From an uncultured Alistipes sp. (GTDB taxonomy: Bacteria; Bacteroidota; Bacteroidia; Bacteroidales; Rikenellaceae), in the NCBI GenBank assembly GCA_900539755.1, contig UQDC01000006.1:45177-109176 (forward strand): 64,000 nucleotides of DNA, in the 5' to 3' direction. How positions within the stretch are numbered: the stretch's first letter is position 1; every line of letters begins with the position of its first letter. The notes below the pieces were generated by a model. It was given only the letters and a program-made list of their open reading frames with translations, was not told where the DNA came from and ran no database searches. The position numbers were made by a program, and so were the translations under genes. Below are positions 1 to 64,000 of the stretch, in pieces.

Positions 1-1502
1 ATAAAACGGTTGCGCAATGGGTGTGACTCCAAATGGGAGTACAGAGCTTCGACATCTGCAAAATGGGAGAAAACGGGCGATGTGTGATCCGAAACGCTGG
101 TTGCTGAAGACCCTTTGTGTGCGTTGTCGGCGTTATTTGTCTTTATGGATTCAGGTGTAGCTGTTGCTGTCTTTTCTGAGTTTCCGGAGGTAATTGCATG
201 TTGCGCCAAAACAGCACTGAAATGTTCTCCTACCAAATAGGCTTCAGCAATATTGAGCCGTTGCAACAAGGTGACAATCTGTTCATGCTCTTCAGCCGAA
301 TAGCTGCCCAATTCTGCCATATCCCCTAAGATGACCACTTTCGGGAGATCCGAAGACGATGTGGCAAAGTTCTCCAGTGCAGCCTGCATGCTGGACGGAT
401 TGGCGTTATACGCATCCTTGATCAAGGTGTTGTGGGCTGTAACCTGTTTTTGAGAACGGTTGTTGTCGGGAATGTAGCTGGAGATGGCCTCTACTGCATC
501 TTCCGGTGCAACGGCAAAATAGGAAGCCATAGCTAAAGCTGCCGCAATATTGTTGAGATTGTAATCACCGACCAGATGGCTGTGAATGGTCTGCCCCTCC
601 CAACGAACACCAATGAACTCACCGCTATTGTCTCGTTCCAGCTGGGAGGTACTGTATGGTACAGCAAACAGATCGGGCCGTTCATTGACCATCCCTTCCA
701 AAGTCTGGTCATCCCGTAAATAAAAGGCGGTTCCCCTGTTTGCCGCCAGATAATCGAGCAATTCACCTTTTCCTTTGCGAATTCCTTCTGCTCCACCGAA
801 TCCTTCGAGGTGAGCTCGACCAATATTGGTAATCAATCCGAAGTCAGGCTGTGCGATTTTGCAAAGCAGTTCGATCTCGTGCTGGTGACTGGCTCCCATC
901 TCCACAACGGCAAAATCGGTATCGGCTGTCATGGATAACAGCGTCAATGGAACTCCGATATGGTTGTTCAAATTGCCTTGCGTAACGGTGGTCGCATACT
1001 TTTTGGAGAGAGTACGTCCGATCAGCTCTTTGGTTGTGGTCTTGCCATTGCTTCCGGTAATGGCCAAAATCATCACTCCCAATTCATGACGATGGTATGC
1101 TGCCAAAGCCTGAAGAGCCTTCAAGGTATCGGGAACCAGAATGTATCGTGGATCCCGTTTAGGCTTGTTTTCATCATCGTTGTGCGTGTCGTCATGGCTG
1201 TCGCAAATGTAACTCTCCTGCTCATCCTCTTCGTCATAAAGAGCGTGATCGTGATGATGATGCCCGCAGGAGCAAGGTTCAGGATCGATGATTGGAATGA
1301 CTTTCGGGTTGTCAACAACAGCTAAAATAGCCCCATTGTCCAAAGCAGTCGCTGCGAATTGATTGCCATCGAAATGTTCGCCGTGCAGTGCGAAAAACAG
1401 TGACCCTGGCTCAATTTTGCGGCTGTCGGTTGAAATGTGCGGATGCAACAGGAAGGTTTCGTATAACTCTTTCAGCGTTTTGCTGTCCATGATTTCGCTC
1501 AT
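1..1502 (-). CDS. murF: UDP-N-acetylmuramoyl-tripeptide--D-alanyl-D-alanine ligase MurF, truncated at the window edge, with a His/Asp/Cys-rich insertion
   Basis: Minus-strand translation from the ATG at 1502 reads MSEIMDSKTLKELYETFLL...TDSRKIEPGSLFFALHGEHFDGNQFA, then ITGSNGKTTTKE (P-loop), then the C-terminal VILGDMAELG motif. The frame continues past position 1. Confidence 0.85.
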   Translation of the reverse strand, partial: MSEIMDSKTLKELYETFLLHPHISTDSRKIEPGSLFFALHGEHFDGNQFAATALDNGAILAVVDNPKVIPIIDPEPCSCGHHHHDHALYDEEDEQESYICDSHDDTHNDDENKPKRDPRYILVPDTLKALQALAAYHRHELGVMILAITGSNGKTTTKELIGRTLSKKYATTVTQGNLNNHIGVPLTLLSMTADTDFAVVEMGASHQHEIELLCKIAQPDFGLITNIGRAHLEGFGGAEGIRKGKGELLDYLAANRGTAFYLRDDQTLEGMVNERPDLFAVPYSTSQLERDNSGEFIGVRWEGQTIHSHLVGDYNLNNIAAALAMASYFAVAPEDAVEAISSYIPDNNRSQKQVTAHNTLIKDAYNANPSSMQAALENFATSSSDLPKVVILGDMAELGSYSAEEHEQIVTLLQRLNIAEAYLVGEHFSAVLAQHAITSGNSEKTATATPESIKTNNADNAHKGSSATSVSDHTSPVFSHFADVEALYSHLESHPLRNRF

Positions 1503-1611
1503 AGTGCTTCACTTGAAAAACTGCAAAGTGACTCCGACCTTTCTGTTGTTCATCGAGAAACAGAGTTTACACCCCTCTGTTTCCCTATTGGCATGTATAG
1601 GCCGGATGCCC

Positions 1612-2697
1612 TTAAATAAATTTATCACCAATCTTATAGTTGACGTCGTCGATGAACTTTTTGATGTTTTGTTCGTTTTGTTTGGGACAGATCATTAACA
1701 CATCGTCCGTATCTACCACGATAAAATCCTCAAGTCCTTCGATGACGACCAATTTGTCTTTTTTACCCTTCACGATGCAGCCCCGGGTGTCGTATAGCAT
1801 ACAGGTCTGACTTTCGACATTCCCCTCCGTGTCTTTTGTGGAGTGTTGATACAGAGAGCCCCAAGTGCCAATGTCGGACCATCCGAAATTGCTGCAGCGA
1901 ACATATACATTACGTGCCTTTTCCATCACTCCAAAGTCAATCGAAATTCCCCGGCATTCTGGATAGATCTCGTTGATTGCCAGCTGCTCTTCAGGGGTAT
2001 TGTATTTGTCTTTGGCGGAGGCGAACAACTGCTGCATCTCCGGTAAAAATTCCGCAAGACTCTCCATGATCGTATCCACTTTCCAAATGAAGATGCCGGA
2101 ATTCCAGAAAAATTCACCGCTCTCAACAAACAGCTTTGCCATCTCGAGATTGGGCTTTTCCGTAAAGGTCTTGACCTTATGGATCGCAGCAAATCCGTCA
2201 GCAGACTCAGTTTCGATTTGAATATACCCATAGCCGGTGTCAGGACGGCTCGGATGAATTCCGATGGTCATCATGGCATTATGGGCCTCAGCAAAGTCAG
2301 CGCTTTCGGCAATATTGTGACAAAATTCCTCTTCGTTGAGAATCAGGTGGTCAGATGGAGTAATGATCATAGTGGCTGAAGGGTTGACACTCTTCAGTCT
2401 CCATGCCGCATAGGCAATGCAAGGCGCAGTATTGCGCCCTACCGGTTCACACAATACTTGATTGTCTGTGAGTTCTGGTAGGTGGCAGAGTACCTGCTCT
2501 TTATAATTGCTGTTGGTTACTACCAAAAAATTTTCGGGTGGAATGATGCGTGCAAAACGTTCGAATGTGTGGCGGATAAAGCTTTTCCCTGTGCCTAATA
2601 CATCCAAAAATTGTTTAGGCTGTGAGCGGCGGCTGATCGGCCAGAAACGACTGCCGATACCCCCTGCCATGATGATGCAGTAGCGGTTTTTGTCCAT
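1612..2697 (-). CDS. mannose-1-phosphate guanylyltransferase (GDP-mannose pyrophosphorylase)
   Basis: 361-aa ORF with a nucleotidyltransferase N-terminus (IIMAGGIGSRFWP) and ManC-like length and C-terminal domain. Confidence 0.8.
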   Translation of the reverse strand: MDKNRYCIIMAGGIGSRFWPISRRSQPKQFLDVLGTGKSFIRHTFERFARIIPPENFLVVTNSNYKEQVLCHLPELTDNQVLCEPVGRNTAPCIAYAAWRLKSVNPSATMIITPSDHLILNEEEFCHNIAESADFAEAHNAMMTIGIHPSRPDTGYGYIQIETESADGFAAIHKVKTFTEKPNLEMAKLFVESGEFFWNSGIFIWKVDTIMESLAEFLPEMQQLFASAKDKYNTPEEQLAINEIYPECRGISIDFGVMEKARNVYVRCSNFGWSDIGTWGSLYQHSTKDTEGNVESQTCMLYDTRGCIVKGKKDKLVVIEGLEDFIVVDTDDVLMICPKQNEQNIKKFIDDVNYKIGDKFI

Positions 2698-2900
2698 ATC
2701 GTGGAGGTAAAAACGGTTTTGACTTTACAATGATACCTCTTTTTCTCGGGATAAACAAGCGTTCCATCAGCCGAGATGGGATCATCTGTCTGTTTTTTAC
2801 TAAATTTGCTGAACCTATGCTAAATTCATTTTGTAGAGCGTTGTAATTACGTTGAGTTAGGAATTTGGTTTGCAATGTACGAACAATTAATCGTTGGTTT

Positions 2901-3596
2901 ATGAAAATTAAATTATTTACCCTGCCCAATATATTGACTCTCTGTAACCTGCTTTGCGGTGCAGTTGCAGCTGTAGCGGCTTTGCGCTTCGATAATTTGC
3001 AGTGGCCGCTGCTGTTTATCGTGGCAGCCGCTGTATTCGACTTTTTAGACGGATTCGCTGCGCGCCTGTTCAAGAGTTATTCACCTCTGGGAAAAGAGTT
3101 GGATTCATTGGCCGATTGTGTCAGCTTTGGTTTCGCCCCTTCGGCGATTCTGCTGAACATATATGAAACCAGTGGGGGAGAGGGCCCATGGGGATATTTG
3201 GTCTTTATTTTGGCTGCCTTCTCGGCGCTGCGATTGGCAAAATTCAATATCGACGAAAACCAATCTACCCAGTTTATCGGTATGCCAACCCCGGCTGCCG
3301 CTCTGTTGGTGGCTGCATCGGGGTATCTGGCCGGTACCGGAATGTATATGATTAACCCGTGGTTTGCCGTCCTGTTGGCTTTCGTGTTGAGCTACCTGCT
3401 GGTGTGCAACGTGCCGATGTTCGCTCTCAAATTCAAACATTATGGATTCCGTGGCAACGAAGTGCGATATATCTTTGCAGGTTGTGCGGTGGTGGCGCTC
3501 ATCATCTGGAAAATCCTCGCTATCCCCTTTATTATAATGGCCTATGTGGCTGTCTCTATGGTGCTCATGGCGGTCCATTTCCGTAAATCGGAATAA
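2901..3596 (+). CDS. pssA: CDP-diacylglycerol--serine O-phosphatidyltransferase (CDP-alcohol phosphatidyltransferase family)
   Basis: Contains the CDP-alcohol phosphatidyltransferase motif DFLDGFAARL...GKELDSLADCVSFG and multiple TM helices. I placed the start at MKIKLFTLPN, internal to the listed ORF. Confidence 0.75.
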   Translation: MKIKLFTLPNILTLCNLLCGAVAAVAALRFDNLQWPLLFIVAAAVFDFLDGFAARLFKSYSPLGKELDSLADCVSFGFAPSAILLNIYETSGGEGPWGYLVFILAAFSALRLAKFNIDENQSTQFIGMPTPAAALLVAASGYLAGTGMYMINPWFAVLLAFVLSYLLVCNVPMFALKFKHYGFRGNEVRYIFAGCAVVALIIWKILAIPFIIMAYVAVSMVLMAVHFRKSE

Positions 3597-3668
3597 TTTT
3601 ATACCTTTGCCCAGTTTAGCTGTGTGAATTCGTAACGGATGGTGTCTCCGAAATGCAGATACAGGTTC

Positions 3669-5750
3669 ATGCGTGCGGCCTTTGTGTCGCTTTTCGCACT
3701 TTGGGGAACCTTGACCATGGCGCAGACCGGATTCTCAGGTCGTAATAATGCGTTGGGAACTGCCTATAACAATAGTCAGAACCAGATGCAGTATGGAGCT
3801 GTGGGAGGAACGGTGGATAATAACGCTACCGAGCAGAAACGTGATACCACCAAGCAGCGTAAACCTCGAAAACCTCTCGAATCCTATTTCTTTGACGATT
3901 CGACTCGTATGCGTTCCATCTTTGTTTGGAATCCAAGCCTCAAATTTAATGAGGTGAAGATGGCTACGATCGATACGATGATTAACAACTTCCAGACAGA
4001 TTATCCTTATCAGCGTGTGCGTGGTGGTGTCGGGTCTGCCTATGTGGGTACACTCGGTAGTGCTGCGGTGCCATTGGATGCCTCTTTGCGCCCGGAATAC
4101 CGTGATTTTAGCTTCGCGCAACCGTTGGATTCGTACATTGTGACGCCTGAACGGGCCTGTTTCTACAATACTAAAAAGCCCTTTACCCATTTGTCCTACT
4201 TCTTTGGCGGTCAGAAAAAGAAGTTGGAGGAGTCGCTGTGGGTGACACATGCCCAGCAGATCTCGCCTTCGACCGGAATCAATATCGATTATAAAAGTCG
4301 GGGTATGCGTGGACAATATACGAACCAGGCCTCACGGGACAAAAACCTTTCGTTGGCCTTTTCGCATACCGGCAAAAAGTATTCGATCCATGCCGGTTAT
4401 ATCTACAACATGGCCAGTCTCAAAGAGAACGGCGGTATTCTCCGGGATCAGGATGTAACCGATACGGTGTTTGATCTGCCTGAATTGTTGGATGTTTGGC
4501 TGAAAGATGCCAAAAACGAATATAAAAACAATACGTTTTATTTGACCCAGTCGTACGGTATCCCATTGCGACAGCTGAATGACAGCGTCTTTTCGATTGC
4601 GGATAGATCGTCGATTTTTATCGGCCACTCGTTTCTGTATAGCCGCTATTGGAGACGTTACACCGATACGCGGAATGGCATGAGTACGGGTGATGACGGT
4701 GAATCGTTCTATGAACATTGGTATATCAATCCGACCTCTACGCGAGACTCGACTTTCGAAAGCCTGCTCTCGAACAAGGTGTTTGTACAGATCCAGCCGT
4801 GGGACCGTAATGGTGTAGTCGGCCTGATCAATGCTGGTATAGGATTTGATGTACACCATTATTACCAGTTTGGCATGCAGGAGTACCTGTACAAGAACAA
4901 AGGTCATAATGAAAACAGTACCTATGTCTATGGCTCGGTTGAGGGCAAGGTACGCAAGTATGTCAGTTGGAATGCCGATGTGCAGTATCATCCCTTCGGT
5001 TATCGAAGCCAGGATCTGTCGATCGGCGGTGATATCCGGCTGAGTATTTTTCCCAAGGGACACCCCGTTACCCTCCAGGGAAGCGCCCGCTATGAATTGA
5101 GGACGCCCGACTACTGGATGGCTAACTACTTCTCTAACCACTATGTGTGGTCTAACTCTTTTGCGAAAGAGTCTGAGACCCGTTTCTCTGTCACGCTTTC
5201 TGCTCCCCATATCGGTGCAGAGGTGGGCGTGGATCAGGTTATCTCGACCAATAAAGTCTATTATGGTCCCGATGCCGTTCCCGTTCAACATAACGGTAGT
5301 GTCAGTGTGACGGGCCTGTATGCTCAAAAGGATTTCCGCATTGGCGGACTTCACTTGAACCACAGGGTATTGCTCCAGTTTAGCAGTGCCCAGGAGGTTG
5401 TGCCTGTGCCTCTGGCAAGTGCTTACCTCAGCTATTTCTACGAATTCAACGTGGTGAAAGGAGTCTTGAGACTCCAACTCGGTCTCGATGGCCGTTACAA
5501 CACGAAGTATTATGCGTTCGGTTACAACCCTGCCGTAGGGCAGTTCTACAACCAGCGCGAGAAAGAGTTGGGTAACTATCCGTTCGTGGACTTTTTCGTT
5601 GCGGCGAAATGGAAACGAATGCGAATCTTTGCCAAGTTGCAACACCTGAACGAAGGGCTTTTCGGTGGACGTGATTCTTTCACCGTATTGCACTACCCGC
5701 TTAACAAGCGTGTCCTCAAGGTGGGCTTCTCCTGGAGCTTCTACGACTAA
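3669..5750 (+). CDS. putative porin-family outer-membrane beta-barrel protein
   Basis: 694 aa with a signal peptide (MRAAFVSLFALWGTLTMAQTG), aromatic-rich alternating beta-strand character and a C-terminal aromatic residue (WSFYD). Confidence 0.55.
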   Translation: MRAAFVSLFALWGTLTMAQTGFSGRNNALGTAYNNSQNQMQYGAVGGTVDNNATEQKRDTTKQRKPRKPLESYFFDDSTRMRSIFVWNPSLKFNEVKMATIDTMINNFQTDYPYQRVRGGVGSAYVGTLGSAAVPLDASLRPEYRDFSFAQPLDSYIVTPERACFYNTKKPFTHLSYFFGGQKKKLEESLWVTHAQQISPSTGINIDYKSRGMRGQYTNQASRDKNLSLAFSHTGKKYSIHAGYIYNMASLKENGGILRDQDVTDTVFDLPELLDVWLKDAKNEYKNNTFYLTQSYGIPLRQLNDSVFSIADRSSIFIGHSFLYSRYWRRYTDTRNGMSTGDDGESFYEHWYINPTSTRDSTFESLLSNKVFVQIQPWDRNGVVGLINAGIGFDVHHYYQFGMQEYLYKNKGHNENSTYVYGSVEGKVRKYVSWNADVQYHPFGYRSQDLSIGGDIRLSIFPKGHPVTLQGSARYELRTPDYWMANYFSNHYVWSNSFAKESETRFSVTLSAPHIGAEVGVDQVISTNKVYYGPDAVPVQHNGSVSVTGLYAQKDFRIGGLHLNHRVLLQFSSAQEVVPVPLASAYLSYFYEFNVVKGVLRLQLGLDGRYNTKYYAFGYNPAVGQFYNQREKELGNYPFVDFFVAAKWKRMRIFAKLQHLNEGLFGGRDSFTVLHYPLNKRVLKVGFSWSFYD

Positions 5751-5786
5751 ACTGCGGGCAGGTTAGCAGCCCACAAAGTTTATTGT

Positions 5787-7151
5787 ATGCTGAAAAAAGT
5801 AAGCAAAGCGGCCCTTTGGGTCGTAATGAGTTCTTTTGTAAGTTTTTTGATTAGTTGCAACCGGTCCCCGGAAACCACCATACGCCAGCGTGGCGAATTG
5901 GTCGTGGCTATGGATGCCGAAATGCCGGGGTACTTCGTACTGGGTGGTGAAAGTTATGGATACCAGTACGATCTCTTCAAAGCGTATGCTGCCTATTTGG
6001 GTGTGCGATTGCGGGTCGTAACCGAAAAACCGCATCCCGACCGTGTCGAAGATCTCGGTACCCCTGATATTGTAGCAACGATGGCAACCCACATCAAACA
6101 CGATGACGATGGGAAAGCTCTTCCGATTTATACTTCGTCCTACGTGTTGTTGGCCAATCGTGATAAGGCTGCCGAAGCTCGTAAAATGGAACATTTCGAG
6201 CTGATCTCCTTTCTGAAAGGACGGCGCTTGTTGGTCTCTTCGGGGTTGCAGGGAACGTCATTGTATGAATCGCTGTTGGATTCGCTCTCGGGATCGAACA
6301 TCTACGTTTCGTCACGTAACAGTTTCGACATGATGGAGCTGATCCGCGATCAGAAGTATGATTTCCTGATTTGTGAGATGAGTGAAGCTCAGTTGGGAGC
6401 GGCTCTGGTGCGTGGGGTTGAGCAGGTATATGCTTTCAATGAACCGCTCGCAATCAGTGCCGTAATTGCCGATGACGAATCCCGTGAAGAGTTTGCAACT
6501 TGGCTGGACCACTTCCGTGGCAGCGAGCAATACGCAGTCCTCAATGACCTCTATTTTGAACGAGGTATCGTCGGACGTGTAATGGGAGAGGGGCTGACTG
6601 CAGCCCAGGCTGGAGGAATCTCGCCGTATGATGATCTTTTTCGCGATGTGTGTGAAAAAGAGGGATACGATTGGCGGTTGATTTCAGCGATTGCCTATAA
6701 CGAATCAAGGTTCAATCCTCATGTGGTCTCTCGAAAAGGGGCGACGGGATTGATGCAGGTGATGCCCCGTGTTGCTCAACAATTCGGTGTCGGTGGAGAT
6801 TTGACCGACCCGGCCAACAACGTGTTGTTGGCGCTCAAAGTGCTTTCAAAGATTGAAAAGTCACTCGATTTTGCCCCGGGAACCCCGTCAACCGATCGAA
6901 TGCAGATTGTGTTGGCTTGTTACAATGCGGGGATTGGCCATGTGCTCGATGCACGTAGTTTAGCTCGAAAGTATGGAGCAAATCCCGATTCCTGGGAAGA
7001 TGTCTCCGCCTATTTGAGTCGCAAGGCCGATCCGGAAGTGGCTAGTGATTCTGCGGTGAAGTGTGGCCGTTTTAACAGTTCGCAGACCCTCTCATTCGTT
7101 GATAATGTCTGCGCTAAGTACCAAACTTACTGCAGTAATTTTAGTCGGTAA
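5787..7151 (+). CDS. MltF-like membrane-bound lytic murein transglycosylase (solute-binding domain plus SLT domain), lipoprotein
   Basis: Has the lipobox LISC, an N-terminal family-3 solute-binding-like domain, and a C-terminal SLT motif AYNESRFNP...TGLMQVMP...YNAG. Confidence 0.75.
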   Translation: MLKKVSKAALWVVMSSFVSFLISCNRSPETTIRQRGELVVAMDAEMPGYFVLGGESYGYQYDLFKAYAAYLGVRLRVVTEKPHPDRVEDLGTPDIVATMATHIKHDDDGKALPIYTSSYVLLANRDKAAEARKMEHFELISFLKGRRLLVSSGLQGTSLYESLLDSLSGSNIYVSSRNSFDMMELIRDQKYDFLICEMSEAQLGAALVRGVEQVYAFNEPLAISAVIADDESREEFATWLDHFRGSEQYAVLNDLYFERGIVGRVMGEGLTAAQAGGISPYDDLFRDVCEKEGYDWRLISAIAYNESRFNPHVVSRKGATGLMQVMPRVAQQFGVGGDLTDPANNVLLALKVLSKIEKSLDFAPGTPSTDRMQIVLACYNAGIGHVLDARSLARKYGANPDSWEDVSAYLSRKADPEVASDSAVKCGRFNSSQTLSFVDNVCAKYQTYCSNFSR

Positions 7152-7226
7152 TTACCGAGTTTTTTGATCGTAGCTTGATGCTGTGGTTTCGATGAACAGT
7201 TAGAGCTTTTCAAGCTATCGATGTTG

Positions 7227-7268
7227 ACACAAAAGCGCACCAGTATTCGCTGGTGCGCTTTCTTTTTG
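7227..7268 (+). terminator. rho-independent terminator downstream of the mltF-like gene
   Basis: Hairpin aagcgcaccag/ctggtgcgctt followed by a T-run. Confidence 0.6.
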
Positions 7269-7597
7269 TGAGTTTGAGAAAATGTATTGGCCTGTTTTGT
7301 TCTTGTATTATGGGTGACACTCGTTAGTCTTTTCTGCTGAAATTTCAGGATAGGTTGTAGAGATGTGGATATAATCCAACTATTGGGAGGTTGATTATAT
7401 TGTAGTTGCAGAATGATGCTATGAAAGGTGTCAGAGAGATGAGTCTGGGGTGAATTGTGGAACTCAAGAAGTACACAATTCGATCGAGAAATCAAGTAGG
7501 GTAGGCGTGGGGCTGAAAAGAGAATTGCGGTAGGAGGAAATATTGGCCCTGCTTGTCGAAATGTCGGCAACGGTTGCTGTTTATATGTATGTGTCGA

Positions 7598-7640
7598 AGT
7601 CCTTGTCTTGATCTTGTTCTTGATCTTGTTCTTGTGCATT
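7598..7640. repeat. tandem 12-mer repeat (CTTGTTCTTGAT)x~3
   Basis: Sequence reads ccttgtcttgatcttgttcttgatcttgttcttgtg. Confidence 0.7.
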
Positions 7641-7765
7641 TCTTTGTGGATCTTTTTTTTCGTGTCTTTTGTTTTGCCCCTCGCCCTCACCCTTTACCTT
7701 CGCCCTTGCCCTCGCTTTTGCCTTTGCACTTATTGTTCTCCTTTTGTCTTGGGACGCCCTTGTTG
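7636..7765. repeat. polypyrimidine (CT-rich) tract with GCCCT/CGCCCT reiterations
   Basis: About 130 nt that are almost exclusively C/T on the + strand (ccctcgccctcaccctttaccttcgcccttgccctcgcttttgcctttgc). Confidence 0.7.
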
Positions 7766-7807
7766 TACGTGCGTTTGGGCAAGCCTCTGATGTTGGCTGC
7801 GGCTAAA

Positions 7808-7845
7808 TAAAAAAGGAGCTTATCATTCGATAAGCTCCTTTCCGT
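7808..7845 (-). terminator. rho-independent terminator of ppdK
   Basis: 12-bp stem aaggagcttatc/gataagctcctt immediately 3' of the ppdK stop, followed by a T-run on the minus strand. Confidence 0.7.
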
Positions 7846-7861
7846 TGTATTGATAGTAACC

Positions 7862-10588
7862 CTATTGCTGTTTCAATGCTGCGTGAGCAGCTGCCAAACG
7901 TGCGATGGGCACACGATAAGGCGAGCAGGATACGTAGTTGAGACCAGCGTAGTGGCAGAACTCAACTGATGAAGGCTCTCCACCATGCTCACCGCAGATA
8001 CCGCATTTGAGCTGTGGTTTCACACTGCGGCCTTTGAATACAGCCTCGCGTACGAGCTGGCCAACACCGTTGACATCCAGAACCTGGAACGGGTCATATT
8101 TGAGGATGCCCTTTTCGAGGTAGATCGGCAGGAATTTAGCCACGTCATCACGAGAGTAACCAAATGTCATCTGCGTCAGGTCATTGGTTCCGAACGAGAA
8201 GAAGTCAGCCACCTCAGCGATTTGGTTCGCTGTAACAGCAGCACGCGGGATCTCGATCATGGTACCTACAGTGTAATCAATGATGGTGTTGTGTTCTGCA
8301 AATACCTCTTGAGCTACAGCGTCGATTACAGCTTTCTGAGCACGCAATTCACGGTGAGTACCAACCAGCGGAACCATGATCTCTACGTGTACATCGATAC
8401 CTTTTTTCTTGATGTTCAAAGCGGCCTCGATGATTGCACGGGTCTGCATCTCGGTGATCTCAGGATAGGTGTTGCCCAAACGGCATCCACGGTGACCCAG
8501 CATCGGGTTTGCTTCAGCCAAGGCATCGACCTTGTTCTTGATCTCTTCGTAAGAAACACCCATTTCGGCTGCCATCTCGCGCTGCTCTTTCTCGAAGTGA
8601 GGAACGAACTCGTGCAGAGGTGGATCAAGCAGACGTACCGTAACAGGCAGACCGTTCATCGCTTCGAACAGACCCTCGAAGTCGCCACGCTGCATGGGCA
8701 GCAATTTAGCGAGGGCTTTGCGACGACCAGCCTCGTCATCTGCCAGAATCATCTCACGAACGGCTTTGATGCGGTCGCCTTCAAAGAACATGTGCTCGGT
8801 ACGGCACAGACCAATACCCTGTGCACCGAAACGGAAGGCAGCTTTTGCATCACGTGGCGTGTCGGCATTTGCACGAACCTTCAAGTGTGCAAATTCGTCT
8901 GCCAGCTCCATCAGTTTTGCGAAGTCACCGCTGACCTCTGCATCTTTGGTAGCCACCTGGCCTTCGTAAATCACACCGGTTGAACCGTTCAGTGAAATCC
9001 AGTCACCCTCTTTGTATGTTTTGTTACCAACGGTGATTGTGCGTGCTTTGTAATCGATAACCAGATCGCCTGCACCGGAAACGCAGCATTTACCCATACC
9101 ACGAGCCACAACGGCAGCGTGTGAGGTCATACCTCCACGTGCGGTGAGGATACCCTCTGACATGGTCATACCCTTCAGGTCCTCAGGTGAGGTCTCGATA
9201 CGAACCAAAATGGTCTTTTTGCCCTCAGCAGCCCATTTCTCTGCGTCATCGGCAAAGAAGACGATCTGACCTGTGGCAGCACCCGGTGATGCGGGAAGAC
9301 CTTTGGTGATGATGATTGCCTTTTTCAAAGCAGCTGCATCAAAAATCGGGTGCAGCAATTCGTCCAGTTTAGCAGGCTCTACACGCAGAACAGCGGTCTT
9401 GGCGTCGATCATACCCTCTGAGAGCATATCCATAGCGATCTTCACCATCGCAGCTCCTGTACGTTTACCGCTACGAGTCTGCAGCATCCACAGCTTGCCA
9501 CTCTGGATGGTGAACTCGATATCCTGCATATCGGTGAAGTACTCTTCGAGGTGCTGCTGAATCTCGTTCAATTCGGCAAATGCAGCCGGCATTACCTCCT
9601 CCAGTGAAGGATATTTGGTTGAACGTTCGCTCTCAGAGATACCCTGCAGCTCTGCCCAACGACGTGAACCCTCAATGGTGATCTCCTGCGGGGTGCGGAT
9701 ACCTGCAACCACATCCTCGCCCTGAGCATTAACCAGGTACTCACCGTTGAAGATGTTTTCTCCGGTTGCGGCGTCACGGGTAAAGGCTACACCGGTTGCT
9801 GAAGTTTCACCCATGTTGCCGAATACCATAGACTGTACGTTCACCGCAGTACCCCATTCAGCAGGGATGTTGTTCAGTTTACGGTACAGAATGGCACGTT
9901 CGTTCATCCAGCTGCTGAATACGGCGCAAACAGCACCCCAAAGCTGTTCCCAAGGATCAGTCGGGAAGTCCTGTCCGGTTACCTCCTTTACAGCTGCTTT
10001 GAAACGTTTTACCAGCTCTTTGAGGTCGTCGGTGGTCAGCTCGGTGTCGAGTTTTACACCCTTCTCCTCTTTTACGGCGTCGATGATCTCCTCAAACGGA
10101 TCAACATCCTCTTTGCTCTGCGGCTTCATGTTCAATACCACGTCGCCATACATCTGTACGAAACGACGGTATGAATCCCATGCAAAGCGTGGATTGTTGG
10201 TCTTTTTCGAGAGGCCCTCAACCACCTCGTCATTCAATCCGAGGTTCAGGATGGTATCCATCATACCCGGCATGGATGCGCGTGCACCTGAACGTACTGA
10301 AACCAACAACGGGTTAACGCTGTCACCGAATTTCATGTTCATGATCTCTTCAACCCCTTTCATAGCGGCTTCTACTTCGGGTTTGATCAGGCTGATAACT
10401 CCCTCGCGGCCGTGGGTGTAATATTCGGTGCACACTTCAGTCGTAATGGTGAAACCCGGAGGAACGGGGATACCGATCAGGTTCATCTCCGCAAGGTTGG
10501 CACCTTTACCACCGAGCAGCTCTCGCATCTTTCCGTTACCTTCGGCCTTTTTGTTACCGAAAGTATAGACTCTTTTCGTGTTTGGCAT
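7862..10588 (-). CDS. ppdK: pyruvate, phosphate dikinase
   Basis: 908 aa with the PEP-utilising phospho-histidine region ([19 protein letters not shown]) and the PPDK N-terminal nucleotide-binding and C-terminal PEP/pyruvate domains. Confidence 0.95.
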
Positions 10589-10809
10589 ATCTTTCTTGTT
10601 TTGTGTGTGTTTTCTTTTTAAAATATTTTAATAAATTAACTGCTCTTTTGTTAAAATTTAGACTTATATCGTGGAGAACAAAGATAGTGCTTTCTCCTGA
10701 TTTACCAAAAAAATAGTCAGGTAACTTATTATCATTCTTGTTTTTCATCCTCTTCTTCGGGAATGCTCCGGAGAGCAAAACTGTCATGTGTGTAATAAAA
10801 AATCAAAAT

Positions 10810-12288
10810 TTAACGATTAGCTGAACTCCTTTTCTGATTTTGGAGTGGAAAATGGTTGGTTGCCGGTTCGATTCGTGATGGCAGGGGCTGCGTTAATTCG
10901 ATCCACACCGGTAAATGGTCGCTGTATCCTCCGGTATATGTGTTGCCGTCAAATGTGCGCAAAGGATAACCTCGTTTGGCACCATCCCTTTGTAACAGGT
11001 ATTCACGAACGAAAATACCATAACGTCCCGAAAAAGTCAGCTCTCCAGTGGGGCTTGTCGAGTTTTCTGTTCTGCTGTTTTGTGGCAATGCCAGATTGCG
11101 ACTCATGATAATAAAATCGTATTGCAGACGACGGTCTCGATAACAGTAAGAACCGAACCCTCGTCGTTCGCTCTCGATGAATGGCGTGAAAAGATTATGT
11201 CCGAGAATGGTTTTGCCGATTGCGGAAGAGGGAGTTGCATTGAAGTCTCCCATGACGATCAATTTACGGTTGGGCTCTCGATGTGACAAAGAGTCCGTGA
11301 TTTGATGCAGCAGTTGTGCTGCTCGGTTTCGCAGGGCGCTGCCGTTGGGTATGGCCGGCATATGGCAAATGACAAGGCAGAGCGGTTCGTTGTTCAGCTC
11401 GCCCTCAACAATCAGAAAGTCTCGATGCACCAACGGGGCTCCGGCCTGGCTGATCCGTTGGGGAATGAAACTGCTGCCCCGATAGAGCAGCGCTACATCA
11501 ATGCCTCGTGAATCGGCCGTATGGCGATGGATGTAATTGTAATCTTGATCCATGGTTAGTAGCAGGTCTTGGAGGACCTCTTCGTTCTCTATCTCTGCTA
11601 AACCGATTATGTCGGCTTGCAATTCGTCGAGGACTTGGGCAATGTGCGAGATTTTGTGTCGGTAACGTTCGGTGTTCCAACGACGGACTCCTCGAGGGGT
11701 AAATTCGGTGTCGTAAGTCAACGGATTGCGTATGGTGTCAAATAGGTTCTCGATATTGTAAAAGGCAATTTTGATCGATTCGGTGTGCAGGTCGTTGGAG
11801 TGGTGTGCAAAATGGGTCGAGTCTGCGTTGACAAATCTGTCAAAATCTGGGTGCGATTGGTGATCCTCCGAATCTGTTGAAGTAGAGGCCTGTGAATGGT
11901 TCAGAGGCTGGCTGTCGGTGGTGTTGTGGTTAGTGTTGCTGTAATTTGTGACGGTGTTTGTTGATTGGGTTAGGTGTTGGGTGTGAGGAAATTGTGTGTT
12001 TGTAATCGCTGGTGCTGAAGCGTTGGGAAGAATCGATAAGTGATGTGAGTCGTGAGTGTCTTCGTGAATTGAGGGTGCGTATTGGCAGTTTGTATGAATA
12101 GGCTGCAATAGGTTGCAGTTGGATGAAGGGCTTGGCGTTGCTTCAGCGGATTGGTAGAATGTGTGGTTTTGGGAGGTGGAATCCATAGAGGGAGAGTGTG
12201 CGTTTGCGGGTGTAGCCCAAACGCTACTGAACTCTACAAAGAGCAGTTGCAGGATAATTACTGTGATGAATCGTACAGATGCTCGCAT
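10810..12288 (-). CDS. secreted endonuclease/exonuclease/phosphatase (EEP) family protein with a ~150-aa low-complexity N-terminal region
   Basis: Signal peptide, then an S/T/N/H-rich region, then the EEP core (IKIAFYNIENLF...IIGLAEIEN...GDFN...YSDHLPVWIEL). Confidence 0.7.
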   Translation of the reverse strand: MRASVRFITVIILQLLFVEFSSVWATPANAHSPSMDSTSQNHTFYQSAEATPSPSSNCNLLQPIHTNCQYAPSIHEDTHDSHHLSILPNASAPAITNTQFPHTQHLTQSTNTVTNYSNTNHNTTDSQPLNHSQASTSTDSEDHQSHPDFDRFVNADSTHFAHHSNDLHTESIKIAFYNIENLFDTIRNPLTYDTEFTPRGVRRWNTERYRHKISHIAQVLDELQADIIGLAEIENEEVLQDLLLTMDQDYNYIHRHTADSRGIDVALLYRGSSFIPQRISQAGAPLVHRDFLIVEGELNNEPLCLVICHMPAIPNGSALRNRAAQLLHQITDSLSHREPNRKLIVMGDFNATPSSAIGKTILGHNLFTPFIESERRGFGSYCYRDRRLQYDFIIMSRNLALPQNSRTENSTSPTGELTFSGRYGIFVREYLLQRDGAKRGYPLRTFDGNTYTGGYSDHLPVWIELTQPLPSRIEPATNHFPLQNQKRSSANR

Positions 12289-12819
12289 GCCTTATTGGTC
12301 TCTATGGGAATAATGGGTTGTTGTGGAGTATAGTTACTGATAACAGATTATAACAGAAGAGTTGTATTGGGTCGTGGTGAGGTCCGGTATAGTGTGGGGT
12401 TGGTCAAACCTCATTTTGCAATTGTTCGTATTCATGTAGATGTGAGTAGGTGTTTTGTCATATAATAAGATGATGTCACCATTATGTCACCGATCGGTCG
12501 AAAGTGAAAGGTTGCACTGTCGTGATTCGGCGAGTGTGGCTCGAAGGGAAACTGACCTTGCTCTGTGACATTGCGTAACCTTTCTCTGCCATAGCCGTTA
12601 TATTATAAAGGTAATAATTTTTTTCATCGAAAACCCGACAAGAAAATTAAGTACCCGTTTTTTGCCTCTTTTTAGCTGTTTTGAGAGCCTGAAATGAATT
12701 CGTGCTCGCCAAAAGAAACCTCCAAAATGAAAAGTACCCCAAAATCGGATTTTAAGGGCTCTTTTTTTGCGGTTCGTTAAAAAAGCTGTAACTTTACCAA
12801 GTTATATGAATGTAAAGCT

Positions 12820-15381
12820 ATGAGTGAAGAGACAGGAGAAAAAATCATTAAGATTAATATAGAGGAGGAGATGAAAACTGCCTACATCGACTATTCGATG
12901 TCGGTAATTGTCGCTCGAGCTCTGCCTGATGTGCGTGACGGCCTGAAACCCGTCCACCGCCGTATCCTGTACGACATGAGCAGCGAATTGAATCTGACCT
13001 CCGATAAACCCTATCGTAAATCGGCCCGTATCGTCGGTGACGTGCTCGGTAAGTTCCACCCCCATGGTGACTTGTCTGTCTATAATGCCATGGTGCGTAT
13101 GGCACAAGAGTGGAGCCTCCGCTATCCGTTGGTCGATGGCCAGGGTAACTTCGGTTCGGTCGATGGAGACTCCCCGGCTGCTATGCGTTATACGGAGGCC
13201 CGTATGATGAAGATCGCCGATGAGGTGATGGCGGATATCGAAAAAAATACGGTCGATTTCCGTCCTAACTTTGATGAAACACTGAAAGAACCGGTGGTGC
13301 TCCCGACCAAAGTGCCCCTGCTGATGGTCAACGGTTCGTCTGGTATTGCGGTCGGTATGGCAACCAATATGCCGCCCCACAACCTGACTGAGGTGGTAAA
13401 TGCCTGCTGTGCATACATCGATAATCCAGATATTGAGATCTCAGATCTGCTGCACTTTGTCAAGGCCCCGGATTTCCCCACAGGCGGTATCATTTACGGA
13501 TACGAAGGTGTACGTGAAGCCTATGAAACCGGACGTGGCCGTATCATTATGCGTTCCAAAACCGAAATCGAACACACTTCGACCGGTCGGGAATGTATCG
13601 TAGTGACCGAGATCCCATATATGGTCAATAAGGCCGAGATGATCAAGAAGATCGCCGACCTGATCAATGAAAAGAAACTGGAGGATATCGCCTATATCAA
13701 TGATGAGAGTGATCGTAGCGGTATGCGTATCGTCATCATTCTCAAAACCGATGCAGTGGCCAGTGTCGTGTTGAACAACCTGTTCAAATATACCCCGCTG
13801 CAGACGTCATTCCCGGTAAACAATATCGCTTTGGTGGATGGTCGCCCGACGTTGTTGACCCTCAAAGATATGATCAAGTACTTTGTCGAACACCGTCATG
13901 ATGTGGTGGTGCGTCGGGTTAAGTACGATCTGGAGCAGGCCGAAAAACGGGCCCATATCCTGGAGGGATTGCTCATCGCCGTGGACAATATCGATGAGGT
14001 GATCCGCATCATTCGTTCGGCCAAGACCCCTGATGAGGCAAAAGCCGGTTTGATCGAACGCTTCTCATTGACGGAAGTTCAGGCCTCTGCAATTATCGAT
14101 ATGCGTCTGCGTGTGCTGACCGGCCTGGAAAGAGACAAGCTCAAAGCAGAATACGACGACCTGTGCAAACAGATCGAATACTTCAAAGAGGTGCTCGACA
14201 GCTATGCGTTGCAGATGAAGATCGTGAAAGACGAACTGATCGAACTGCGTGACAAGTACGGTGACGAACGTCGCACCGAATTGGTGATGCGGGCCGAAGA
14301 GTTCAACCCCGAAGATTTCTATGCAGATGATGAAATGGTAATCACCATTTCGCATATGGGTTACATCAAACGTACCCCGTTGACCGAATATCGTACACAG
14401 AACCGTGGCGGTGTCGGCATGAAGGGCAGTGCAACCCGGGATGAGGACTTCATCGAACATATCTATGTGACGACCATGCACAATACGATGCTCTTCTTTA
14501 CCGAGAAGGGACGTTGCTATTGGCTCAAGGTTTATGCAATTCCGGAAGGCTCACGCTCGTCGAAGGGTCGTGCATTGCAGAATGTGATTCAGATTGAACC
14601 GGACGACAAGATTCGTGCATATATCAATGTGCGTCGTTTGAACGATAAGGAGTATGTCGATAATAACTACATTATCATGTGTACCAAAGAGGGTGTCGTG
14701 AAAAAGACCCGCTTGGAGGCATACTCTCGTCCTCGCCAAAACGGCGTGAACGCCATTACGATTCGTGAAGGAGACCAGCTGATTGAGGCTAAATTGACTA
14801 CCGGTAACAGCGAGGTGTTAATCGCTGCCAAAGAGGGTAAGGCCATTCGTTTCAACGAAGAGGCGGTTCGTCCGATCGGGCGTACGGGTGCCGGCGTAAA
14901 AGGTATTACGATCGAGGATGATGACGAGGTGATCGGAATGGTTTGTGTGGAACCTGACAGCAAGGAGGATATTCTGGTTGTCTCTGAGAATGGTTATGGT
15001 AAACGTACCGATTTGGATGACTACCGGATTACCAATCGTGGTGGAAAGGGTGTCAAAACATTGCAGATTACCGAAAAAACTGGAAAACTGATCGCAATCA
15101 AATCGGTAACGGATGATAATGACCTGATGATTATTAACCGTTCAGGGTTGACGATCCGCATTCCGGTAAGCGATATTCGCGTGTCGGGTCGTGCAACACA
15201 GGGTGTCAAAGTGATCAACTTGCGTGAAGGTGACTCTATTGCTTCGGTAATTCCGGTGCCCAAAAGTGATGATGAAGAACAACCTGTTGTAGAACAGAGT
15301 GGTGTTGAAGCTGAAGCCACGGATGTAGAGACGACGGCTTCATCTGAGACCATGAATTCAAGCCCTGTTTTGGAAGAGTAG
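12820..15381 (+). CDS. gyrA: DNA gyrase subunit A
   Basis: [28 protein letters not shown] with the active-site Tyr region, C-terminal beta-pinwheel repeats and an acidic tail. Confidence 0.97.
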
Positions 15382-15466
15382 TCGAGTTGATGATCTTCAG
15401 TTTTTCATGAACAAATAACATAACTCAAACAAAAGAAACAAGTTAAACCAATTAATACTTACGATT

Positions 15467-16780
15467 ATGAAACGATTATTGGTATTGGCTTCTATTGCCA
15501 CAATGGGCGTAAGCGGTACTGCATTTGGCCAGTCTGGTGTGAATGAAGCTAACCTGATGCAGAAAGTCAGCAAAGCCGAAGCCGCTACTCAGGATCCGAA
15601 AAAGAATACCAAAGCAGCAACTTGGATTACTTTGGGTGATGCCAATTATAATGCTACGATTGCTCCTATTGCCTCACTGTATAGAGGTCTGAGTGAACTC
15701 GAAATGATGTTTATGATGGGCAAGAATGAGCAATCTACGGATACAATTAATGGTGTTCAGATGAATGTCGCATCTTATGATTATGTTGATGTTTATCTGA
15801 CTAATGGTGTGGTTTCTTTCTGGAAAACGAAAAAAGCAATCAACCCTAATGGCTTGGAGAAAGCTGAAGCAGCTTATATGAAAGCCTATGAATTAGATAA
15901 GGATAATGCTGCCACTTTGAAAAAGGTTCAGCAGGGCTTGACTAATGTTTATAACTGGTATAAACAGATTGCCGACAATAATTTCACCCAACAGAATTTG
16001 CCAGTAGCTGCATCTGAATTTGCTAAGGCATATGATTTGTTGCAGGAAGGTGTGATTACCGCTGCTGATACAACCAGCTCATTTAATGCAGGTTTGATTT
16101 ATGCAATCCTGAAAGATTATCCTAACGGAGAGAAATATCTGTCAGCAGCGTTGAAAGATGGTTTGGCTAAAGGTGGTGATACCTATTACTATCTGAATCT
16201 TTGCTATGCCGGTGAAGGTAAAAATGCTGAGGCTAAACAGGTGTTGATGGATGGTATTAAAGCCTATCCAATGAATTCAAAACTGGTAGAGGGTCTGCTC
16301 TCAGTTTATGCAGCAACCGGTGAAGATCCTAATGAGATTATTCCATTGGTAAATGAGGCTATCCAGAATGATCCGAAGAACCCTGAACTGTATGCAGGTT
16401 TAGGTCGTGTATATGACAAATTGGGACAACCTGACAAATCAATCGAAGCGTTCAAACAGGCTTTGGCGTTGGCTCCAGATGATTTCGCTACCAACTACAA
16501 TATCGGTTTGATGTTGATCAAACGTGGTGATGAAGCGAACAATGCATTGAATGACAAAATGTTCACTAGCACTGAATCTTTGAAAGCTGAAGAGGCTGCT
16601 GTTAACGCTATGTATGCAGAGGCTCTAGCTCCACTGGAAAAGGCTCATGAGTTGCAGCCGGATGATATCACGACGGTTGAACTGCTGAAAAACCTCTATT
16701 TCCGTTTCCGTGACGACAATGCACAGTATATGGAGAAATACAAACATTATAACGAATTGCTAGAGTCTATGCAGCAATAG
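15467..16780 (+). CDS. tetratricopeptide-repeat protein with signal peptide
   Basis: Signal peptide followed by multiple TPR-like helical repeats. It sits directly downstream of gyrA. Confidence 0.7.
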   Translation: MKRLLVLASIATMGVSGTAFGQSGVNEANLMQKVSKAEAATQDPKKNTKAATWITLGDANYNATIAPIASLYRGLSELEMMFMMGKNEQSTDTINGVQMNVASYDYVDVYLTNGVVSFWKTKKAINPNGLEKAEAAYMKAYELDKDNAATLKKVQQGLTNVYNWYKQIADNNFTQQNLPVAASEFAKAYDLLQEGVITAADTTSSFNAGLIYAILKDYPNGEKYLSAALKDGLAKGGDTYYYLNLCYAGEGKNAEAKQVLMDGIKAYPMNSKLVEGLLSVYAATGEDPNEIIPLVNEAIQNDPKNPELYAGLGRVYDKLGQPDKSIEAFKQALALAPDDFATNYNIGLMLIKRGDEANNALNDKMFTSTESLKAEEAAVNAMYAEALAPLEKAHELQPDDITTVELLKNLYFRFRDDNAQYMEKYKHYNELLESMQQ

Positions 16781-16801
16781 TTTGATGGAAAATAGATAAT
16801 A

Positions 16802-16834
16802 AAAAGAGCGTCAGAAATGGCGCTCTTTTTTATT
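16802..16834 (+). terminator. rho-independent terminator after the TPR gene
   Basis: Stem aaaagagcg/cgctctttt followed by a T-run. Confidence 0.65.
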
Positions 16835-16956
16835 TTGGACAAAATTTTGCAGGAAAGCAGGAGATGGATTATTTTTGTGATTTGTATAATTGGATGGAAA
16901 AGGCTTTGCAAAATAGTGCGCATGTTAGGCGTTGATTTGCAGCTTGATAGATAATC

Positions 16957-18408
16957 ATGATGGAAGAACAGGATAATAAAATATTATCGGAACTGACCGG
17001 TTCTGAATATAAATATGGGTTTACGACCGATGTCGAGACCGAAATCATCCCCAAAGGGCTGAATGAAGAGGTCGTACGACTCATCTCGGCGAAAAAAGGT
17101 GAGCCGGAGTGGATGTTGGCTTATCGTCTCGAGGCTTATCGCCGTTGGAAGACGATGACAATGCCTCGTTGGCCTCATTTGGATCTGCCGGAGATCGATT
17201 TCGATGACATCATCTATTATGCGGCACCAAAGGCTAAACCAAAATTGAATAGCCTCGATGAAATTGACCCCAAACTGAAAGAGACATTTGATAAATTGGG
17301 CGTTCCTCTGGAGGAGCAGATGATGTTGTCAGGCGTTGCAGTCGATGCCGTGATGGACTCCGTGTCGGTCAAAACAACTTTCAAGGAGACCCTTTCCGAA
17401 AAGGGAATCATCTTCTGTTCCATGTCGGAGGCAATCCGGGATTATCCCGATCTGGTCCGTAAATATTTGGGCAGTGTGGTCCCCAGTACCGATAACTTCT
17501 TTGCGGCTTTGAATGCAGCGGTCTTTTCGGATGGCTCGTTCTGCTATATTCCCAAAGGGGTGCACTGTCCGATGGAACTCTCGACCTATTTCCGAATCAA
17601 TGCAGCCGGAACAGGACAGTTCGAACGGACGTTGATTGTGGCCGATGAGGGGGCCTATGTCAGCTATATGGAGGGATGTACCGCTCCGATGCGTGATGAA
17701 AATCAGTTGCATGCTGCCGTAGTCGAAATTGTCGTGATGAAGGATGCCGAGGTCAAGTATTCGACCGTTCAGAACTGGTATCCCGGTGACAAAGAGGGAC
17801 GTGGCGGTATTTACAACTTTGTGACCAAACGGGGAATTTGCAAGGGCGAAAATGCCCGGTTGTCGTGGACGCAGATCGAAACCGGTTCAGCCCTGACCTG
17901 GAAATATCCGAGCTGTATTCTGGCCGGAGATAATTCGGTCGGAGAGTTCTATTCGGTGGCTGTGACCAATAACTGTCAGCAGGCCGATACCGGTACGAAG
18001 ATGATCCATTTGGGGCGCAACACCCGCAGTCGGATTGTCAGCAAAGGTATTTCGGCCGGACGTAGCCAGAATAGCTATCGGGGATTGGTCAAGGTGGCTC
18101 GCAAGGCCGAAAATGCCCGCAACTATTCGCAGTGCGACTCCCTGCTGATTGGGGATCGGTGCGGAGCTCATACCTTCCCCTATATTGAATCGAACAACCG
18201 TTCGGCTGTGGTTGAACATGAGGCAACCACCTCCAAAATCGGAGAAGATCAGCTCTTTTATTGCAACCAACGTGGCATCTCTACGGAGGATGCTGTGGGA
18301 CTGATTGTCAACGGTTATGCCAAAGAGGTGCTGAACAAGTTGCCTATGGAGTTTGCGGTTGAGGCGCAAAAATTACTCTCGATCTCGTTGGAGGGTAGTG
18401 TTGGTTAG
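16957..18408 (+). CDS. sufB: Fe-S cluster assembly protein SufB
   Basis: 483 aa with the characteristic SufB/SufD core. Confidence 0.95.
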
Positions 18409-18464
18409 ACCGGGAGGGAGGACTCCTCGTTGGTCTTGTAGAAACCCGGAACAAAAAAGAATCA

Positions 18465-19235
18465 ATGAAAATGGCAGAAAAAGATATGTTGGAGATTAAG
18501 GATTTGCATGCCAGTGTAGATGGCAAGGAGATACTCAAAGGGATCAATCTGAGCGTCAAGGCTGGAGAGGTGCATGCCATCATGGGCCCGAACGGTTCGG
18601 GTAAAAGTACGTTGGCTTCGGTGCTGGCGGGAAACGAACGCTTTGAGGTGACTCAGGGTGAGGCATGGTTCCAAGGACAGAATCTTTTTGAAAAGAGTAT
18701 TGAAGAGCGTGCCCGCATGGGGCTGTTCCTCGGATTCCAATATCCGGTCGAAATCCCGGGCGTGAGCATGGCCAACTTCTTGCGCTATGCGGTGAACGAA
18801 AAACGTAAATATCAAGGATTGGAACCGCTTTCAGCTGCAGAGTTTTTGCGCCTGATGCGTGAAAAGAGTGCAGTGGTCGAGCTCGATAGCAAATTGACCA
18901 ACCGGGCGGTTAATGCCGGATTCTCTGGCGGCGAGAAGAAGAAGAACGAAATCTTCCAGATGGCGATGCTCGAACCGAAACTGGCCATCCTCGATGAGAC
19001 GGATAGCGGTCTGGATATCGATGCACTTCGTATTGTGGCTACTGGGGTGACCAAACTGAAACGTCCCGATAACGCTACAATCGTCATTACGCACTATCAG
19101 CGTCTGCTGGATTATATCGTGCCCGATGTGGTGCATGTACTGTATAAAGGTCGTATTATCTATTCGGCTGGTAAAGAGCTTGCCTTCAAACTCGAGGAGC
19201 AGGGTTACGACTGGTTGATCAACCAATATGAGTAG
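18465..19235 (+). CDS. sufC: Fe-S cluster assembly ATPase SufC
   Basis: Walker A (GPNGSGKST), ABC signature (SGGEKK) and Walker B (LDETDSGLD). The true start may be the internal Met at 18486. Confidence 0.95.
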   Translation: MKMAEKDMLEIKDLHASVDGKEILKGINLSVKAGEVHAIMGPNGSGKSTLASVLAGNERFEVTQGEAWFQGQNLFEKSIEERARMGLFLGFQYPVEIPGVSMANFLRYAVNEKRKYQGLEPLSAAEFLRLMREKSAVVELDSKLTNRAVNAGFSGGEKKKNEIFQMAMLEPKLAILDETDSGLDIDALRIVATGVTKLKRPDNATIVITHYQRLLDYIVPDVVHVLYKGRIIYSAGKELAFKLEEQGYDWLINQYE

Positions 19236-20565
19236 CGGCATGGAACGTTCGATTGAAAATAGATTGACAGAGCTGTTCCAGGCGCACGAAGAGCTGCTCG
19301 GTGTCGATCAAGCTTCTCCGTTGACTCGCTTCCGTCGTGCTGCGATGGAGCAAGTGACCCACTTGGGGATCCCTAAAAAGGGTTCAGGGAATGGCGATCG
19401 CTACCATTATACGTCGTTGCGCGAGACGTTCGATCAGCCGTGGCACTATCTTTTTACTGCATCCGAACAGGAGACCGCTTCCTCAGCAGTACATTCGACC
19501 GAAGCGTTGCCGGGTGAGATGTATCGCACCACCTTTGTCAACGGTTTTTGTGCAGATGAGCAGAATTTGGTCCAGTTGCCTAATGGTGTTGTGTATGGCT
19601 CATTGGCTGCCGCAGTTGAATCGTTTCCAGAGCTGGTGGCCCGCTATTACAATACGCTGACAGCCGACACCAACGATGCTGTGGAGGCATTGACGGCTGC
19701 TTTTGTCCAAGACGGTGCCTTTGTCTATGTGCCCAAGGGTGTACGGGTTGAGTTGCCGATTGCGGTCGAGTCTCGTTTTGGTGGCGCAGATCAGGCGATC
19801 GCCACATTCGGACGCAACCTGTTTATTTTCGAGGAGGGAAGTGAAGCCCGATTGGTACTCGACTACCGTTCGGTGGATCAGACAGCAGTGCTGGCCTGTA
19901 GAACACGGGAGATGTTCGTAGGAGCCGGTGCCCGAATCGATATGGTTGAGGGTTGCAGGTTGAACAACGGCTCGTCGCTGGTTTCGTGCAGCCGTGTCAG
20001 TCAGTCGAAAGCTAGTGTGTTGCATGCGGTTTCCGTTGCGTTGAGTGGCAAGTTGATGCGAAACGAACAGCGTGTACGGTTGGAAGGACGGGACGCAGAG
20101 AATCATACCAACGGGCTGATGATTGCCGGAAAAGATGAGCATCTCGATTTTACGACCGATATCGAACATCTGGTTTCAGATTGCAACAGCTATCAGTTGT
20201 TTAAAGGGGTGGCTGCAGATGGAGCTACTTCGGTCTTCAGCGGTCGGATCTATGTCGCACAGGACGCCCAGCGGACGCAGGCTTTCCAGCAAAATAACAA
20301 CCTCTTGTTGGGGAATGAGGCGCATGCCTACGCCAAACCACAATTGGAGATCTATGCCGATAATGTGAAGTGCAGCCACGGAGCGACGGTCGGTCAGCTC
20401 GATCCCGAAGCGATCTATTATATGCGCCAGCGGGGAATCGACCTTGAAGATGCCCGCCGGTTGCAGATGTATGGTTTCGTATTGGACGTCTTGGCCGAAA
20501 GCCGGGTCCCACAGATGAACGAACTTTTCGATCGGGAGATCGGCGCCAAGATCGAAGCATTGTAA
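19228..20565 (+). CDS. sufD: Fe-S cluster assembly protein SufD
   Basis: 445 aa, overlaps the sufC stop by 8 nt and has a SufB/D-fold C-terminus. Confidence 0.85.
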   Translation: MSSGMERSIENRLTELFQAHEELLGVDQASPLTRFRRAAMEQVTHLGIPKKGSGNGDRYHYTSLRETFDQPWHYLFTASEQETASSAVHSTEALPGEMYRTTFVNGFCADEQNLVQLPNGVVYGSLAAAVESFPELVARYYNTLTADTNDAVEALTAAFVQDGAFVYVPKGVRVELPIAVESRFGGADQAIATFGRNLFIFEEGSEARLVLDYRSVDQTAVLACRTREMFVGAGARIDMVEGCRLNNGSSLVSCSRVSQSKASVLHAVSVALSGKLMRNEQRVRLEGRDAENHTNGLMIAGKDEHLDFTTDIEHLVSDCNSYQLFKGVAADGATSVFSGRIYVAQDAQRTQAFQQNNNLLLGNEAHAYAKPQLEIYADNVKCSHGATVGQLDPEAIYYMRQRGIDLEDARRLQMYGFVLDVLAESRVPQMNELFDREIGAKIEAL

Positions 20566-20576
20566 AGCAAATATAG

Positions 20577-21800
20577 ATGGCATACGATATTGCTAAAATA
20601 AGGGCCGACTTTCCGCTGTTGAACAGTAAGGTTTACGGGAAGGAGTTGGTCTATCTGGACAGCGGGGCGACCGCTCAAAAGCCCTTGTCGGTGATTGAGA
20701 AGGTCGATTACCTGCATCGTCATCTCAATGCAAATATTCACCGGGGGCTCCACTACATGAGTGAGGAGTGTACCTCGGCGTATGAGGTGGCGCGTGAAGA
20801 GGTGCGGCGATTGATCGGTGCATCCTCCACGCGTGAGGTGGTCTTTACGGCCGGTGCAACCGCTTCGATCAATACGGTGGCGTATAGCTTCGGAGAGAAG
20901 TTTATCCATGCCGGAGACAACGTCATTACTACGGAGATGGAACACCACTCCAATATCGTCCCCTGGCAGCTGATCTGTGAACGGAAAGGGGCTGAATTAC
21001 GCGTGGTGCCGTTCGACGATGCGGGGCGTCTGATGACCGAAAAATTGCCCGAATTGTTGGATGATCGCACTCGGTTGCTGTGCGTGACTCAAGCCTCGAA
21101 TGTTTTGGGTACCTGTCCCGATCTCAAGGCGATTATTGAGGTTGCTCATGCGGCTGGTGTGCCGGTATTGGTGGATGGTTGCCAAGGTATTGTGCACGGT
21201 GGTGTGGATGTCCAGGCTCTCGATTGCGATTTCTATGCCTTTTCGGGACACAAACTTTATGGTCCGACCGGCGTTGGTGTTCTGTACGGCAAAGAGCATT
21301 GGCTCGAGGAGATGCCTCCGTTCTTCGGAGGCGGGGACATGGTGGCAACGGTAAGTTTTGCAGGGACAACCTATGCCGAGTTGCCGCTGAAATTTGAAGC
21401 CGGAACCTCCAATTATATTGCAGCTATTGGATTGGGTGAGGCCATCCGTTATCTCGATACGCTCGACCCGAAAGAGGTGATGCGTCATGAACAGCAGTTA
21501 CTGGAGTATGCAACGAAGAAGCTGCAAGGTGTCGATGGTTTGCGCATCTATGGCAACCAGCCGGATAAATGCGGGATTGTCTCCTTTACGATCGATGGAA
21601 CGCATCCGATGGATGTGGGAATGATCCTGGATAAAATGGGCATTGCGGTGCGAACAGGTACCCACTGTGCTGAACCGGTCATGACCCACTACGGAATTAC
21701 CTCGATGGTGCGGGCATCGTTTGCATTGTACAATGACTTTACCGATATTGACCGCCTGGAGGCTGGGGTTCAGCGTGCTGCCCGAATGTTGCGGGCCTGA
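20577..21800 (+). CDS. sufS: cysteine desulfurase SufS (class V aminotransferase)
   Basis: PLP-lysine motif FYAFSGHKLYGPTGVGVLYG and the catalytic Cys loop RTGTHCAEP. Confidence 0.92.
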   Translation: MAYDIAKIRADFPLLNSKVYGKELVYLDSGATAQKPLSVIEKVDYLHRHLNANIHRGLHYMSEECTSAYEVAREEVRRLIGASSTREVVFTAGATASINTVAYSFGEKFIHAGDNVITTEMEHHSNIVPWQLICERKGAELRVVPFDDAGRLMTEKLPELLDDRTRLLCVTQASNVLGTCPDLKAIIEVAHAAGVPVLVDGCQGIVHGGVDVQALDCDFYAFSGHKLYGPTGVGVLYGKEHWLEEMPPFFGGGDMVATVSFAGTTYAELPLKFEAGTSNYIAAIGLGEAIRYLDTLDPKEVMRHEQQLLEYATKKLQGVDGLRIYGNQPDKCGIVSFTIDGTHPMDVGMILDKMGIAVRTGTHCAEPVMTHYGITSMVRASFALYNDFTDIDRLEAGVQRAARMLRA

Positions 21801-22055
21801 TGTTGAGATGCACTACGCCAGTTTAACGGGAAAACCGATGGTGGTGAATGGATCGGCCGTAGAAAAGTAACGCCGTAAGGTGTTGTTGATCTCCTTGTCT
21901 TTGTTGGCCGATGAGGTTTGAGAGTGGCCTTATTTCATTGTGCCAGTTTGGTGTAATTAGATTGGCGGTTTGCCCTCAGTGCATTTGAGTTGCAGACTCG
22001 GGATAACGCTATGAATAAAAATGTGTTCTAAAACTTCTAAACTACGCAGATAACC

Positions 22056-22736
22056 ATGCCTTTTATTGTTCTCGAAGGTCTCGATGGAGCCGGTAAATCA
22101 ACTCAGGTCAAAATGCTGCAGGAGTATCTCAGTTCCAAAGGCCATCGTTATGAATATCTCCATTTCCCCCGTTTCGATGCACCGGTGTATGGCGATCTGG
22201 TGGCTCGGTTTCTGCGTGGTGAATTGGGAGCGCTCGATCAGGTAAACCCCTATCTTGTGGCGCTGATTTATGCAGGTGACCGTGCGGAAGCCGCCTCGAT
22301 GATTCGCAGTTGGCTCGATGAAGGCAAGTTCGTCATCGTCGATCGCTACGTCTATTCCAATGTCGGCTATCAGTGTGCCAAGGTGGATGATCCCGCCGAA
22401 CGGGAACAGTTGCGTCAATGGATTGTCGATCTCGAATATCAGCACAATGCCATTCCTCAACCCGACCTGTCGCTCTTTTTGGATGTGCCCTTTTCATTTA
22501 CACAGCGTAAATTGACCGAGCAGCGGGATGGGGATGATCGTCAATATCTGCATGGCAAACAGGACATTCATGAAGCCTCGTTGTCTTTGCAGGAGCGTGT
22601 ACGACGTGTCTATTTGGAACAGGTGTCGCATGACTCTCGTTTCCGTGTGATTGAATGTACCGATGAGCACGGAGAAATGCGTGCACCGGAGGCTATATTT
22701 GAGCGAATTATGGCTGAAGTGTCTCCGTTGCTTTAG
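22056..22736 (+). CDS. tmk: thymidylate kinase-family protein
   Basis: P-loop LEGLDGAGKSTQ and DRY motif (VIVDRYVYS). At 226 aa it is slightly longer than typical Tmk. Confidence 0.65.
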   Translation: MPFIVLEGLDGAGKSTQVKMLQEYLSSKGHRYEYLHFPRFDAPVYGDLVARFLRGELGALDQVNPYLVALIYAGDRAEAASMIRSWLDEGKFVIVDRYVYSNVGYQCAKVDDPAEREQLRQWIVDLEYQHNAIPQPDLSLFLDVPFSFTQRKLTEQRDGDDRQYLHGKQDIHEASLSLQERVRRVYLEQVSHDSRFRVIECTDEHGEMRAPEAIFERIMAEVSPLL

Positions 22737-23260
22737 TTGTAGTTCTGTCGCACAACCCTTTCCAGGGGGCATATAAGCATTATGGCAAATGAAATCATCT
22801 CTGAGCCGTAATGCTCTTTTTTTTATCAGGAGATTATCGTAAATGAAAAATAACTATATTTGTCTGAAATGCAGTGCGTTGATAGGATGGAGTACAGGGG
22901 CGCCCGTATCAAATGAGGGTCAGGTGAACCCATAAGGGTACTCTGAAGCTGAACTTGCTTCCGAACTCTGTGGCCATGAAAAAGCCACAGAGGGTATCTG
23001 GGCACTGTTGGCTGATGAGGTTTCGTGGAGGTCTCAGGGGCAGAGAACGGTGACAAGAACATGGATATGTCTGGCGCCATGTCGCTGAAAAGTGGACAGT
23101 CCGATTGCAAAAGCCGGATGGATGAGCGGATCTCCAATATCTCCAACAGGATGTATTCGGGAGCTTGTGTGAGAGACTTCCCGTTGTATGTCTAAACTGC
23201 CGGAAGAGAGTTTGCAGAAAGAAAATAGATAGAAAGAAGAGATAAATAGTTTGTTGTAAG

Positions 23261-24535
23261 ATGAGAGGTAAAAACGGATTCGTCGCTTTATGCAGAGTGA
23301 TCTTGGCGCTGGTGTTTATTTTTTCCGGATTCGTCAAGGCTGTCGATCCGTGGGGTACGGCCATTAAACTGAGTGAGTATTTTCACGCTTTCGGACTGGG
23401 GGCACTACAGAGTATGGCCATGTTCTTTTCAATCCTGTTGTCTTCGGTGGAGATGTTATTGGGATTCTGTACCCTGTTCCGTCTGGGCTTTGCAAAACGT
23501 CGAACGCCAACCTTCATGTTGATTGTGATGGCGTTTTTTACACTCCTTACGCTGATCTTGGCAATATGGAATCCCGTTTCGGATTGTGGCTGCTTCGGTG
23601 ACGCCGTGAAGCTGACCAATTGGCAAACCTTCTTTAAGAATTGGATTCTGCTGGGGCTGGCTGTCGTGATGTGGATCGGAAACAGACCGCAACAACCCCG
23701 ATGGAGCGCTCTGGAATATACCTCCGGTAACGAACATCATGGGCATGGCCTTGAATGGAGCCTCGGATTCATGTTCCTTTTGTTTTCGGTAGGGGTGGGA
23801 CTGTACAGTTTGCGCCACCTGCCAGTAATCGACTTCCTGCCGTTTCAGGCTGGAACCGATCTGACAGCCCGTAGCGATACCTCAAAAGTCAATCTGATCA
23901 CCACATTGATCTATAAGGATAAAACTACCGGTGAAAATCATGAATTCACCCTCAGTGATACCACGTGGTATGATACTACCCGTTGGGAGTTTGTGGATAC
24001 CCGGTTCACCGAACACAAAAATCCCAATGCCGGTGAAATCCATCCCCTGTTGGCGGAGTTTTCAATTTTCGATGCTAACGGTGACCATACGGATCAATTG
24101 TTAGCCACTCCATCCGAGTGGCTGATGGTTACGGTGACGTATCCTGAACAGCTCTCTGAAACTTGCCGGATGAGGCTCGCCTTGCTTACCCAGTATGCAC
24201 AGGATCGGAATATTCCGATTATCGGTGTGACCTCGGCTCCTTTGACCGATTCGACGTTGAAAGTGGGGATTTTGCGCATCCCGTTGTATAATATGGATGG
24301 AACCACCCTGAAATCGTTGATCCGGACTCATCAAGGTGTGATCGCCCTTAAAGATGGAGTGATCCTGGCGAAATGGGATTGCCGGGATATACCTGATTTT
24401 ACACGCAGCAGCTCCATCCTCTCTTATGTAACGGCACAGACTGCGCGTACTCATGCCGTGTGGTTCATCGGCGTGTGTGCAGCAGTACTGGTATTGCTAT
24501 ATATAGGATATTTTGTTTATCGGCGTTGTGAATGA
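23261..24535 (+). CDS. DoxX/MauE-family membrane protein with a C-terminal extracytoplasmic domain
   Basis: N-terminal about 140 aa with 4 TM helices and a CGCFG motif (MauE/DoxX-like), followed by a roughly 250-aa soluble domain and a terminal TM helix. Confidence 0.55.
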   Translation: MRGKNGFVALCRVILALVFIFSGFVKAVDPWGTAIKLSEYFHAFGLGALQSMAMFFSILLSSVEMLLGFCTLFRLGFAKRRTPTFMLIVMAFFTLLTLILAIWNPVSDCGCFGDAVKLTNWQTFFKNWILLGLAVVMWIGNRPQQPRWSALEYTSGNEHHGHGLEWSLGFMFLLFSVGVGLYSLRHLPVIDFLPFQAGTDLTARSDTSKVNLITTLIYKDKTTGENHEFTLSDTTWYDTTRWEFVDTRFTEHKNPNAGEIHPLLAEFSIFDANGDHTDQLLATPSEWLMVTVTYPEQLSETCRMRLALLTQYAQDRNIPIIGVTSAPLTDSTLKVGILRIPLYNMDGTTLKSLIRTHQGVIALKDGVILAKWDCRDIPDFTRSSSILSYVTAQTARTHAVWFIGVCAAVLVLLYIGYFVYRRCE

Positions 24536-24663
24536 TGTTCTTTAATTATGCTTGGGAGATGCCCTCTAAGAGCAGGAACATTCCAATAACGCAATTCCCA
24601 TAAATAATAAAAGTGCCGCAAACAGTTGTTGCGGCACTTTTGTTTATGGAGGATACTGGTTGG

Positions 24664-25869
24664 TTAGTCTTTGCGGACCGTCAATCGAGGTGCTCGGGTA
24701 AATGGTTTTTCACGATCGAACAGGTAACGGTAGGTGGTGTGCATTTTGTGTTTTTTTGCACAGACCATGGTCTCGACCACACGCATCATGATGGGATTGA
24801 AATCGCCAATCCAGGCCAATTCAAGACTCTTGTAATGGTTAACGGTCCCTTGTGCAACAACCTGCTCAAAGGTGTAAATCATGCCGGATTCAATCCCTTT
24901 GCCTTGAAATTCGGGAACTACTCCAAAAATTAAGGCAAAAATTCGTGTCGCTTTGCGGCGAACTTTCATGCGCCAGACAAACCGTAATTTACCCCACCAG
25001 TTGAAATTTCCGTGCAGAGGTGCAATGACATTATTCAGATCCGGAATCATCAGATAGAATCCGATCGGCTGATCATCGTAATAGGCAAAATACATCAACT
25101 TCTCGTCGATAATCGGACGTAACGAATTGAGCAAAGCCAATGCATGTTCCCGTTCGATCGGTTTGACCCCGACAAACTTGGCCCATGCCTTATTGTACAC
25201 GGTGCGGAAGTCTTCGGCATACTCTTCCAGACTGCGTTTGCGTTTGTCCATGTGCTCAAAACGGTAACGAGGCTCCTCCTGAAGCCGTTTGACACGTCCG
25301 TAAACGTTTTCTGAGAATTGCCCTGCTTTCAGTTCACGCAGATAGGTGTGCTGGTTGAAATAGTTTTGGAAACCATAATTCTCGAATAACTTAATATAAT
25401 ATTCGAAATTGTATGGATTGGCATATAACGGAGTAAATTCAAACCCTTTGACCAGCAGCCCCCACCATTGGTCCCGGTCGCCGAAATTGATCGGGCCATC
25501 CATCGCTTCCATCCCTTTGGAGGAGAGCCACTCTTTGGCTGCGTCAAATAACAAGTTGGCCACCTCCTGGCTGTCGATCGACTCAAAGAAGCCACAACCT
25601 CCTGTGGGTTGTCCGTCTGAAGCGGCCGCTAATTCGTGGTTGTAAAATGCAGCAATGCGACCCACGGTGTTCCCTTGCTCGTCAAGAGCCAACCAACGTA
25701 TCGCTTCGCCATTATCCAACAACTTGTTGTATTTGGGGTCGAAGCGACGTTCAATATCCTGATCTAATGGGCATATCCAATTCGGCTCATTGCGGTATAA
25801 TCGCTTGGCGAAGTTGAGAAATTCTCGGGCATCGTGCCGGGTTGTTACCTCTTTCAGTGTGTATGTCAT
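24664..25869 (-). CDS. uncharacterised ~400-aa GNAT/FemAB-like acyltransferase-fold protein
   Basis: 401-aa ORF with no signal peptide and a tandem GNAT-like architecture. The function cannot be assigned from sequence. Confidence 0.4.
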   Translation of the reverse strand: MTYTLKEVTTRHDAREFLNFAKRLYRNEPNWICPLDQDIERRFDPKYNKLLDNGEAIRWLALDEQGNTVGRIAAFYNHELAAASDGQPTGGCGFFESIDSQEVANLLFDAAKEWLSSKGMEAMDGPINFGDRDQWWGLLVKGFEFTPLYANPYNFEYYIKLFENYGFQNYFNQHTYLRELKAGQFSENVYGRVKRLQEEPRYRFEHMDKRKRSLEEYAEDFRTVYNKAWAKFVGVKPIEREHALALLNSLRPIIDEKLMYFAYYDDQPIGFYLMIPDLNNVIAPLHGNFNWWGKLRFVWRMKVRRKATRIFALIFGVVPEFQGKGIESGMIYTFEQVVAQGTVNHYKSLELAWIGDFNPIMMRVVETMVCAKKHKMHTTYRYLFDREKPFTRAPRLTVRKD

Positions 25870-26487
25870 GATGAATGAATCGTTTGACGATTATCAAATT
25901 TTGACAAAAATACGAATTATTTGGTGTTTTATGCCTTAGATCGGTGGTTTTGGTGCGGTTGCGGGTAGCAATATTTTATGGATAGTGGTGAAATTAACCG
26001 TTGGCTACTACCGATGCCAAACTGTGTAATGTCAATGGTTTGTGGTGGAATGCAGGGAGTAATTGGGTGTAACGGTAAATCTTTGCAGCGGTGCTCTGAA
26101 TAAGGGAACCGGCAGGGACAAATTTAGGTCATTGGGTTGGGGTAGAGGATGAAACGGATGAATTGGTGAGTAGTGTTGCAGATGGAGTGTAGTCAGGTGT
26201 GAAAGCATTGACCTTATTGATTTAGGTCAAATTTTTCCGCTGAGAGATACTTTAATGCGGATAGATGTGAATCGGTCCAGGATATGGTAATGGCCAATGA
26301 ATATTGTATCGAGTGTGGTCATATTTCAAACTGCAAATCAAACTGCCAACGAAATAGTGCACACCGGAAGGGAAAACGAAAGCAGAATTTCTCGTGTTTT
26401 TTGCGATTACGGGTATATTCAGATTCCAAAGGCAGTAATGGCGGTTGGGACGGTTTGCGTATGTTTGATCATTAAGCCCTCTTTTGC

Positions 26488-26585
26488 CAGGCATTTTCTC
26501 TTCTCGTTTTCCTTTCACTTTTTCACTCTTTTCTTTTCACTCTTTCTCCCAGTCTCCCTTTCTGTCTTAGTCGCTCCCGTCCAAA
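26488..26585. repeat. polypyrimidine (CT) tract with TTTCACT reiterations
   Basis: Sequence reads ctcttctcgttttcctttcactttttcactcttttcttttcactctttctcccagtctccctttctgtc. Confidence 0.7.
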
Positions 26586-26635
26586 AAACGGGAAAACAAA
26601 AGAGCGACACCTAAATGGGTATCGCTCTTCGTGGT
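26584..26635 (-). terminator. rho-independent terminator of the GH78-like gene
   Basis: The minus-strand hairpin agagcgatacc...ggtgtcgctct is followed by ttttgttttcccgtttttt. Confidence 0.65.
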
Positions 26636-26648
26636 TGGTTTTCTGCAA

Positions 26649-28778
26649 TTATAATTGAACCTCCAGAGGTGTGGTCGCTGTGTAGCTCTTACCACGGAAT
26701 TTGCCAGTGGCTCCCTCAGGAACGGTTACACGCAACAGGTTGTTTTCCATCGAAACATTAATGTCGCCGTATTGGGTCGGGATGGTGGCTTTCAATGGCT
26801 GCATCGACAGAGGAACCTGTGGATCGATCTCAAATACTTTCCACCCGTCACTGATCGGACGAATGCCCAATAACTCAGACGGAATCAATGCTGCGGGTCC
26901 ACTACTCCAGGCATGGCAGAGACTCTTGCCGAAGGGACGACGATAGAAACTGTACTGTTGTACCTCGTCCTCCCGTACATCGTAGCCTTCCCAGAAACTG
27001 GTCGCTCCCTGGGCAATCATTCCTCCCCAGTAATCCTTCATCTCATGCAACATCCGTTCCGGAGCACGCATGCGGGAGAGAGCCATGTATTCGAAACCAG
27101 CCATATAGGGCGTGCCGACTGCTGTGATCGTTGTGTCTGCTAACGCCTCGAGGATGCCGGGATATTGAGACGGTGCTGCAAGACCTGAAATGACCGCCAG
27201 GAAGTTGGCATGACGGTTGGGTTGGCTCTGACCATCGGGTTTGCCACGCCATGCCTTCCGAACCGGGTCATAGCCACGCTCGTAAAGCACTTTTTTCAGA
27301 CTGTCGGCCTTCTTTTGCCAATAGGCGGCAGTTTGCGGATCGTTCATCCGTTCGGCCAAAGATACGGCACTCTCTTGTGCCCACCACCACAATACCTGAA
27401 GTGCATTCTCCTTTTCGATATTGGTCCAATCGATAAACAGCCAGTCGAGACCCTCGGTAAATAATCCGTTCTCATCGCAGCGGCTTTCAACCTCTTTGAG
27501 TACATTCTTGATGCGAGGCCATTCACGTTGCAAGTGCTCCATGTCCCCGAAATAGAGTTGGTAGCGATCTTGCGAAATGACCCACCACAACGAATAGTCG
27601 GCAATGCCGTTCACATCCTCTTCTGCAATACCGGCCCGGCCCAAAATAGCCAGTGTGCGGCGGACAATCTCAGGATCCCGGAATGTATAGGCGTTGACCA
27701 TCATACTCATGGCCAGGTCTCCGGCCCAAGGCAGACGATCTCGTTTTACACCGTCAAGCAAAAATTCGTGCATACACAGACGCAGTGTATAGGCACTCTT
27801 GAACCAAATGTCGGTCAGCAGGGTGTCGTTGGATTGGAAATCTCCACGATAGCAAGCCGGATAAGCATAAGCATCGCACTCAACTGACTGAATCAACTCT
27901 TTTTGCGGAAGGTAGGCATACCGGAAAGCTACCGGGGTAACCGAACGCCAAACACCCTCTCCAACCTGTTCCAAATCGAAACTCTGTTCTCTGGGGCGTG
28001 CTGCTGTATCTACAGCCTCAAGAATTGACTCGCCTGCGAAAAAGTCGGGTTGACTGTTGGCTTTTACCACAATGAAGCCGAACAGTTGACGACCGAAATC
28101 ATACAGAGTGTCATTTTGTGTGCTGACGGGTTTCAGTCGTACGGTTGGTGTGTCGTAACGGTGGGGAAGGGTACCGTCCTTATATTGGGGATAATGGCAC
28201 GCAGCAGCCCACGTAATGCTGTCCGAAGAGGCTTCCCACCGTGTATTGTCGGTTGAGATAACCCCTTTGTCGATGCGCAGCGTCGGAGGCTCCTGCTCGG
28301 TCGTCAGGGTGATCAACAGGGATCCTGGTCCGGTTACTTTGAATTTATGAGGCTTCTCGCTATTTGCTGCGGTGTAGATGGTCTGTCCGTTGTTTTTGAT
28401 TACTACATCACCGAAAGCGTTGAGTGTAATGAATTGCGGATAACGTGCATCTACCGGCATGGGAACTCGGAAATGTGTCCGATTGCTGGGTGTGTAATAT
28501 ACACCCGGATAGCGGACTCGCAAACGGGCATCCTTAACCAGTTGACGCATCAGCTGCAATCTCCAGGCCTCCAGCTCGGTGTCGGCGTAGAGCCATGGAG
28601 CACCCTGCACGGTGTCAGGTGTCGGAGTGACAGCAGTTCGTGAATAGAGTGGATCAACGGCAGATGCCGGATGTTTGTCTGAGCGTTTGTCGTTGTTGGC
28701 GGCCTGAACGGAAGAGAGGGAGAGGGTCCCCAGTACCATAGCTGTTGCCCATGTGGCCAATCGGGTTCGGGTTGTCAT
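26649..28778 (-). CDS. alpha-L-rhamnosidase-like (GH78-family) glycoside hydrolase, secreted
   Basis: 709 aa with a signal peptide. The C-terminal part resembles the GH78 six-hairpin (alpha/alpha)6 catalytic domain (GDLAMS...WW...FWEGY). Confidence 0.55.
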   Translation of the reverse strand: MTTRTRLATWATAMVLGTLSLSSVQAANNDKRSDKHPASAVDPLYSRTAVTPTPDTVQGAPWLYADTELEAWRLQLMRQLVKDARLRVRYPGVYYTPSNRTHFRVPMPVDARYPQFITLNAFGDVVIKNNGQTIYTAANSEKPHKFKVTGPGSLLITLTTEQEPPTLRIDKGVISTDNTRWEASSDSITWAAACHYPQYKDGTLPHRYDTPTVRLKPVSTQNDTLYDFGRQLFGFIVVKANSQPDFFAGESILEAVDTAARPREQSFDLEQVGEGVWRSVTPVAFRYAYLPQKELIQSVECDAYAYPACYRGDFQSNDTLLTDIWFKSAYTLRLCMHEFLLDGVKRDRLPWAGDLAMSMMVNAYTFRDPEIVRRTLAILGRAGIAEEDVNGIADYSLWWVISQDRYQLYFGDMEHLQREWPRIKNVLKEVESRCDENGLFTEGLDWLFIDWTNIEKENALQVLWWWAQESAVSLAERMNDPQTAAYWQKKADSLKKVLYERGYDPVRKAWRGKPDGQSQPNRHANFLAVISGLAAPSQYPGILEALADTTITAVGTPYMAGFEYMALSRMRAPERMLHEMKDYWGGMIAQGATSFWEGYDVREDEVQQYSFYRRPFGKSLCHAWSSGPAALIPSELLGIRPISDGWKVFEIDPQVPLSMQPLKATIPTQYGDINVSMENNLLRVTVPEGATGKFRGKSYTATTPLEVQL

Positions 28779-29550
28779 GTCAAATCGCTTTAGGATTCAG
28801 TTGAAAAGATCTTAAAATATTACTGGCTTTCATGCGGTGTAATCCACATCCATGGATTATCCCATAAAACCCCAACAAATTTACATTTTTTCCTTCGTAA
28901 ACCAAATGTTTTCGGGATCTGTGATGCCATGCGTCGTACGCTTCTGTGGAATATAGGGCAGGGTGAACGGCGTGGGATCGTAAAGAGTGGTCAGAAGTAC
29001 GGGTGGGGCACAAGAACGGAGGTAAATAGAAAAAGGAATTGGAATTGTGTTGGGTATTGGGCTGGGAATCAGAAAAGAGTAGTGCCCTCCAAAAAATGCA
29101 CAAAAGCGATGTTGATAAACGAAGCGTTCTTTGGCTGAAATGCAGTTGTGAAAAAGCCAATCGCTGGCCGACTGTAAAATAGTTTGTTATAGGTGTTCTG
29201 CTTGCAAGTAGCAATCGGTCGTCTTCCAAAAATACATTTCTCGAAAATACATTGGGTGTGATCAGAGTAAAAGCCCTGATGGGTGAAAATTCTGACCGAT
29301 ATTATGGCAGTAGTCTCTTCATCTCAATATTTCAAGATGAGGGAAATGAAAATTGAATCAAGAGTTTCGGTTATGGCTTTCCCGATGTTGTCTGCAATAT
29401 GGAATCTTGTTGGAGGCAAGCAGGATTCAAGCGCAAAGAGTATATGTTTTCGTACGTTCTGCTGAAAAAGATCGCAGTCAAGGCCGTCAACAGAAGGTGA
29501 TATTCAAATTATCCGGATGGGGAAGAGAAACTCCTCCCCGGACAGTCCGA

Positions 29551-31617
29551 TTAGTCGTTGGTGTCGGCTTTACGACTGCTCTTTTTCCAGTTCGGGGTGA
29601 TACTGATGAAAAAGCCATAGTTGCGGCCCGGCATGGGGCGTGAAAGAACCGATACATACTTCTCATTGAACAGATTGTAGATCGAAAACTTCAAGGACAA
29701 CTCTCCAACCCTCTCCGATACGAAGGTCTTCTCTAACGAAACGTCATTCATGTAGTATGGGGTCAGTACGCCCAATTTGCCGCCATCATTGCTCGATGTG
29801 GTATAGCGCTCGCTGTAGTGGTTGTATTTGTAGATCAGTGTAAACCGTTTCCAGGTTAAGCGCCCGGTGATCGAAGAGGAGTATTCGGGAATGTACACAA
29901 GTTGTTTGCCGACCGATTGGTCTGCCCAACTTTTCGGCTCATCCTGGTTGATGGAACGGGTTTTGGACCAGTTGCCATCCAGTCGGATGCCCCATTCCCG
30001 ACCCAAATCGACACTAACCCGACCTCGCAACTCAAACCCGTAGCTGTGAACCTGTTTGACATTGCTCGGAGTCCAATAACCTTTGGCGGTGGGCAGCCAG
30101 AGAATCCAATCCTTGATTTTCGAATTGTAAACCGTAGCCTCACCCCGTACGGAAAAACGACCGATGTCCCATCCCGCTTCAATACCTCCGTCATACGTGA
30201 AACCCCGTTCACAATTCAACGAATCATTACCTCCCGGCAGAAAATAGAGGTCATTCAGCGAAGGGTAACGGAAGTTACGGGCGATAGATCCCTTTACTAC
30301 CAGCCCGGCCTTTGGCCACAGGATGTATTCGGCAAAAAATGCAGGGATGATCGGTGTGAATTTGCGGCCATAACTCTCTTCCCGCAGATCGAGAGCCAGA
30401 CTGAGTCTCGGTACGGGACGGTATTTGGCCGTCGCAAAAATCGACGCCTCAACACGTTGTTTGTCGTATCCGGTTTTATCGTATTTGTCGTAACTGTTGA
30501 CTGCGTTGAGGTTGACATTGGCGTTGGCCCTGAATATCCACTTGTCGGAAAGGTACCAGTCGGCAGAAAATTGCGCATACCCGGTATGAACCCGACTCAA
30601 AGAGTGGATCATCTCAACCAACTCATCGGTGCCGTTCTCGCCTTTGTAGGTGTACAGCATATTCGAATAGCTATACCCCGCTTTGGCCGACAGACTCCAT
30701 TGTTCACTGTAACGATCCCAACTTCCTACCAGTCGAATGGTGGTTTCATCCTGTTCATTTTTCGATTCGTCCTCCTCCCGGTAGTTGACATTGAGCATCG
30801 GGACCCCTCGTTTCGAGTCCAGGAACCACCCGGTAAACCCAAAACGGTTGTTGTTTTGTCCCTTCCAATAAAACTCTTGTAACAGATGCAGATCTCGGTA
30901 CGAACCGTTTTTGTTGTGCTCGATCGGATAGCTGCCGTCGTCGTTGCGTTTGTTGAAGTTGACGTAGGGAAAGTCGTTTTTGGCGTTGGCGTAGTAAAAA
31001 CGGGTCGATGATTGGAACTTCTCATTGCCATACTGCACCCGCAGGAATTCATCGTAGGTGCTGAAACTGCTGATTCCCTGGATGAAATTGAGCTTTACAC
31101 CATCCAATCCCGGTGTATATTTCGTGTCGAGAGCAACGGCTCCACCGAGTCCTCCTCCCACAACTCCGACCGAACTTGCCCCATGATACAAGCTTCCTTT
31201 GTCAATGAAAAAGGAGGGGATCATCGAAAAGTCAACCATGCCGAGGGTCGGAGAGTTCAACTTCATGCCGTTCCAAAGAACCTGGGTGTGGGAAGGGGCC
31301 GTGCCTCGAAACGAAGCTGTGGCCAGGGAGCCTCGCCCGTATGATTTGATAAAGATCGGCGTATTTTGAGCCAATACGTCGGCAATGCTGTTGACCACTG
31401 TCTCCCGCAGGGTGAGGGTGTCAAGTGTGGTCATGGTTGTCCCGACATTCGACAGGGGACGACGTGCGGTGACGGGAACCTCCTGCAACTCCACGAGGCG
31501 TTCATACTGCTCTTGACTGGAGGTCTCTTTCTTTTTGTCCCCTTGTTCCTGGCCCCAGAGCGGTAATGCACTCGATAGGATTGAAAGAGTAATAAATGAT
31601 CGTATGATGTGTCTCAT
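29551..31617 (-). CDS. btuB: TonB-dependent outer-membrane receptor, BtuB-like (cobalamin/corrinoid uptake)
   Basis: Signal peptide, plug domain (TLRETV...SFRG...VLWNGMKLNSP), a 22-strand barrel of BtuB-class size (688 aa) and a C-terminal aromatic residue. It lies downstream of the B12 riboswitch and the BtuG-like gene. Confidence 0.7.
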   Translation of the reverse strand: MRHIIRSFITLSILSSALPLWGQEQGDKKKETSSQEQYERLVELQEVPVTARRPLSNVGTTMTTLDTLTLRETVVNSIADVLAQNTPIFIKSYGRGSLATASFRGTAPSHTQVLWNGMKLNSPTLGMVDFSMIPSFFIDKGSLYHGASSVGVVGGGLGGAVALDTKYTPGLDGVKLNFIQGISSFSTYDEFLRVQYGNEKFQSSTRFYYANAKNDFPYVNFNKRNDDGSYPIEHNKNGSYRDLHLLQEFYWKGQNNNRFGFTGWFLDSKRGVPMLNVNYREEDESKNEQDETTIRLVGSWDRYSEQWSLSAKAGYSYSNMLYTYKGENGTDELVEMIHSLSRVHTGYAQFSADWYLSDKWIFRANANVNLNAVNSYDKYDKTGYDKQRVEASIFATAKYRPVPRLSLALDLREESYGRKFTPIIPAFFAEYILWPKAGLVVKGSIARNFRYPSLNDLYFLPGGNDSLNCERGFTYDGGIEAGWDIGRFSVRGEATVYNSKIKDWILWLPTAKGYWTPSNVKQVHSYGFELRGRVSVDLGREWGIRLDGNWSKTRSINQDEPKSWADQSVGKQLVYIPEYSSSITGRLTWKRFTLIYKYNHYSERYTTSSNDGGKLGVLTPYYMNDVSLEKTFVSERVGELSLKFSIYNLFNEKYVSVLSRPMPGRNYGFFISITPNWKKSSRKADTND

Positions 31618-31830
31618 GATGGAGTTGGAGATTTGCGGATTGTGAATGATCGTGATGGATGGCAGGTGTTATCTTGGTTTTGTGTCGCAGCATTTTGGAA
31701 AGTGCCGGGCGGTATCTGATGATAGTTGATTCATCATAAACCGTTTTGATCGAATCTGTTTAGTGTATTATGTCGATGTAGCCGGAAGAAATGCTGAAGT
31801 GATGTAGTGGTGTCCCGTTGAAGAAAATCG

Positions 31831-31867
31831 TGTTGTGTTGTGTTGTGTTGTGTTGTGTTGTGTTGTG
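31831..31867. repeat. pentanucleotide microsatellite (TGTTG)7 in the btuG-like/btuB-like intergenic region
   Basis: Perfect run tgttgtgttgtgttgtgttgtgttgtgttgtgttgtg. Confidence 0.9.
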
Positions 31868-31928
31868 CGAAAGACTGTTTTGGGGAATCGCCTCTTAGAC
31901 TATTGTTTGACCTTTTGTCCTGTGGTGA

Positions 31929-33071
31929 CTACTCCACAAAACAGAAGGAGCCGGGCGTAATACCTACCCGTATCGTGTCCAGTGGAGCAGCCTGCGGAGA
32001 GAGCCTATAAACCACCCCATACTGAACGTAGTCGATCGCATCGGCCACGTAAACTTCAGAGGTTTTGGGATCTATCGCCAGTCCATAATAGAGCGTGCCG
32101 GTATATTTCAAGAAAGGCTTTTGGGGCAGTTGCTCATCTGTTACCTTCATGCACCAAACATCTTTATTAAGAAAGTAGAGAGAGTCCCGACTGCCGTTGA
32201 GGCAGATTTCCGAAGGGGCATCCTCCATCGGGAAAGTGAGCTGCAATTCAATGTTGCGACTCTCGGCATCGATGCGGCTGAGGGTGGGCTGTTCTTGTCC
32301 GTAAGGGCTGCCTTCGTAACCGCCATCGGTCAGTACCCACAACTTGTTGTTGCAGTCTAACGCTATGGAATTGGGTTGAATGCCTACGGTGATCGAATCG
32401 ACCACTTTGTCCTGATCGGAGTCGATGACCAAAAGCTTGTCATCGTATGACCAACAGTTCGTAAAAATCAGATTTTTGTATTGAACCATCTGCTCGGTTG
32501 GATGTTGACGGTCGATGCCGTTCGAGACGTCGATCCGGCCTGTGATTTGGCAGGTCGAGGGATCAACGATTGTGATGGCACGGGCATAGAGATCGGTAAC
32601 GTAGGCCTTCGTGTCGCTCAAAATATGCATGTAACGTGGAGAGGTGAGGCCTCGAATGGTGCCGGTTATTTTGGCCGTGTGACGATCGATGGCGAAAATA
32701 ACGCCGGAATTGTTGACAACTATATAAACGGTATTGCCGTATGAGGTGACCGATTGTGCAACATCTCCCAATGGAATTCCGTTGGCACTGAGGAAGATGT
32801 CGTTGTCTCCGTCCTGGTCGGTAATCAACTGGCTGTTGGTGATGTCGTAGTAGCACAGTGAGGCATTCCCGTAGGTGAAATTGCCTTCGTTGGAGATAAA
32901 CAATCCCCGGCCGGGCAACGTCATATCGATCGGCTCGATCGGGCCGTACTCCATACATCCCACAGCGCATAATGCCGTGATTAACACCAGCACGGTGTGT
33001 GGAAAACGGTGGCGAAGCCCCAAAAGATGGCAGAACCAATATGTGAAAACGGATGAAAAAGAGCGGATCAT
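31929..33071 (-). CDS. btuG: BtuG-like surface lipoprotein with a YVTN-type beta-propeller
   Basis: Translation from the ATG at 33071 gives MIRSFSSVFTYWFCHLLGLRHRFPHTVLVLITALCAVGCMEYGP, a lipoprotein signal. YVTN-like blades follow (AYVTDLYARAITIVD, LWVLTDGG, EVYVADAIDYV). The six-frame ORF track extends to 33350 and runs into the riboswitch. Confidence 0.6.
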   Translation of the reverse strand: MIRSFSSVFTYWFCHLLGLRHRFPHTVLVLITALCAVGCMEYGPIEPIDMTLPGRGLFISNEGNFTYGNASLCYYDITNSQLITDQDGDNDIFLSANGIPLGDVAQSVTSYGNTVYIVVNNSGVIFAIDRHTAKITGTIRGLTSPRYMHILSDTKAYVTDLYARAITIVDPSTCQITGRIDVSNGIDRQHPTEQMVQYKNLIFTNCWSYDDKLLVIDSDQDKVVDSITVGIQPNSIALDCNNKLWVLTDGGYEGSPYGQEQPTLSRIDAESRNIELQLTFPMEDAPSEICLNGSRDSLYFLNKDVWCMKVTDEQLPQKPFLKYTGTLYYGLAIDPKTSEVYVADAIDYVQYGVVYRLSPQAAPLDTIRVGITPGSFCFVE

Positions 33072-33237
33072 ACGGTTCGGTTTCGTTTGCAAGTGTTGGA
33101 CAAAAAGCCCTTTTGAACGTGCAGCGACGTTTCGGGAACCAATACGAAACAACCGACCGATGATGCCGGTGTGTTGCCAACCCATTTCGCCGCAGGTTGT
33201 CGGGCAATCGTGCAAAGGCAGGTCTTCTGACTTGTCC

Positions 33238-33400
33238 CAACTCTCCACGCCTTCCCGTCCGGCTATCGAACAGTGGCCAATGAGGAGAGTGTCGTCTCTG
33301 GGTGAGACGGGATTCACAGCAGCGGGAACTGTTGCCGATTTACACAGCATTCCCTTTTAATCCCCTGATAAACCTCTTTTTCGGGGGAACCGTTGCGTGA
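33238..33400 (-). promoter_or_regulatory. cobalamin (B12) riboswitch
   Basis: The minus-strand RNA carries, in canonical order, AAAAGGGAA, GCTGCTGTGAATCCCG, the B12 box GGCCACTG and CGGGAAGGC. It lies about 170 nt upstream of the btuG-like start. Confidence 0.8.
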
Positions 33401-33824
33401 CAAAAGTGCACTTTTTTTCAGACAAAACCAAATAAGCTCAAACTCTGGGGCCGATCTCAGTCGGGGAAGCAGAATTCGCAATTCCAAAATAGCGTATGAG
33501 AAGATCTGAGTCGGGCCCCTTGTTGTATTTTGTCTGTGAGAGACTGTTTGGTCCGACGCAATCCGTAATCTCAATCCAGTTCACATGAATAGTACTATCA
33601 TTACAATAGCGGGCAGCGTTTTTCGGAATCGAACGATTTGTCTGCAATATCCGGCTCCATGCATTATATATTAAAGTATTCTTCTTATCTTGCTTTGTCG
33701 TTTGAAAACAGAGTGACCGAAAAAGATAACTGAATTTCAATTTCGCGTTTCGAGTTTTTATCCCTATATTTGTTATTGGAATAACACCACTGCTTAACTA
33801 ACGACTAATAAACGCATTAGTATT

Positions 33825-35687
33825 ATGGCAAAGAAAATTTTAATTAGGGACTTGACCCTTCGTGACGGTCAACAATCCTCGTTCGCCACGCGTATGAATC
33901 AAAGTCAGGTTGATAGCGTCCTCCCCTTTTACAAAGAGGCAGGCTTCTACGCTATGGAAGTATGGGGTGGTGCGGTACCTGATTCGGTAATGCGCTATCT
34001 GGGCGAAAACCCTTGGGATCGTCTGGAAAAGATAAAAGCTGCGGTGGGTGATGTGTCCAAACTGACCGCTCTTTCACGGGGACGCAACCTCTTCGGATAC
34101 AGCCCCTATACGGATGAAATCATCGAAGGTTTCTGTCGCAATGCTATCGAGTCAGGACTCGGTATCATGCGTATCTTTGACGCCCTGAATGATGTAGATA
34201 ATGTGAAATCTACCATCAAATATGTGAAAAAATATGGCGGATTGGCCGATTGTGCCGTCTGCTATACGATCGACCCCCATTTCTCGGCAGGAGAACGTCT
34301 GGTCTCTCTGTTGAAGGGTAAAAAATTGCCCGGTAAGGTCTTTACTGATGCCTACTTCCTGAAAAAGGCTCAGGAAATGGAGGCCCTGGGAGCCGACATG
34401 GTCACCATCAAAGATATGAGCGGTCTGATCCCGCCCAAACGGGTCGCAACCTTGATCCGTCTGTTCAAACAGAATCTGAAGGTGCCCGTTGACTTCCATA
34501 CTCACTGTACTCCGGGTTATGGATTGGCTTCCGTGCTGTCGGCTATTGTGGCCGGTGCTGATATTGTCGATACCAATATCTGGTATTTCGCCGGTGGCCC
34601 CGCTGCTCCAGCTATCGAATTGATCTATCTCTTCTGCAAGAAACTGGGCATCGAACTGGATGTCAATATGGAGGCTGTGGCCAAAATCAATGTCGAACTG
34701 CTCCGAATCCGCAAAGAGTTGGAACAGTACGATGCCGTCAAACAGTTCCCCAATCCGTTCAATCCATTGACCGATACCCTCCCGGCAGAAATTGACAAGG
34801 AGTTTGACCGTGCCATTGCAGCTGCCAAGAGTATGAATGAAGCCGAACTGATCGAGGCTTGTCATGCCATCGAACGTTACTTCAACTTCCCGGCTCCGAA
34901 CGAATTGGTTAAAAAGGCCGAAATCCCGGGCGGTATGTACACCAATATGGTGGCACAGCTCAAACAGCTCAAGGCCGAAGATATTCTCGAAAAGGCAATG
35001 GAGCTGATTCCTCGCGTGCGTCTGGATGCCGGTCTGCCTCCGTTGGTGACGCCGACCAGTCAGATCGTAGGTGCTCAGGCGGTGAACTGTGCTCTCGATG
35101 CCCGTAACGGCAAGCCGATGTATTCGAATGTGTCGAATCAGTTTGTCGGTTTGGTGAAAGGGGAGTATGGCCATACCCCTGTGCCGGTAGATCCGGAGTT
35201 CCGTTTCAAAATTGCCGGGGTGCGTGAAGAGACGCCATACGATACCTCGAAAAATCAGATGCAGCCCAATCCGGTGCTGGAGGATTGCGGTGGCGTTAAG
35301 TTGGCCGAAAACGAGAAAGAGGTGCTGTTGCTTGAGCTCTTCCCGTTGGTAGCCAAAAAGTTCCTGACCGATCAGAAAAAACAGCGTTACGAACAGAATA
35401 AACCGGTTGAAGAGGAGGTAAAGGCTCCTGTCGAAAAAGAGGAGGCCCCACGTGCTGCCGCTGAACCGATTACGGGAACTGTAGTCAGTGCTCCGATGCC
35501 GGGCCGGATTATTCAGGTGATGGTCAAACCGGGTGACGTGGTTAAATCGGGACAGGATGTGGTGATTCTGGAGGCGATGAAGATGGAGAACAGTATCATG
35601 GCCAACAAAGCGGGTACCATCAAACAGGTACTGGTTTCCGAAGGTGAGGCTGTGGCTGCTGATGCTCCGTTGGTGGAGATTGTTTAA
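33825..35687 (+). CDS. biotin-dependent carboxyltransferase with a C-terminal biotinyl domain (oxaloacetate decarboxylase alpha / pyruvate carboxylase subunit B family)
   Basis: N-terminal HMGL-like TIM barrel (LRDGQQS, FHTHCTPGYG) and a C-terminal biotinyl-lysine motif EAMKMEN. Confidence 0.85.
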   Translation: MAKKILIRDLTLRDGQQSSFATRMNQSQVDSVLPFYKEAGFYAMEVWGGAVPDSVMRYLGENPWDRLEKIKAAVGDVSKLTALSRGRNLFGYSPYTDEIIEGFCRNAIESGLGIMRIFDALNDVDNVKSTIKYVKKYGGLADCAVCYTIDPHFSAGERLVSLLKGKKLPGKVFTDAYFLKKAQEMEALGADMVTIKDMSGLIPPKRVATLIRLFKQNLKVPVDFHTHCTPGYGLASVLSAIVAGADIVDTNIWYFAGGPAAPAIELIYLFCKKLGIELDVNMEAVAKINVELLRIRKELEQYDAVKQFPNPFNPLTDTLPAEIDKEFDRAIAAAKSMNEAELIEACHAIERYFNFPAPNELVKKAEIPGGMYTNMVAQLKQLKAEDILEKAMELIPRVRLDAGLPPLVTPTSQIVGAQAVNCALDARNGKPMYSNVSNQFVGLVKGEYGHTPVPVDPEFRFKIAGVREETPYDTSKNQMQPNPVLEDCGGVKLAENEKEVLLLELFPLVAKKFLTDQKKQRYEQNKPVEEEVKAPVEKEEAPRAAAEPITGTVVSAPMPGRIIQVMVKPGDVVKSGQDVVILEAMKMENSIMANKAGTIKQVLVSEGEAVAADAPLVEIV

Positions 35688-35888
35688 TTGCTGATCGAAT
35701 CGCTTGAAAGAGTGGGTGAGTGAATGGAGCTGTCGGTCCGGCGATCCTTGCGACCTTGCGACTTTGCAGTCTTTGCAGCCCCCTCACTTCCTACAGTATC
35801 TACATTTGATTATACTATATCAGTTTGGTTTTTGAATAACAGAGGCTGCGATGCATATAAGGTAGCCATTGAAATAGTGTGATGATCT

Positions 35889-35935
35889 TCAGAGAAAGAG
35901 TATTTGTTGAAAATACTCTTTCTCTTTTTTTGTTT
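35889..35935 (+). terminator. rho-independent terminator after the oadA-like gene
   Basis: Long hairpin agagaaagagtatttgttgaaaatactctttctct followed by a T-run. Confidence 0.8.
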
Positions 35936-35996
35936 GGAGTGATTATAAGACTCGTATGCAGTGGCCGAAACAAAATCTCTGGTCGAGTGCTATGGA

Positions 35997-36061
35997 TTTG
36001 AATGAGTCGAATGAGTCGAATGAGTTGGAATGGGTTGGAAGGGTTGGAAGGGTTGGAAGGA
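35997..36061. repeat. tandem 9-mers (GAATGAGTC)x~3 followed by (GGGTTGGAA)x~4
   Basis: Sequence reads gaatgagtcgaatgagtcgaatgagttggaatgggttggaagggttggaagggttggaagg. Confidence 0.85.
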
Positions 36062-36539
36062 GTGAAGTGGATTGAATAGAATAGGTGAGGGATACGTAGA
36101 TGAGGATTGTGGATTTGTTATCCTGTAATTTAAGGTAATCCGACAGAATCCCTTTTGAGAGGGAGGAAAAAGTGAGCGGAGCAATTCGGAATGGATTTGA
36201 TTCGGGATGGTAGAGTGGGGCTATGCGAGTGGTGGAGCGAATTGCATAGTGAAGGATGAGGGAGTGCATCAATATTATTATAGTGTATTAGGCGGTATAT
36301 AATAGCAGTGCATTATATAAATTAGGGAGGATATATATAATAGTAAGGTTGGATTGGCCTATTATAATTGGGGTGCGGTGCATATAACGGGGTAACGCTA
36401 TAACGGATCTGTACATGCAGAGACAAATCTATCGCTACTCCGATTGAACAATGCGTATCTGTATGCTGTGAAAACGTTAGGTTAGCGGTTTTTCGGCAGG
36501 TCTTTTGTCGGTCCGGTGGGGTAAAGGTCTGCTACACGA

Positions 36540-37060
36540 TTTGTTGCATGATTTGCCGTGTGATTTGCTGTGTGATTTGCGATATAAGGTGTTCTATGGT
36601 TTACTCTGTGAACGCCTGCACGATGCTGTGTGAGTGCGTACATGATTTATTTTGTGTGGGAGGCAGCACACCATGTTGTGTGAGTATGTTGCATGAATTT
36701 GCTTTGCGAGTCGCAGCATGAATTGGTGTGTCAGTGTACCGCATGGTTTATGTTGTGTGTGTCAGCAGGCCGTGCTGAATGAGTGTGTTGCATGATTTGC
36801 TTTGCGAGTCGTAGCATGAATTGGTGTGTCAGTGTACCGCATGGTTTATGTTGTGTGAGTGGCAGCACACCATGTTGTGTGAGTATGGTGCATGAATTTG
36901 CTTTGCGAGTCGCAGCATGAATTGGTGTGTGAGTGCGCCGCATGATTTACTTTGCGAGTCGCAGTCCGGATTGCTGTGTGGAAACACTGCATAATTATTT
37001 ATAGTGTGAGTCGCCGCATGAAAGATCGTAGGTATTGTATGAATGGCCGTATATGCTGCA
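36540..37060. repeat. degenerate ~100-bp tandem repeat array (3 full copies plus partial copies) upstream of nuoA
   Basis: The unit ttgcatgaatttgctttgcgagtcgcagcatgaattggtgtgtcagtgtaccgcatggtttatgttgtgtg recurs at about 36689, 36788 and 36888. Each copy carries the palindrome TGCGAgTCGCA flanked by GCATGAATT direct repeats. More degraded copies flank the array. Confidence 0.8.
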
Positions 37061-37184
37061 TGAATTCTTGCAAGACACACCTCCCTACATCACTCTTTAT
37101 CTAAAACGATCAGGGTAAATCCGGCGTTTCGGTTTCCAGTTTTCATTTGCACCCATCTCCGTGAAAAACAGTGACAATAAAAAG

Positions 37185-37226
37185 CCTTTTTTGTTGGTTG
37201 TTCCGCGAATATTTCGCTATATTTGC
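37185..37226 (+). promoter_or_regulatory. candidate Bacteroidota-type promoter of the nuo operon (-33 TTTG, -7 TATATTTG)
   Basis: TATATTTG matches the TAnnTTTG -7 consensus, with TTTG about 20 nt upstream and about 90 nt before the nuoA ATG. Confidence 0.45.
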
Positions 37227-37316
37227 GCCGCGTATCGTGTCTGCTGGCCAGAGCCCTGGATCAGAAGACGCAATTTTCGTTTTCACTTTTTGATTACCAA
37301 TAAGATACCATAACTT

Positions 37317-37667
37317 ATGAATCAGACACTGTTTGTTACCGTCTTGATTACAGCGGTAATGCTTGTCGTAGCGGCTTTGGGCACTGCATTGCTCATCGCT
37401 CCCCGCTCGTTCAACAAGCAGAAAGGTGAAGCTTACGAGTGCGGTATTCCCACCCGCGGAAAATCGTGGATGCAGTTCAAGGTGGGATACTACCTCTTCG
37501 CAATCCTCTTCCTGATGTTCGACGTCGAGGCCGTATTTCTCTTCCCTTGGGCTGTGATCCTGCGTGAAGTGGGCGTACAAGGTCTCGTGACGATCCTGTT
37601 CTTCTTGTTTATCTTGGTTCTGGGCCTGGTTTACGCCTGGAGGAAAGGAGCTTTGGAATGGAAGTAA
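37317..37667 (+). CDS. nuoA: NADH-quinone oxidoreductase subunit A
   Basis: 116 aa with 3 TM helices and the NuoA motif ECG. Confidence 0.9.
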
Positions 37668-38260
37668 AAATCAAATCGATGAAATACGAGGACTTCAAGG
37701 ATAACGAGTACTTGGAGACCTACGCAGAACTGCAGCACGCAGGTGCACCTGTCACCATCGGTATCCTGGACGATATGATCGACTGGTGCCGTGCAAACTC
37801 CCTCTGGCCGCTCAACTTCGGAACCAGCTGCTGCGGTATCGAGTTCATGTCGATCGGCGCCGCCCGATATGACTTCGCCCGGTTCGGGTTTGAGGTAACA
37901 CGTGCCAGCCCGCGCCAGGCTGACGTTATCGTTGTGGCCGGTACTATTACACACAAAATGGCGCCTGTGTTGAAACGTCTTTACGACCAGATGGCCGAGC
38001 CTAAATATGTGATCGCCATGGGGGCTTGCACCATCTCCGGCGGCCCATTCAAAAAATCGTATCACGTCGTACAGGGTATTGATACCATGCTCCCGGTGGA
38101 CGTATATGTGCCGGGATGCCCCCCGCGTCCCGAATCGCTGCTCTACGGTATGATGCAGCTGCAGCGTAAAATCAAACTCGAGCGCTTCTTCGGCGGCGCA
38201 AACCGTAAAGAGAAGATGCCCGAAGAATTAAAGGAACAGGAAGGAGGCGACAATGAGTAA
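37658..38260 (+). CDS. nuoB: NADH-quinone oxidoreductase subunit B
   Basis: Carries the Fe-S (N2) binding Cys motifs CCGIE, GACT and GCPP. Confidence 0.93.
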
Positions 38261-39881
38261 TCTGATACAAGATAAGATTCTGGCACTGGCCCCCGCTGCT
38301 ACAGTGAAAGAGGGTGAAGTGCTGACCGTAACGGTTCCCGCAGAAAATTTCCACGCCGTAGCCCAAATGCTGCGTGACGACAAAGAGATGCAGTTCGACT
38401 GCCTGGTGTGCGTTACCGGTGCCGACTGGGGCGAAACAGTGGGCGTGGTGTATCACCTGCGTTCAACTGTGCTGGGTCACGAAGTGGTGCTGCGTCAGCA
38501 AACCGCTGATCGGGAAAACCCGGTATTGCCTACCGTTTCGGATCTGTGGCATTCTGCCAACCTGAACGAACGTGAAGTGTTCGACTATTTCGGTATCCGC
38601 TTCGCCGGACACCCCGATATGCGTCGCCTCTTCTTGCGTAACGACTGGAAAGGCTATCCGCTGCGCAAAGATTATGACGCAAATCCCGAACTCAACCCTG
38701 TCCCCACTACCAATGAGGAACCGGAGGACGAAACCACCGAGATCGAATTCAAGGATGGTAAGTTGGAGGTGAGCGATCACCAACTCTTCGACGAAAAAGA
38801 GTATGTGGTCAATATCGGACCGCAGCACCCTGCAACTCACGGTGTGCTCCGTCTCTGCACCTCGATCGAGGGTGAGATCATCAAAAAGATCGATGTCCAC
38901 TGCGGATATATCCACCGTGGTATCGAGAAGATGTGCGAAAGCATGACCTACCCCCAGACCCTGGCGATGACCGACCGTTTCGACTATCTGGGTGCACACC
39001 AGAACCGCCATGCGCTCTGTATGTGTATCGAAAAGGCCATGGGCCTCGAGGTCCCCGAACGTGCTCAATACATCCGTACCATTATGGATGAGTTGCAGCG
39101 TATCGATTCGCACCTGCTCTTCTACTCCTGCCTCTGCATGGATATGGGGGGTCTGACCCCATTCTTCTACGGTATGCGTGACCGTGAGAAGGTCCTCGAC
39201 ATTTTCGAAGGTACTACCGGTGGCCGTCTGATCCAAAACTATAACGTAATCGGTGGTGTGATGGCTGACATCGATCCCGATTTCGTCAAGAAGGTCAAGG
39301 ACTTTATCGCTTATCTGCCCGGCGCTTTGAAAGATTATCACGATGTCTTCACCGGCAACGTCATCGCTCAACAGCGTATGAAGGGAATCGGTATCCTCTC
39401 CAAAGAGGACGCAATCTCGTTCGGTGCTACCGGTCCGACCGGCCGTGGTTCGGGTTGGGCTTGCGATGTGCGTAAAGTACACCCTTACGGCGTATATGAT
39501 AAGGTGGATTTCAAAGAGATCCTGCGTACGGAAGGTGACTCATTCGCCCGCTATATGGTGCGTATGGAGGAGATCTTGGAGTCTGTACACATTATCGAAC
39601 AGCTTATCGATAACATCCCAGAGGGCGACTACGCCGCCAAAACTAAACCGATTATCCGTCTGCCGGAAGGTGAATACTATGCAAGTACTGAGGCTTCACG
39701 TGGTGAATTCGGTGTCTATATCGAAAGCCGTGGGGACAAATATCCTTACCGCATGAAGTTCCGTTCGTCCTGCATGCCGCTGGTTTCGGTGGTAGATACG
39801 CTTGCGCGCGGTTCGAAGATCGGTGATCTGATCGTCATCGGTGCGTCACTCGACTATGTGATCCCTGATGTTGACCGCTAA
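38253..39881 (+). CDS. nuoCD: NADH-quinone oxidoreductase fused subunit C/D
   Basis: 542 aa with an N-terminal NuoC domain and a C-terminal NuoD domain (HRGIEK, quinone-site residues). Confidence 0.93.
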
Positions 39882-39911
39882 CCCAAGTTTAACCTGATAA
39901 TTTAAACAAAT

Positions 39912-40988
39912 ATGTTCGATTTTTCAATCGTGACTCAATGGATCGACTCGCTGCTGAGAAGCTGCATGTCGGACACAGCTGCATTGATCGTTGAGTGTGT
40001 GCTGATAGGGGTTTGCCTGCTGTTGGGTTATGCCGTAATCGCTCTGATTCTGATCTTCGCCGAGCGTAAAATCTGCGCATATTTCCAGTGCCGCCTCGGC
40101 CCGAACCGTGTTGGACCCTGGGGATCAACCCAGTTGATTGCCGATATGTTCAAAATGCTCACCAAAGAGATTATCCGTATCGACCATATCGACAAATTCC
40201 TCTTTAACCTCGCACCTTTTATCGTGATTATCGCATCCGTGTTGGCTTTCGGCTCGCTGCCATTCGCCAAAGGTTTGCAAATCATCGACTTCAATATCGG
40301 TATCTTCTTCCTGCTGGCCGTATCCTCGATCGGTATCGTCGGTATCCTGCTGGCCGGATGGTCAAGTAACAACAAATACACCCTGATCGGTGCCATGCGA
40401 AGCGGCGCCCAAATGATCAGCTATGAACTCTCAATCGGCCTCTCAATCCTGACCATGGTGATGCTGGCCGGTACAATGTCCCTCTCGGGAATCGTGGAAG
40501 CGCAGGCTGACGGGTGGTTCATCTTCAAAGGCCATATCCCTGCAATTATCGCTTTCGTGGTGTATCTGGTTGCCGGTACCGCCGAAACAAACCGTGGCCC
40601 ATTCGACCTCCCAGAGGCTGAATCCGAGTTGACGGCCGGTTACCATACCGAGTATTCCGGTATCCACTATGGCTTCTTCTACCTGGCCGAGTACCTGAAT
40701 ATGTTTATCGTGGCTTCCGTGGCTGCTACCCTCTTCTGGGGCGGTTGGATGCCTCTGCACATCAGCGGTTGGGACGGATTCAACCAGGTGATGGACTATA
40801 TCCCCTCACTGGTCTGGTTCCTCGGTAAAGTGGCCGTCATGATCTTTATCATCATGTGGTTCAAATGGACCTTCCCCCGTTTGCGTATCGACCAGCTGCT
40901 CAAACTGGAATGGAAATATCTGTTGCCGATCAACTTGTTTAACCTGTTGCTCATGGCACTGATTATCGTTTTCGGGTTACATTTTTAA
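39912..40988 (+). CDS. nuoH: NADH-quinone oxidoreductase subunit H
   Basis: Polytopic membrane protein with NuoH motifs ([11 protein letters not shown]). Confidence 0.9.
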
Positions 40989-41000
40989 ACAGGACGAGCT

Positions 41001-41468
41001 ATGACAGTTAAAGAATATTTTACCTCATTTTTCAGCGGTTTGCGCTCACTGTTGGTGGGTATGAAAACTACCATCAAGGTATATTTCCGCCCCAAAACCA
41101 CAGAGTGCTATCCCGAAAACCGTGCTACTTTGAAAATCTCGGATCGCTACCGTGGTGAACTGGTGATGATCCATAACGAGAATAACGAACATAATTGTGT
41201 CGCTTGCGGAATTTGCCAGATCAACTGCCCCAACGGTACCCTCGAGGTTATCTCTAAACAGGTGGTGGACGAAGAGACCGGTAAACCCCGTAAAGTGCTC
41301 GACCGCTATATGTATGATCAGGGCAGTTGCCTCTATTGCCAACTCTGCGTGCGCTCGTGCCCACATCACGCTATCAAATTCGTGAATACCTACGAACACG
41401 CCGTGTTTACCCGCAGCAAACTGATCAAGCAGCTTAATCACGAAGGTTCAACTCTTGCTAAAAAATAG
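41001..41468 (+). CDS. nuoI: NADH-quinone oxidoreductase subunit I (2x[4Fe-4S] ferredoxin)
   Basis: Two CxxCxxCxxxCP motifs. Confidence 0.9.
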   Translation: MTVKEYFTSFFSGLRSLLVGMKTTIKVYFRPKTTECYPENRATLKISDRYRGELVMIHNENNEHNCVACGICQINCPNGTLEVISKQVVDEETGKPRKVLDRYMYDQGSCLYCQLCVRSCPHHAIKFVNTYEHAVFTRSKLIKQLNHEGSTLAKK

Positions 41469-41474
41469 ACGTCT

Positions 41475-41993
41475 ATGGAACTTACATCTCAACAGATAGT
41501 CTTCTTCATCCTGGCTGCGGTGATCATCATCTGCTCGATCCTGACCGTCACAACCCGCCGGATCCTGAGGGCCGCTACTTACCTGCTCTTCGTGCTCTTC
41601 GCTACGGCAGGCCTCTATTTCCAACTCAACTATACGTTCCTCGGCGCTGTACAGCTCACTATCTATGCGGGCGGTATTATCGTGCTCTACGTCTTCTCGA
41701 TCCTGTTGACCAGCTCCGATGCAGACAAAAAGGAACCATTGCGTAACCGCCGTAAAGTGGCTGGACTGATCGCTTCGGCTGTCGGTGTGGCTCTCAGCCT
41801 ATTCCTGCTGCTATCCCATACATTCCCCGAAGTTATGGCGCTCTCCGATGCTGGTGAACTCTCTATGAAAACAATCGGCTATACGATGATGGGAACCGGA
41901 AAATACCAATATCTGTTGCCGTTCGAATTGGTCAGCGTCCTGCTGCTGGCTTGCATCGTCGGTGGTTTAATGATTGCTCGAAAAAGACAATAA
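41475..41993 (+). CDS. nuoJ: NADH-quinone oxidoreductase subunit J
   Basis: 172-aa membrane protein at the position of nuoJ in the operon. Confidence 0.85.
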   Translation: MELTSQQIVFFILAAVIIICSILTVTTRRILRAATYLLFVLFATAGLYFQLNYTFLGAVQLTIYAGGIIVLYVFSILLTSSDADKKEPLRNRRKVAGLIASAVGVALSLFLLLSHTFPEVMALSDAGELSMKTIGYTMMGTGKYQYLLPFELVSVLLLACIVGGLMIARKRQ

Positions 41994-41996
41994 GCT

Positions 41997-42305
41997 ATGA
42001 TACCAGTACAGTTTTACCTGATTGTCAGCGCTGTGATGCTCTTTGCGGGTATCTACGGATTCATTACTCGCCGTAATCTGCTGGCTATCCTGATCTCGAT
42101 TGAGTTGGTCCTCAATGCGGTCAACATCAATTTCGTGGTGTTCAACCATCACCTCTATCCCGGAGCGCTCGAAGGACTCTTCTTTGCGCTGTTTGCTATC
42201 GCCGTAGCAGCTGCTGAAACCGCAGTCGCTATCGCTATCATCATCAATATTTACCGCAATATCCGAAATATTGAGGTGAAAAAACTCAACGAACTGAAAG
42301 ACTAA
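41997..42305 (+). CDS. nuoK: NADH-quinone oxidoreductase subunit K
   Basis: 102 aa, 3 TM helices, conserved Glu in TM2/3. Confidence 0.88.
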   Translation: MIPVQFYLIVSAVMLFAGIYGFITRRNLLAILISIELVLNAVNINFVVFNHHLYPGALEGLFFALFAIAVAAAETAVAIAIIINIYRNIRNIEVKKLNELKD

Positions 42306-42317
42306 ACCGAATAGAAG

Positions 42318-44228
42318 ATGGAATATACGATACTCATCCTGTTATTGCCGTTGTTGAGTTTCCTCTGCCTCGGCCTGCTGGGTACCAAGCTCCGGCCTTT
42401 CGTTTCGGGTTGCATCGGATCGGTCGTCCTGGCCGCTGTAGCAGCTCTCTCTTACACGACTGCCGTGCAGTACTTCTCCGGTGCGCGTGTCGATGGCGTT
42501 TATGAGCCTTGGACAGTACTCAACTTTAAATGGCTCGGTTTTACCGACGCCCTCCATATCGATCTGGGCATCTTGCTCGATCCGATTTCGGTGATGATGC
42601 TGGTGGTCATCTCCACCGTGTCATTGATGGTGCATGTTTATAGCCTCGGCTACATGAAAGGTGAAGTGGGATTCCAACGCTACTATGCGTTCCTTTCCCT
42701 GTTTACCTTCTCTATGCTCGGCCTGGTGGTCGCTACCAATATCTTCCAGATGTATATCTTCTGGGAGCTGGTCGGCGTATCTTCATACCTGCTGATCGGT
42801 TTCTACTACACGAAACCCGAAGCTATTGCCGCCTCTAAAAAGGCATTTATCGTAACCCGTTTTGCCGATATGTTCTTCCTGATCGGTATCCTGTTGCTCT
42901 CGTACTTCACCCAAACATTCAACTTCGAGGCTATCACAACCAGCGCTGCCGGTAACGGAAGCATCTTCGCTGGGGCCGCTGGTAAAACCTTTATGGGATG
43001 TTCGGTAATGGCTTGGGCAATGGCACTGATCTTTATCGGTGGTGCCGGTAAATCGGCCATGTTCCCGTTGCACATCTGGCTGCCCGACGCTATGGAGGGC
43101 CCGACCCCTGTTTCTGCATTGATCCATGCCGCTACAATGGTCGTTGCCGGTGTATATCTGGTGGCACGCCTCTTCCCGGTTTACTACTTCCAAACTCCCG
43201 AAGTACTCGTCGGTATCGCTGTCGTAGGTGCATTCACCTCACTGTTCGCTGCAGTGATCGCCTGCGTCCAGACCGATATTAAACGTGTGCTCGCCTTCTC
43301 AACCATCTCGCAGATCGGTTTCATGATGGTGGCTCTGGGCGTTTCAGGTTACGGCGGACACCACGGCCTCGGTTATATGGCCAGCATGTTCCACCTCTTT
43401 ACTCACGCTATGTTCAAGGCGTTGCTCTTCCTGGGGGCCGGTGCAATTATCCACGCCGTCCACAGCAACGAAATGAGCCATATGGGCGGACTCCGCAAAC
43501 AAATGCCGATTACACACATCACCTTCCTGATCGCCTGCCTCGCTATCGCAGGTATCCCTCCTTTCTCGGGATTCTTCAGTAAGGATGAGATCCTCACCGC
43601 AGCTTTTGAATTCAGCCCGGTGATGGGTTGGGTCATGACATTCATCGCTGCGTTGACCGCATTCTATATGTTCCGCCTCTACTTCCGTATCTTCTGGGGT
43701 AATCCTGCAGAACATGAACACGAACCGCATGAGGCTCCCGCTTCCATGACAACCCCGCTGATTATCCTGGCGGCTATTACCTGTGTTGCCGGTTTTATCC
43801 CATTCGGTAAGTTCGTCAGCAGTGATAACGCTGAGTACATTATCCACCTCGATACAACGGTGGCTATCACCAGCGTCGTGATCGCCTGCATCTCGATCGG
43901 AATCGCTACCTGGTTCTATCGCCGCCAGAACCCGATCCCCGGTAAACTCGAATCTTCTATGAAAGGTTTGCATACCGCTGCTTACCACCGTTTCTATATC
44001 GACGAAGTTTACCAGTTCATCACCCACAAGATCATCTTCGGTGGTATCTGTTCAGGTATCGCCTGGTTCGATCGCCACGTGGTCGATGGCTCTCTCAACG
44101 GCCTGGCTGCCGTAACACAACGCCTCTCGCTGGCAATCCGTGGACTGCAGTCTGGGCAACTCCAATGGTATGCTTATGTATTCTTGATCGGTACGCTGGT
44201 ACTGACGCTCCTGATCGTGTTTTGTTAA
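42318..44228 (+). CDS. nuoL: NADH-quinone oxidoreductase subunit L
   Basis: 636-aa antiporter-like subunit with a long C-terminal amphipathic helix region. Confidence 0.9.
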   Translation: MEYTILILLLPLLSFLCLGLLGTKLRPFVSGCIGSVVLAAVAALSYTTAVQYFSGARVDGVYEPWTVLNFKWLGFTDALHIDLGILLDPISVMMLVVISTVSLMVHVYSLGYMKGEVGFQRYYAFLSLFTFSMLGLVVATNIFQMYIFWELVGVSSYLLIGFYYTKPEAIAASKKAFIVTRFADMFFLIGILLLSYFTQTFNFEAITTSAAGNGSIFAGAAGKTFMGCSVMAWAMALIFIGGAGKSAMFPLHIWLPDAMEGPTPVSALIHAATMVVAGVYLVARLFPVYYFQTPEVLVGIAVVGAFTSLFAAVIACVQTDIKRVLAFSTISQIGFMMVALGVSGYGGHHGLGYMASMFHLFTHAMFKALLFLGAGAIIHAVHSNEMSHMGGLRKQMPITHITFLIACLAIAGIPPFSGFFSKDEILTAAFEFSPVMGWVMTFIAALTAFYMFRLYFRIFWGNPAEHEHEPHEAPASMTTPLIILAAITCVAGFIPFGKFVSSDNAEYIIHLDTTVAITSVVIACISIGIATWFYRRQNPIPGKLESSMKGLHTAAYHRFYIDEVYQFITHKIIFGGICSGIAWFDRHVVDGSLNGLAAVTQRLSLAIRGLQSGQLQWYAYVFLIGTLVLTLLIVFC

Positions 44229-44250
44229 CGAATAAAATTTAAGACTGGAT

Positions 44251-45744
44251 ATGAACTTCTTATCGTTATTTGTGCTGATACCCATCCTGATGCTGGGCGG
44301 TCTGTTCCTGTCCCGCAACATGAAGCAGATCCGGTGGGTAGCTGCTACAGGAGCCTCGCTGCTGTTGGTGCTGTCAGTGGTGCTGACGTTCCTCTTCCTG
44401 GGTGAACGTGCCGCCGGAAACGATGCCGAGATGCTCTTTACTGCTGAAATGCCATGGTTCAAACCTCTGAATATCAACTATTCAGTCGGCGTGGACGGAA
44501 TCTCAGTGGCCATGTTGCTCCTCTCGTCGGTAATCGTATTTACCGGTGTCTTCGCATCCTGGAAAATCAACCCTCTGCCTAAAGAGTTTTTCCTTTGGTT
44601 CTTCCTGCTCTCAACCGGTGTGTACGGTTTCTTTATCTCTATCGACCTCTTCACCATGTTCCTCTTCTATGAGGTGGCCCTGATCCCCATGTACCTGCTG
44701 ATCGGTGTCTGGGGTACCGGTCGAAAAGAGTATTCAGCTATGAAACTGACCCTGATGTTGATGGGTGGTTCTGCTCTCCTGTTGCTCAGTATTCTGGGTA
44801 TTTACTTCTTCTCAGGAGCCGAGAGCGGTACCTATACAATGAATATCCTCGAACTCGCTAAAACCCGTATGCCGGTTGCGATCCAACACTACTTCTTCCC
44901 GTTGACCTTTATCGGTTTCGGTGTGCTGGGCGCTCTCTTCCCGTTCCATACCTGGTCTCCCGACGGTCACGCCTCTGCGCCTACAGCTGTCTCAATGTTG
45001 CACGCCGGCGTGTTGATGAAACTGGGTGGATACGGTTGCTTCCGCGTGGCGATCTTCCTGATGCCCGAGGCCGCTAACGAGTTGGCTTGGATCTTCCTCA
45101 TCCTGACCGGTATCAGCGTCGTTTACGGTGCTTTCTCTGCATGCGTGCAGACAGACCTCAAATATATCAACGCTTACTCTTCGGTAAGCCACTGCGGTCT
45201 GGTGCTCTTCGCAATCCTGATGCTCAATCAGACTGCAATGACCGGTGCTATCCTCCAGATGCTCTCTCACGGTCTGATGACGGCACTCTTCTTCGCCCTG
45301 ATCGGTATGATCTACGGTCGTACGCATACACGTGATATCCGTGAAATGGGCGGCCTGATGAAAATCATGCCTTTCCTCGGTGTGGGCTACGTGATCGCCG
45401 GTCTCGCTTCGCTGGGTCTCCCTGGTTTGAGCGGATTTATGGCCGAAATGACCGTTTTCGTCGGTTCGTTCGAACATCAGGATACCTTCCATCGTGTCTT
45501 GACCATTGCAGCTTGTACCTCAATCGTAATCACCGCTGTATATATCCTCCGTGTGGTCGGTAAACTCCTCTACGGTAAAGTGGTCGATCCGCACCACATG
45601 CAACTGACCGACGCCGTTTGGTATGAACGATTCTCGGTGATTACGCTGATCGTGGCTATCGCCGGTTTGGGTATGGCCCCGCTGTGGATGTCGAACCTGA
45701 TTCAGAGTGGTCTTGTACCCGTTATTGAACAATTAACCCGATAA
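44251..45744 (+). CDS. nuoM: NADH-quinone oxidoreductase subunit M
   Basis: 497-aa antiporter-like subunit. Confidence 0.9.
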   Translation: MNFLSLFVLIPILMLGGLFLSRNMKQIRWVAATGASLLLVLSVVLTFLFLGERAAGNDAEMLFTAEMPWFKPLNINYSVGVDGISVAMLLLSSVIVFTGVFASWKINPLPKEFFLWFFLLSTGVYGFFISIDLFTMFLFYEVALIPMYLLIGVWGTGRKEYSAMKLTLMLMGGSALLLLSILGIYFFSGAESGTYTMNILELAKTRMPVAIQHYFFPLTFIGFGVLGALFPFHTWSPDGHASAPTAVSMLHAGVLMKLGGYGCFRVAIFLMPEAANELAWIFLILTGISVVYGAFSACVQTDLKYINAYSSVSHCGLVLFAILMLNQTAMTGAILQMLSHGLMTALFFALIGMIYGRTHTRDIREMGGLMKIMPFLGVGYVIAGLASLGLPGLSGFMAEMTVFVGSFEHQDTFHRVLTIAACTSIVITAVYILRVVGKLLYGKVVDPHHMQLTDAVWYERFSVITLIVAIAGLGMAPLWMSNLIQSGLVPVIEQLTR

Positions 45745-45750
45745 TGTCCT

Positions 45751-47169
45751 ATGGATTACAGTAGTTTTTTGGAGATGAAAGCGGAACTGTCACTCGTCGC
45801 TGTGATAGTGATCCTGTTGATATATGATCTGTTCGCCGGGAAAAATGGCATGCGTTGGTTCCAACCTGTGGCTTGTATCCTGGTGGCAGCTCAAGTACTC
45901 TTCAACATTGTTCCTACGGGAAATGTCGAGATCCTCGGCGGTATGTACCAGTCAACCCCGATGGCCAGTGTCCTCAAAACCATCTTGACTATCGGTACGC
46001 TCATCGTATTCCTGCAATCCCGCAGCTGGCTCGAAAGAGATGCCGTAATTCGTCGTGGTGAGTTCTACTTCCTGACCCTGTCAACCCTCCTGGGTATGTA
46101 CTTCATGATCTCGGCCGGTAACTTCCTGCTCTTCTATCTGGGTCTCGAAACTGCCTCGATCCCGATGGCTACCCTGGTCGCCTTCGATAAGTATAAAAGC
46201 AAATCGGCTGAAGCCGGTGCAAAATATATCTTGAATGCTACCTTCGCTTCGGGTCTGTCACTCTACGGACTCTCGCTGTTGTACGGTACTACCGGTACCC
46301 TCTACTTCAACGATATCCCAATGATGCTCGACGGTAGCCCACTGCAGATCATGGCCATGATCTTCTTCCTCGTGGGTCTCTTCTTCAAGATCTCGTTGGT
46401 GCCGTTCCACCTGTGGACTCCCGACGTTTACGAAGGTGCTCCGACCTCTGTGACTGCCTATCTGTCGGTCATCTCGAAAGGTGCAGGTGCTTTTGTCCTG
46501 CTCTTTATCCTGATCAAGGTCTTCGCCCCCTTCGTGCAGCAGTGGCAGGCGGTTCTCTATGGTTTGATCATCCTGACCATTACCGTAGCTAACCTCTTTG
46601 CAATCCGCCAAAAGAACCTCAAACGTTTCCTCGCCTATTCTTCTGTTTCGCAGGCCGGCTACATCATGCTCGGTGTGATTGGCGGTAACGCTTTGGGTAT
46701 GGCCGCTCTGGTATATTACATCCTGGTTTACCTCGCTTCGAACCTCGCTGCATTCGGCGTAATCGCTGCAATCGAACACAAAACCGGTAAGGTGAATATG
46801 GATGACTACAACGGACTCTACCAAACCAACCCGAAACTGAGCTTCGTCATGATGATCGCTCTCTTCTCGCTGGCCGGTATCCCTCCGTTTGCAGGTTTCT
46901 TCAGCAAATTCTTCATCTTCGTATCTGCAGCACAGATGGGTTTCTATGTGCTCGTCTTCATCGCCCTGCTCAATACGATTATCTCACTTTACTACTACCT
47001 GTTGGTGGTTAAGGCTATGTTCATCAACAAAAACGAGGCTCCTATCGAGAAATTCCGTTCAGACAACTATATGCGTATCAGCTTGTTCGTCTGCAGCGTA
47101 GCCATTATCTTACTCGGTATCCTGAGCGTCGTTTACGATAGCCTGGTTCCGATCAGCTTCGGTATGTAA
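45751..47169 (+). CDS. nuoN: NADH-quinone oxidoreductase subunit N
   Basis: 472-aa antiporter-like subunit and the last gene of the operon. Confidence 0.9.
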
Positions 47170-47224
47170 TTCATGATACACTGAGACAATCTGTATCCCA
47201 ACGATTGATCTAAATCATACGAAC

Positions 47225-47258
47225 AAAAGCCCCGAAAATTTCGGGGCTTTTGTTTTTA
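47225..47258 (+). terminator. rho-independent terminator of the nuo operon
   Basis: Sequence aaaagccccgaaaattttcggggcttttgttttt. Confidence 0.85.
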
Positions 47259-47387
47259 GTATTAGTTGCAGATCGCTCGGATGATGGCGGCGACCCTGTC
47301 GGCAATAGATGTCAATAGTTGTCAATTCATGCCGCCCTTTCCGGTAGGTGGTAGTGTGGCTATTGATGCTGTGCAACTATCAATGTG

Positions 47388-47478
47388 ATGCGGCTACGGA
47401 TGTCGTGTGGCTGTGGATGTCGTGTGGCTGTGGATGTCGTGTGGCTGTGGATGACATGTGGCTGTGGATGCCATGCGG
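47388..47478. repeat. 17-nt tandem minisatellite (GTGGCTGTGGATGTCGT)x~6 abutting the tpx stop codon
   Basis: Three perfect copies and three degenerate copies. The array ends 1 nt before the tpx stop. Confidence 0.9.
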
Positions 47479-47988
47479 CTATTCCAATGCGCTGACCACT
47501 TTCAGGGCCGCTTCGTAATCGGGTTCGTGTGAAACCTCTGAGACATATTCAATGTGGCGAATGGTGCCCTCCCGATCAATCACAACAACTCCACGGGCCA
47601 ACAGTCGCAACTCCTTGATCACAAATCCGTATTTTAATCCGAAATCAAGATCCCGGTAGTCCGAATATACATGCACATTCTCAATGTGCTCGGCTGCGCA
47701 AAAACGACTCTGTGCAAACGGTAAATCAACCGACAGGGAAAGAATCTCCACATCGCTTTTCAAACGGCTGGCCTCTTTGTTGAACCGGATATTCTGCAGA
47801 GCGCATACCGGTGTGTCAACCGATGGAAATACACTGATGATGATATTCTTGCCTGCGTACTGTGAAAGGGATACGGGCTGTAAATTGTTGTCCAGAACAC
47901 TGAACGATGGTGCTTTGTCTCCTACATGAAGCGGATCCCCTACCAAAGTGATCGGGTTGCCCAAAAATGTAATCTGTGTTTTGTCCAT
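47479..47988 (-). CDS. tpx: thiol peroxidase (atypical 2-Cys peroxiredoxin)
   Basis: SVDTPVC peroxidatic Cys motif, 169 aa. Confidence 0.92.
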   Translation of the reverse strand: MDKTQITFLGNPITLVGDPLHVGDKAPSFSVLDNNLQPVSLSQYAGKNIIISVFPSVDTPVCALQNIRFNKEASRLKSDVEILSLSVDLPFAQSRFCAAEHIENVHVYSDYRDLDFGLKYGFVIKELRLLARGVVVIDREGTIRHIEYVSEVSHEPDYEAALKVVSALE

Positions 47989-48219
47989 AACAATGAAATT
48001 TAGTACGTCCTAAAGTTAAACAATTTTGATACCATATCCGACCTTCAGAAATAAACCGGAGCAGTTACCTCCCGTTAACCTGTTTTTTCCTTTCCTAATG
48101 TGGACGAATTGGGCTATCTTCGCATCAACTTGTCATTGAAGATCCCCCGGTGCGTGCCCCCGTGGCAGAACCGTTGAAAGGGACGTCTAATGTAAATTCA
48201 AGTTGTAAGTCAGATCGAC

Positions 48220-48699
48220 ATGGGAACAAAAATCAATAAAACCAACGCTGCTCGTCTGTTGGATCGAGCCGGAATCGGATATGAACTGGTCCCGTATCAG
48301 GTGGATGAAGAACATTTGGCCGCTACACATGTGGCAGAACAACTCGGCGAAAATATCGCACAGGTATTCAAAACATTGGTGCTCCGAGGAGATCGAAACG
48401 GTATCCTGGTGTGTGTGATCCCGGGCGACGGTGAGGTAAACCTCAAACTGGCGGCAAAAGCCTCCGGTAACAAAAGTGTCGAAATGCTCCATATGAAAGA
48501 GCTGTTGCCAACAACCGGATATATCCGGGGCGGCTGCTCGCCGATCGGAATGAAAAAGACCTTCCCGACCTATATTCACTCGTCGTGTCTCGATTTTGAC
48601 TATATTTATATCAGCGCCGGTATGCGGGGCCTCCAATTAAAAATCGCTCCGAAAGATCTGGTGCGCTTTACACGGGCAGAGGTGACAGACCTGCTGTAA
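48220..48699 (+). CDS. ybaK: Cys-tRNA(Pro)/Cys-tRNA(Cys) deacylase YbaK
   Basis: 159 aa with a YbaK/ProX-type deacylase domain. Confidence 0.8.
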   Translation: MGTKINKTNAARLLDRAGIGYELVPYQVDEEHLAATHVAEQLGENIAQVFKTLVLRGDRNGILVCVIPGDGEVNLKLAAKASGNKSVEMLHMKELLPTTGYIRGGCSPIGMKKTFPTYIHSSCLDFDYIYISAGMRGLQLKIAPKDLVRFTRAEVTDLL

Positions 48700-48752
48700 C
48701 CTCTCAAATAGGCCCGAATCTCAATCGAAGTATCAGGAAGACTCCGAATCGT

Positions 48753-49844
48753 ATGAGCATATCCCTCCCCAATCCAATCAGAGATGTAAAACCATCCGAA
48801 ATCAGCCGGATATTGATCCAGTGGTATGAGATCAACCGTCGTGAATTGCCGTGGAGAGAGACCTCCGATCCATACAAAATCTGGATCTCTGAGGTGATTT
48901 TGCAACAGACCCGTGTAGCTCAGGGTTTGGAATATTATAACCGCTTTGTGGAGCGGTTCCCCGATGTGAGCTCTTTGGCCGAAGCCGGTGAAGACGAGTT
49001 GATGAAAATGTGGCAGGGATTGGGCTATTACAGCCGGGCCCGAAATCTGCATACGGCCGCTTGTGAAATTGTGGAACGGTACGCCGGTGTTTTTCCGACC
49101 GATTATCACGATGTGCGCTCACTGAAAGGTATCGGCGATTATACAGCCGCCGCAATCTGCTCTTTTGCATACAATCAACCCTACGCAACGGTCGATGGCA
49201 ATGTTTATCGGGTTTTGGCCCGCCTGTTCGGCATAGATCTGCCCATTGATACTCCGGCCGCTAAACGCCGCTTTGCTGAGTTGGCAACCGATTTGCTGGA
49301 CCGCCAGCAGGCCGCACTCCATAATCAGGCAATGATGGAATTTGGGGCGTTGCAGTGTGTACCCCGTTCTCCGGAATGTACGAACTGTCCGCTGGCCCAA
49401 CAATGTGTCGCCTTGCGGCAGGAAAGTGTGGAAAAGTTGCCGGTAAAAGCCGGACGTACCGCTGTCAAACCACGCTATTTTAATTATCTGTATTTGCATT
49501 GCGGCGAGCAGACGGTCCTGGTCAGACGTACGGGACAAGATATTTGGAAAAACCTGTATGAGTTTCCGTTGATTGAAACAGAGCAACCGCTTGATTTCGA
49601 ACAGCTGCGGAAAGATCCCCGTTTCCCTGTTTGGGTCGGAGATCAGGAATACACCGTGGTGCACAGTGTGTCGATGCCGAAACATCAACTGTCACATCGA
49701 ACGATTTATGCCAATTTTTATGAAATAGGCCTGAAACAGTGGCCCGAATCGCTGCCGCCCGAGGCGTTGATGATGACCCGAGAGGAGATAACCCGCTATC
49801 CGGTTTCGAGATTGACGGAGCTCTATCTGCAACAAAATATGTAA
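48753..49844 (+). CDS. mutY: A/G-specific adenine DNA glycosylase
   Basis: HhH-GPD motif, a [4Fe-4S] Cys cluster (CxxxxxxCxxCxxxxxC) and a C-terminal NUDIX-like domain. Confidence 0.9.
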   Translation: MSISLPNPIRDVKPSEISRILIQWYEINRRELPWRETSDPYKIWISEVILQQTRVAQGLEYYNRFVERFPDVSSLAEAGEDELMKMWQGLGYYSRARNLHTAACEIVERYAGVFPTDYHDVRSLKGIGDYTAAAICSFAYNQPYATVDGNVYRVLARLFGIDLPIDTPAAKRRFAELATDLLDRQQAALHNQAMMEFGALQCVPRSPECTNCPLAQQCVALRQESVEKLPVKAGRTAVKPRYFNYLYLHCGEQTVLVRRTGQDIWKNLYEFPLIETEQPLDFEQLRKDPRFPVWVGDQEYTVVHSVSMPKHQLSHRTIYANFYEIGLKQWPESLPPEALMMTREEITRYPVSRLTELYLQQNM

Positions 49845-49872
49845 ATTGTAAAGCAATCCTATAAAAATATTC

Positions 49873-50385
49873 ATGATGAACCTTTTGTCAGAGATCGATC
49901 CTAAAGTATTGGATGAAAATGTTTTTAAATTGATCGGAGAACAGTGGATGCTGGTGACGGCCGGCAATGCTGAAAAGTTCAATATGATGACTGCCAGCTG
50001 GGGCGGACTCGGTTTCTTGTGGAATCGGCCTGTCGCCTTCGTCTTTATTCGCCCACAGCGTTATACATTTGATTTTGTCGAACGCAACGAAGGCTTTACC
50101 TTGTCGTTTTTCGGCGAAGAGTATCGCAAAGTGTTACAATTATGCGGAATCAAATCCGGTCGTGAAATCGATAAGGTGGCCGAAACAAAATTGACCCCCT
50201 TTGCAACTCCATCGGGAAATATGGCTTTTGAAGAGGCCTCGCTTGTGCTCGATTGCCGCAAATGCTACACCGATATGATTGAAAAAGGAAACTTTATCGA
50301 TTACGAAACAGTCGCACGGTGGTATCCTCACGAAGATTTCCACAAAATGTATGTGGCTGAAATCATCGGTGCCTGGAGACGCTAA
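49873..50385 (+). CDS. flavin reductase-like (FMN-binding split-barrel) protein
   Basis: 170 aa with a flavin-reductase-like domain (LVTAGNAEKFNMMTASWGG). Confidence 0.7.
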   Translation: MMNLLSEIDPKVLDENVFKLIGEQWMLVTAGNAEKFNMMTASWGGLGFLWNRPVAFVFIRPQRYTFDFVERNEGFTLSFFGEEYRKVLQLCGIKSGREIDKVAETKLTPFATPSGNMAFEEASLVLDCRKCYTDMIEKGNFIDYETVARWYPHEDFHKMYVAEIIGAWRR

Positions 50386-50490
50386 TTGTACTGCAGATAC
50401 TTTTTGTACGGGCTTTTGACAGGGGAGAAAACTTTGCGGTGAGTTTTGCTTGAGGAAAGATGCGTGCAGGGGTAGTGGCGTTTGTCAGAA

Positions 50491-51020
50491 GTGAACTGCC
50501 TCAACAAATGAATCGACCAACAAGGGTAGCATTCCGGCAAAGAGAGTTGTTCCTGTAAAGTGAATCGCTCCAGCTAAGTGAATTGTTTCAACAATATGAG
50601 CCGCTGCAATAAGCGAACTACCCCAATAATGGGGAGTATCCCAGCAAGGGGAGTCGTTTCCATAAAGTGAGCTGCGCCAGTCAAGTGAATTGCCTCAATA
50701 AGGTGAGTCTCGCCAGCCAAGTGTATTGCCTCGACAACGTGAACTGCCGCAATAAGCGAGCCATTTCCAGCAATGGGGCGTTCCTGTAAAGTGAACTTTG
50801 CTAGTCAAGAGGATCGTCTCAACAACGAGAGCCGCCGCAATAAGCGAACTACCCCAATAATGGGGAGTATCCCAGCAAGGGGAGCGTTCCCGTAAAGTGA
50901 TCCTCGCCAGTCAAGAGGATCGTCTCAATAAGGTGAGTCTCGCCAGCCACGTGTATCGCCTCGATAACGGGAGCCGCCGCAACACTGAAACTGTGAACGG
51001 AAACAACCGCACCACAGACC
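50491..51020. repeat. degenerate 18-nt-period tandem array (~29 units) containing a 231-bp internal duplication
   Basis: Units such as gtgaatcgctccagctaa, gtgaattgcctcaataag and gtgagtctcgccagccaa recur. An exact 54-nt block (gccgcYgcaataagcgaactaccccaataatggggagtatcccagcaaggggag) occurs at 50600 and 50831. The minus strand shows hexapeptide periodicity interrupted by stops. Confidence 0.8.
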
Positions 51021-51214
51021 TGTATCCTCAATCTGTTTTGCCGAGTGCGGTATCTGTTGTATTGGTGGATCCTGTGCCCCCAAGTGGAAAACGATAAAGA
51101 ACCGATGCCGCAACGTGAAACGATGGACGACACCTGAGATAATGGAAAAAGTGTGAAAGAACTTTGGCGTGTGTTTTGTGAATTGTATAACCGTTGAATG
51201 AAAACCGAACAACT

Positions 51215-51514
51215 ATGGAAATAGAATATTCACGAGGAGATCGCAAAGGAATTCTCCGGATCGTTGATGAAGGAAAGGCACTTGGATGGATCTCCTACCA
51301 GGAGGTCGGAACCGATCGGTGGCTGATTGACCATACGGTTGTCTTCCCTGAATATGAGGGGCAGGGTGTGGGCCGGAAATTGGTGTTGGCGCTGGCTGAA
51401 GAGGCTCGCAAAAGCAAGCGAAAAGTGATTCCCCAATGCTCTTTTGCCCGATTGGTTTTCGAACGGAATGCAAATTTGCATGATCTGTTGGTCGGAAGTG
51501 TGGAAGGCCGTTAG
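51215..51514 (+). CDS. small GNAT-family N-acetyltransferase
   Basis: About 100 aa with the acetyl-CoA binding motif (QGVGRKLVLALAEEA). Confidence 0.7.
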   Translation: MEIEYSRGDRKGILRIVDEGKALGWISYQEVGTDRWLIDHTVVFPEYEGQGVGRKLVLALAEEARKSKRKVIPQCSFARLVFERNANLHDLLVGSVEGR

Positions 51515-51589
51515 CCGTAGGCAACAGCATAAGTACAAGCAACAGAGAATCAACCATCCGACAAGACAGATGAGAAAGAGCCTTACGGC

Positions 51590-51810
51590 ATGCAAGTAAC
51601 AGGTGCGCATGTAATATGCGTGCGGGTGTGCGGAAATGTGCAAGAGGTGACGTGTGCGAACGTGCAGGTGTTGTGTGCAGGAACGTGCATATAGCGTGTG
51701 TGGGACGTGCTTGTGGCATGTGTGGGCTGTGTATGTGGCAGGTGTGAGGTTGCATACGGTGTGCGTGTGATATGCACATTGTGCGGTATGCATTTGAGTG
51801 GTTAGACACA
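51590..51810. repeat. GT-rich low-complexity block (GTGCG/GTGTG reiterations)
   Basis: About 220 nt dominated by gtgcg, gtgtg, gcatgt and gcaggtg words. It produces spurious His/Thr-rich antisense ORFs. Confidence 0.75.
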
Positions 51811-51876
51811 TCGAACTGCAACTTCATGATGGCTCTGAGACGTTGGATGTAAAACGTAAAACAGGCTACAAAAAAC

Positions 51877-51914
51877 AGAAGGCAACGATCGGAATATTCC
51901 AGTCGTTGCCTTCT
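51877..51914. terminator. bidirectional rho-independent terminator (38-nt near-perfect palindrome)
   Basis: agaaggcaacga...tcgttgccttct with a palindromic loop ggaatattcc and T-runs on both strands. Confidence 0.7.
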
Positions 51915-52037
51915 ACTTTTGCCTCTTTTTGCGGTATGGTCAGGAGCTGTTTTCTGGATCAGGTGTAACCGTTCGGTTGTTTCTTTCAAACGTACGATGT
52001 GTAAGTAGAGGCGATCCGCTGTTCTCCTGCCTGTTGA

Positions 52038-53225
52038 TTAACCTTTTATATCCTCCGCATTTATATTTTCCGCAGCAGGAAGAGAACTCTCTTGAATTGC
52101 ATTGCCTGTGCCTGGTGCTGTTGCTGTCTCTGAGGTGGAGCGGGTGCGGCTACGTCCTCCACGACGTCGGCCCTGTTGGGTACGCTGGGAGGATGATGTC
52201 CCCTCGCTCTTGTCGGCAGTACGAATGGCAGTGTCAGAGGATCCCTCGCCCTCCGGAGCCTCTGTTGATGCTATGGGGAGAGTGGTCTTGCTTTTCGTTG
52301 CCGTTACACGAACTGCATCGTCCGTCTCGCCTACAACAGCTTTACTCTTCGGTGCCTGTTTCTGTGATGAGGTAGAAGCCTGTTTGTCAGAACTGCCTTT
52401 TGATTGTCTCTTGGTAGGGGATGGAGTGGGGGCCTCCTCGGTTGCAGAGGTGGAACTGGCTGCGGTGGCTGAAGCCTTTTTGCGACGACTCTTTGAAGCT
52501 GCCGATGTTCCAGATGTGCCTGAAGATTCAATAGCCCCCGAACCTTTGGGTGCGGTTGGGGTCGTTGAACCTGTTGTAGTAGCAGCGGTGGTGCGAGAAG
52601 TTGCCGCAACAGCCGTTGTCGCAGCCGCAGAAGATGATGATGTGGAGCTGGCTGCCTTGGTTTCAACACGTTTGTTGCTCTCCTCTTTTTTAGTCTTGCC
52701 TTTGGCGGGTTTCTTCGTACGGAGGCTTTGATCTGTCGGAACAGAGGCTGGACGGTGCTCCTCTGAGGTGCCCTTGCGGCGGCGAGGCGTTTCGATATTG
52801 CCTTCACGACCAGAGGTTGCCGTCAGGGTTTTCATCCGTTCAAAACTGTCCAGGTGAAGCTCTAAAGCACGTACCGAGATCAACAGCTCACGGATCGAGA
52901 TGCCCAATGAGATGGTTAACAGCACCAATGCTATTCCAAACGTGTAAACAGCAATCATCTGTAAGCCGATGTATATCAGAAAGGTGCAAACCACACACAA
53001 CAACAGGCTGCTGACACCAAATAGCTGCATCGAACGGGCCATGTAGAGCCGGCGGCGAAGATTGGCCAACTGCAGATGGGTAATGGTCGAGGGATTTTTG
53101 TCGTAATCGGCCTTGAGAGTCCGTACTAACTGTGCATAGGAGAGAAAGCGGTTGGTGTATGCCAGCAAAATCAAGGATATGGCAGAGAAAAGAATAGAGG
53201 GTGTCGATAAAGTGAGTTCTGTCAT
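52038..53225 (-). CDS. DUF2721-like two-TM membrane protein with a ~260-aa S/T/A/K-rich disordered C-terminal tail
   Basis: N-terminal about 130 aa with two TM helices and a DUF2721-like pattern, followed by an extremely low-complexity tail (AASSTSSSSAAATTAVAATSRTTAATTTGSTTPTAPKG...). Confidence 0.6.
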   Translation of the reverse strand: MTELTLSTPSILFSAISLILLAYTNRFLSYAQLVRTLKADYDKNPSTITHLQLANLRRRLYMARSMQLFGVSSLLLCVVCTFLIYIGLQMIAVYTFGIALVLLTISLGISIRELLISVRALELHLDSFERMKTLTATSGREGNIETPRRRKGTSEEHRPASVPTDQSLRTKKPAKGKTKKEESNKRVETKAASSTSSSSAAATTAVAATSRTTAATTTGSTTPTAPKGSGAIESSGTSGTSAASKSRRKKASATAASSTSATEEAPTPSPTKRQSKGSSDKQASTSSQKQAPKSKAVVGETDDAVRVTATKSKTTLPIASTEAPEGEGSSDTAIRTADKSEGTSSSQRTQQGRRRGGRSRTRSTSETATAPGTGNAIQESSLPAAENINAEDIKG

Positions 53226-53231
53226 GAATGG

Positions 53232-54560
53232 TTAAATTTTTTTGTTGCGCCAATTCGCTTTGACGAGGTAAAGATAGGTAAATAATAGCAATCCAATGCT
53301 ATATATGATATCGACAGTCCAACAGAGCGTAATGCTGGGACGGTGGAGAATGATGATCCACCAGATTGAAAGTACATACAGGGCTAATGCTCCTAACTCC
53401 ATCAGCATGGCCATAAAGGAGTTGCCGGTACCGGAGACCGCATTGAAATAGATGCTGCCGGGAATCAGTGTCAAATAGCCGGCCACCATGACCCATAATG
53501 AGCCAACCGATGCGGCAATTAGGGTTAGATCATTGGTGTATAGACGAAGCACAACGGACGGAAACAGGCAGATCAATATCATTACAGGCAGTGCTAAACG
53601 ATAGGCCAGACCGATAATTTGTCGTACGGTCGGCATGACCTGATCGTATTCTCCTTTGCCCATCAGGGTGCTGGTCAAGGCACTGGTGGTGGAGCTGTAT
53701 GCGCTGACCGTTACGAACAGAATGGAGGAGACGCTGCGAACAATGTTGGAGATGGCCAGTGGACGCTCACCGAGGTGTTCTACGGTCAAGAAGAAGATGA
53801 ACCAGGTGCCTGTGGAGATAAAGGCCTGCAGCATGGTCCAAATCGACACGTTGAAGATCTGTGTCAGAATGGAGAGATTGAAACCCTGGAAACGGAACAG
53901 CCCGTAACGTTTTGCGTAACCGTGCAAGCGGGTATGGATAGCAAAAAAGAGCAGTGAACTCAACTCTGCAATGGATGAAGCGATGGCTGCACCTGCAATA
54001 CCCAAGGCCGGACATCCCAATTTTCCGAATATGAGTATGTAGTTCAACACGATGTTGGTGAGCACCATGATAATTGAGTTGGCAGTCAGCAGGCGGGTGT
54101 TGGTGGTGCCGACATAGAAGGCCCGGAACAGCACGGCGGCAAATGAAAAAAAGAAACCGTAAACACGCCAGTCCAAATAGGCAACGGCTGCAGCATAGAC
54201 CGCATCGGATTCAATCAGGGTGCGGAGTAGCCGGGGAGTGTACTGTTTGGAAACAAAAAACATGACAGCGGCAAAACACAACAAGAACAATAATCCCTGT
54301 TGAAAGATTTTGCCGATTTCTCGGGGGTGTCCCTCTCCGTTTCGTCGGGCAATGAGGATTTGCACGCCGATACTGAACCCGAATCCGAGCATAAAGATCG
54401 CCATGAAATAGACGCCGGCCAATGCCGATGCTCCCAATTCGACATCGCCGACACGACCCAAAAAGGCCACATCGGTCAGGCCGATCAGGTTTTCCATCAA
54501 TAAGCTGATCAGCAGTGGATAGGTGATTTTCCAGATATGTCGGTTTGTATAGGCTTGCAT
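53232..54560 (-). CDS. MATE-family efflux transporter
   Basis: 442 aa, 12 TM helices, MATE N- and C-lobe repeats. Confidence 0.88.
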   Translation of the reverse strand: MQAYTNRHIWKITYPLLISLLMENLIGLTDVAFLGRVGDVELGASALAGVYFMAIFMLGFGFSIGVQILIARRNGEGHPREIGKIFQQGLLFLLCFAAVMFFVSKQYTPRLLRTLIESDAVYAAAVAYLDWRVYGFFFSFAAVLFRAFYVGTTNTRLLTANSIIMVLTNIVLNYILIFGKLGCPALGIAGAAIASSIAELSSLLFFAIHTRLHGYAKRYGLFRFQGFNLSILTQIFNVSIWTMLQAFISTGTWFIFFLTVEHLGERPLAISNIVRSVSSILFVTVSAYSSTTSALTSTLMGKGEYDQVMPTVRQIIGLAYRLALPVMILICLFPSVVLRLYTNDLTLIAASVGSLWVMVAGYLTLIPGSIYFNAVSGTGNSFMAMLMELGALALYVLSIWWIIILHRPSITLCWTVDIIYSIGLLLFTYLYLVKANWRNKKI

Positions 54561-54805
54561 GGTTATGTTTTAGCTCATTTACGCTCCCTGTTGGGAGTGA
54601 GGTTCTGTTGCGGAGGCTAAATGCCTATCCTGATGCTTTGCGTGGCGAGGTCGTTTTATGGTGTTTTCACCTCTGACCCCTGAAACGCTTCCGGGACGTG
54701 GCCTTGCCGTTGTGGCCCTGCATCTCCCCTTACAGCATATTCGGGAGTAGGGTTGTGCAGTGGGGCGGAGTAATGGGGCTATGCTATTGCGGCACCACCA
54801 TTATG

Positions 54806-54847
54806 GTTCCACTGTTGCGGTTCCACTGTTGCGGTTTCACCGTTTCC
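54806..54847. repeat. 14-nt tandem repeat (GGTTCCACTGTTGC)x3
   Basis: Sequence reads ggttccactgttgcggttccactgttgcggtttcaccgtttc. Confidence 0.85.
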
Positions 54848-55508
54848 CTGACTCCGTTTGGGCGTGGTAATCACATGGTGATACCATTGCTTTCCTCCCC
54901 CTCCTGGAATCCATTCGAAGCGAGGCAATATGGCTTTACATCCTCGCTGAAATGTGTTCAGTAAGGCTCGGTCGTTGTCACTATGCACCTGCCCAATGTC
55001 TATCCAGTAGAGGCAATCTCTTGGTAGCTCTACATCCCCTCAACAGTAGAGTCTCAGTTGCGTTCCTGGCGATTGTATCCTCTGTCCTCCGGCTTGAGTC
55101 TTGGCGTTTGGCCAGTGTGAGGAATGTGCCCTCATGTCCGTTTTCCGCAATCCTTTGTAATGCGGTATGGCGAAAGGCTGGGCAATGAGGACTACTCCTG
55201 TTCAACCCGCTCCATACATGGATCCCTCTTAAAAAATGTAGGAACAATCGAGTGTCCAAATACGGTTTTTACCTCTTGTATGTCAGACAGATATTGAATC
55301 GGTTTGGAAAAACAACCCTTGAAAGAGGACGCACAATGGACAACAAAGGTAGAATTTTTCTTTGCAAATGTTTAATTTTGATAGCTTACATCCCTCAGCT
55401 GCTATATGCAGACGGTGCGGAACAGAACAGAAGCCCTTTATGGGTGTACTTCCGGTAATGCGTAGTGTGGCTGTGAGCAGGAAACCGATAAACGGACCAA
55501 AGCAAAAA

Positions 55509-57833
55509 ATGGAAATCGTCAAGAAAAATATTCCGGTGCTGGAAATGAGCTGTGCCGTGTGCGCAGCGAATGTCGAAAACAGAGTGCGTACGGTCGAAGG
55601 TGTGGCCGCTGCATCTGTCAATTTCGCCTCCAATCAGCTTCATGTCGAATATGATCCTGCACGTGTGACCTTGCTCCAGTTGCAACAGGCCGTGCGAGAG
55701 ATCGGCTATGATCTGATCGTGGACGAAAGTCACGCCGAAGAGGAACAGCAACAGGCCCAGCAGAATCATTATCGTGAATTGAAACGCAATACGGTGAAAG
55801 TCTGGTGTTTCGCTCTGCCTCTGATGATCCTGGGAATGGTGTTTATGCATGAACGTTGGGCTGCATGGTTGATGCTGTTGCTCTCTTTGCCCGTCTTTTG
55901 GTTCGGGCGTCTGTTCTACATCAACGCCTGGAAACAGGCCTCACACCGATCGGCCAATATGGATACATTGGTCGCCTTGAGTACCTCTATCGCATTTTTG
56001 TTCAGTCTGTTCAATACGCTCTTCCCGCAAGTGTGGCTCTCTCGTGGATTGGAACCTCATGTCTATTATGAGGCTGCTACGATGATTATTGCTTTCGTCT
56101 TGCTGGGAAAGTTGCTCGAAGAACGGGCTAAAGGAAATACCTCGTCCGCCATTCGTAAATTGATAGGACTGCAGCCAAAAACGGCCCGTGTCATTGGTGC
56201 GGATGGTTCGGAGCAGGATTTGCCGGTCGCCCAATTACAGGTGGGAGATCGGATCAGCCTCAGACCCGGGGAGAAAATCCCCGTGGATGGAATCCTCTTT
56301 TCGGGGAGCACCTTTGTCGATGAGAGCATGATTACCGGTGAACCGATCCCTGCCCGTAAGGATCAGGGTGACAAACTGCTGGCAGGGACCGTTAATCAAC
56401 GTGGCTCATTTGTGATGGAGGCAACCAAAGTGGGAAGCGATACCTTGTTGGCGCAGATTATCCGGACCGTACAGGAGGCACAAGGTAGTAAAGCGCCCGT
56501 GCAACGCATTGCCGATCGGATTGCTGCCGTATTTGTTCCGGTGGTGATCGGCCTGGCCCTGCTGACATTTCTCCTCTGGTTGGTACTGGGTGGCGAAGAG
56601 GCTTTTACCTATGGGCTCCTGGCAATGGTGTCCGTATTGGTCATCGCTTGCCCCTGCGCTTTAGGATTGGCTACACCCACTGCGTTGATGGTGGGAATCG
56701 GCAAGGGTGCTGAACAGCAGATCCTGATCAAAGATGCTGCTGCTCTGGAGCGTATGTGCAAAGTCGATACGGTGGTGTTGGACAAAACGGGAACCTTGAC
56801 CGAAGGTCGTCCCGAAGTGGTAAAGTGGTTGTGGACTGCAGGTACGGAAGAGCAACACCGCTATTGGCAGGGGCTCTTTTATGCAGCCGAATCCCGATCG
56901 GAACATCCCCTGGGAGAGGCTGTGGTACGTTATCTGGAGCAACAGGAGGCTCACACGTGTCCTTTGTCCCTGTTTGAGAGCTTGACGGGTGAAGGTGTTG
57001 AATTCAAGGCGGAAAGTGCTGCCCGGAGCGATGTGGAATCCTCCGTCTCACCGTCGGCCTCAACTCCGGATGCCACAACGGAAAGCGTAGCGACTGGGTC
57101 CTCGTCTGACTTGGGGCAGAGAGCAGAACAGACGTTTTGGATCGGCAGTCGTAAACTGGCAGAGCGTTATGGGGCAGAAATGGAGCCATCGTTAGCCCGG
57201 GAGATTACGGCCCATGAGCAGGCTGGATGTACCACTGTCTTGGGTGGTTGCGGAACCCGACTGTTGGCTGTCGTGGTGATTAGCGATCGGATCAAGACAA
57301 CCACGCCGGAAGCTTTGAAAGAGCTGCGTCGTGCCGGTATAGAAATCTGCATGTTGACCGGCGACAGCCAAAAAACAGCCGCAGCAATTGCCAAAGAGCT
57401 CGGTATTTCACAATTTCAGGCAGAGATGCTGCCTGCGGACAAAGAGCAATATATTCGCCGGTTGCAGGCTGAGGGGCATACGGTCGCTATGGTCGGAGAC
57501 GGTATCAACGATTCGCAAGCCCTCTCGTCTGCAGATGTCAGTGTCGCTATGGGGCGGGGAACGGATATAGCGATGGAGGTGGCCATGGTTACTTTGATCA
57601 CCTCTGACCTGAAATTACTCCCTCGGGCCTACCGGCTTTCAAAAGATACCGTACGAGCAATCCGCCAGAATCTGTTTTGGGCCTTTATATACAATTTGAT
57701 AGGCATTCCGATTGCTGCCGGAGTACTCTATCCGGTGTGTGGACTGTTGCTGAATCCGATGTTGGCCAGTGCGGCGATGGCTTTCAGTTCGGTCTCTGTG
57801 GTGATGAACAGTTTGCGGTTGCGTTGGAAATAG
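55509..57833 (+). CDS. copA: copper-translocating P1B-type ATPase
   Basis: N-terminal HMA domain ([11 protein letters not shown]), CPC in TM6, DKTGTLT phosphorylation site and GDGINDS. It has an S/T-rich ~35-aa insertion in the N domain. Start chosen at MEIVKK. Confidence 0.92.
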
Positions 57834-57857
57834 AGAGCTGAGGTTTGTCCCGGTCGT

Positions 57858-57990
57858 GGATGTGCAAGGTGTGAACCTTGGACGGGAAAACAGATCGGGT
57901 TGCAAGGCCTGGACCTCGGGGTGAAAACAGATCAGGTTGCAAGGTTTGAACCCCGGGCGAAAAAAAGTCGAGTTGCAAGACCTGAACAAT
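57858..57990. repeat. four ~36-bp direct repeats between copA and copZ-like gene, each with a GTTGCAAGGnnTGAACC dyad
   Basis: gggaaaacagatcgggttgcaaggcctggacctcgg, ggtgaaaacagatcaggttgcaaggtttgaaccccggg and cgaaaaaaagtcgagttgcaagacctgaacaa, plus the half-copy gtgcaaggtgtgaacc. Confidence 0.8.
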
Positions 57991-58094
57991 AAATACAGAC
58001 TTGAATCGATTAAGTATGATATGAGGGGTAAAAGCTACGTTAGGCTGCAACCCGAAATAGTATATGTGAAACCAGAACTATTAATCAAAAAGTT

Positions 58095-58301
58095 ATGAAA
58101 ACCAGCAAGTTTAAAACAAATGCAAAATGTGACGGCTGTGTAGCCCGTATAGCTGATAAATTAAACGAAATTGTACCTCGTGAACAGTGGAACATTGACC
58201 TTTCGACAACGGATCGGGTGTTGACCGTTACGGCGGATGTTCCCGATGAGAAGATCATCGCTGTGGTGGTAGCGGCTGGTTATAAGGCGGAAAAACTTTA
58301 A
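58095..58301 (+). CDS. copZ: heavy-metal-associated (HMA) domain copper chaperone, CopZ-like
   Basis: 68 aa with a CxxC motif (KCDGC) and a ferredoxin-like HMA fold length. Confidence 0.7.
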   Translation: MKTSKFKTNAKCDGCVARIADKLNEIVPREQWNIDLSTTDRVLTVTADVPDEKIIAVVVAAGYKAEKL

Positions 58302-58805
58302 CGATTCCCCCATCTTCGGGAAACGCACTGTCCTCTGAAATTTTGAATCCCGTCCTGGCATGGAGAATTCCGTATCCTGCCATGGAACGTTGCTTGCAGA
58401 TGCGCCGGGAACAGAGCTTGTGTGATGGGCCATGATGTGCTACTGTCGATCCAATGCAATTTCGATCCGATACGATTGGTGTTGTATGCGGGTGATGGTG
58501 GGGTGCGGCTTGTGATTAGGGTGGCTTGTGATCCGGTGCGGTTGGGGTCAAGATGTGGCTTGAACCGTTGAGCGAATGCGTGTGCGGCTATATTGATGTG
58601 GACCGCAGATCTTTCGAGCTGTGGATGGTCCGGAAGAGTCGTACTGGAGAGATGAAGAGTCCAAAATCTGCATGTGTTGTATAGAAAAAACGGTTGCGTG
58701 TCAATGCCGAAGCGTTGCGGAGGTTAAGTTGTGGTGTGTTTGCGGCATGGTGAAAAGCTGCGGCGCATTTGCAGTGCGTTAAAAGGATATGCGATCCATG
58801 GTGAC

Positions 58806-58890
58806 CGGTCAGCATGCTCCCCAGCGTGGCATGTTCCTCAGCGTGGCATGTTCCCCAGCGTGGCATGCTCCCCAATGTGGTATCTTCCTC
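58806..58890. repeat. 17-nt tandem minisatellite (AGCGTGGCATGTTCCCC)x~5
   Basis: Sequence reads cagcatgctccccagcgtggcatgttcctcagcgtggcatgttccccagcgtggcatgctccccaatgtggtatcttcctc. Confidence 0.9.
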
Positions 58891-59223
58891 TCCCGTTCGT
58901 TGTGGAGTTGCAGCGTGTGGTTGTGTACGCAGCGAAGATGTAATGCGTATTGGTTATGGAGAGGGAGGACACATATTCGGGAAAGTCGGGGATGAATGTG
59001 TGGTGTTGCCAGGATACCCGGAAAGTGCCGAATGCGAATGAAGCGTTCGGGCGATGGCTTCATGTCGGGTAAGCAGAAACGATGTTGTGGAAGCATTGCT
59101 GTTGTGGAGCGATAGCAGATCCGTGTTGGGCCTGTAATAACCCCGTTGGTGAATGACTGCTTCCGTGGCGTCAGAATGGCAATGTGTCGTTTGTTTGGTT
59201 AAATTTGTAGCGAACAGTCAAAT

Positions 59224-60111
59224 TTGAAAAGTCTTGTGAAAGAGCATACAGTGAAAGTGGTCGATTCGTTTGAAGGTCATGATGATGAGGCCGTCTTCAA
59301 AAGTATTGTGCTGACGGCAGAAAACCCCATGTCGTTTGATACCTACGTAATGCCCCAAAAGATCCATGGCATGGGCCTGTGTATCTGCCAACAGGGTGAG
59401 GCTGTCATCTCAATCGATAAAAAACAGTATCCGATCCGCCAACACGATATGGTCATCTTTCTGCCCGGGGCAGTGGTGCAGCCGGTCAGCCGTAGCGATG
59501 ACTTTGCGGGATGTGCTTTAATGCTGAAGATCGATCGGGTGATTGATGTCGATCCGTCGATGGGAGTGCAGCTCTATTTGGCCGTGCGGGATCAACCTTG
59601 CGTCTCCCTGACGGAACAGGATATGCAGGCAATTTTTGAGGTGCGTGATTTGATCCAAAAGAAAATAGCCTATAGCGATAACCCCTATTACAAAGAGATC
59701 ATCGAAAATTTAATATTGAACCTCTTTTATGAAATTGGGGCGATTATCAATCGTGGAAAAACGCTCGAACCCCGTAAAACCCGCAGCCGTCAGGAAGAAC
59801 TGTTCGAAAAATTCCTCTATTTGGTCGCTACCTATTACCGAACACATCGTGATTTGGGATTTTATGCCGAACAAATGTGCTTGACCCCAAAATACCTGTC
59901 GGCAATCGTTAAACTCGTCTCGGGATCCAGTGCAACCGAATGTATTAACCGTTCGGTCATTCGCAATGCAAAGGCCCTGTTGGAAACCTCACAACTGACT
60001 GTACAGCAAATTGCCGATTATCTCAATTTCCCCACCCCCTCATTCTTTGGCCAGTATTTTAAAAAACATGTGGGAATGACCCCGAAAGAGTACAGAATGC
60101 AAGCCCATTAA
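59224..60111 (+). CDS. AraC-family transcriptional regulator
   Basis: C-terminal dual HTH (…ADYLNFPTPSFFGQYFKKHVGMTPKEYR) and an N-terminal cupin-like sensor domain. Confidence 0.85.
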   Translation: MKSLVKEHTVKVVDSFEGHDDEAVFKSIVLTAENPMSFDTYVMPQKIHGMGLCICQQGEAVISIDKKQYPIRQHDMVIFLPGAVVQPVSRSDDFAGCALMLKIDRVIDVDPSMGVQLYLAVRDQPCVSLTEQDMQAIFEVRDLIQKKIAYSDNPYYKEIIENLILNLFYEIGAIINRGKTLEPRKTRSRQEELFEKFLYLVATYYRTHRDLGFYAEQMCLTPKYLSAIVKLVSGSSATECINRSVIRNAKALLETSQLTVQQIADYLNFPTPSFFGQYFKKHVGMTPKEYRMQAH

Positions 60112-60191
60112 AACCGCAGAAAGTTCCAGTAATAGTGGTCATTTAGGACAAAAAAACGTACCTTTGGGAAAATTTTTCAAACGAGAGTATC

Positions 60192-61799
60192 GTGGAACAA
60201 TTTTCCCTATATGGTGTAAAGTGGGTCAGGACGCTGTTTTGTTGTGTCCTGTTTGGTTGCATCTGTTTGCCCCTGTCCGTTTCGGCAAGCTGTATCAAGC
60301 CCTCTGCCGATGCATTCCCATTCACACCAATTGCCGATCCGATGTTCCAACCGGATACTGTGGCCGGTGATACCCTGGCTCTGGACAGTGCAGTACGGCT
60401 GAACGGCTGGCAACGCTTCCAGCTCAAGGTCGATCGGATGACCCAAACCCGACTCTATAAAATGACCTATGTGGCGGTGCCTTTGATTGTGGCCGGTGTG
60501 GTCCTCAATGACCAGCGATACCATTTCAATGCCCTGCGTGATTCCTATATCCCTACGTTCCGATACCATTACGACGACTATCTGCAATATGGACCGATGG
60601 TATTGACCTATGGTTTGAAACTGGCCGGCGTGCCGGGACGCAGCTCCTGGGGACGCATGTTGGTCTCCAACGCCTTCTCTGCGGCATTGATGGCCGGCTT
60701 TGTCAATACATTGAAATATTCGGTCAAGCAACCCCGCCCAGACGGATCGGGTAACAACTCATTCCCTTCGGGACATACCGCTACAGCCTTTATGGCGGCT
60801 ACCATCCTGCATAAGGAGTATGGCCTTACCCACAGCCCCTGGTATAGTATTGGCGGATATATGACCGCCACGACAATCGGCGTGAGCCGTCTGATGAACA
60901 ATAAACACTGGATCTCTGATGTCCTGGTCGGTGCCGGAATCGGTATCTTGTCAACGGAATTGGGCTATTATTTGACCGATCTGATCTATAAGGATCGGGG
61001 ATTGCGCCGTCCCGATCGGGTTGACTCCCATTTCAACTATGACCGGAAAGCCTCGTTTTTTGGCCTATACATGGGGTTCAATTGGGCCGGGAAAAGCATG
61101 GCCTATTTTAATCATGCCGGAATCAAGGTCTCTACGGGTGCAATCTCGGGTATAGAAGGAGCGTGGTTTATCAATCGATATATCGGTATCGGAGGTAGGG
61201 CAACCATTGCCAGTATGCCGATGGCTGTGAGCTTGCAGGATAATCAGATGGTGGATGGTGAGGCGTTGATGAGTCGTCTGGAACGTATCGAAATCTCCTC
61301 TTTGAAGGTCTCCGAAGTGATGGCCGGTGCCTACTTCTCCTATCCTCTGTCCAAACATTGGTCCGTTGGGTCGAAACTGCTGTGTGGTACCTATTCCATT
61401 CGTAAAAACCGGGTCAATGCCGTACTGAATCCTGCCCAGCAGGAGAGTACTCTGCCAGTGAATCTTCCGGTGGCACAGCTGTCAAGAGGCGTTACCGAGT
61501 CTCAGCAATTGGCCGACGGTTTGGAGAAGGGGCAGACTCGTCAACCTCTGATGGAGATCGGTTCCAGTGAAAGTTTCGGATTCGGCACCGGACTGTCGTT
61601 CATGTATCTGGTGGGCCGAAATCTGGGTGTCCGCCTTTTCTACGATATTAGTTTCTCACCGGTGCACTTTAAAGCCAAAGAGTACAACATGGACGGGTCG
61701 GTGCAAACCAGCAGTATCAGAGATTTTAACTACTCTTCTACGCTGGGAGGATCAGTCTGTATCCTCTTCTTTGGCAAGGATAAGAAAAAAGCAAAATAA
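60192..61799 (+). CDS. PAP2-superfamily phosphatase with a ~270-aa beta-rich C-terminal domain (candidate lipid A/lipid phosphatase)
   Basis: Signal peptide plus PAP2 motifs KxxxxxxRP (KYSVKQPRP), PSGH and SRxxxxxHxxxD (SRLMNNKHWISD). The C-terminal half has alternating hydrophobic, beta-barrel-like character. Confidence 0.7.
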   Translation: MEQFSLYGVKWVRTLFCCVLFGCICLPLSVSASCIKPSADAFPFTPIADPMFQPDTVAGDTLALDSAVRLNGWQRFQLKVDRMTQTRLYKMTYVAVPLIVAGVVLNDQRYHFNALRDSYIPTFRYHYDDYLQYGPMVLTYGLKLAGVPGRSSWGRMLVSNAFSAALMAGFVNTLKYSVKQPRPDGSGNNSFPSGHTATAFMAATILHKEYGLTHSPWYSIGGYMTATTIGVSRLMNNKHWISDVLVGAGIGILSTELGYYLTDLIYKDRGLRRPDRVDSHFNYDRKASFFGLYMGFNWAGKSMAYFNHAGIKVSTGAISGIEGAWFINRYIGIGGRATIASMPMAVSLQDNQMVDGEALMSRLERIEISSLKVSEVMAGAYFSYPLSKHWSVGSKLLCGTYSIRKNRVNAVLNPAQQESTLPVNLPVAQLSRGVTESQQLADGLEKGQTRQPLMEIGSSESFGFGTGLSFMYLVGRNLGVRLFYDISFSPVHFKAKEYNMDGSVQTSSIRDFNYSSTLGGSVCILFFGKDKKKAK

Positions 61800-62136
61800 C
61801 GAAAACCTCTAGCTGTTCGTGCACTTGTGTGTGTACTTGTGCGCGTAGTGGCGTGTGTGCCTGTTTGCACAGCCATTCGTAGGCCGATGATAGGCTTTTT
61901 ACTGGCATTTTATACGATCCTGTGTCGTATGAAGTGCCAGTTCTGTTTTGATTGTCATGGTTGTGAGAAGAGCCTGGATCCCTTGTGACGTTTGGATCGC
62001 CAGAATGACAGGAGCTCTTTGATTATCACCTTCGATAACCTGATTAGACAACGCATCCGATTGCCTTGCATTCGGAGCTATCCCGTATCCGAGTTCGCTC
62101 ATCGCAATGCGGGCCTCAGTGTGTTATGCCTATATA

Positions 62137-63060
62137 CTACTTTGAACCCCAGTAGAGGAACAACATACCGATCAACACCAACAGCAGGTCGATCGCCTTG
62201 CTGCGCAGATTCTTTTCACGAAACAGCAGCGCCCCGAACAGGAACGAAACGATCACACTGCCCCGTCGGATCATGGAGACCACCGAAATCATCGAACCGT
62301 CGAGACTCAGCGCATAAAAATAGACAAAGTCAGCAGCGGACAAAAAGATCGAGATCAACGGAATGCTCCAGTGCCAATGAAAAGGTGAGTTTGCACGGTG
62401 GGGCCACCAAAGAATCAGCAACACGATGGTCATGATTCCCAACTGGTAGAGGTTGTACCAGGATTGTACCATCATCGGGGCAAGCTGGCGCATCAAGTAT
62501 TTATCGTAGAGACCGCTAATAGCGCCAAGCAGGGCTGCCAGGACGATGCAATAGATCCAGCGGTTGTGCCGGAAATCGATCCCCTCCTTGCGTCCGGAAC
62601 GGCTTAACATCAGGAAAGAGATACCGGCCAAAATGACACCGATCCATTGGTAGAGGTTGAGGCGTTCGCCGAAAATCAGCAGCGCTCCGACCAGCACCAT
62701 GACGGGACGGGTTGCGTTAATCGGGCCTACGATGGTGATGGGCAGATGTTTCAGCCCGAAATAGCCTAAGGTCCAGGAGCTGAGAACGATCAGCGATTTG
62801 AGCAGGATCAGACGATGCACCTCCCAACCGGCTGAGGGGACATACAGAAGCGGATGGGTGGCCATCTGTTCGGGCCGCCAGGCCGACAAGAGTATGAACG
62901 GCAGAAAAATCAGCGACGAAAAAAGCGTGTTGAGCAGCAGAACGGGTAATACCGCATTGCCGTTGAGCGACTGTTTTTTAAAGACATCGTAGAAACCCAG
63001 TAACAGGGCGGATAAAAAAGCGAGCGCTAACCACATAGTCTTCTTGAATTTAGCGGGCAA
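62137..63060 (-). CDS. EamA/DMT-family transporter
   Basis: 307 aa, 10 TM helices, duplicated EamA domains. Confidence 0.8.
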   Translation of the reverse strand: MPAKFKKTMWLALAFLSALLLGFYDVFKKQSLNGNAVLPVLLLNTLFSSLIFLPFILLSAWRPEQMATHPLLYVPSAGWEVHRLILLKSLIVLSSWTLGYFGLKHLPITIVGPINATRPVMVLVGALLIFGERLNLYQWIGVILAGISFLMLSRSGRKEGIDFRHNRWIYCIVLAALLGAISGLYDKYLMRQLAPMMVQSWYNLYQLGIMTIVLLILWWPHRANSPFHWHWSIPLISIFLSAADFVYFYALSLDGSMISVVSMIRRGSVIVSFLFGALLFREKNLRSKAIDLLLVLIGMLFLYWGSK

Positions 63061-63470
63061 ATTTAGTGGAATTTTTCCACTTTTAGTTAAAAAGTGGCTA
63101 TCTTTGAGAGATTTTGACCAAACGAGGTGCTTCGTGTTGTGACTTGTCTCGATAAGCCTTGCGGTGCATTAGTGGAATGCATTGTCATGTAGGTTGTTAT
63201 TGGGATGCGTCAATTGATCGCCTCAAGGTGGTGGAAGGTAGGCCAGGGGCAAAGGTCATGGATGGTAGAGCCTGAACATTGGCCACCAAGATGCTTTGCA
63301 TGAGGCGAGACCGATCGAGACAAGGCGGCAAAATATTGTTTCGAGTTTGGTGTGGACAATAGCCATGAACCGTAACTGGGAACACCCAATAGCAGGATGG
63401 GGCTCTTGTCCCGGATCGAAGATAAAACGGAACCTTTTAAAATGATAAATACAAATATAGATTAACTGAA

Positions 63471-64000
63471 CATGCAATCCGAAAACAGTCAACCCGAAAA
63501 CGAGCAGCCCGTGTCACTGCCCGAAAACGCTTATCGAGAACTGAAACCTGGTGAGGAGTATCATCCTGTGATGCCGGCTTCGAGTCGCCCGTGCGAGGCA
63601 ACGGTCTATTCCGTTACTTTTGGTATCGTGATGGCGATCATCTTTTCGGCCGCAGCCGCCTATCTCGGTTTGCGGATCGGACAGGTCTTCGAAGCCGCTA
63701 TCCCAATCGCCATTATCGCCGTGGGGGTCGGCAATTTGACCGGCCGAAAAAATATGTTGGGCCAGAATGTTATTATTCAGTCGATCGGAGCCTCTTCCGG
63801 AGTGATCGTCGCTGGAGCCATCTTTACGCTGCCGGCTCTGTATATTCTGGGGCTTGAGGCCAAATTCTATCAGATTTTCCTTTCATCACTCTTTGGCGGT
63901 CTGCTCGGTATCGTTCTGTTGATCCCGTTCCGCAAATATTTCGTCAAGGATATGCAGGGGCGCTATCCCTTCCCTGAAGCTACTGCAACCACCGAGGTGC
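63471..64000 (+). CDS. OPT-family oligopeptide transporter, 3'-truncated at the window edge
   Basis: Open frame from the ATG at 63471 (MQSENSQPENEQ...VTFGIVMAIIFSAAAAYLGLRIGQVFEAAIPIAIIAVGV) with the typical OPT N-terminal TM pattern. It is absent from the ORF track because no stop falls within the window. Confidence 0.65.

Follow-up and report, generated by a model that had tools for sequence, protein, structure and literature searches.

A probable cobalamin-riboswitch-controlled btuG-btuB operon for outer-membrane corrinoid capture in an uncultured Alistipes-like gut bacterium

The stretch of DNA investigated in this study (64,000 nucleotides, hereafter the window) very likely contains a two-gene operon of an uncultured Alistipes-like (Rikenellaceae) bacterium of the human gut, which is controlled by a cobalamin riboswitch and serves the capture of corrinoids at the outer membrane. 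The system is of an already known and well-understood kind, a BtuG and BtuB pair placed under a B12-sensing RNA, and in gut Bacteroidetes 106 of 109 btuB operons have been described to contain a btuG homologue (PMC6143338). The original prediction is borne out in nearly all respects. Our analysis identifies the RNA and both proteins and establishes the fold, the conservation of anchor, pocket and the loop EL8, and the layout of the operon together with its conservation; nothing was found that contradicts the identification of riboswitch, btuG and btuB.

The regulatory element is defined by a match to RF00174 on the minus strand (33409..33200), which covers model positions 1-189 of 189 with a score of 104.1 bits (E 5.6e-25, gathering score 31.5 bits) and is the only Rfam match in the 64-kb window. 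This strongly positive covariance-model scan, which had been proposed together with the original prediction, confirms the cobalamin riboswitch that had been read on this strand and whose motif strings (AAAAGGGAA, GCTGCTGTGAATCC, GGCCACTG and CGGGAAGGC) are all readable in the sequence, with GCCACUG as B12 box. Its location had been correctly placed at about 33400-33238, but the 3' end is found at 33200, about 38 nt further 3', and the distance to the ATG of btuG at 33071 thus amounts to 128 nt instead of the anticipated ~170 nt. Equivalent aptamers are found directly 5' of btuG in eight related loci (L004, L009, L010, L013, L014, L023, L025 and L028).

Promoters of Bacteroidetes contain a -7 box with the consensus TAnnTTTG. 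A putative box of this type, CTTATTTG, precedes the aptamer by about 20 nt (33429..33436, minus strand), and its counterpart in the loci L004 and L034, TATATTTG, matches the consensus perfectly. A block ATTTG..TTTT..TC is kept in this region across five related leaders. Transcription probably starts about 15-25 nt 5' of the aptamer. On the 3' side of the aptamer, folding predicts a P13-like hairpin (CAACCUG / CGGCGAAA / UGGGUUG, 33178..33199, minus strand, -6.5 kcal/mol), in which ACAACCTGCGGYGAWATGGGTTGGCAA is fully conserved among five leaders from loci with a BtuG identity to the window of only 69-83%; the motif CCUGCGG recurs 3' of the aptamer in L009, L010, L013, L023 and L025. The CUGCGG of this hairpin is complementary to the loop L5 (CCGC) and is presumed to be its partner in a putative kissing-loop interaction. 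A consensus scan has also identified a terminator-like hairpin (GGCAAC..ACCGG-CAUCA-UCGGU..GGUUGU, followed by UUUCGUAUU; 33142..33178, minus strand), whose folding energy of -10.4 kcal/mol is not significant relative to shuffled sequences (z-score -1.2) and whose function is uncertain. It is near-identical in L004 and L034 and unrecognisable in L036 and L038, and since it is not kept in relatives of 69-71% identity and the expression platform folds no better than shuffled controls, the mode of repression is uncertain.

The first gene of the operon, btuG (31929..33071, minus strand), encodes a protein of 380 residues that was predicted to be a YVTN beta-propeller with a lipoprotein start. Both features are reflected in its matches to DUF5074 (65.7 bits, cutoff 27.2) and to the YVTN repeat TIGR02276 (31.3 bits, cutoff 27.85) and in a lipobox (AVG-C) whose lipid-anchor Cys39 aligns with the lipidated Cys32 of BtuG2 (PMC10404256). 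The acidic lipoprotein export signal following Cys39 (CMEYGPIEPID) is weak, which we have counted against our main reading. Its resemblance to BtuG, as originally proposed, is evident in sequence and predicted fold: end-to-end alignments relate the protein to the solved structures of BtuG3 (8p97_B, E 1.6e-115) and BtuG2 (8bmx_D, E 1.3e-113), and in a Foldseek comparison of the kind suggested at the outset, an AF2 model of high confidence (pLDDT 91) finds its best PDB neighbours in BT1954 and BT2095 of B. thetaiotaomicron, on which it superposes with target-normalised TM scores of 0.93-0.97 and an rmsd of 1.3-2.3 Å. Of the five corrinoid-pocket residues named for BtuG2, four (W194, Y239, Y316 and Y335; PMC10404256) are kept as W207, Y252, Y329 and Y348, the first two of which are invariant and the latter two nearly invariant among 44 homologues, whereas the fifth position (W272 in BtuG2) is occupied by A285, with an alanine also found in BtuG3. 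The mature protein carries a net charge of -20, compared to -18 in BtuG2. Collectively, these features describe a seven-bladed propeller that would act as a corrinoid-capturing lid.

The second gene, btuB (29551..31617, minus strand), encodes the TonB-dependent receptor of 688 residues that had been recognised as BtuB-like, and which is indeed a close homologue of the solved transporters BtuB2 (8bmx_C, E 8.5e-199) and BtuB3 (8p98_A, E 2.2e-188). It contains a Plug domain (Pfam, 44.6 bits) and aligns without gaps in the EL8 region (DWILWLPTAKGYWTPSNVKQVH), with a tryptophan at the position of Tyr538 of BtuB3. Its score against TIGR01779, the NCBIfam equivalog of the E. coli-type BtuB, is 57.5 bits and thus far below the cutoff of 599.7, which assigns it to the Bacteroidetes type and not to the orthologues of the enterobacterial protein. 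Directly 3' of the btuB stop codon, a stable stem-loop (29504..29550, minus strand, -22.6 kcal/mol, z-score -2.57, with 4 of 200 shuffled sequences folding as well) likely marks the end of the operon; the next gene, at a distance of 770 nt, encodes an unrelated GH78-like alpha-L-rhamnosidase family protein (26649-28778).

The succession of riboswitch, btuG and btuB is kept in L004, L009, L010, L013, L014, L023 and L025, five of which (L004, L009, L010, L014 and L025) are Alistipes/Rikenellaceae loci, while the contig of L028 ends after riboswitch and btuG. Wherever both genes are seen, btuG precedes btuB in 10 of 10 Rikenellaceae/Alistipes loci and in the single Prevotellaceae locus, and the same order is found in three further Bacteroidales loci; the opposite order occurs in Odoribacter, Marinilabiliales, Prolixibacteraceae and Cytophagales. 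The propeller-first arrangement with the riboswitch 5' of the propeller gene was thus correctly described, but it is the standard in Alistipes/Rikenellaceae relatives and not a departure. The locus L004 (uncultured Alistipes sp. UMGS763; L009 is Ca. Alistipes merdigallinarum) is syntenic with the window in its upstream region (an oadA-like gene and the nuo operon), with identities of 83% for BtuG and 92% for BtuB. Most of the Alistipes/Rikenellaceae relatives differ from the window by a second, convergent riboswitch-controlled pair downstream of btuB, which encodes a PKD+DUF5074 and an LRR/Big_2 protein, and by a spacer of about 70-140 nt, and the closer relatives L036 and L038 contain a gene for a PKD lipoprotein after btuG. 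As stated in the original prediction, no btuCDF genes are adjacent: neither FecCD nor Peripla_BP_2 proteins were detected by Pfam among 35 ORFs of the 64-kb window, where SufC is the only ABC ATPase. Of the 30 non-nested ORFs with 180 or more residues, 29 belong to this set, with the over-extended ORF 31929-33350 scanned from the start at 33071; the others are five nested ORFs (187-258 residues) and one ORF of 149 residues. The absence is a normal and known situation, since in B. thetaiotaomicron BtuFCD is encoded only at operons 2 and 4 but not at 1 and 3 and serves all BtuB paralogues, without being dedicated to any of them (PMC13616437).

The closest known systems are BtuB2-BtuG2 (BT1953/BT1954; PDB 8BMX, 8BMY, 3DSM) and BtuB3-BtuG3 (BT2094/BT2095; PDB 8P97, 8P98, 8OKV) of B. 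thetaiotaomicron, in which a DUF5074 seven-bladed propeller lipoprotein and a 22-strand TonB-dependent transporter likewise adjoin behind a cobalamin riboswitch. The window protein is 51-53% identical to BtuG2 and BtuG3 over its full length and shares the lipid-anchor cysteine, the pocket Trp/Tyr residues and the acidic surface, and the systems have the EL8 loop in common; the alanine at the W272 position renders it BtuG3-like. In contrast to the systems of B. thetaiotaomicron, the operon is minimal, lacking the accessory lipoproteins BtuH, BtuJ and BtuK as well as btuFCD, its two genes are separated by 311 nt that include a polymorphic (CAACA)n repeat, and its host belongs to a different family (Rikenellaceae). 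The btuB gene of E. coli likewise specifies a TonB-dependent B12 transporter of the outer membrane and is repressed through an RF00174 riboswitch in its leader, although there the riboswitch precedes btuB instead of btuG, the transporter has no lipoprotein lid and the protein is only distantly related. Transporters of the SusCD type share the 'pedal-bin' architecture of a surface lipoprotein capping a TonB-dependent barrel, but their lid is a TPR-rich SusD instead of a beta-propeller and their substrate a glycan instead of a vitamin.

By analogy to B. thetaiotaomicron, from which corrinoid binding, pedal-bin transfer, surface exposure and B12 repression are carried over, plentiful intracellular (adenosyl)cobalamin would bind the aptamer and lock the P13-like hairpin via the L5-L13 kissing loop, turning the downstream genes off either by premature termination at the hairpin and U-tract (33178..33142) or by a block of translation initiation. 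A repression of locus 2 mRNA by B12 of about 70-fold has been described (PMC6143338). Upon scarcity of B12, btuG and btuB would be co-expressed, and BtuG, lipidated at Cys39, would be exposed at the cell surface and cover the BtuB barrel like a lid, where the acidic central pocket of its propeller would capture corrinoids with very high affinity. Closure of the lid would permit EL8 of BtuB to dislodge the ligand into the barrel, from which a TonB-energised movement of the plug would release it to the periplasm, and uptake would be completed by an ABC importer of the BtuFCD type, with its genes at another site of the genome. For a substrate other than cobalamin itself it can be argued that BtuG2 accepts CNCbl, AdoCbl as well as cobinamide and leaves the lower ligand exposed (PMC10404256), that different cobamide preferences are conferred by BtuB1 and BtuB3 of B. 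thetaiotaomicron (PMC13616437) and that the W272 position is an alanine as in BtuG3. It is conceivable, if on balance doubtful, that the pair imports another corrinoid such as a particular cobamide analogue or cobinamide; this would refine and not replace our main explanation, the sequence does not discriminate between ligands, and the aptamer is a standard RF00174.

Co-transcription of both genes is supported by the lack of a terminator-like site or TTTG box between btuG and btuB and by the strong stem-loop after btuB. The A/C-rich spacer between them (31618..31928, minus strand) contains no Rfam match, plausible ORF, TTTG promoter box or terminator-like site. With 311 nt it is unusually long and leaves room for a separate control of btuB. 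It spans 343 nt in L004, and the called genes of L034 and L035 lie 341 nt apart, whereas seven of the eight other relatives with btuG before btuB have a spacer of only about 20-140 nt, the exception being L023 with about 1 kb. The spacer harbours a perfect (CAACA)7 pentanucleotide microsatellite (31830..31867, minus strand; TRF score 76, 100% matches; 0.01 matches expected by chance), whose seven copies compare to 3, 3, 4, 4, 4, 5, 6 and 6 copies in eight further contigs from gut metagenomes (96-99% identity where a 3.7-kb segment around the repeat was aligned), with the remaining spacer nearly invariant among strains. This variation, the spacer length and a sigma-70-like match at 31762..31733 could suggest that the riboswitch controls btuG only, while btuB is expressed from its own promoter inside the spacer, with the repeat tuning the activity of this promoter or of the leader and BtuB levels differing among strains. 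We consider this improbable, since the absence of TTTG precludes a Bacteroidetes -33 or -7 box, no terminator-like site is found 3' of btuG, the sigma-70 consensus is not of the Bacteroidetes promoter type and its seven matches do not exceed the 4.8 +/- 1.9 found in shuffled sequences, the repeat lies some 213 nt 5' of the btuB ATG and does not separate any recognisable promoter elements, and BtuB needs BtuG, with which it forms a stable 1:1 complex (PMC10404256). The microsatellite is the sole unexpected item at the locus.

A generic YncE- or surface-layer-like propeller unrelated to B12 uptake, next to a receptor for haem or siderophores, is very improbable. Such a reading could draw on the database names of relatives ('YncE family protein', 'surface layer protein' and 'glutamine cyclotransferase') and on the receptor's best NCBIfam match by E-value, a haemoglobin/transferrin receptor subfamily (62 bits, cutoff 324). 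However, these names are older than the work on BtuG, the matched PDB chains belong to BtuG2 and BtuG3, both of which have been characterised by experiment (PMC10404256), E. coli YncE is matched with an E-value of merely 0.014, and the operon follows a B12 riboswitch here and in eight related loci.

That the six-frame ORF 31929-33350 (473 residues), which is open from 33350 and whose start was chosen by gene callers on 15 contigs, would be the true gene with a coincidental RNA match in its coding sequence is hardly credible in light of the riboswitch E-value of 6e-25, several 1-nt indels relative to L004 in 33072..33350 that break the frame while the RNA structure elements persist, the ORF of L004, which cannot extend past the conserved ATG and begins there, the length of only 328-410 residues in the other 119 homologues listed, the normal signal peptide and lipobox cysteine counted from 33071, and the 93 extra residues, for which the only homologues are mis-called entries of this species itself. 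The 93 codons (33072..33350, minus strand) are a spurious extension of btuG that overlaps the aptamer and the expression platform, as was foreseen, and the anticipated mis-start by automated annotation is real: in a database lookup the product of 380 residues was absent from public records, where only the 473-residue version is found, heading a cluster of 378 member sequences.

The locus under study represents, in minimal form, the known BtuBG family that mediates riboswitch-controlled corrinoid uptake, which confirms the observation of the original prediction and supports its interpretation. With it, B12 capture by BtuBG is extended to a gut species that is uncultured and Alistipes-like, in which the system is stripped to a riboswitch, a lid and a barrel. 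Its scientific weight is small and its practical value is one of annotation. The proposed identity of the propeller encoded on the minus strand at 31929-33071 as a BtuG-like YVTN protein is borne out by domain models, by matches to proteins of known structure and by a predicted fold. The 380-residue product starting from the ATG at 33071 scores 65.7 bits against Pfam DUF5074 (PF16819, cutoff 27.2) and 31.3 bits against the YVTN repeat model TIGR02276 (cutoff 27.85), and among all PDB sequences it is matched end to end by 8P97 chain B (E 1.6e-115) and 8BMX chain D (E 1.3e-113), followed by 8BMY, 8OKV and 3DSM (E about 1e-111), whereas YncE of E. coli reaches an E of 0.014 only. The matched entries contain BtuG3 (BT2095) and BtuG2 (BT1954) of B. 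thetaiotaomicron, either by themselves or in complex with BtuB, with cyanocobalamin or adenosylcobalamin (PMC10404256). The protein was modelled with AlphaFold2 from 44 homologues (mean pLDDT 91.1), and the model has BT1954 and BT2095 as its best PDB neighbours, with target-normalised TM values of 0.93-0.97 and rmsd values of 1.3-2.3 Å, and the next unrelated propellers follow at a TM of about 0.6. The protein, which adjoins btuB in a riboswitch-controlled locus, is thus BtuG, a seven-bladed DUF5074 beta-propeller.

Since 8BMX chain D uses the UniProt numbering of PMC10404256, residue equivalences with BtuG2 can be read directly from the alignment. Cys39 of the protein (VGC39M), which is conserved in at least 90% of the 44 homologues, aligns with the lipidated Cys32 of BtuG2 (GSC32M), and BtuG is therefore predicted to carry a lipoprotein signal with an equivalent anchor cysteine, which is followed by a few acidic residues (CMEYGPIEPID). 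In the ligand pocket, W207, Y252, Y329 and Y348 align with W194, Y239, Y316 and Y335 of BtuG2, with Trp207 and Tyr252 invariant and Tyr329 and Tyr348 nearly so among the 44 homologues. The equivalent of Trp272 of BtuG2 is Ala285, and the same position is occupied by an alanine in BtuG3, which binds CNCbl (PMC10404256). Mature BtuG carries a net charge of -20, compared to -18 in BtuG2, where the charge was credited with attracting the ligand over long distances (PMC10404256). This charge and the acidic residues after Cys39 are indirect evidence only on the predicted surface exposure and sub-picomolar B12 binding of the protein.

The second protein of the pair, the 688-residue receptor encoded on the minus strand at 29551-31617, is BtuB-like as anticipated. 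Its residues 32-682 align with BtuB2 (8BMX chain C, E 8.5e-199), BtuB3 (8P98 chain A, E 2.2e-188) and BtuB1 (E 1.7e-18), and it contains an N-terminal Plug domain (44.6 bits) and a TonB-box-like EVPVTA sequence close to its N-terminus. The segment DWILWLPTAKGYWTPSNVKQVH of its extracellular loop EL8 aligns without gaps to DWIIWLPTSKGFYSPVNLKKVH and places a tryptophan at the position of Tyr538 of BtuB3, which is a phenylalanine in BtuB2 and a tryptophan in BtuB1, in a loop that is essential for the hand-over of B12 from BtuG3 to BtuB3 (PMC10404256). With 57.5 bits, the receptor falls below the cutoff of 599.7 of the enterobacterial BtuB equivalog TIGR01779. It is a B12 transporter of the Bacteroidetes lineage, outside of the narrow E. 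coli BtuB family, and it is predicted to work like BtuB even though it is no member of TIGR01779.

Expression of both genes appears to be governed by a cobalamin riboswitch on the same strand, which constitutes the sole Rfam match at the gathering threshold across all 64 kb of the window. RF00174 aligns over its full length (model positions 1-189 of 189) to 33409..33200 with a score of 104.1 bits (gathering score 31.5, E 5.6e-25), which is the outcome that the original prediction had anticipated for a covariance-model scan. The B12 box (GCCACUG) and the conserved junction motifs are present, with GGCCACUG, AAAAGGGAA and CGGGAAGGC aligning with the RF00174 consensus, and the four motif strings initially quoted can all be read in the sequence. 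The aptamer had been placed at about 33400-33238; its presence stands, whereas its 3' end is located at 33200, and the distance to the ATG at 33071 therefore amounts to 128 nt instead of about 170 nt. A search for a second RNA element in the spacer and 3' of btuB (Rfam at E <= 1, 28700-33800) returned this riboswitch alone.

The sequences flanking the aptamer were compared in five related leaders, including those of the window and of its closest genome, uncultured Alistipes sp. UMGS763 (L004). Upstream of the aptamer, a block of the pattern ATTTG..TTTT..TC is kept in all five, where the window reads CTTATTTG at 33436..33429 and L004 reads TATATTTG at the equivalent place. The latter fits the consensus of the Bacteroidetes -7 box, and we consider this element a putative promoter. 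Directly 3' of P1, a P13-like hairpin at 33199..33178 (minus strand) contains a CUGCGG sequence that is complementary to the CCGC of the L5 loop. The 27-nt segment containing this hairpin is invariant in the five leaders, whose BtuG proteins are 69-83% identical to that of the window, and a CCUGCGG motif occupies this position in five more distant leaders from Alistipes, Rikenellaceae and Prevotellaceae. By its complementarity, as distinct from covariation, the hairpin would be compatible with the L5-L13 kissing-loop platform of cobalamin riboswitches. It is followed by a predicted terminator-like hairpin with a U-rich tail at 33178..33142 (minus strand), which was detected in a consensus scan and is kept in the closest relatives only. 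Thermodynamic calculations on the expression platform gave z-scores of 0.03, 1.05 and -1.2, with no fold surpassing shuffled controls. As the platform folds no better than shuffles and the terminator-like hairpin is restricted to the nearest relatives, we prefer neither transcriptional nor translational control, and repression may proceed through attenuation or act on the initiation of translation. In B. thetaiotaomicron, the mRNA of locus 2 drops about 70-fold with B12 (PMC6143338), whereas repression is described as translational in a recent review (PMC13616437). A long-range alternative pairing of UGCGGCGA in the P13 region with the downstream UCGCUGCA is found in the minimum free energy folds of three of the five leaders (the window and the related loci L036 and L038), whereas in L004 and the related locus L034 GCGGC alone pairs, with a different downstream stretch. 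We do not claim this pairing, which is represented by three effective lineages with no compensatory change.

The main practical consequence of the locus concerns a correctable annotation error. The maximal open reading frame on the minus strand (31929-33350, 473 aa) runs through the aptamer, as had been recognized initially, and the resulting expectation that gene callers would mis-start btuG is met by the public record, where the 473-residue product is listed for 15 contigs from human-gut metagenomes and stands for a cluster of 378 member sequences. An exact-product look-up of the 380-residue form finds none on record, which is informative on the mis-start of the public gene call. Four arguments identify the 93-codon extension as non-coding. 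The stretch consists of the riboswitch and its expression platform; in the alignment with L004, the closest genome, whose BtuG is 83% identical, it contains several single-base indels while the RNA elements are nearly identical; the reading frame of L004 is open no further upstream than the conserved ATG, which is followed by ATCCGCTCT; and the 119 other listed homologues are 328-410 residues long, with the close ones sharing a signal peptide in front of the cysteine. In these close homologues the signal peptide ends in a cysteine directly before M(E/D)YGP. The sole public gene call thus conceals the RNA as well as the lipoprotein signal, and it would mislead predictions of signal peptides and localization. 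In the public cluster representative of 473 residues, the 93 N-terminal residues are a translated riboswitch. A different displacement is found in the related loci L034 and L035, where gene calls start 30 codons late (350 aa) and most of the signal peptide is lost.

The arrangement of the genes conforms to what is known from relatives. The nearest genome, L004, encodes a BtuG that is 83% and a BtuB that is 92% identical and shares the upstream synteny. The species of the window was not found among GTDB representative genomes, where the best match is 83% identical, and contigs with 96-100% identity across the locus are derived from human-gut metagenomes. Among 26 related genome loci showing both genes, btuG precedes btuB in all ten from Alistipes/Rikenellaceae and in one from Prevotellaceae, with the riboswitch located directly before btuG wherever upstream sequence is at hand. 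The opposite order is found in Odoribacter, Marinilabiliales, Prolixibacteraceae and Cytophagales, and in L005, L006 and L008, the three loci of this order that were scanned, the riboswitch is located several kb upstream, ahead of accessory genes. In three further Bacteroidales loci, btuG precedes btuB with DUF4465 or PKD accessory genes upstream and without btuFCD. In gut Bacteroidetes, homologues of btuG are contained in 106 of 109 btuB operons (PMC6143338).

The absence of btuCDF next to the locus had been noted and holds for the window, where Pfam searches of 35 open reading frames (29 of the 30 non-nested ones of at least 180 aa, the 31929-33350 frame scanned from 33071 and six others) found no FecCD or Peripla_BP_2 protein and SufC as the only ABC ATPase. 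The window thus does not contain a complete btuBFCD-type locus as found in E. coli and in operon 2 of B. thetaiotaomicron. In the latter organism, BtuFCD is encoded only at operons 2 and 4 and serves any BtuB (PMC13616437). With these precedents, neither the order of the two genes nor the lack of ABC genes departs from what is known.

Relatives differ in their accessory genes. In L009 (Ca. Alistipes merdigallinarum, 13131-17095) and in the loci L010, L013, L014, L025 and L029, a second cobalamin riboswitch is found in convergent orientation to btuGB, at a place where the window contains a GH78-like gene. In L009 it drives a 593-residue PKD+DUF5074 propeller protein and a 618-residue LRR/Big_2 protein, both of which are probably further accessory proteins that bind corrinoids at the surface. 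Two further riboswitches each are found in L013, where they are back-to-back on opposite strands, and in L025, where they form a convergent tandem.

Within the window, the operon is most likely bicistronic, because the spacer between btuG and btuB holds no terminator-like site and no TTTG box, a stem-loop (-22.6 kcal/mol, z-score -2.6) follows btuB, and the next gene, which is located 770 nt away, is an unrelated member of the GH78-like alpha-L-rhamnosidase family. The gap towards this gene (28779-29550) contains a sole open reading frame (28780-29229, 149 aa, TTG start) that has no Pfam match and looks non-coding, and a similar gap of about 670 nt is found in L034.

The one unexpected feature of the locus resides in the spacer, which spans 311 nt in the window and 343 nt in L004. 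Of the eight other relatives with the same order, seven have a spacer of about 20-140 nt and one, the related locus L023, has about 1 kb. In the window it contains a perfect (CAACA)7 microsatellite at 31830-31867 of the minus strand (TRF score 76, with 0.01 matches expected by chance), a tract that is absent from L004. A pattern scan of metagenome contigs yielded eight more from the same species and from the human gut, which are 96-99% identical over the aligned part of a 3.7-kb segment around the repeat; in these the copy number is 3, 3, 4, 4, 4, 5, 6 and 6, while the remainder of the spacer is almost invariant. The polymorphism rests on these eight independent contigs; two Logan contigs ending inside the repeat were rejected as a sign of heterogeneity, since k-mer assemblies break at a perfect repeat of 35 nt in any case. 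The spacer has no Rfam match, and its open reading frames of 22-63 residues, which are of low complexity or out of context, were dismissed as a small gene. In the syntenic loci L036 and L038, whose BtuG is 69-71% identical to that of the window, a 398-residue PKD/PKD_3 lipoprotein gene directly follows btuG (L036 7239-8435, L038 7234-8118) where the window contains the spacer. The spacer as a remnant of such a gene found no support, with a best E of 2.8 when this lipoprotein was compared by tblastn to the spacers of the window, L004 and L034.

The simplest reading of the variation in (CAACA)n is neutral replication slippage in non-coding RNA. It is very unlikely that the repeat would instead act as a slippage-driven tuner of BtuB relative to BtuG or as a switch between states of btuB expression, which would allow an outer-membrane transporter of this species to vary in a heritable and rapidly reversible manner. 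Transporters of the BtuB kind are typical receptors of phages and colicins in other bacteria; to our knowledge, there are hardly any reports of simple-repeat contingency loci from Bacteroidales, where invertible promoters are mostly used instead. The polymorphism offers a cheap strain marker and, at long odds, a possible expression-tuning element.

The surroundings of the locus are those of an ordinary chromosome, with genes for PPDK, gyrA, sufBCDS, an oxaloacetate-decarboxylase-alpha-like gene, the nuo operon, a mutY-like gene and a P-type ATPase. Divergent from the riboswitch, the plus strand encodes at 33825-35687 a biotin enzyme resembling oxaloacetate decarboxylase alpha or the methylmalonyl-CoA carboxyltransferase 5S subunit (459 bits against the domain model NF006761, PRK09282.1). 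Such enzymes function in the succinate-propionate pathway, in which the mutase step depends on B12. The adjacency of this gene to the riboswitch is kept in L004, L034, L036 and L038 and may be a coincidence. Between the same gene and nuoA, about 1.6 kb (35688-37316) hold no annotated-looking gene and are packed with tandem repeats, comprising 9-nt units at 36000-36060, a 12-nt unit at 36549-36580 and 3.1 copies of a 101-nt unit with 25/49-nt sub-periods at 36641-36964; in L004, the corresponding gap is about 800 nt long. Five more tandem arrays, at 47383-47480 (17 nt, 5.8 copies), 50662-50747 (36 nt, 2.4 copies), 51645-51746 (21/22 nt), 57886-57987 (37 nt, 2.8 copies) and 58812-58874 (17 nt, 3.7 copies), are mostly located in or near intergenic stretches.
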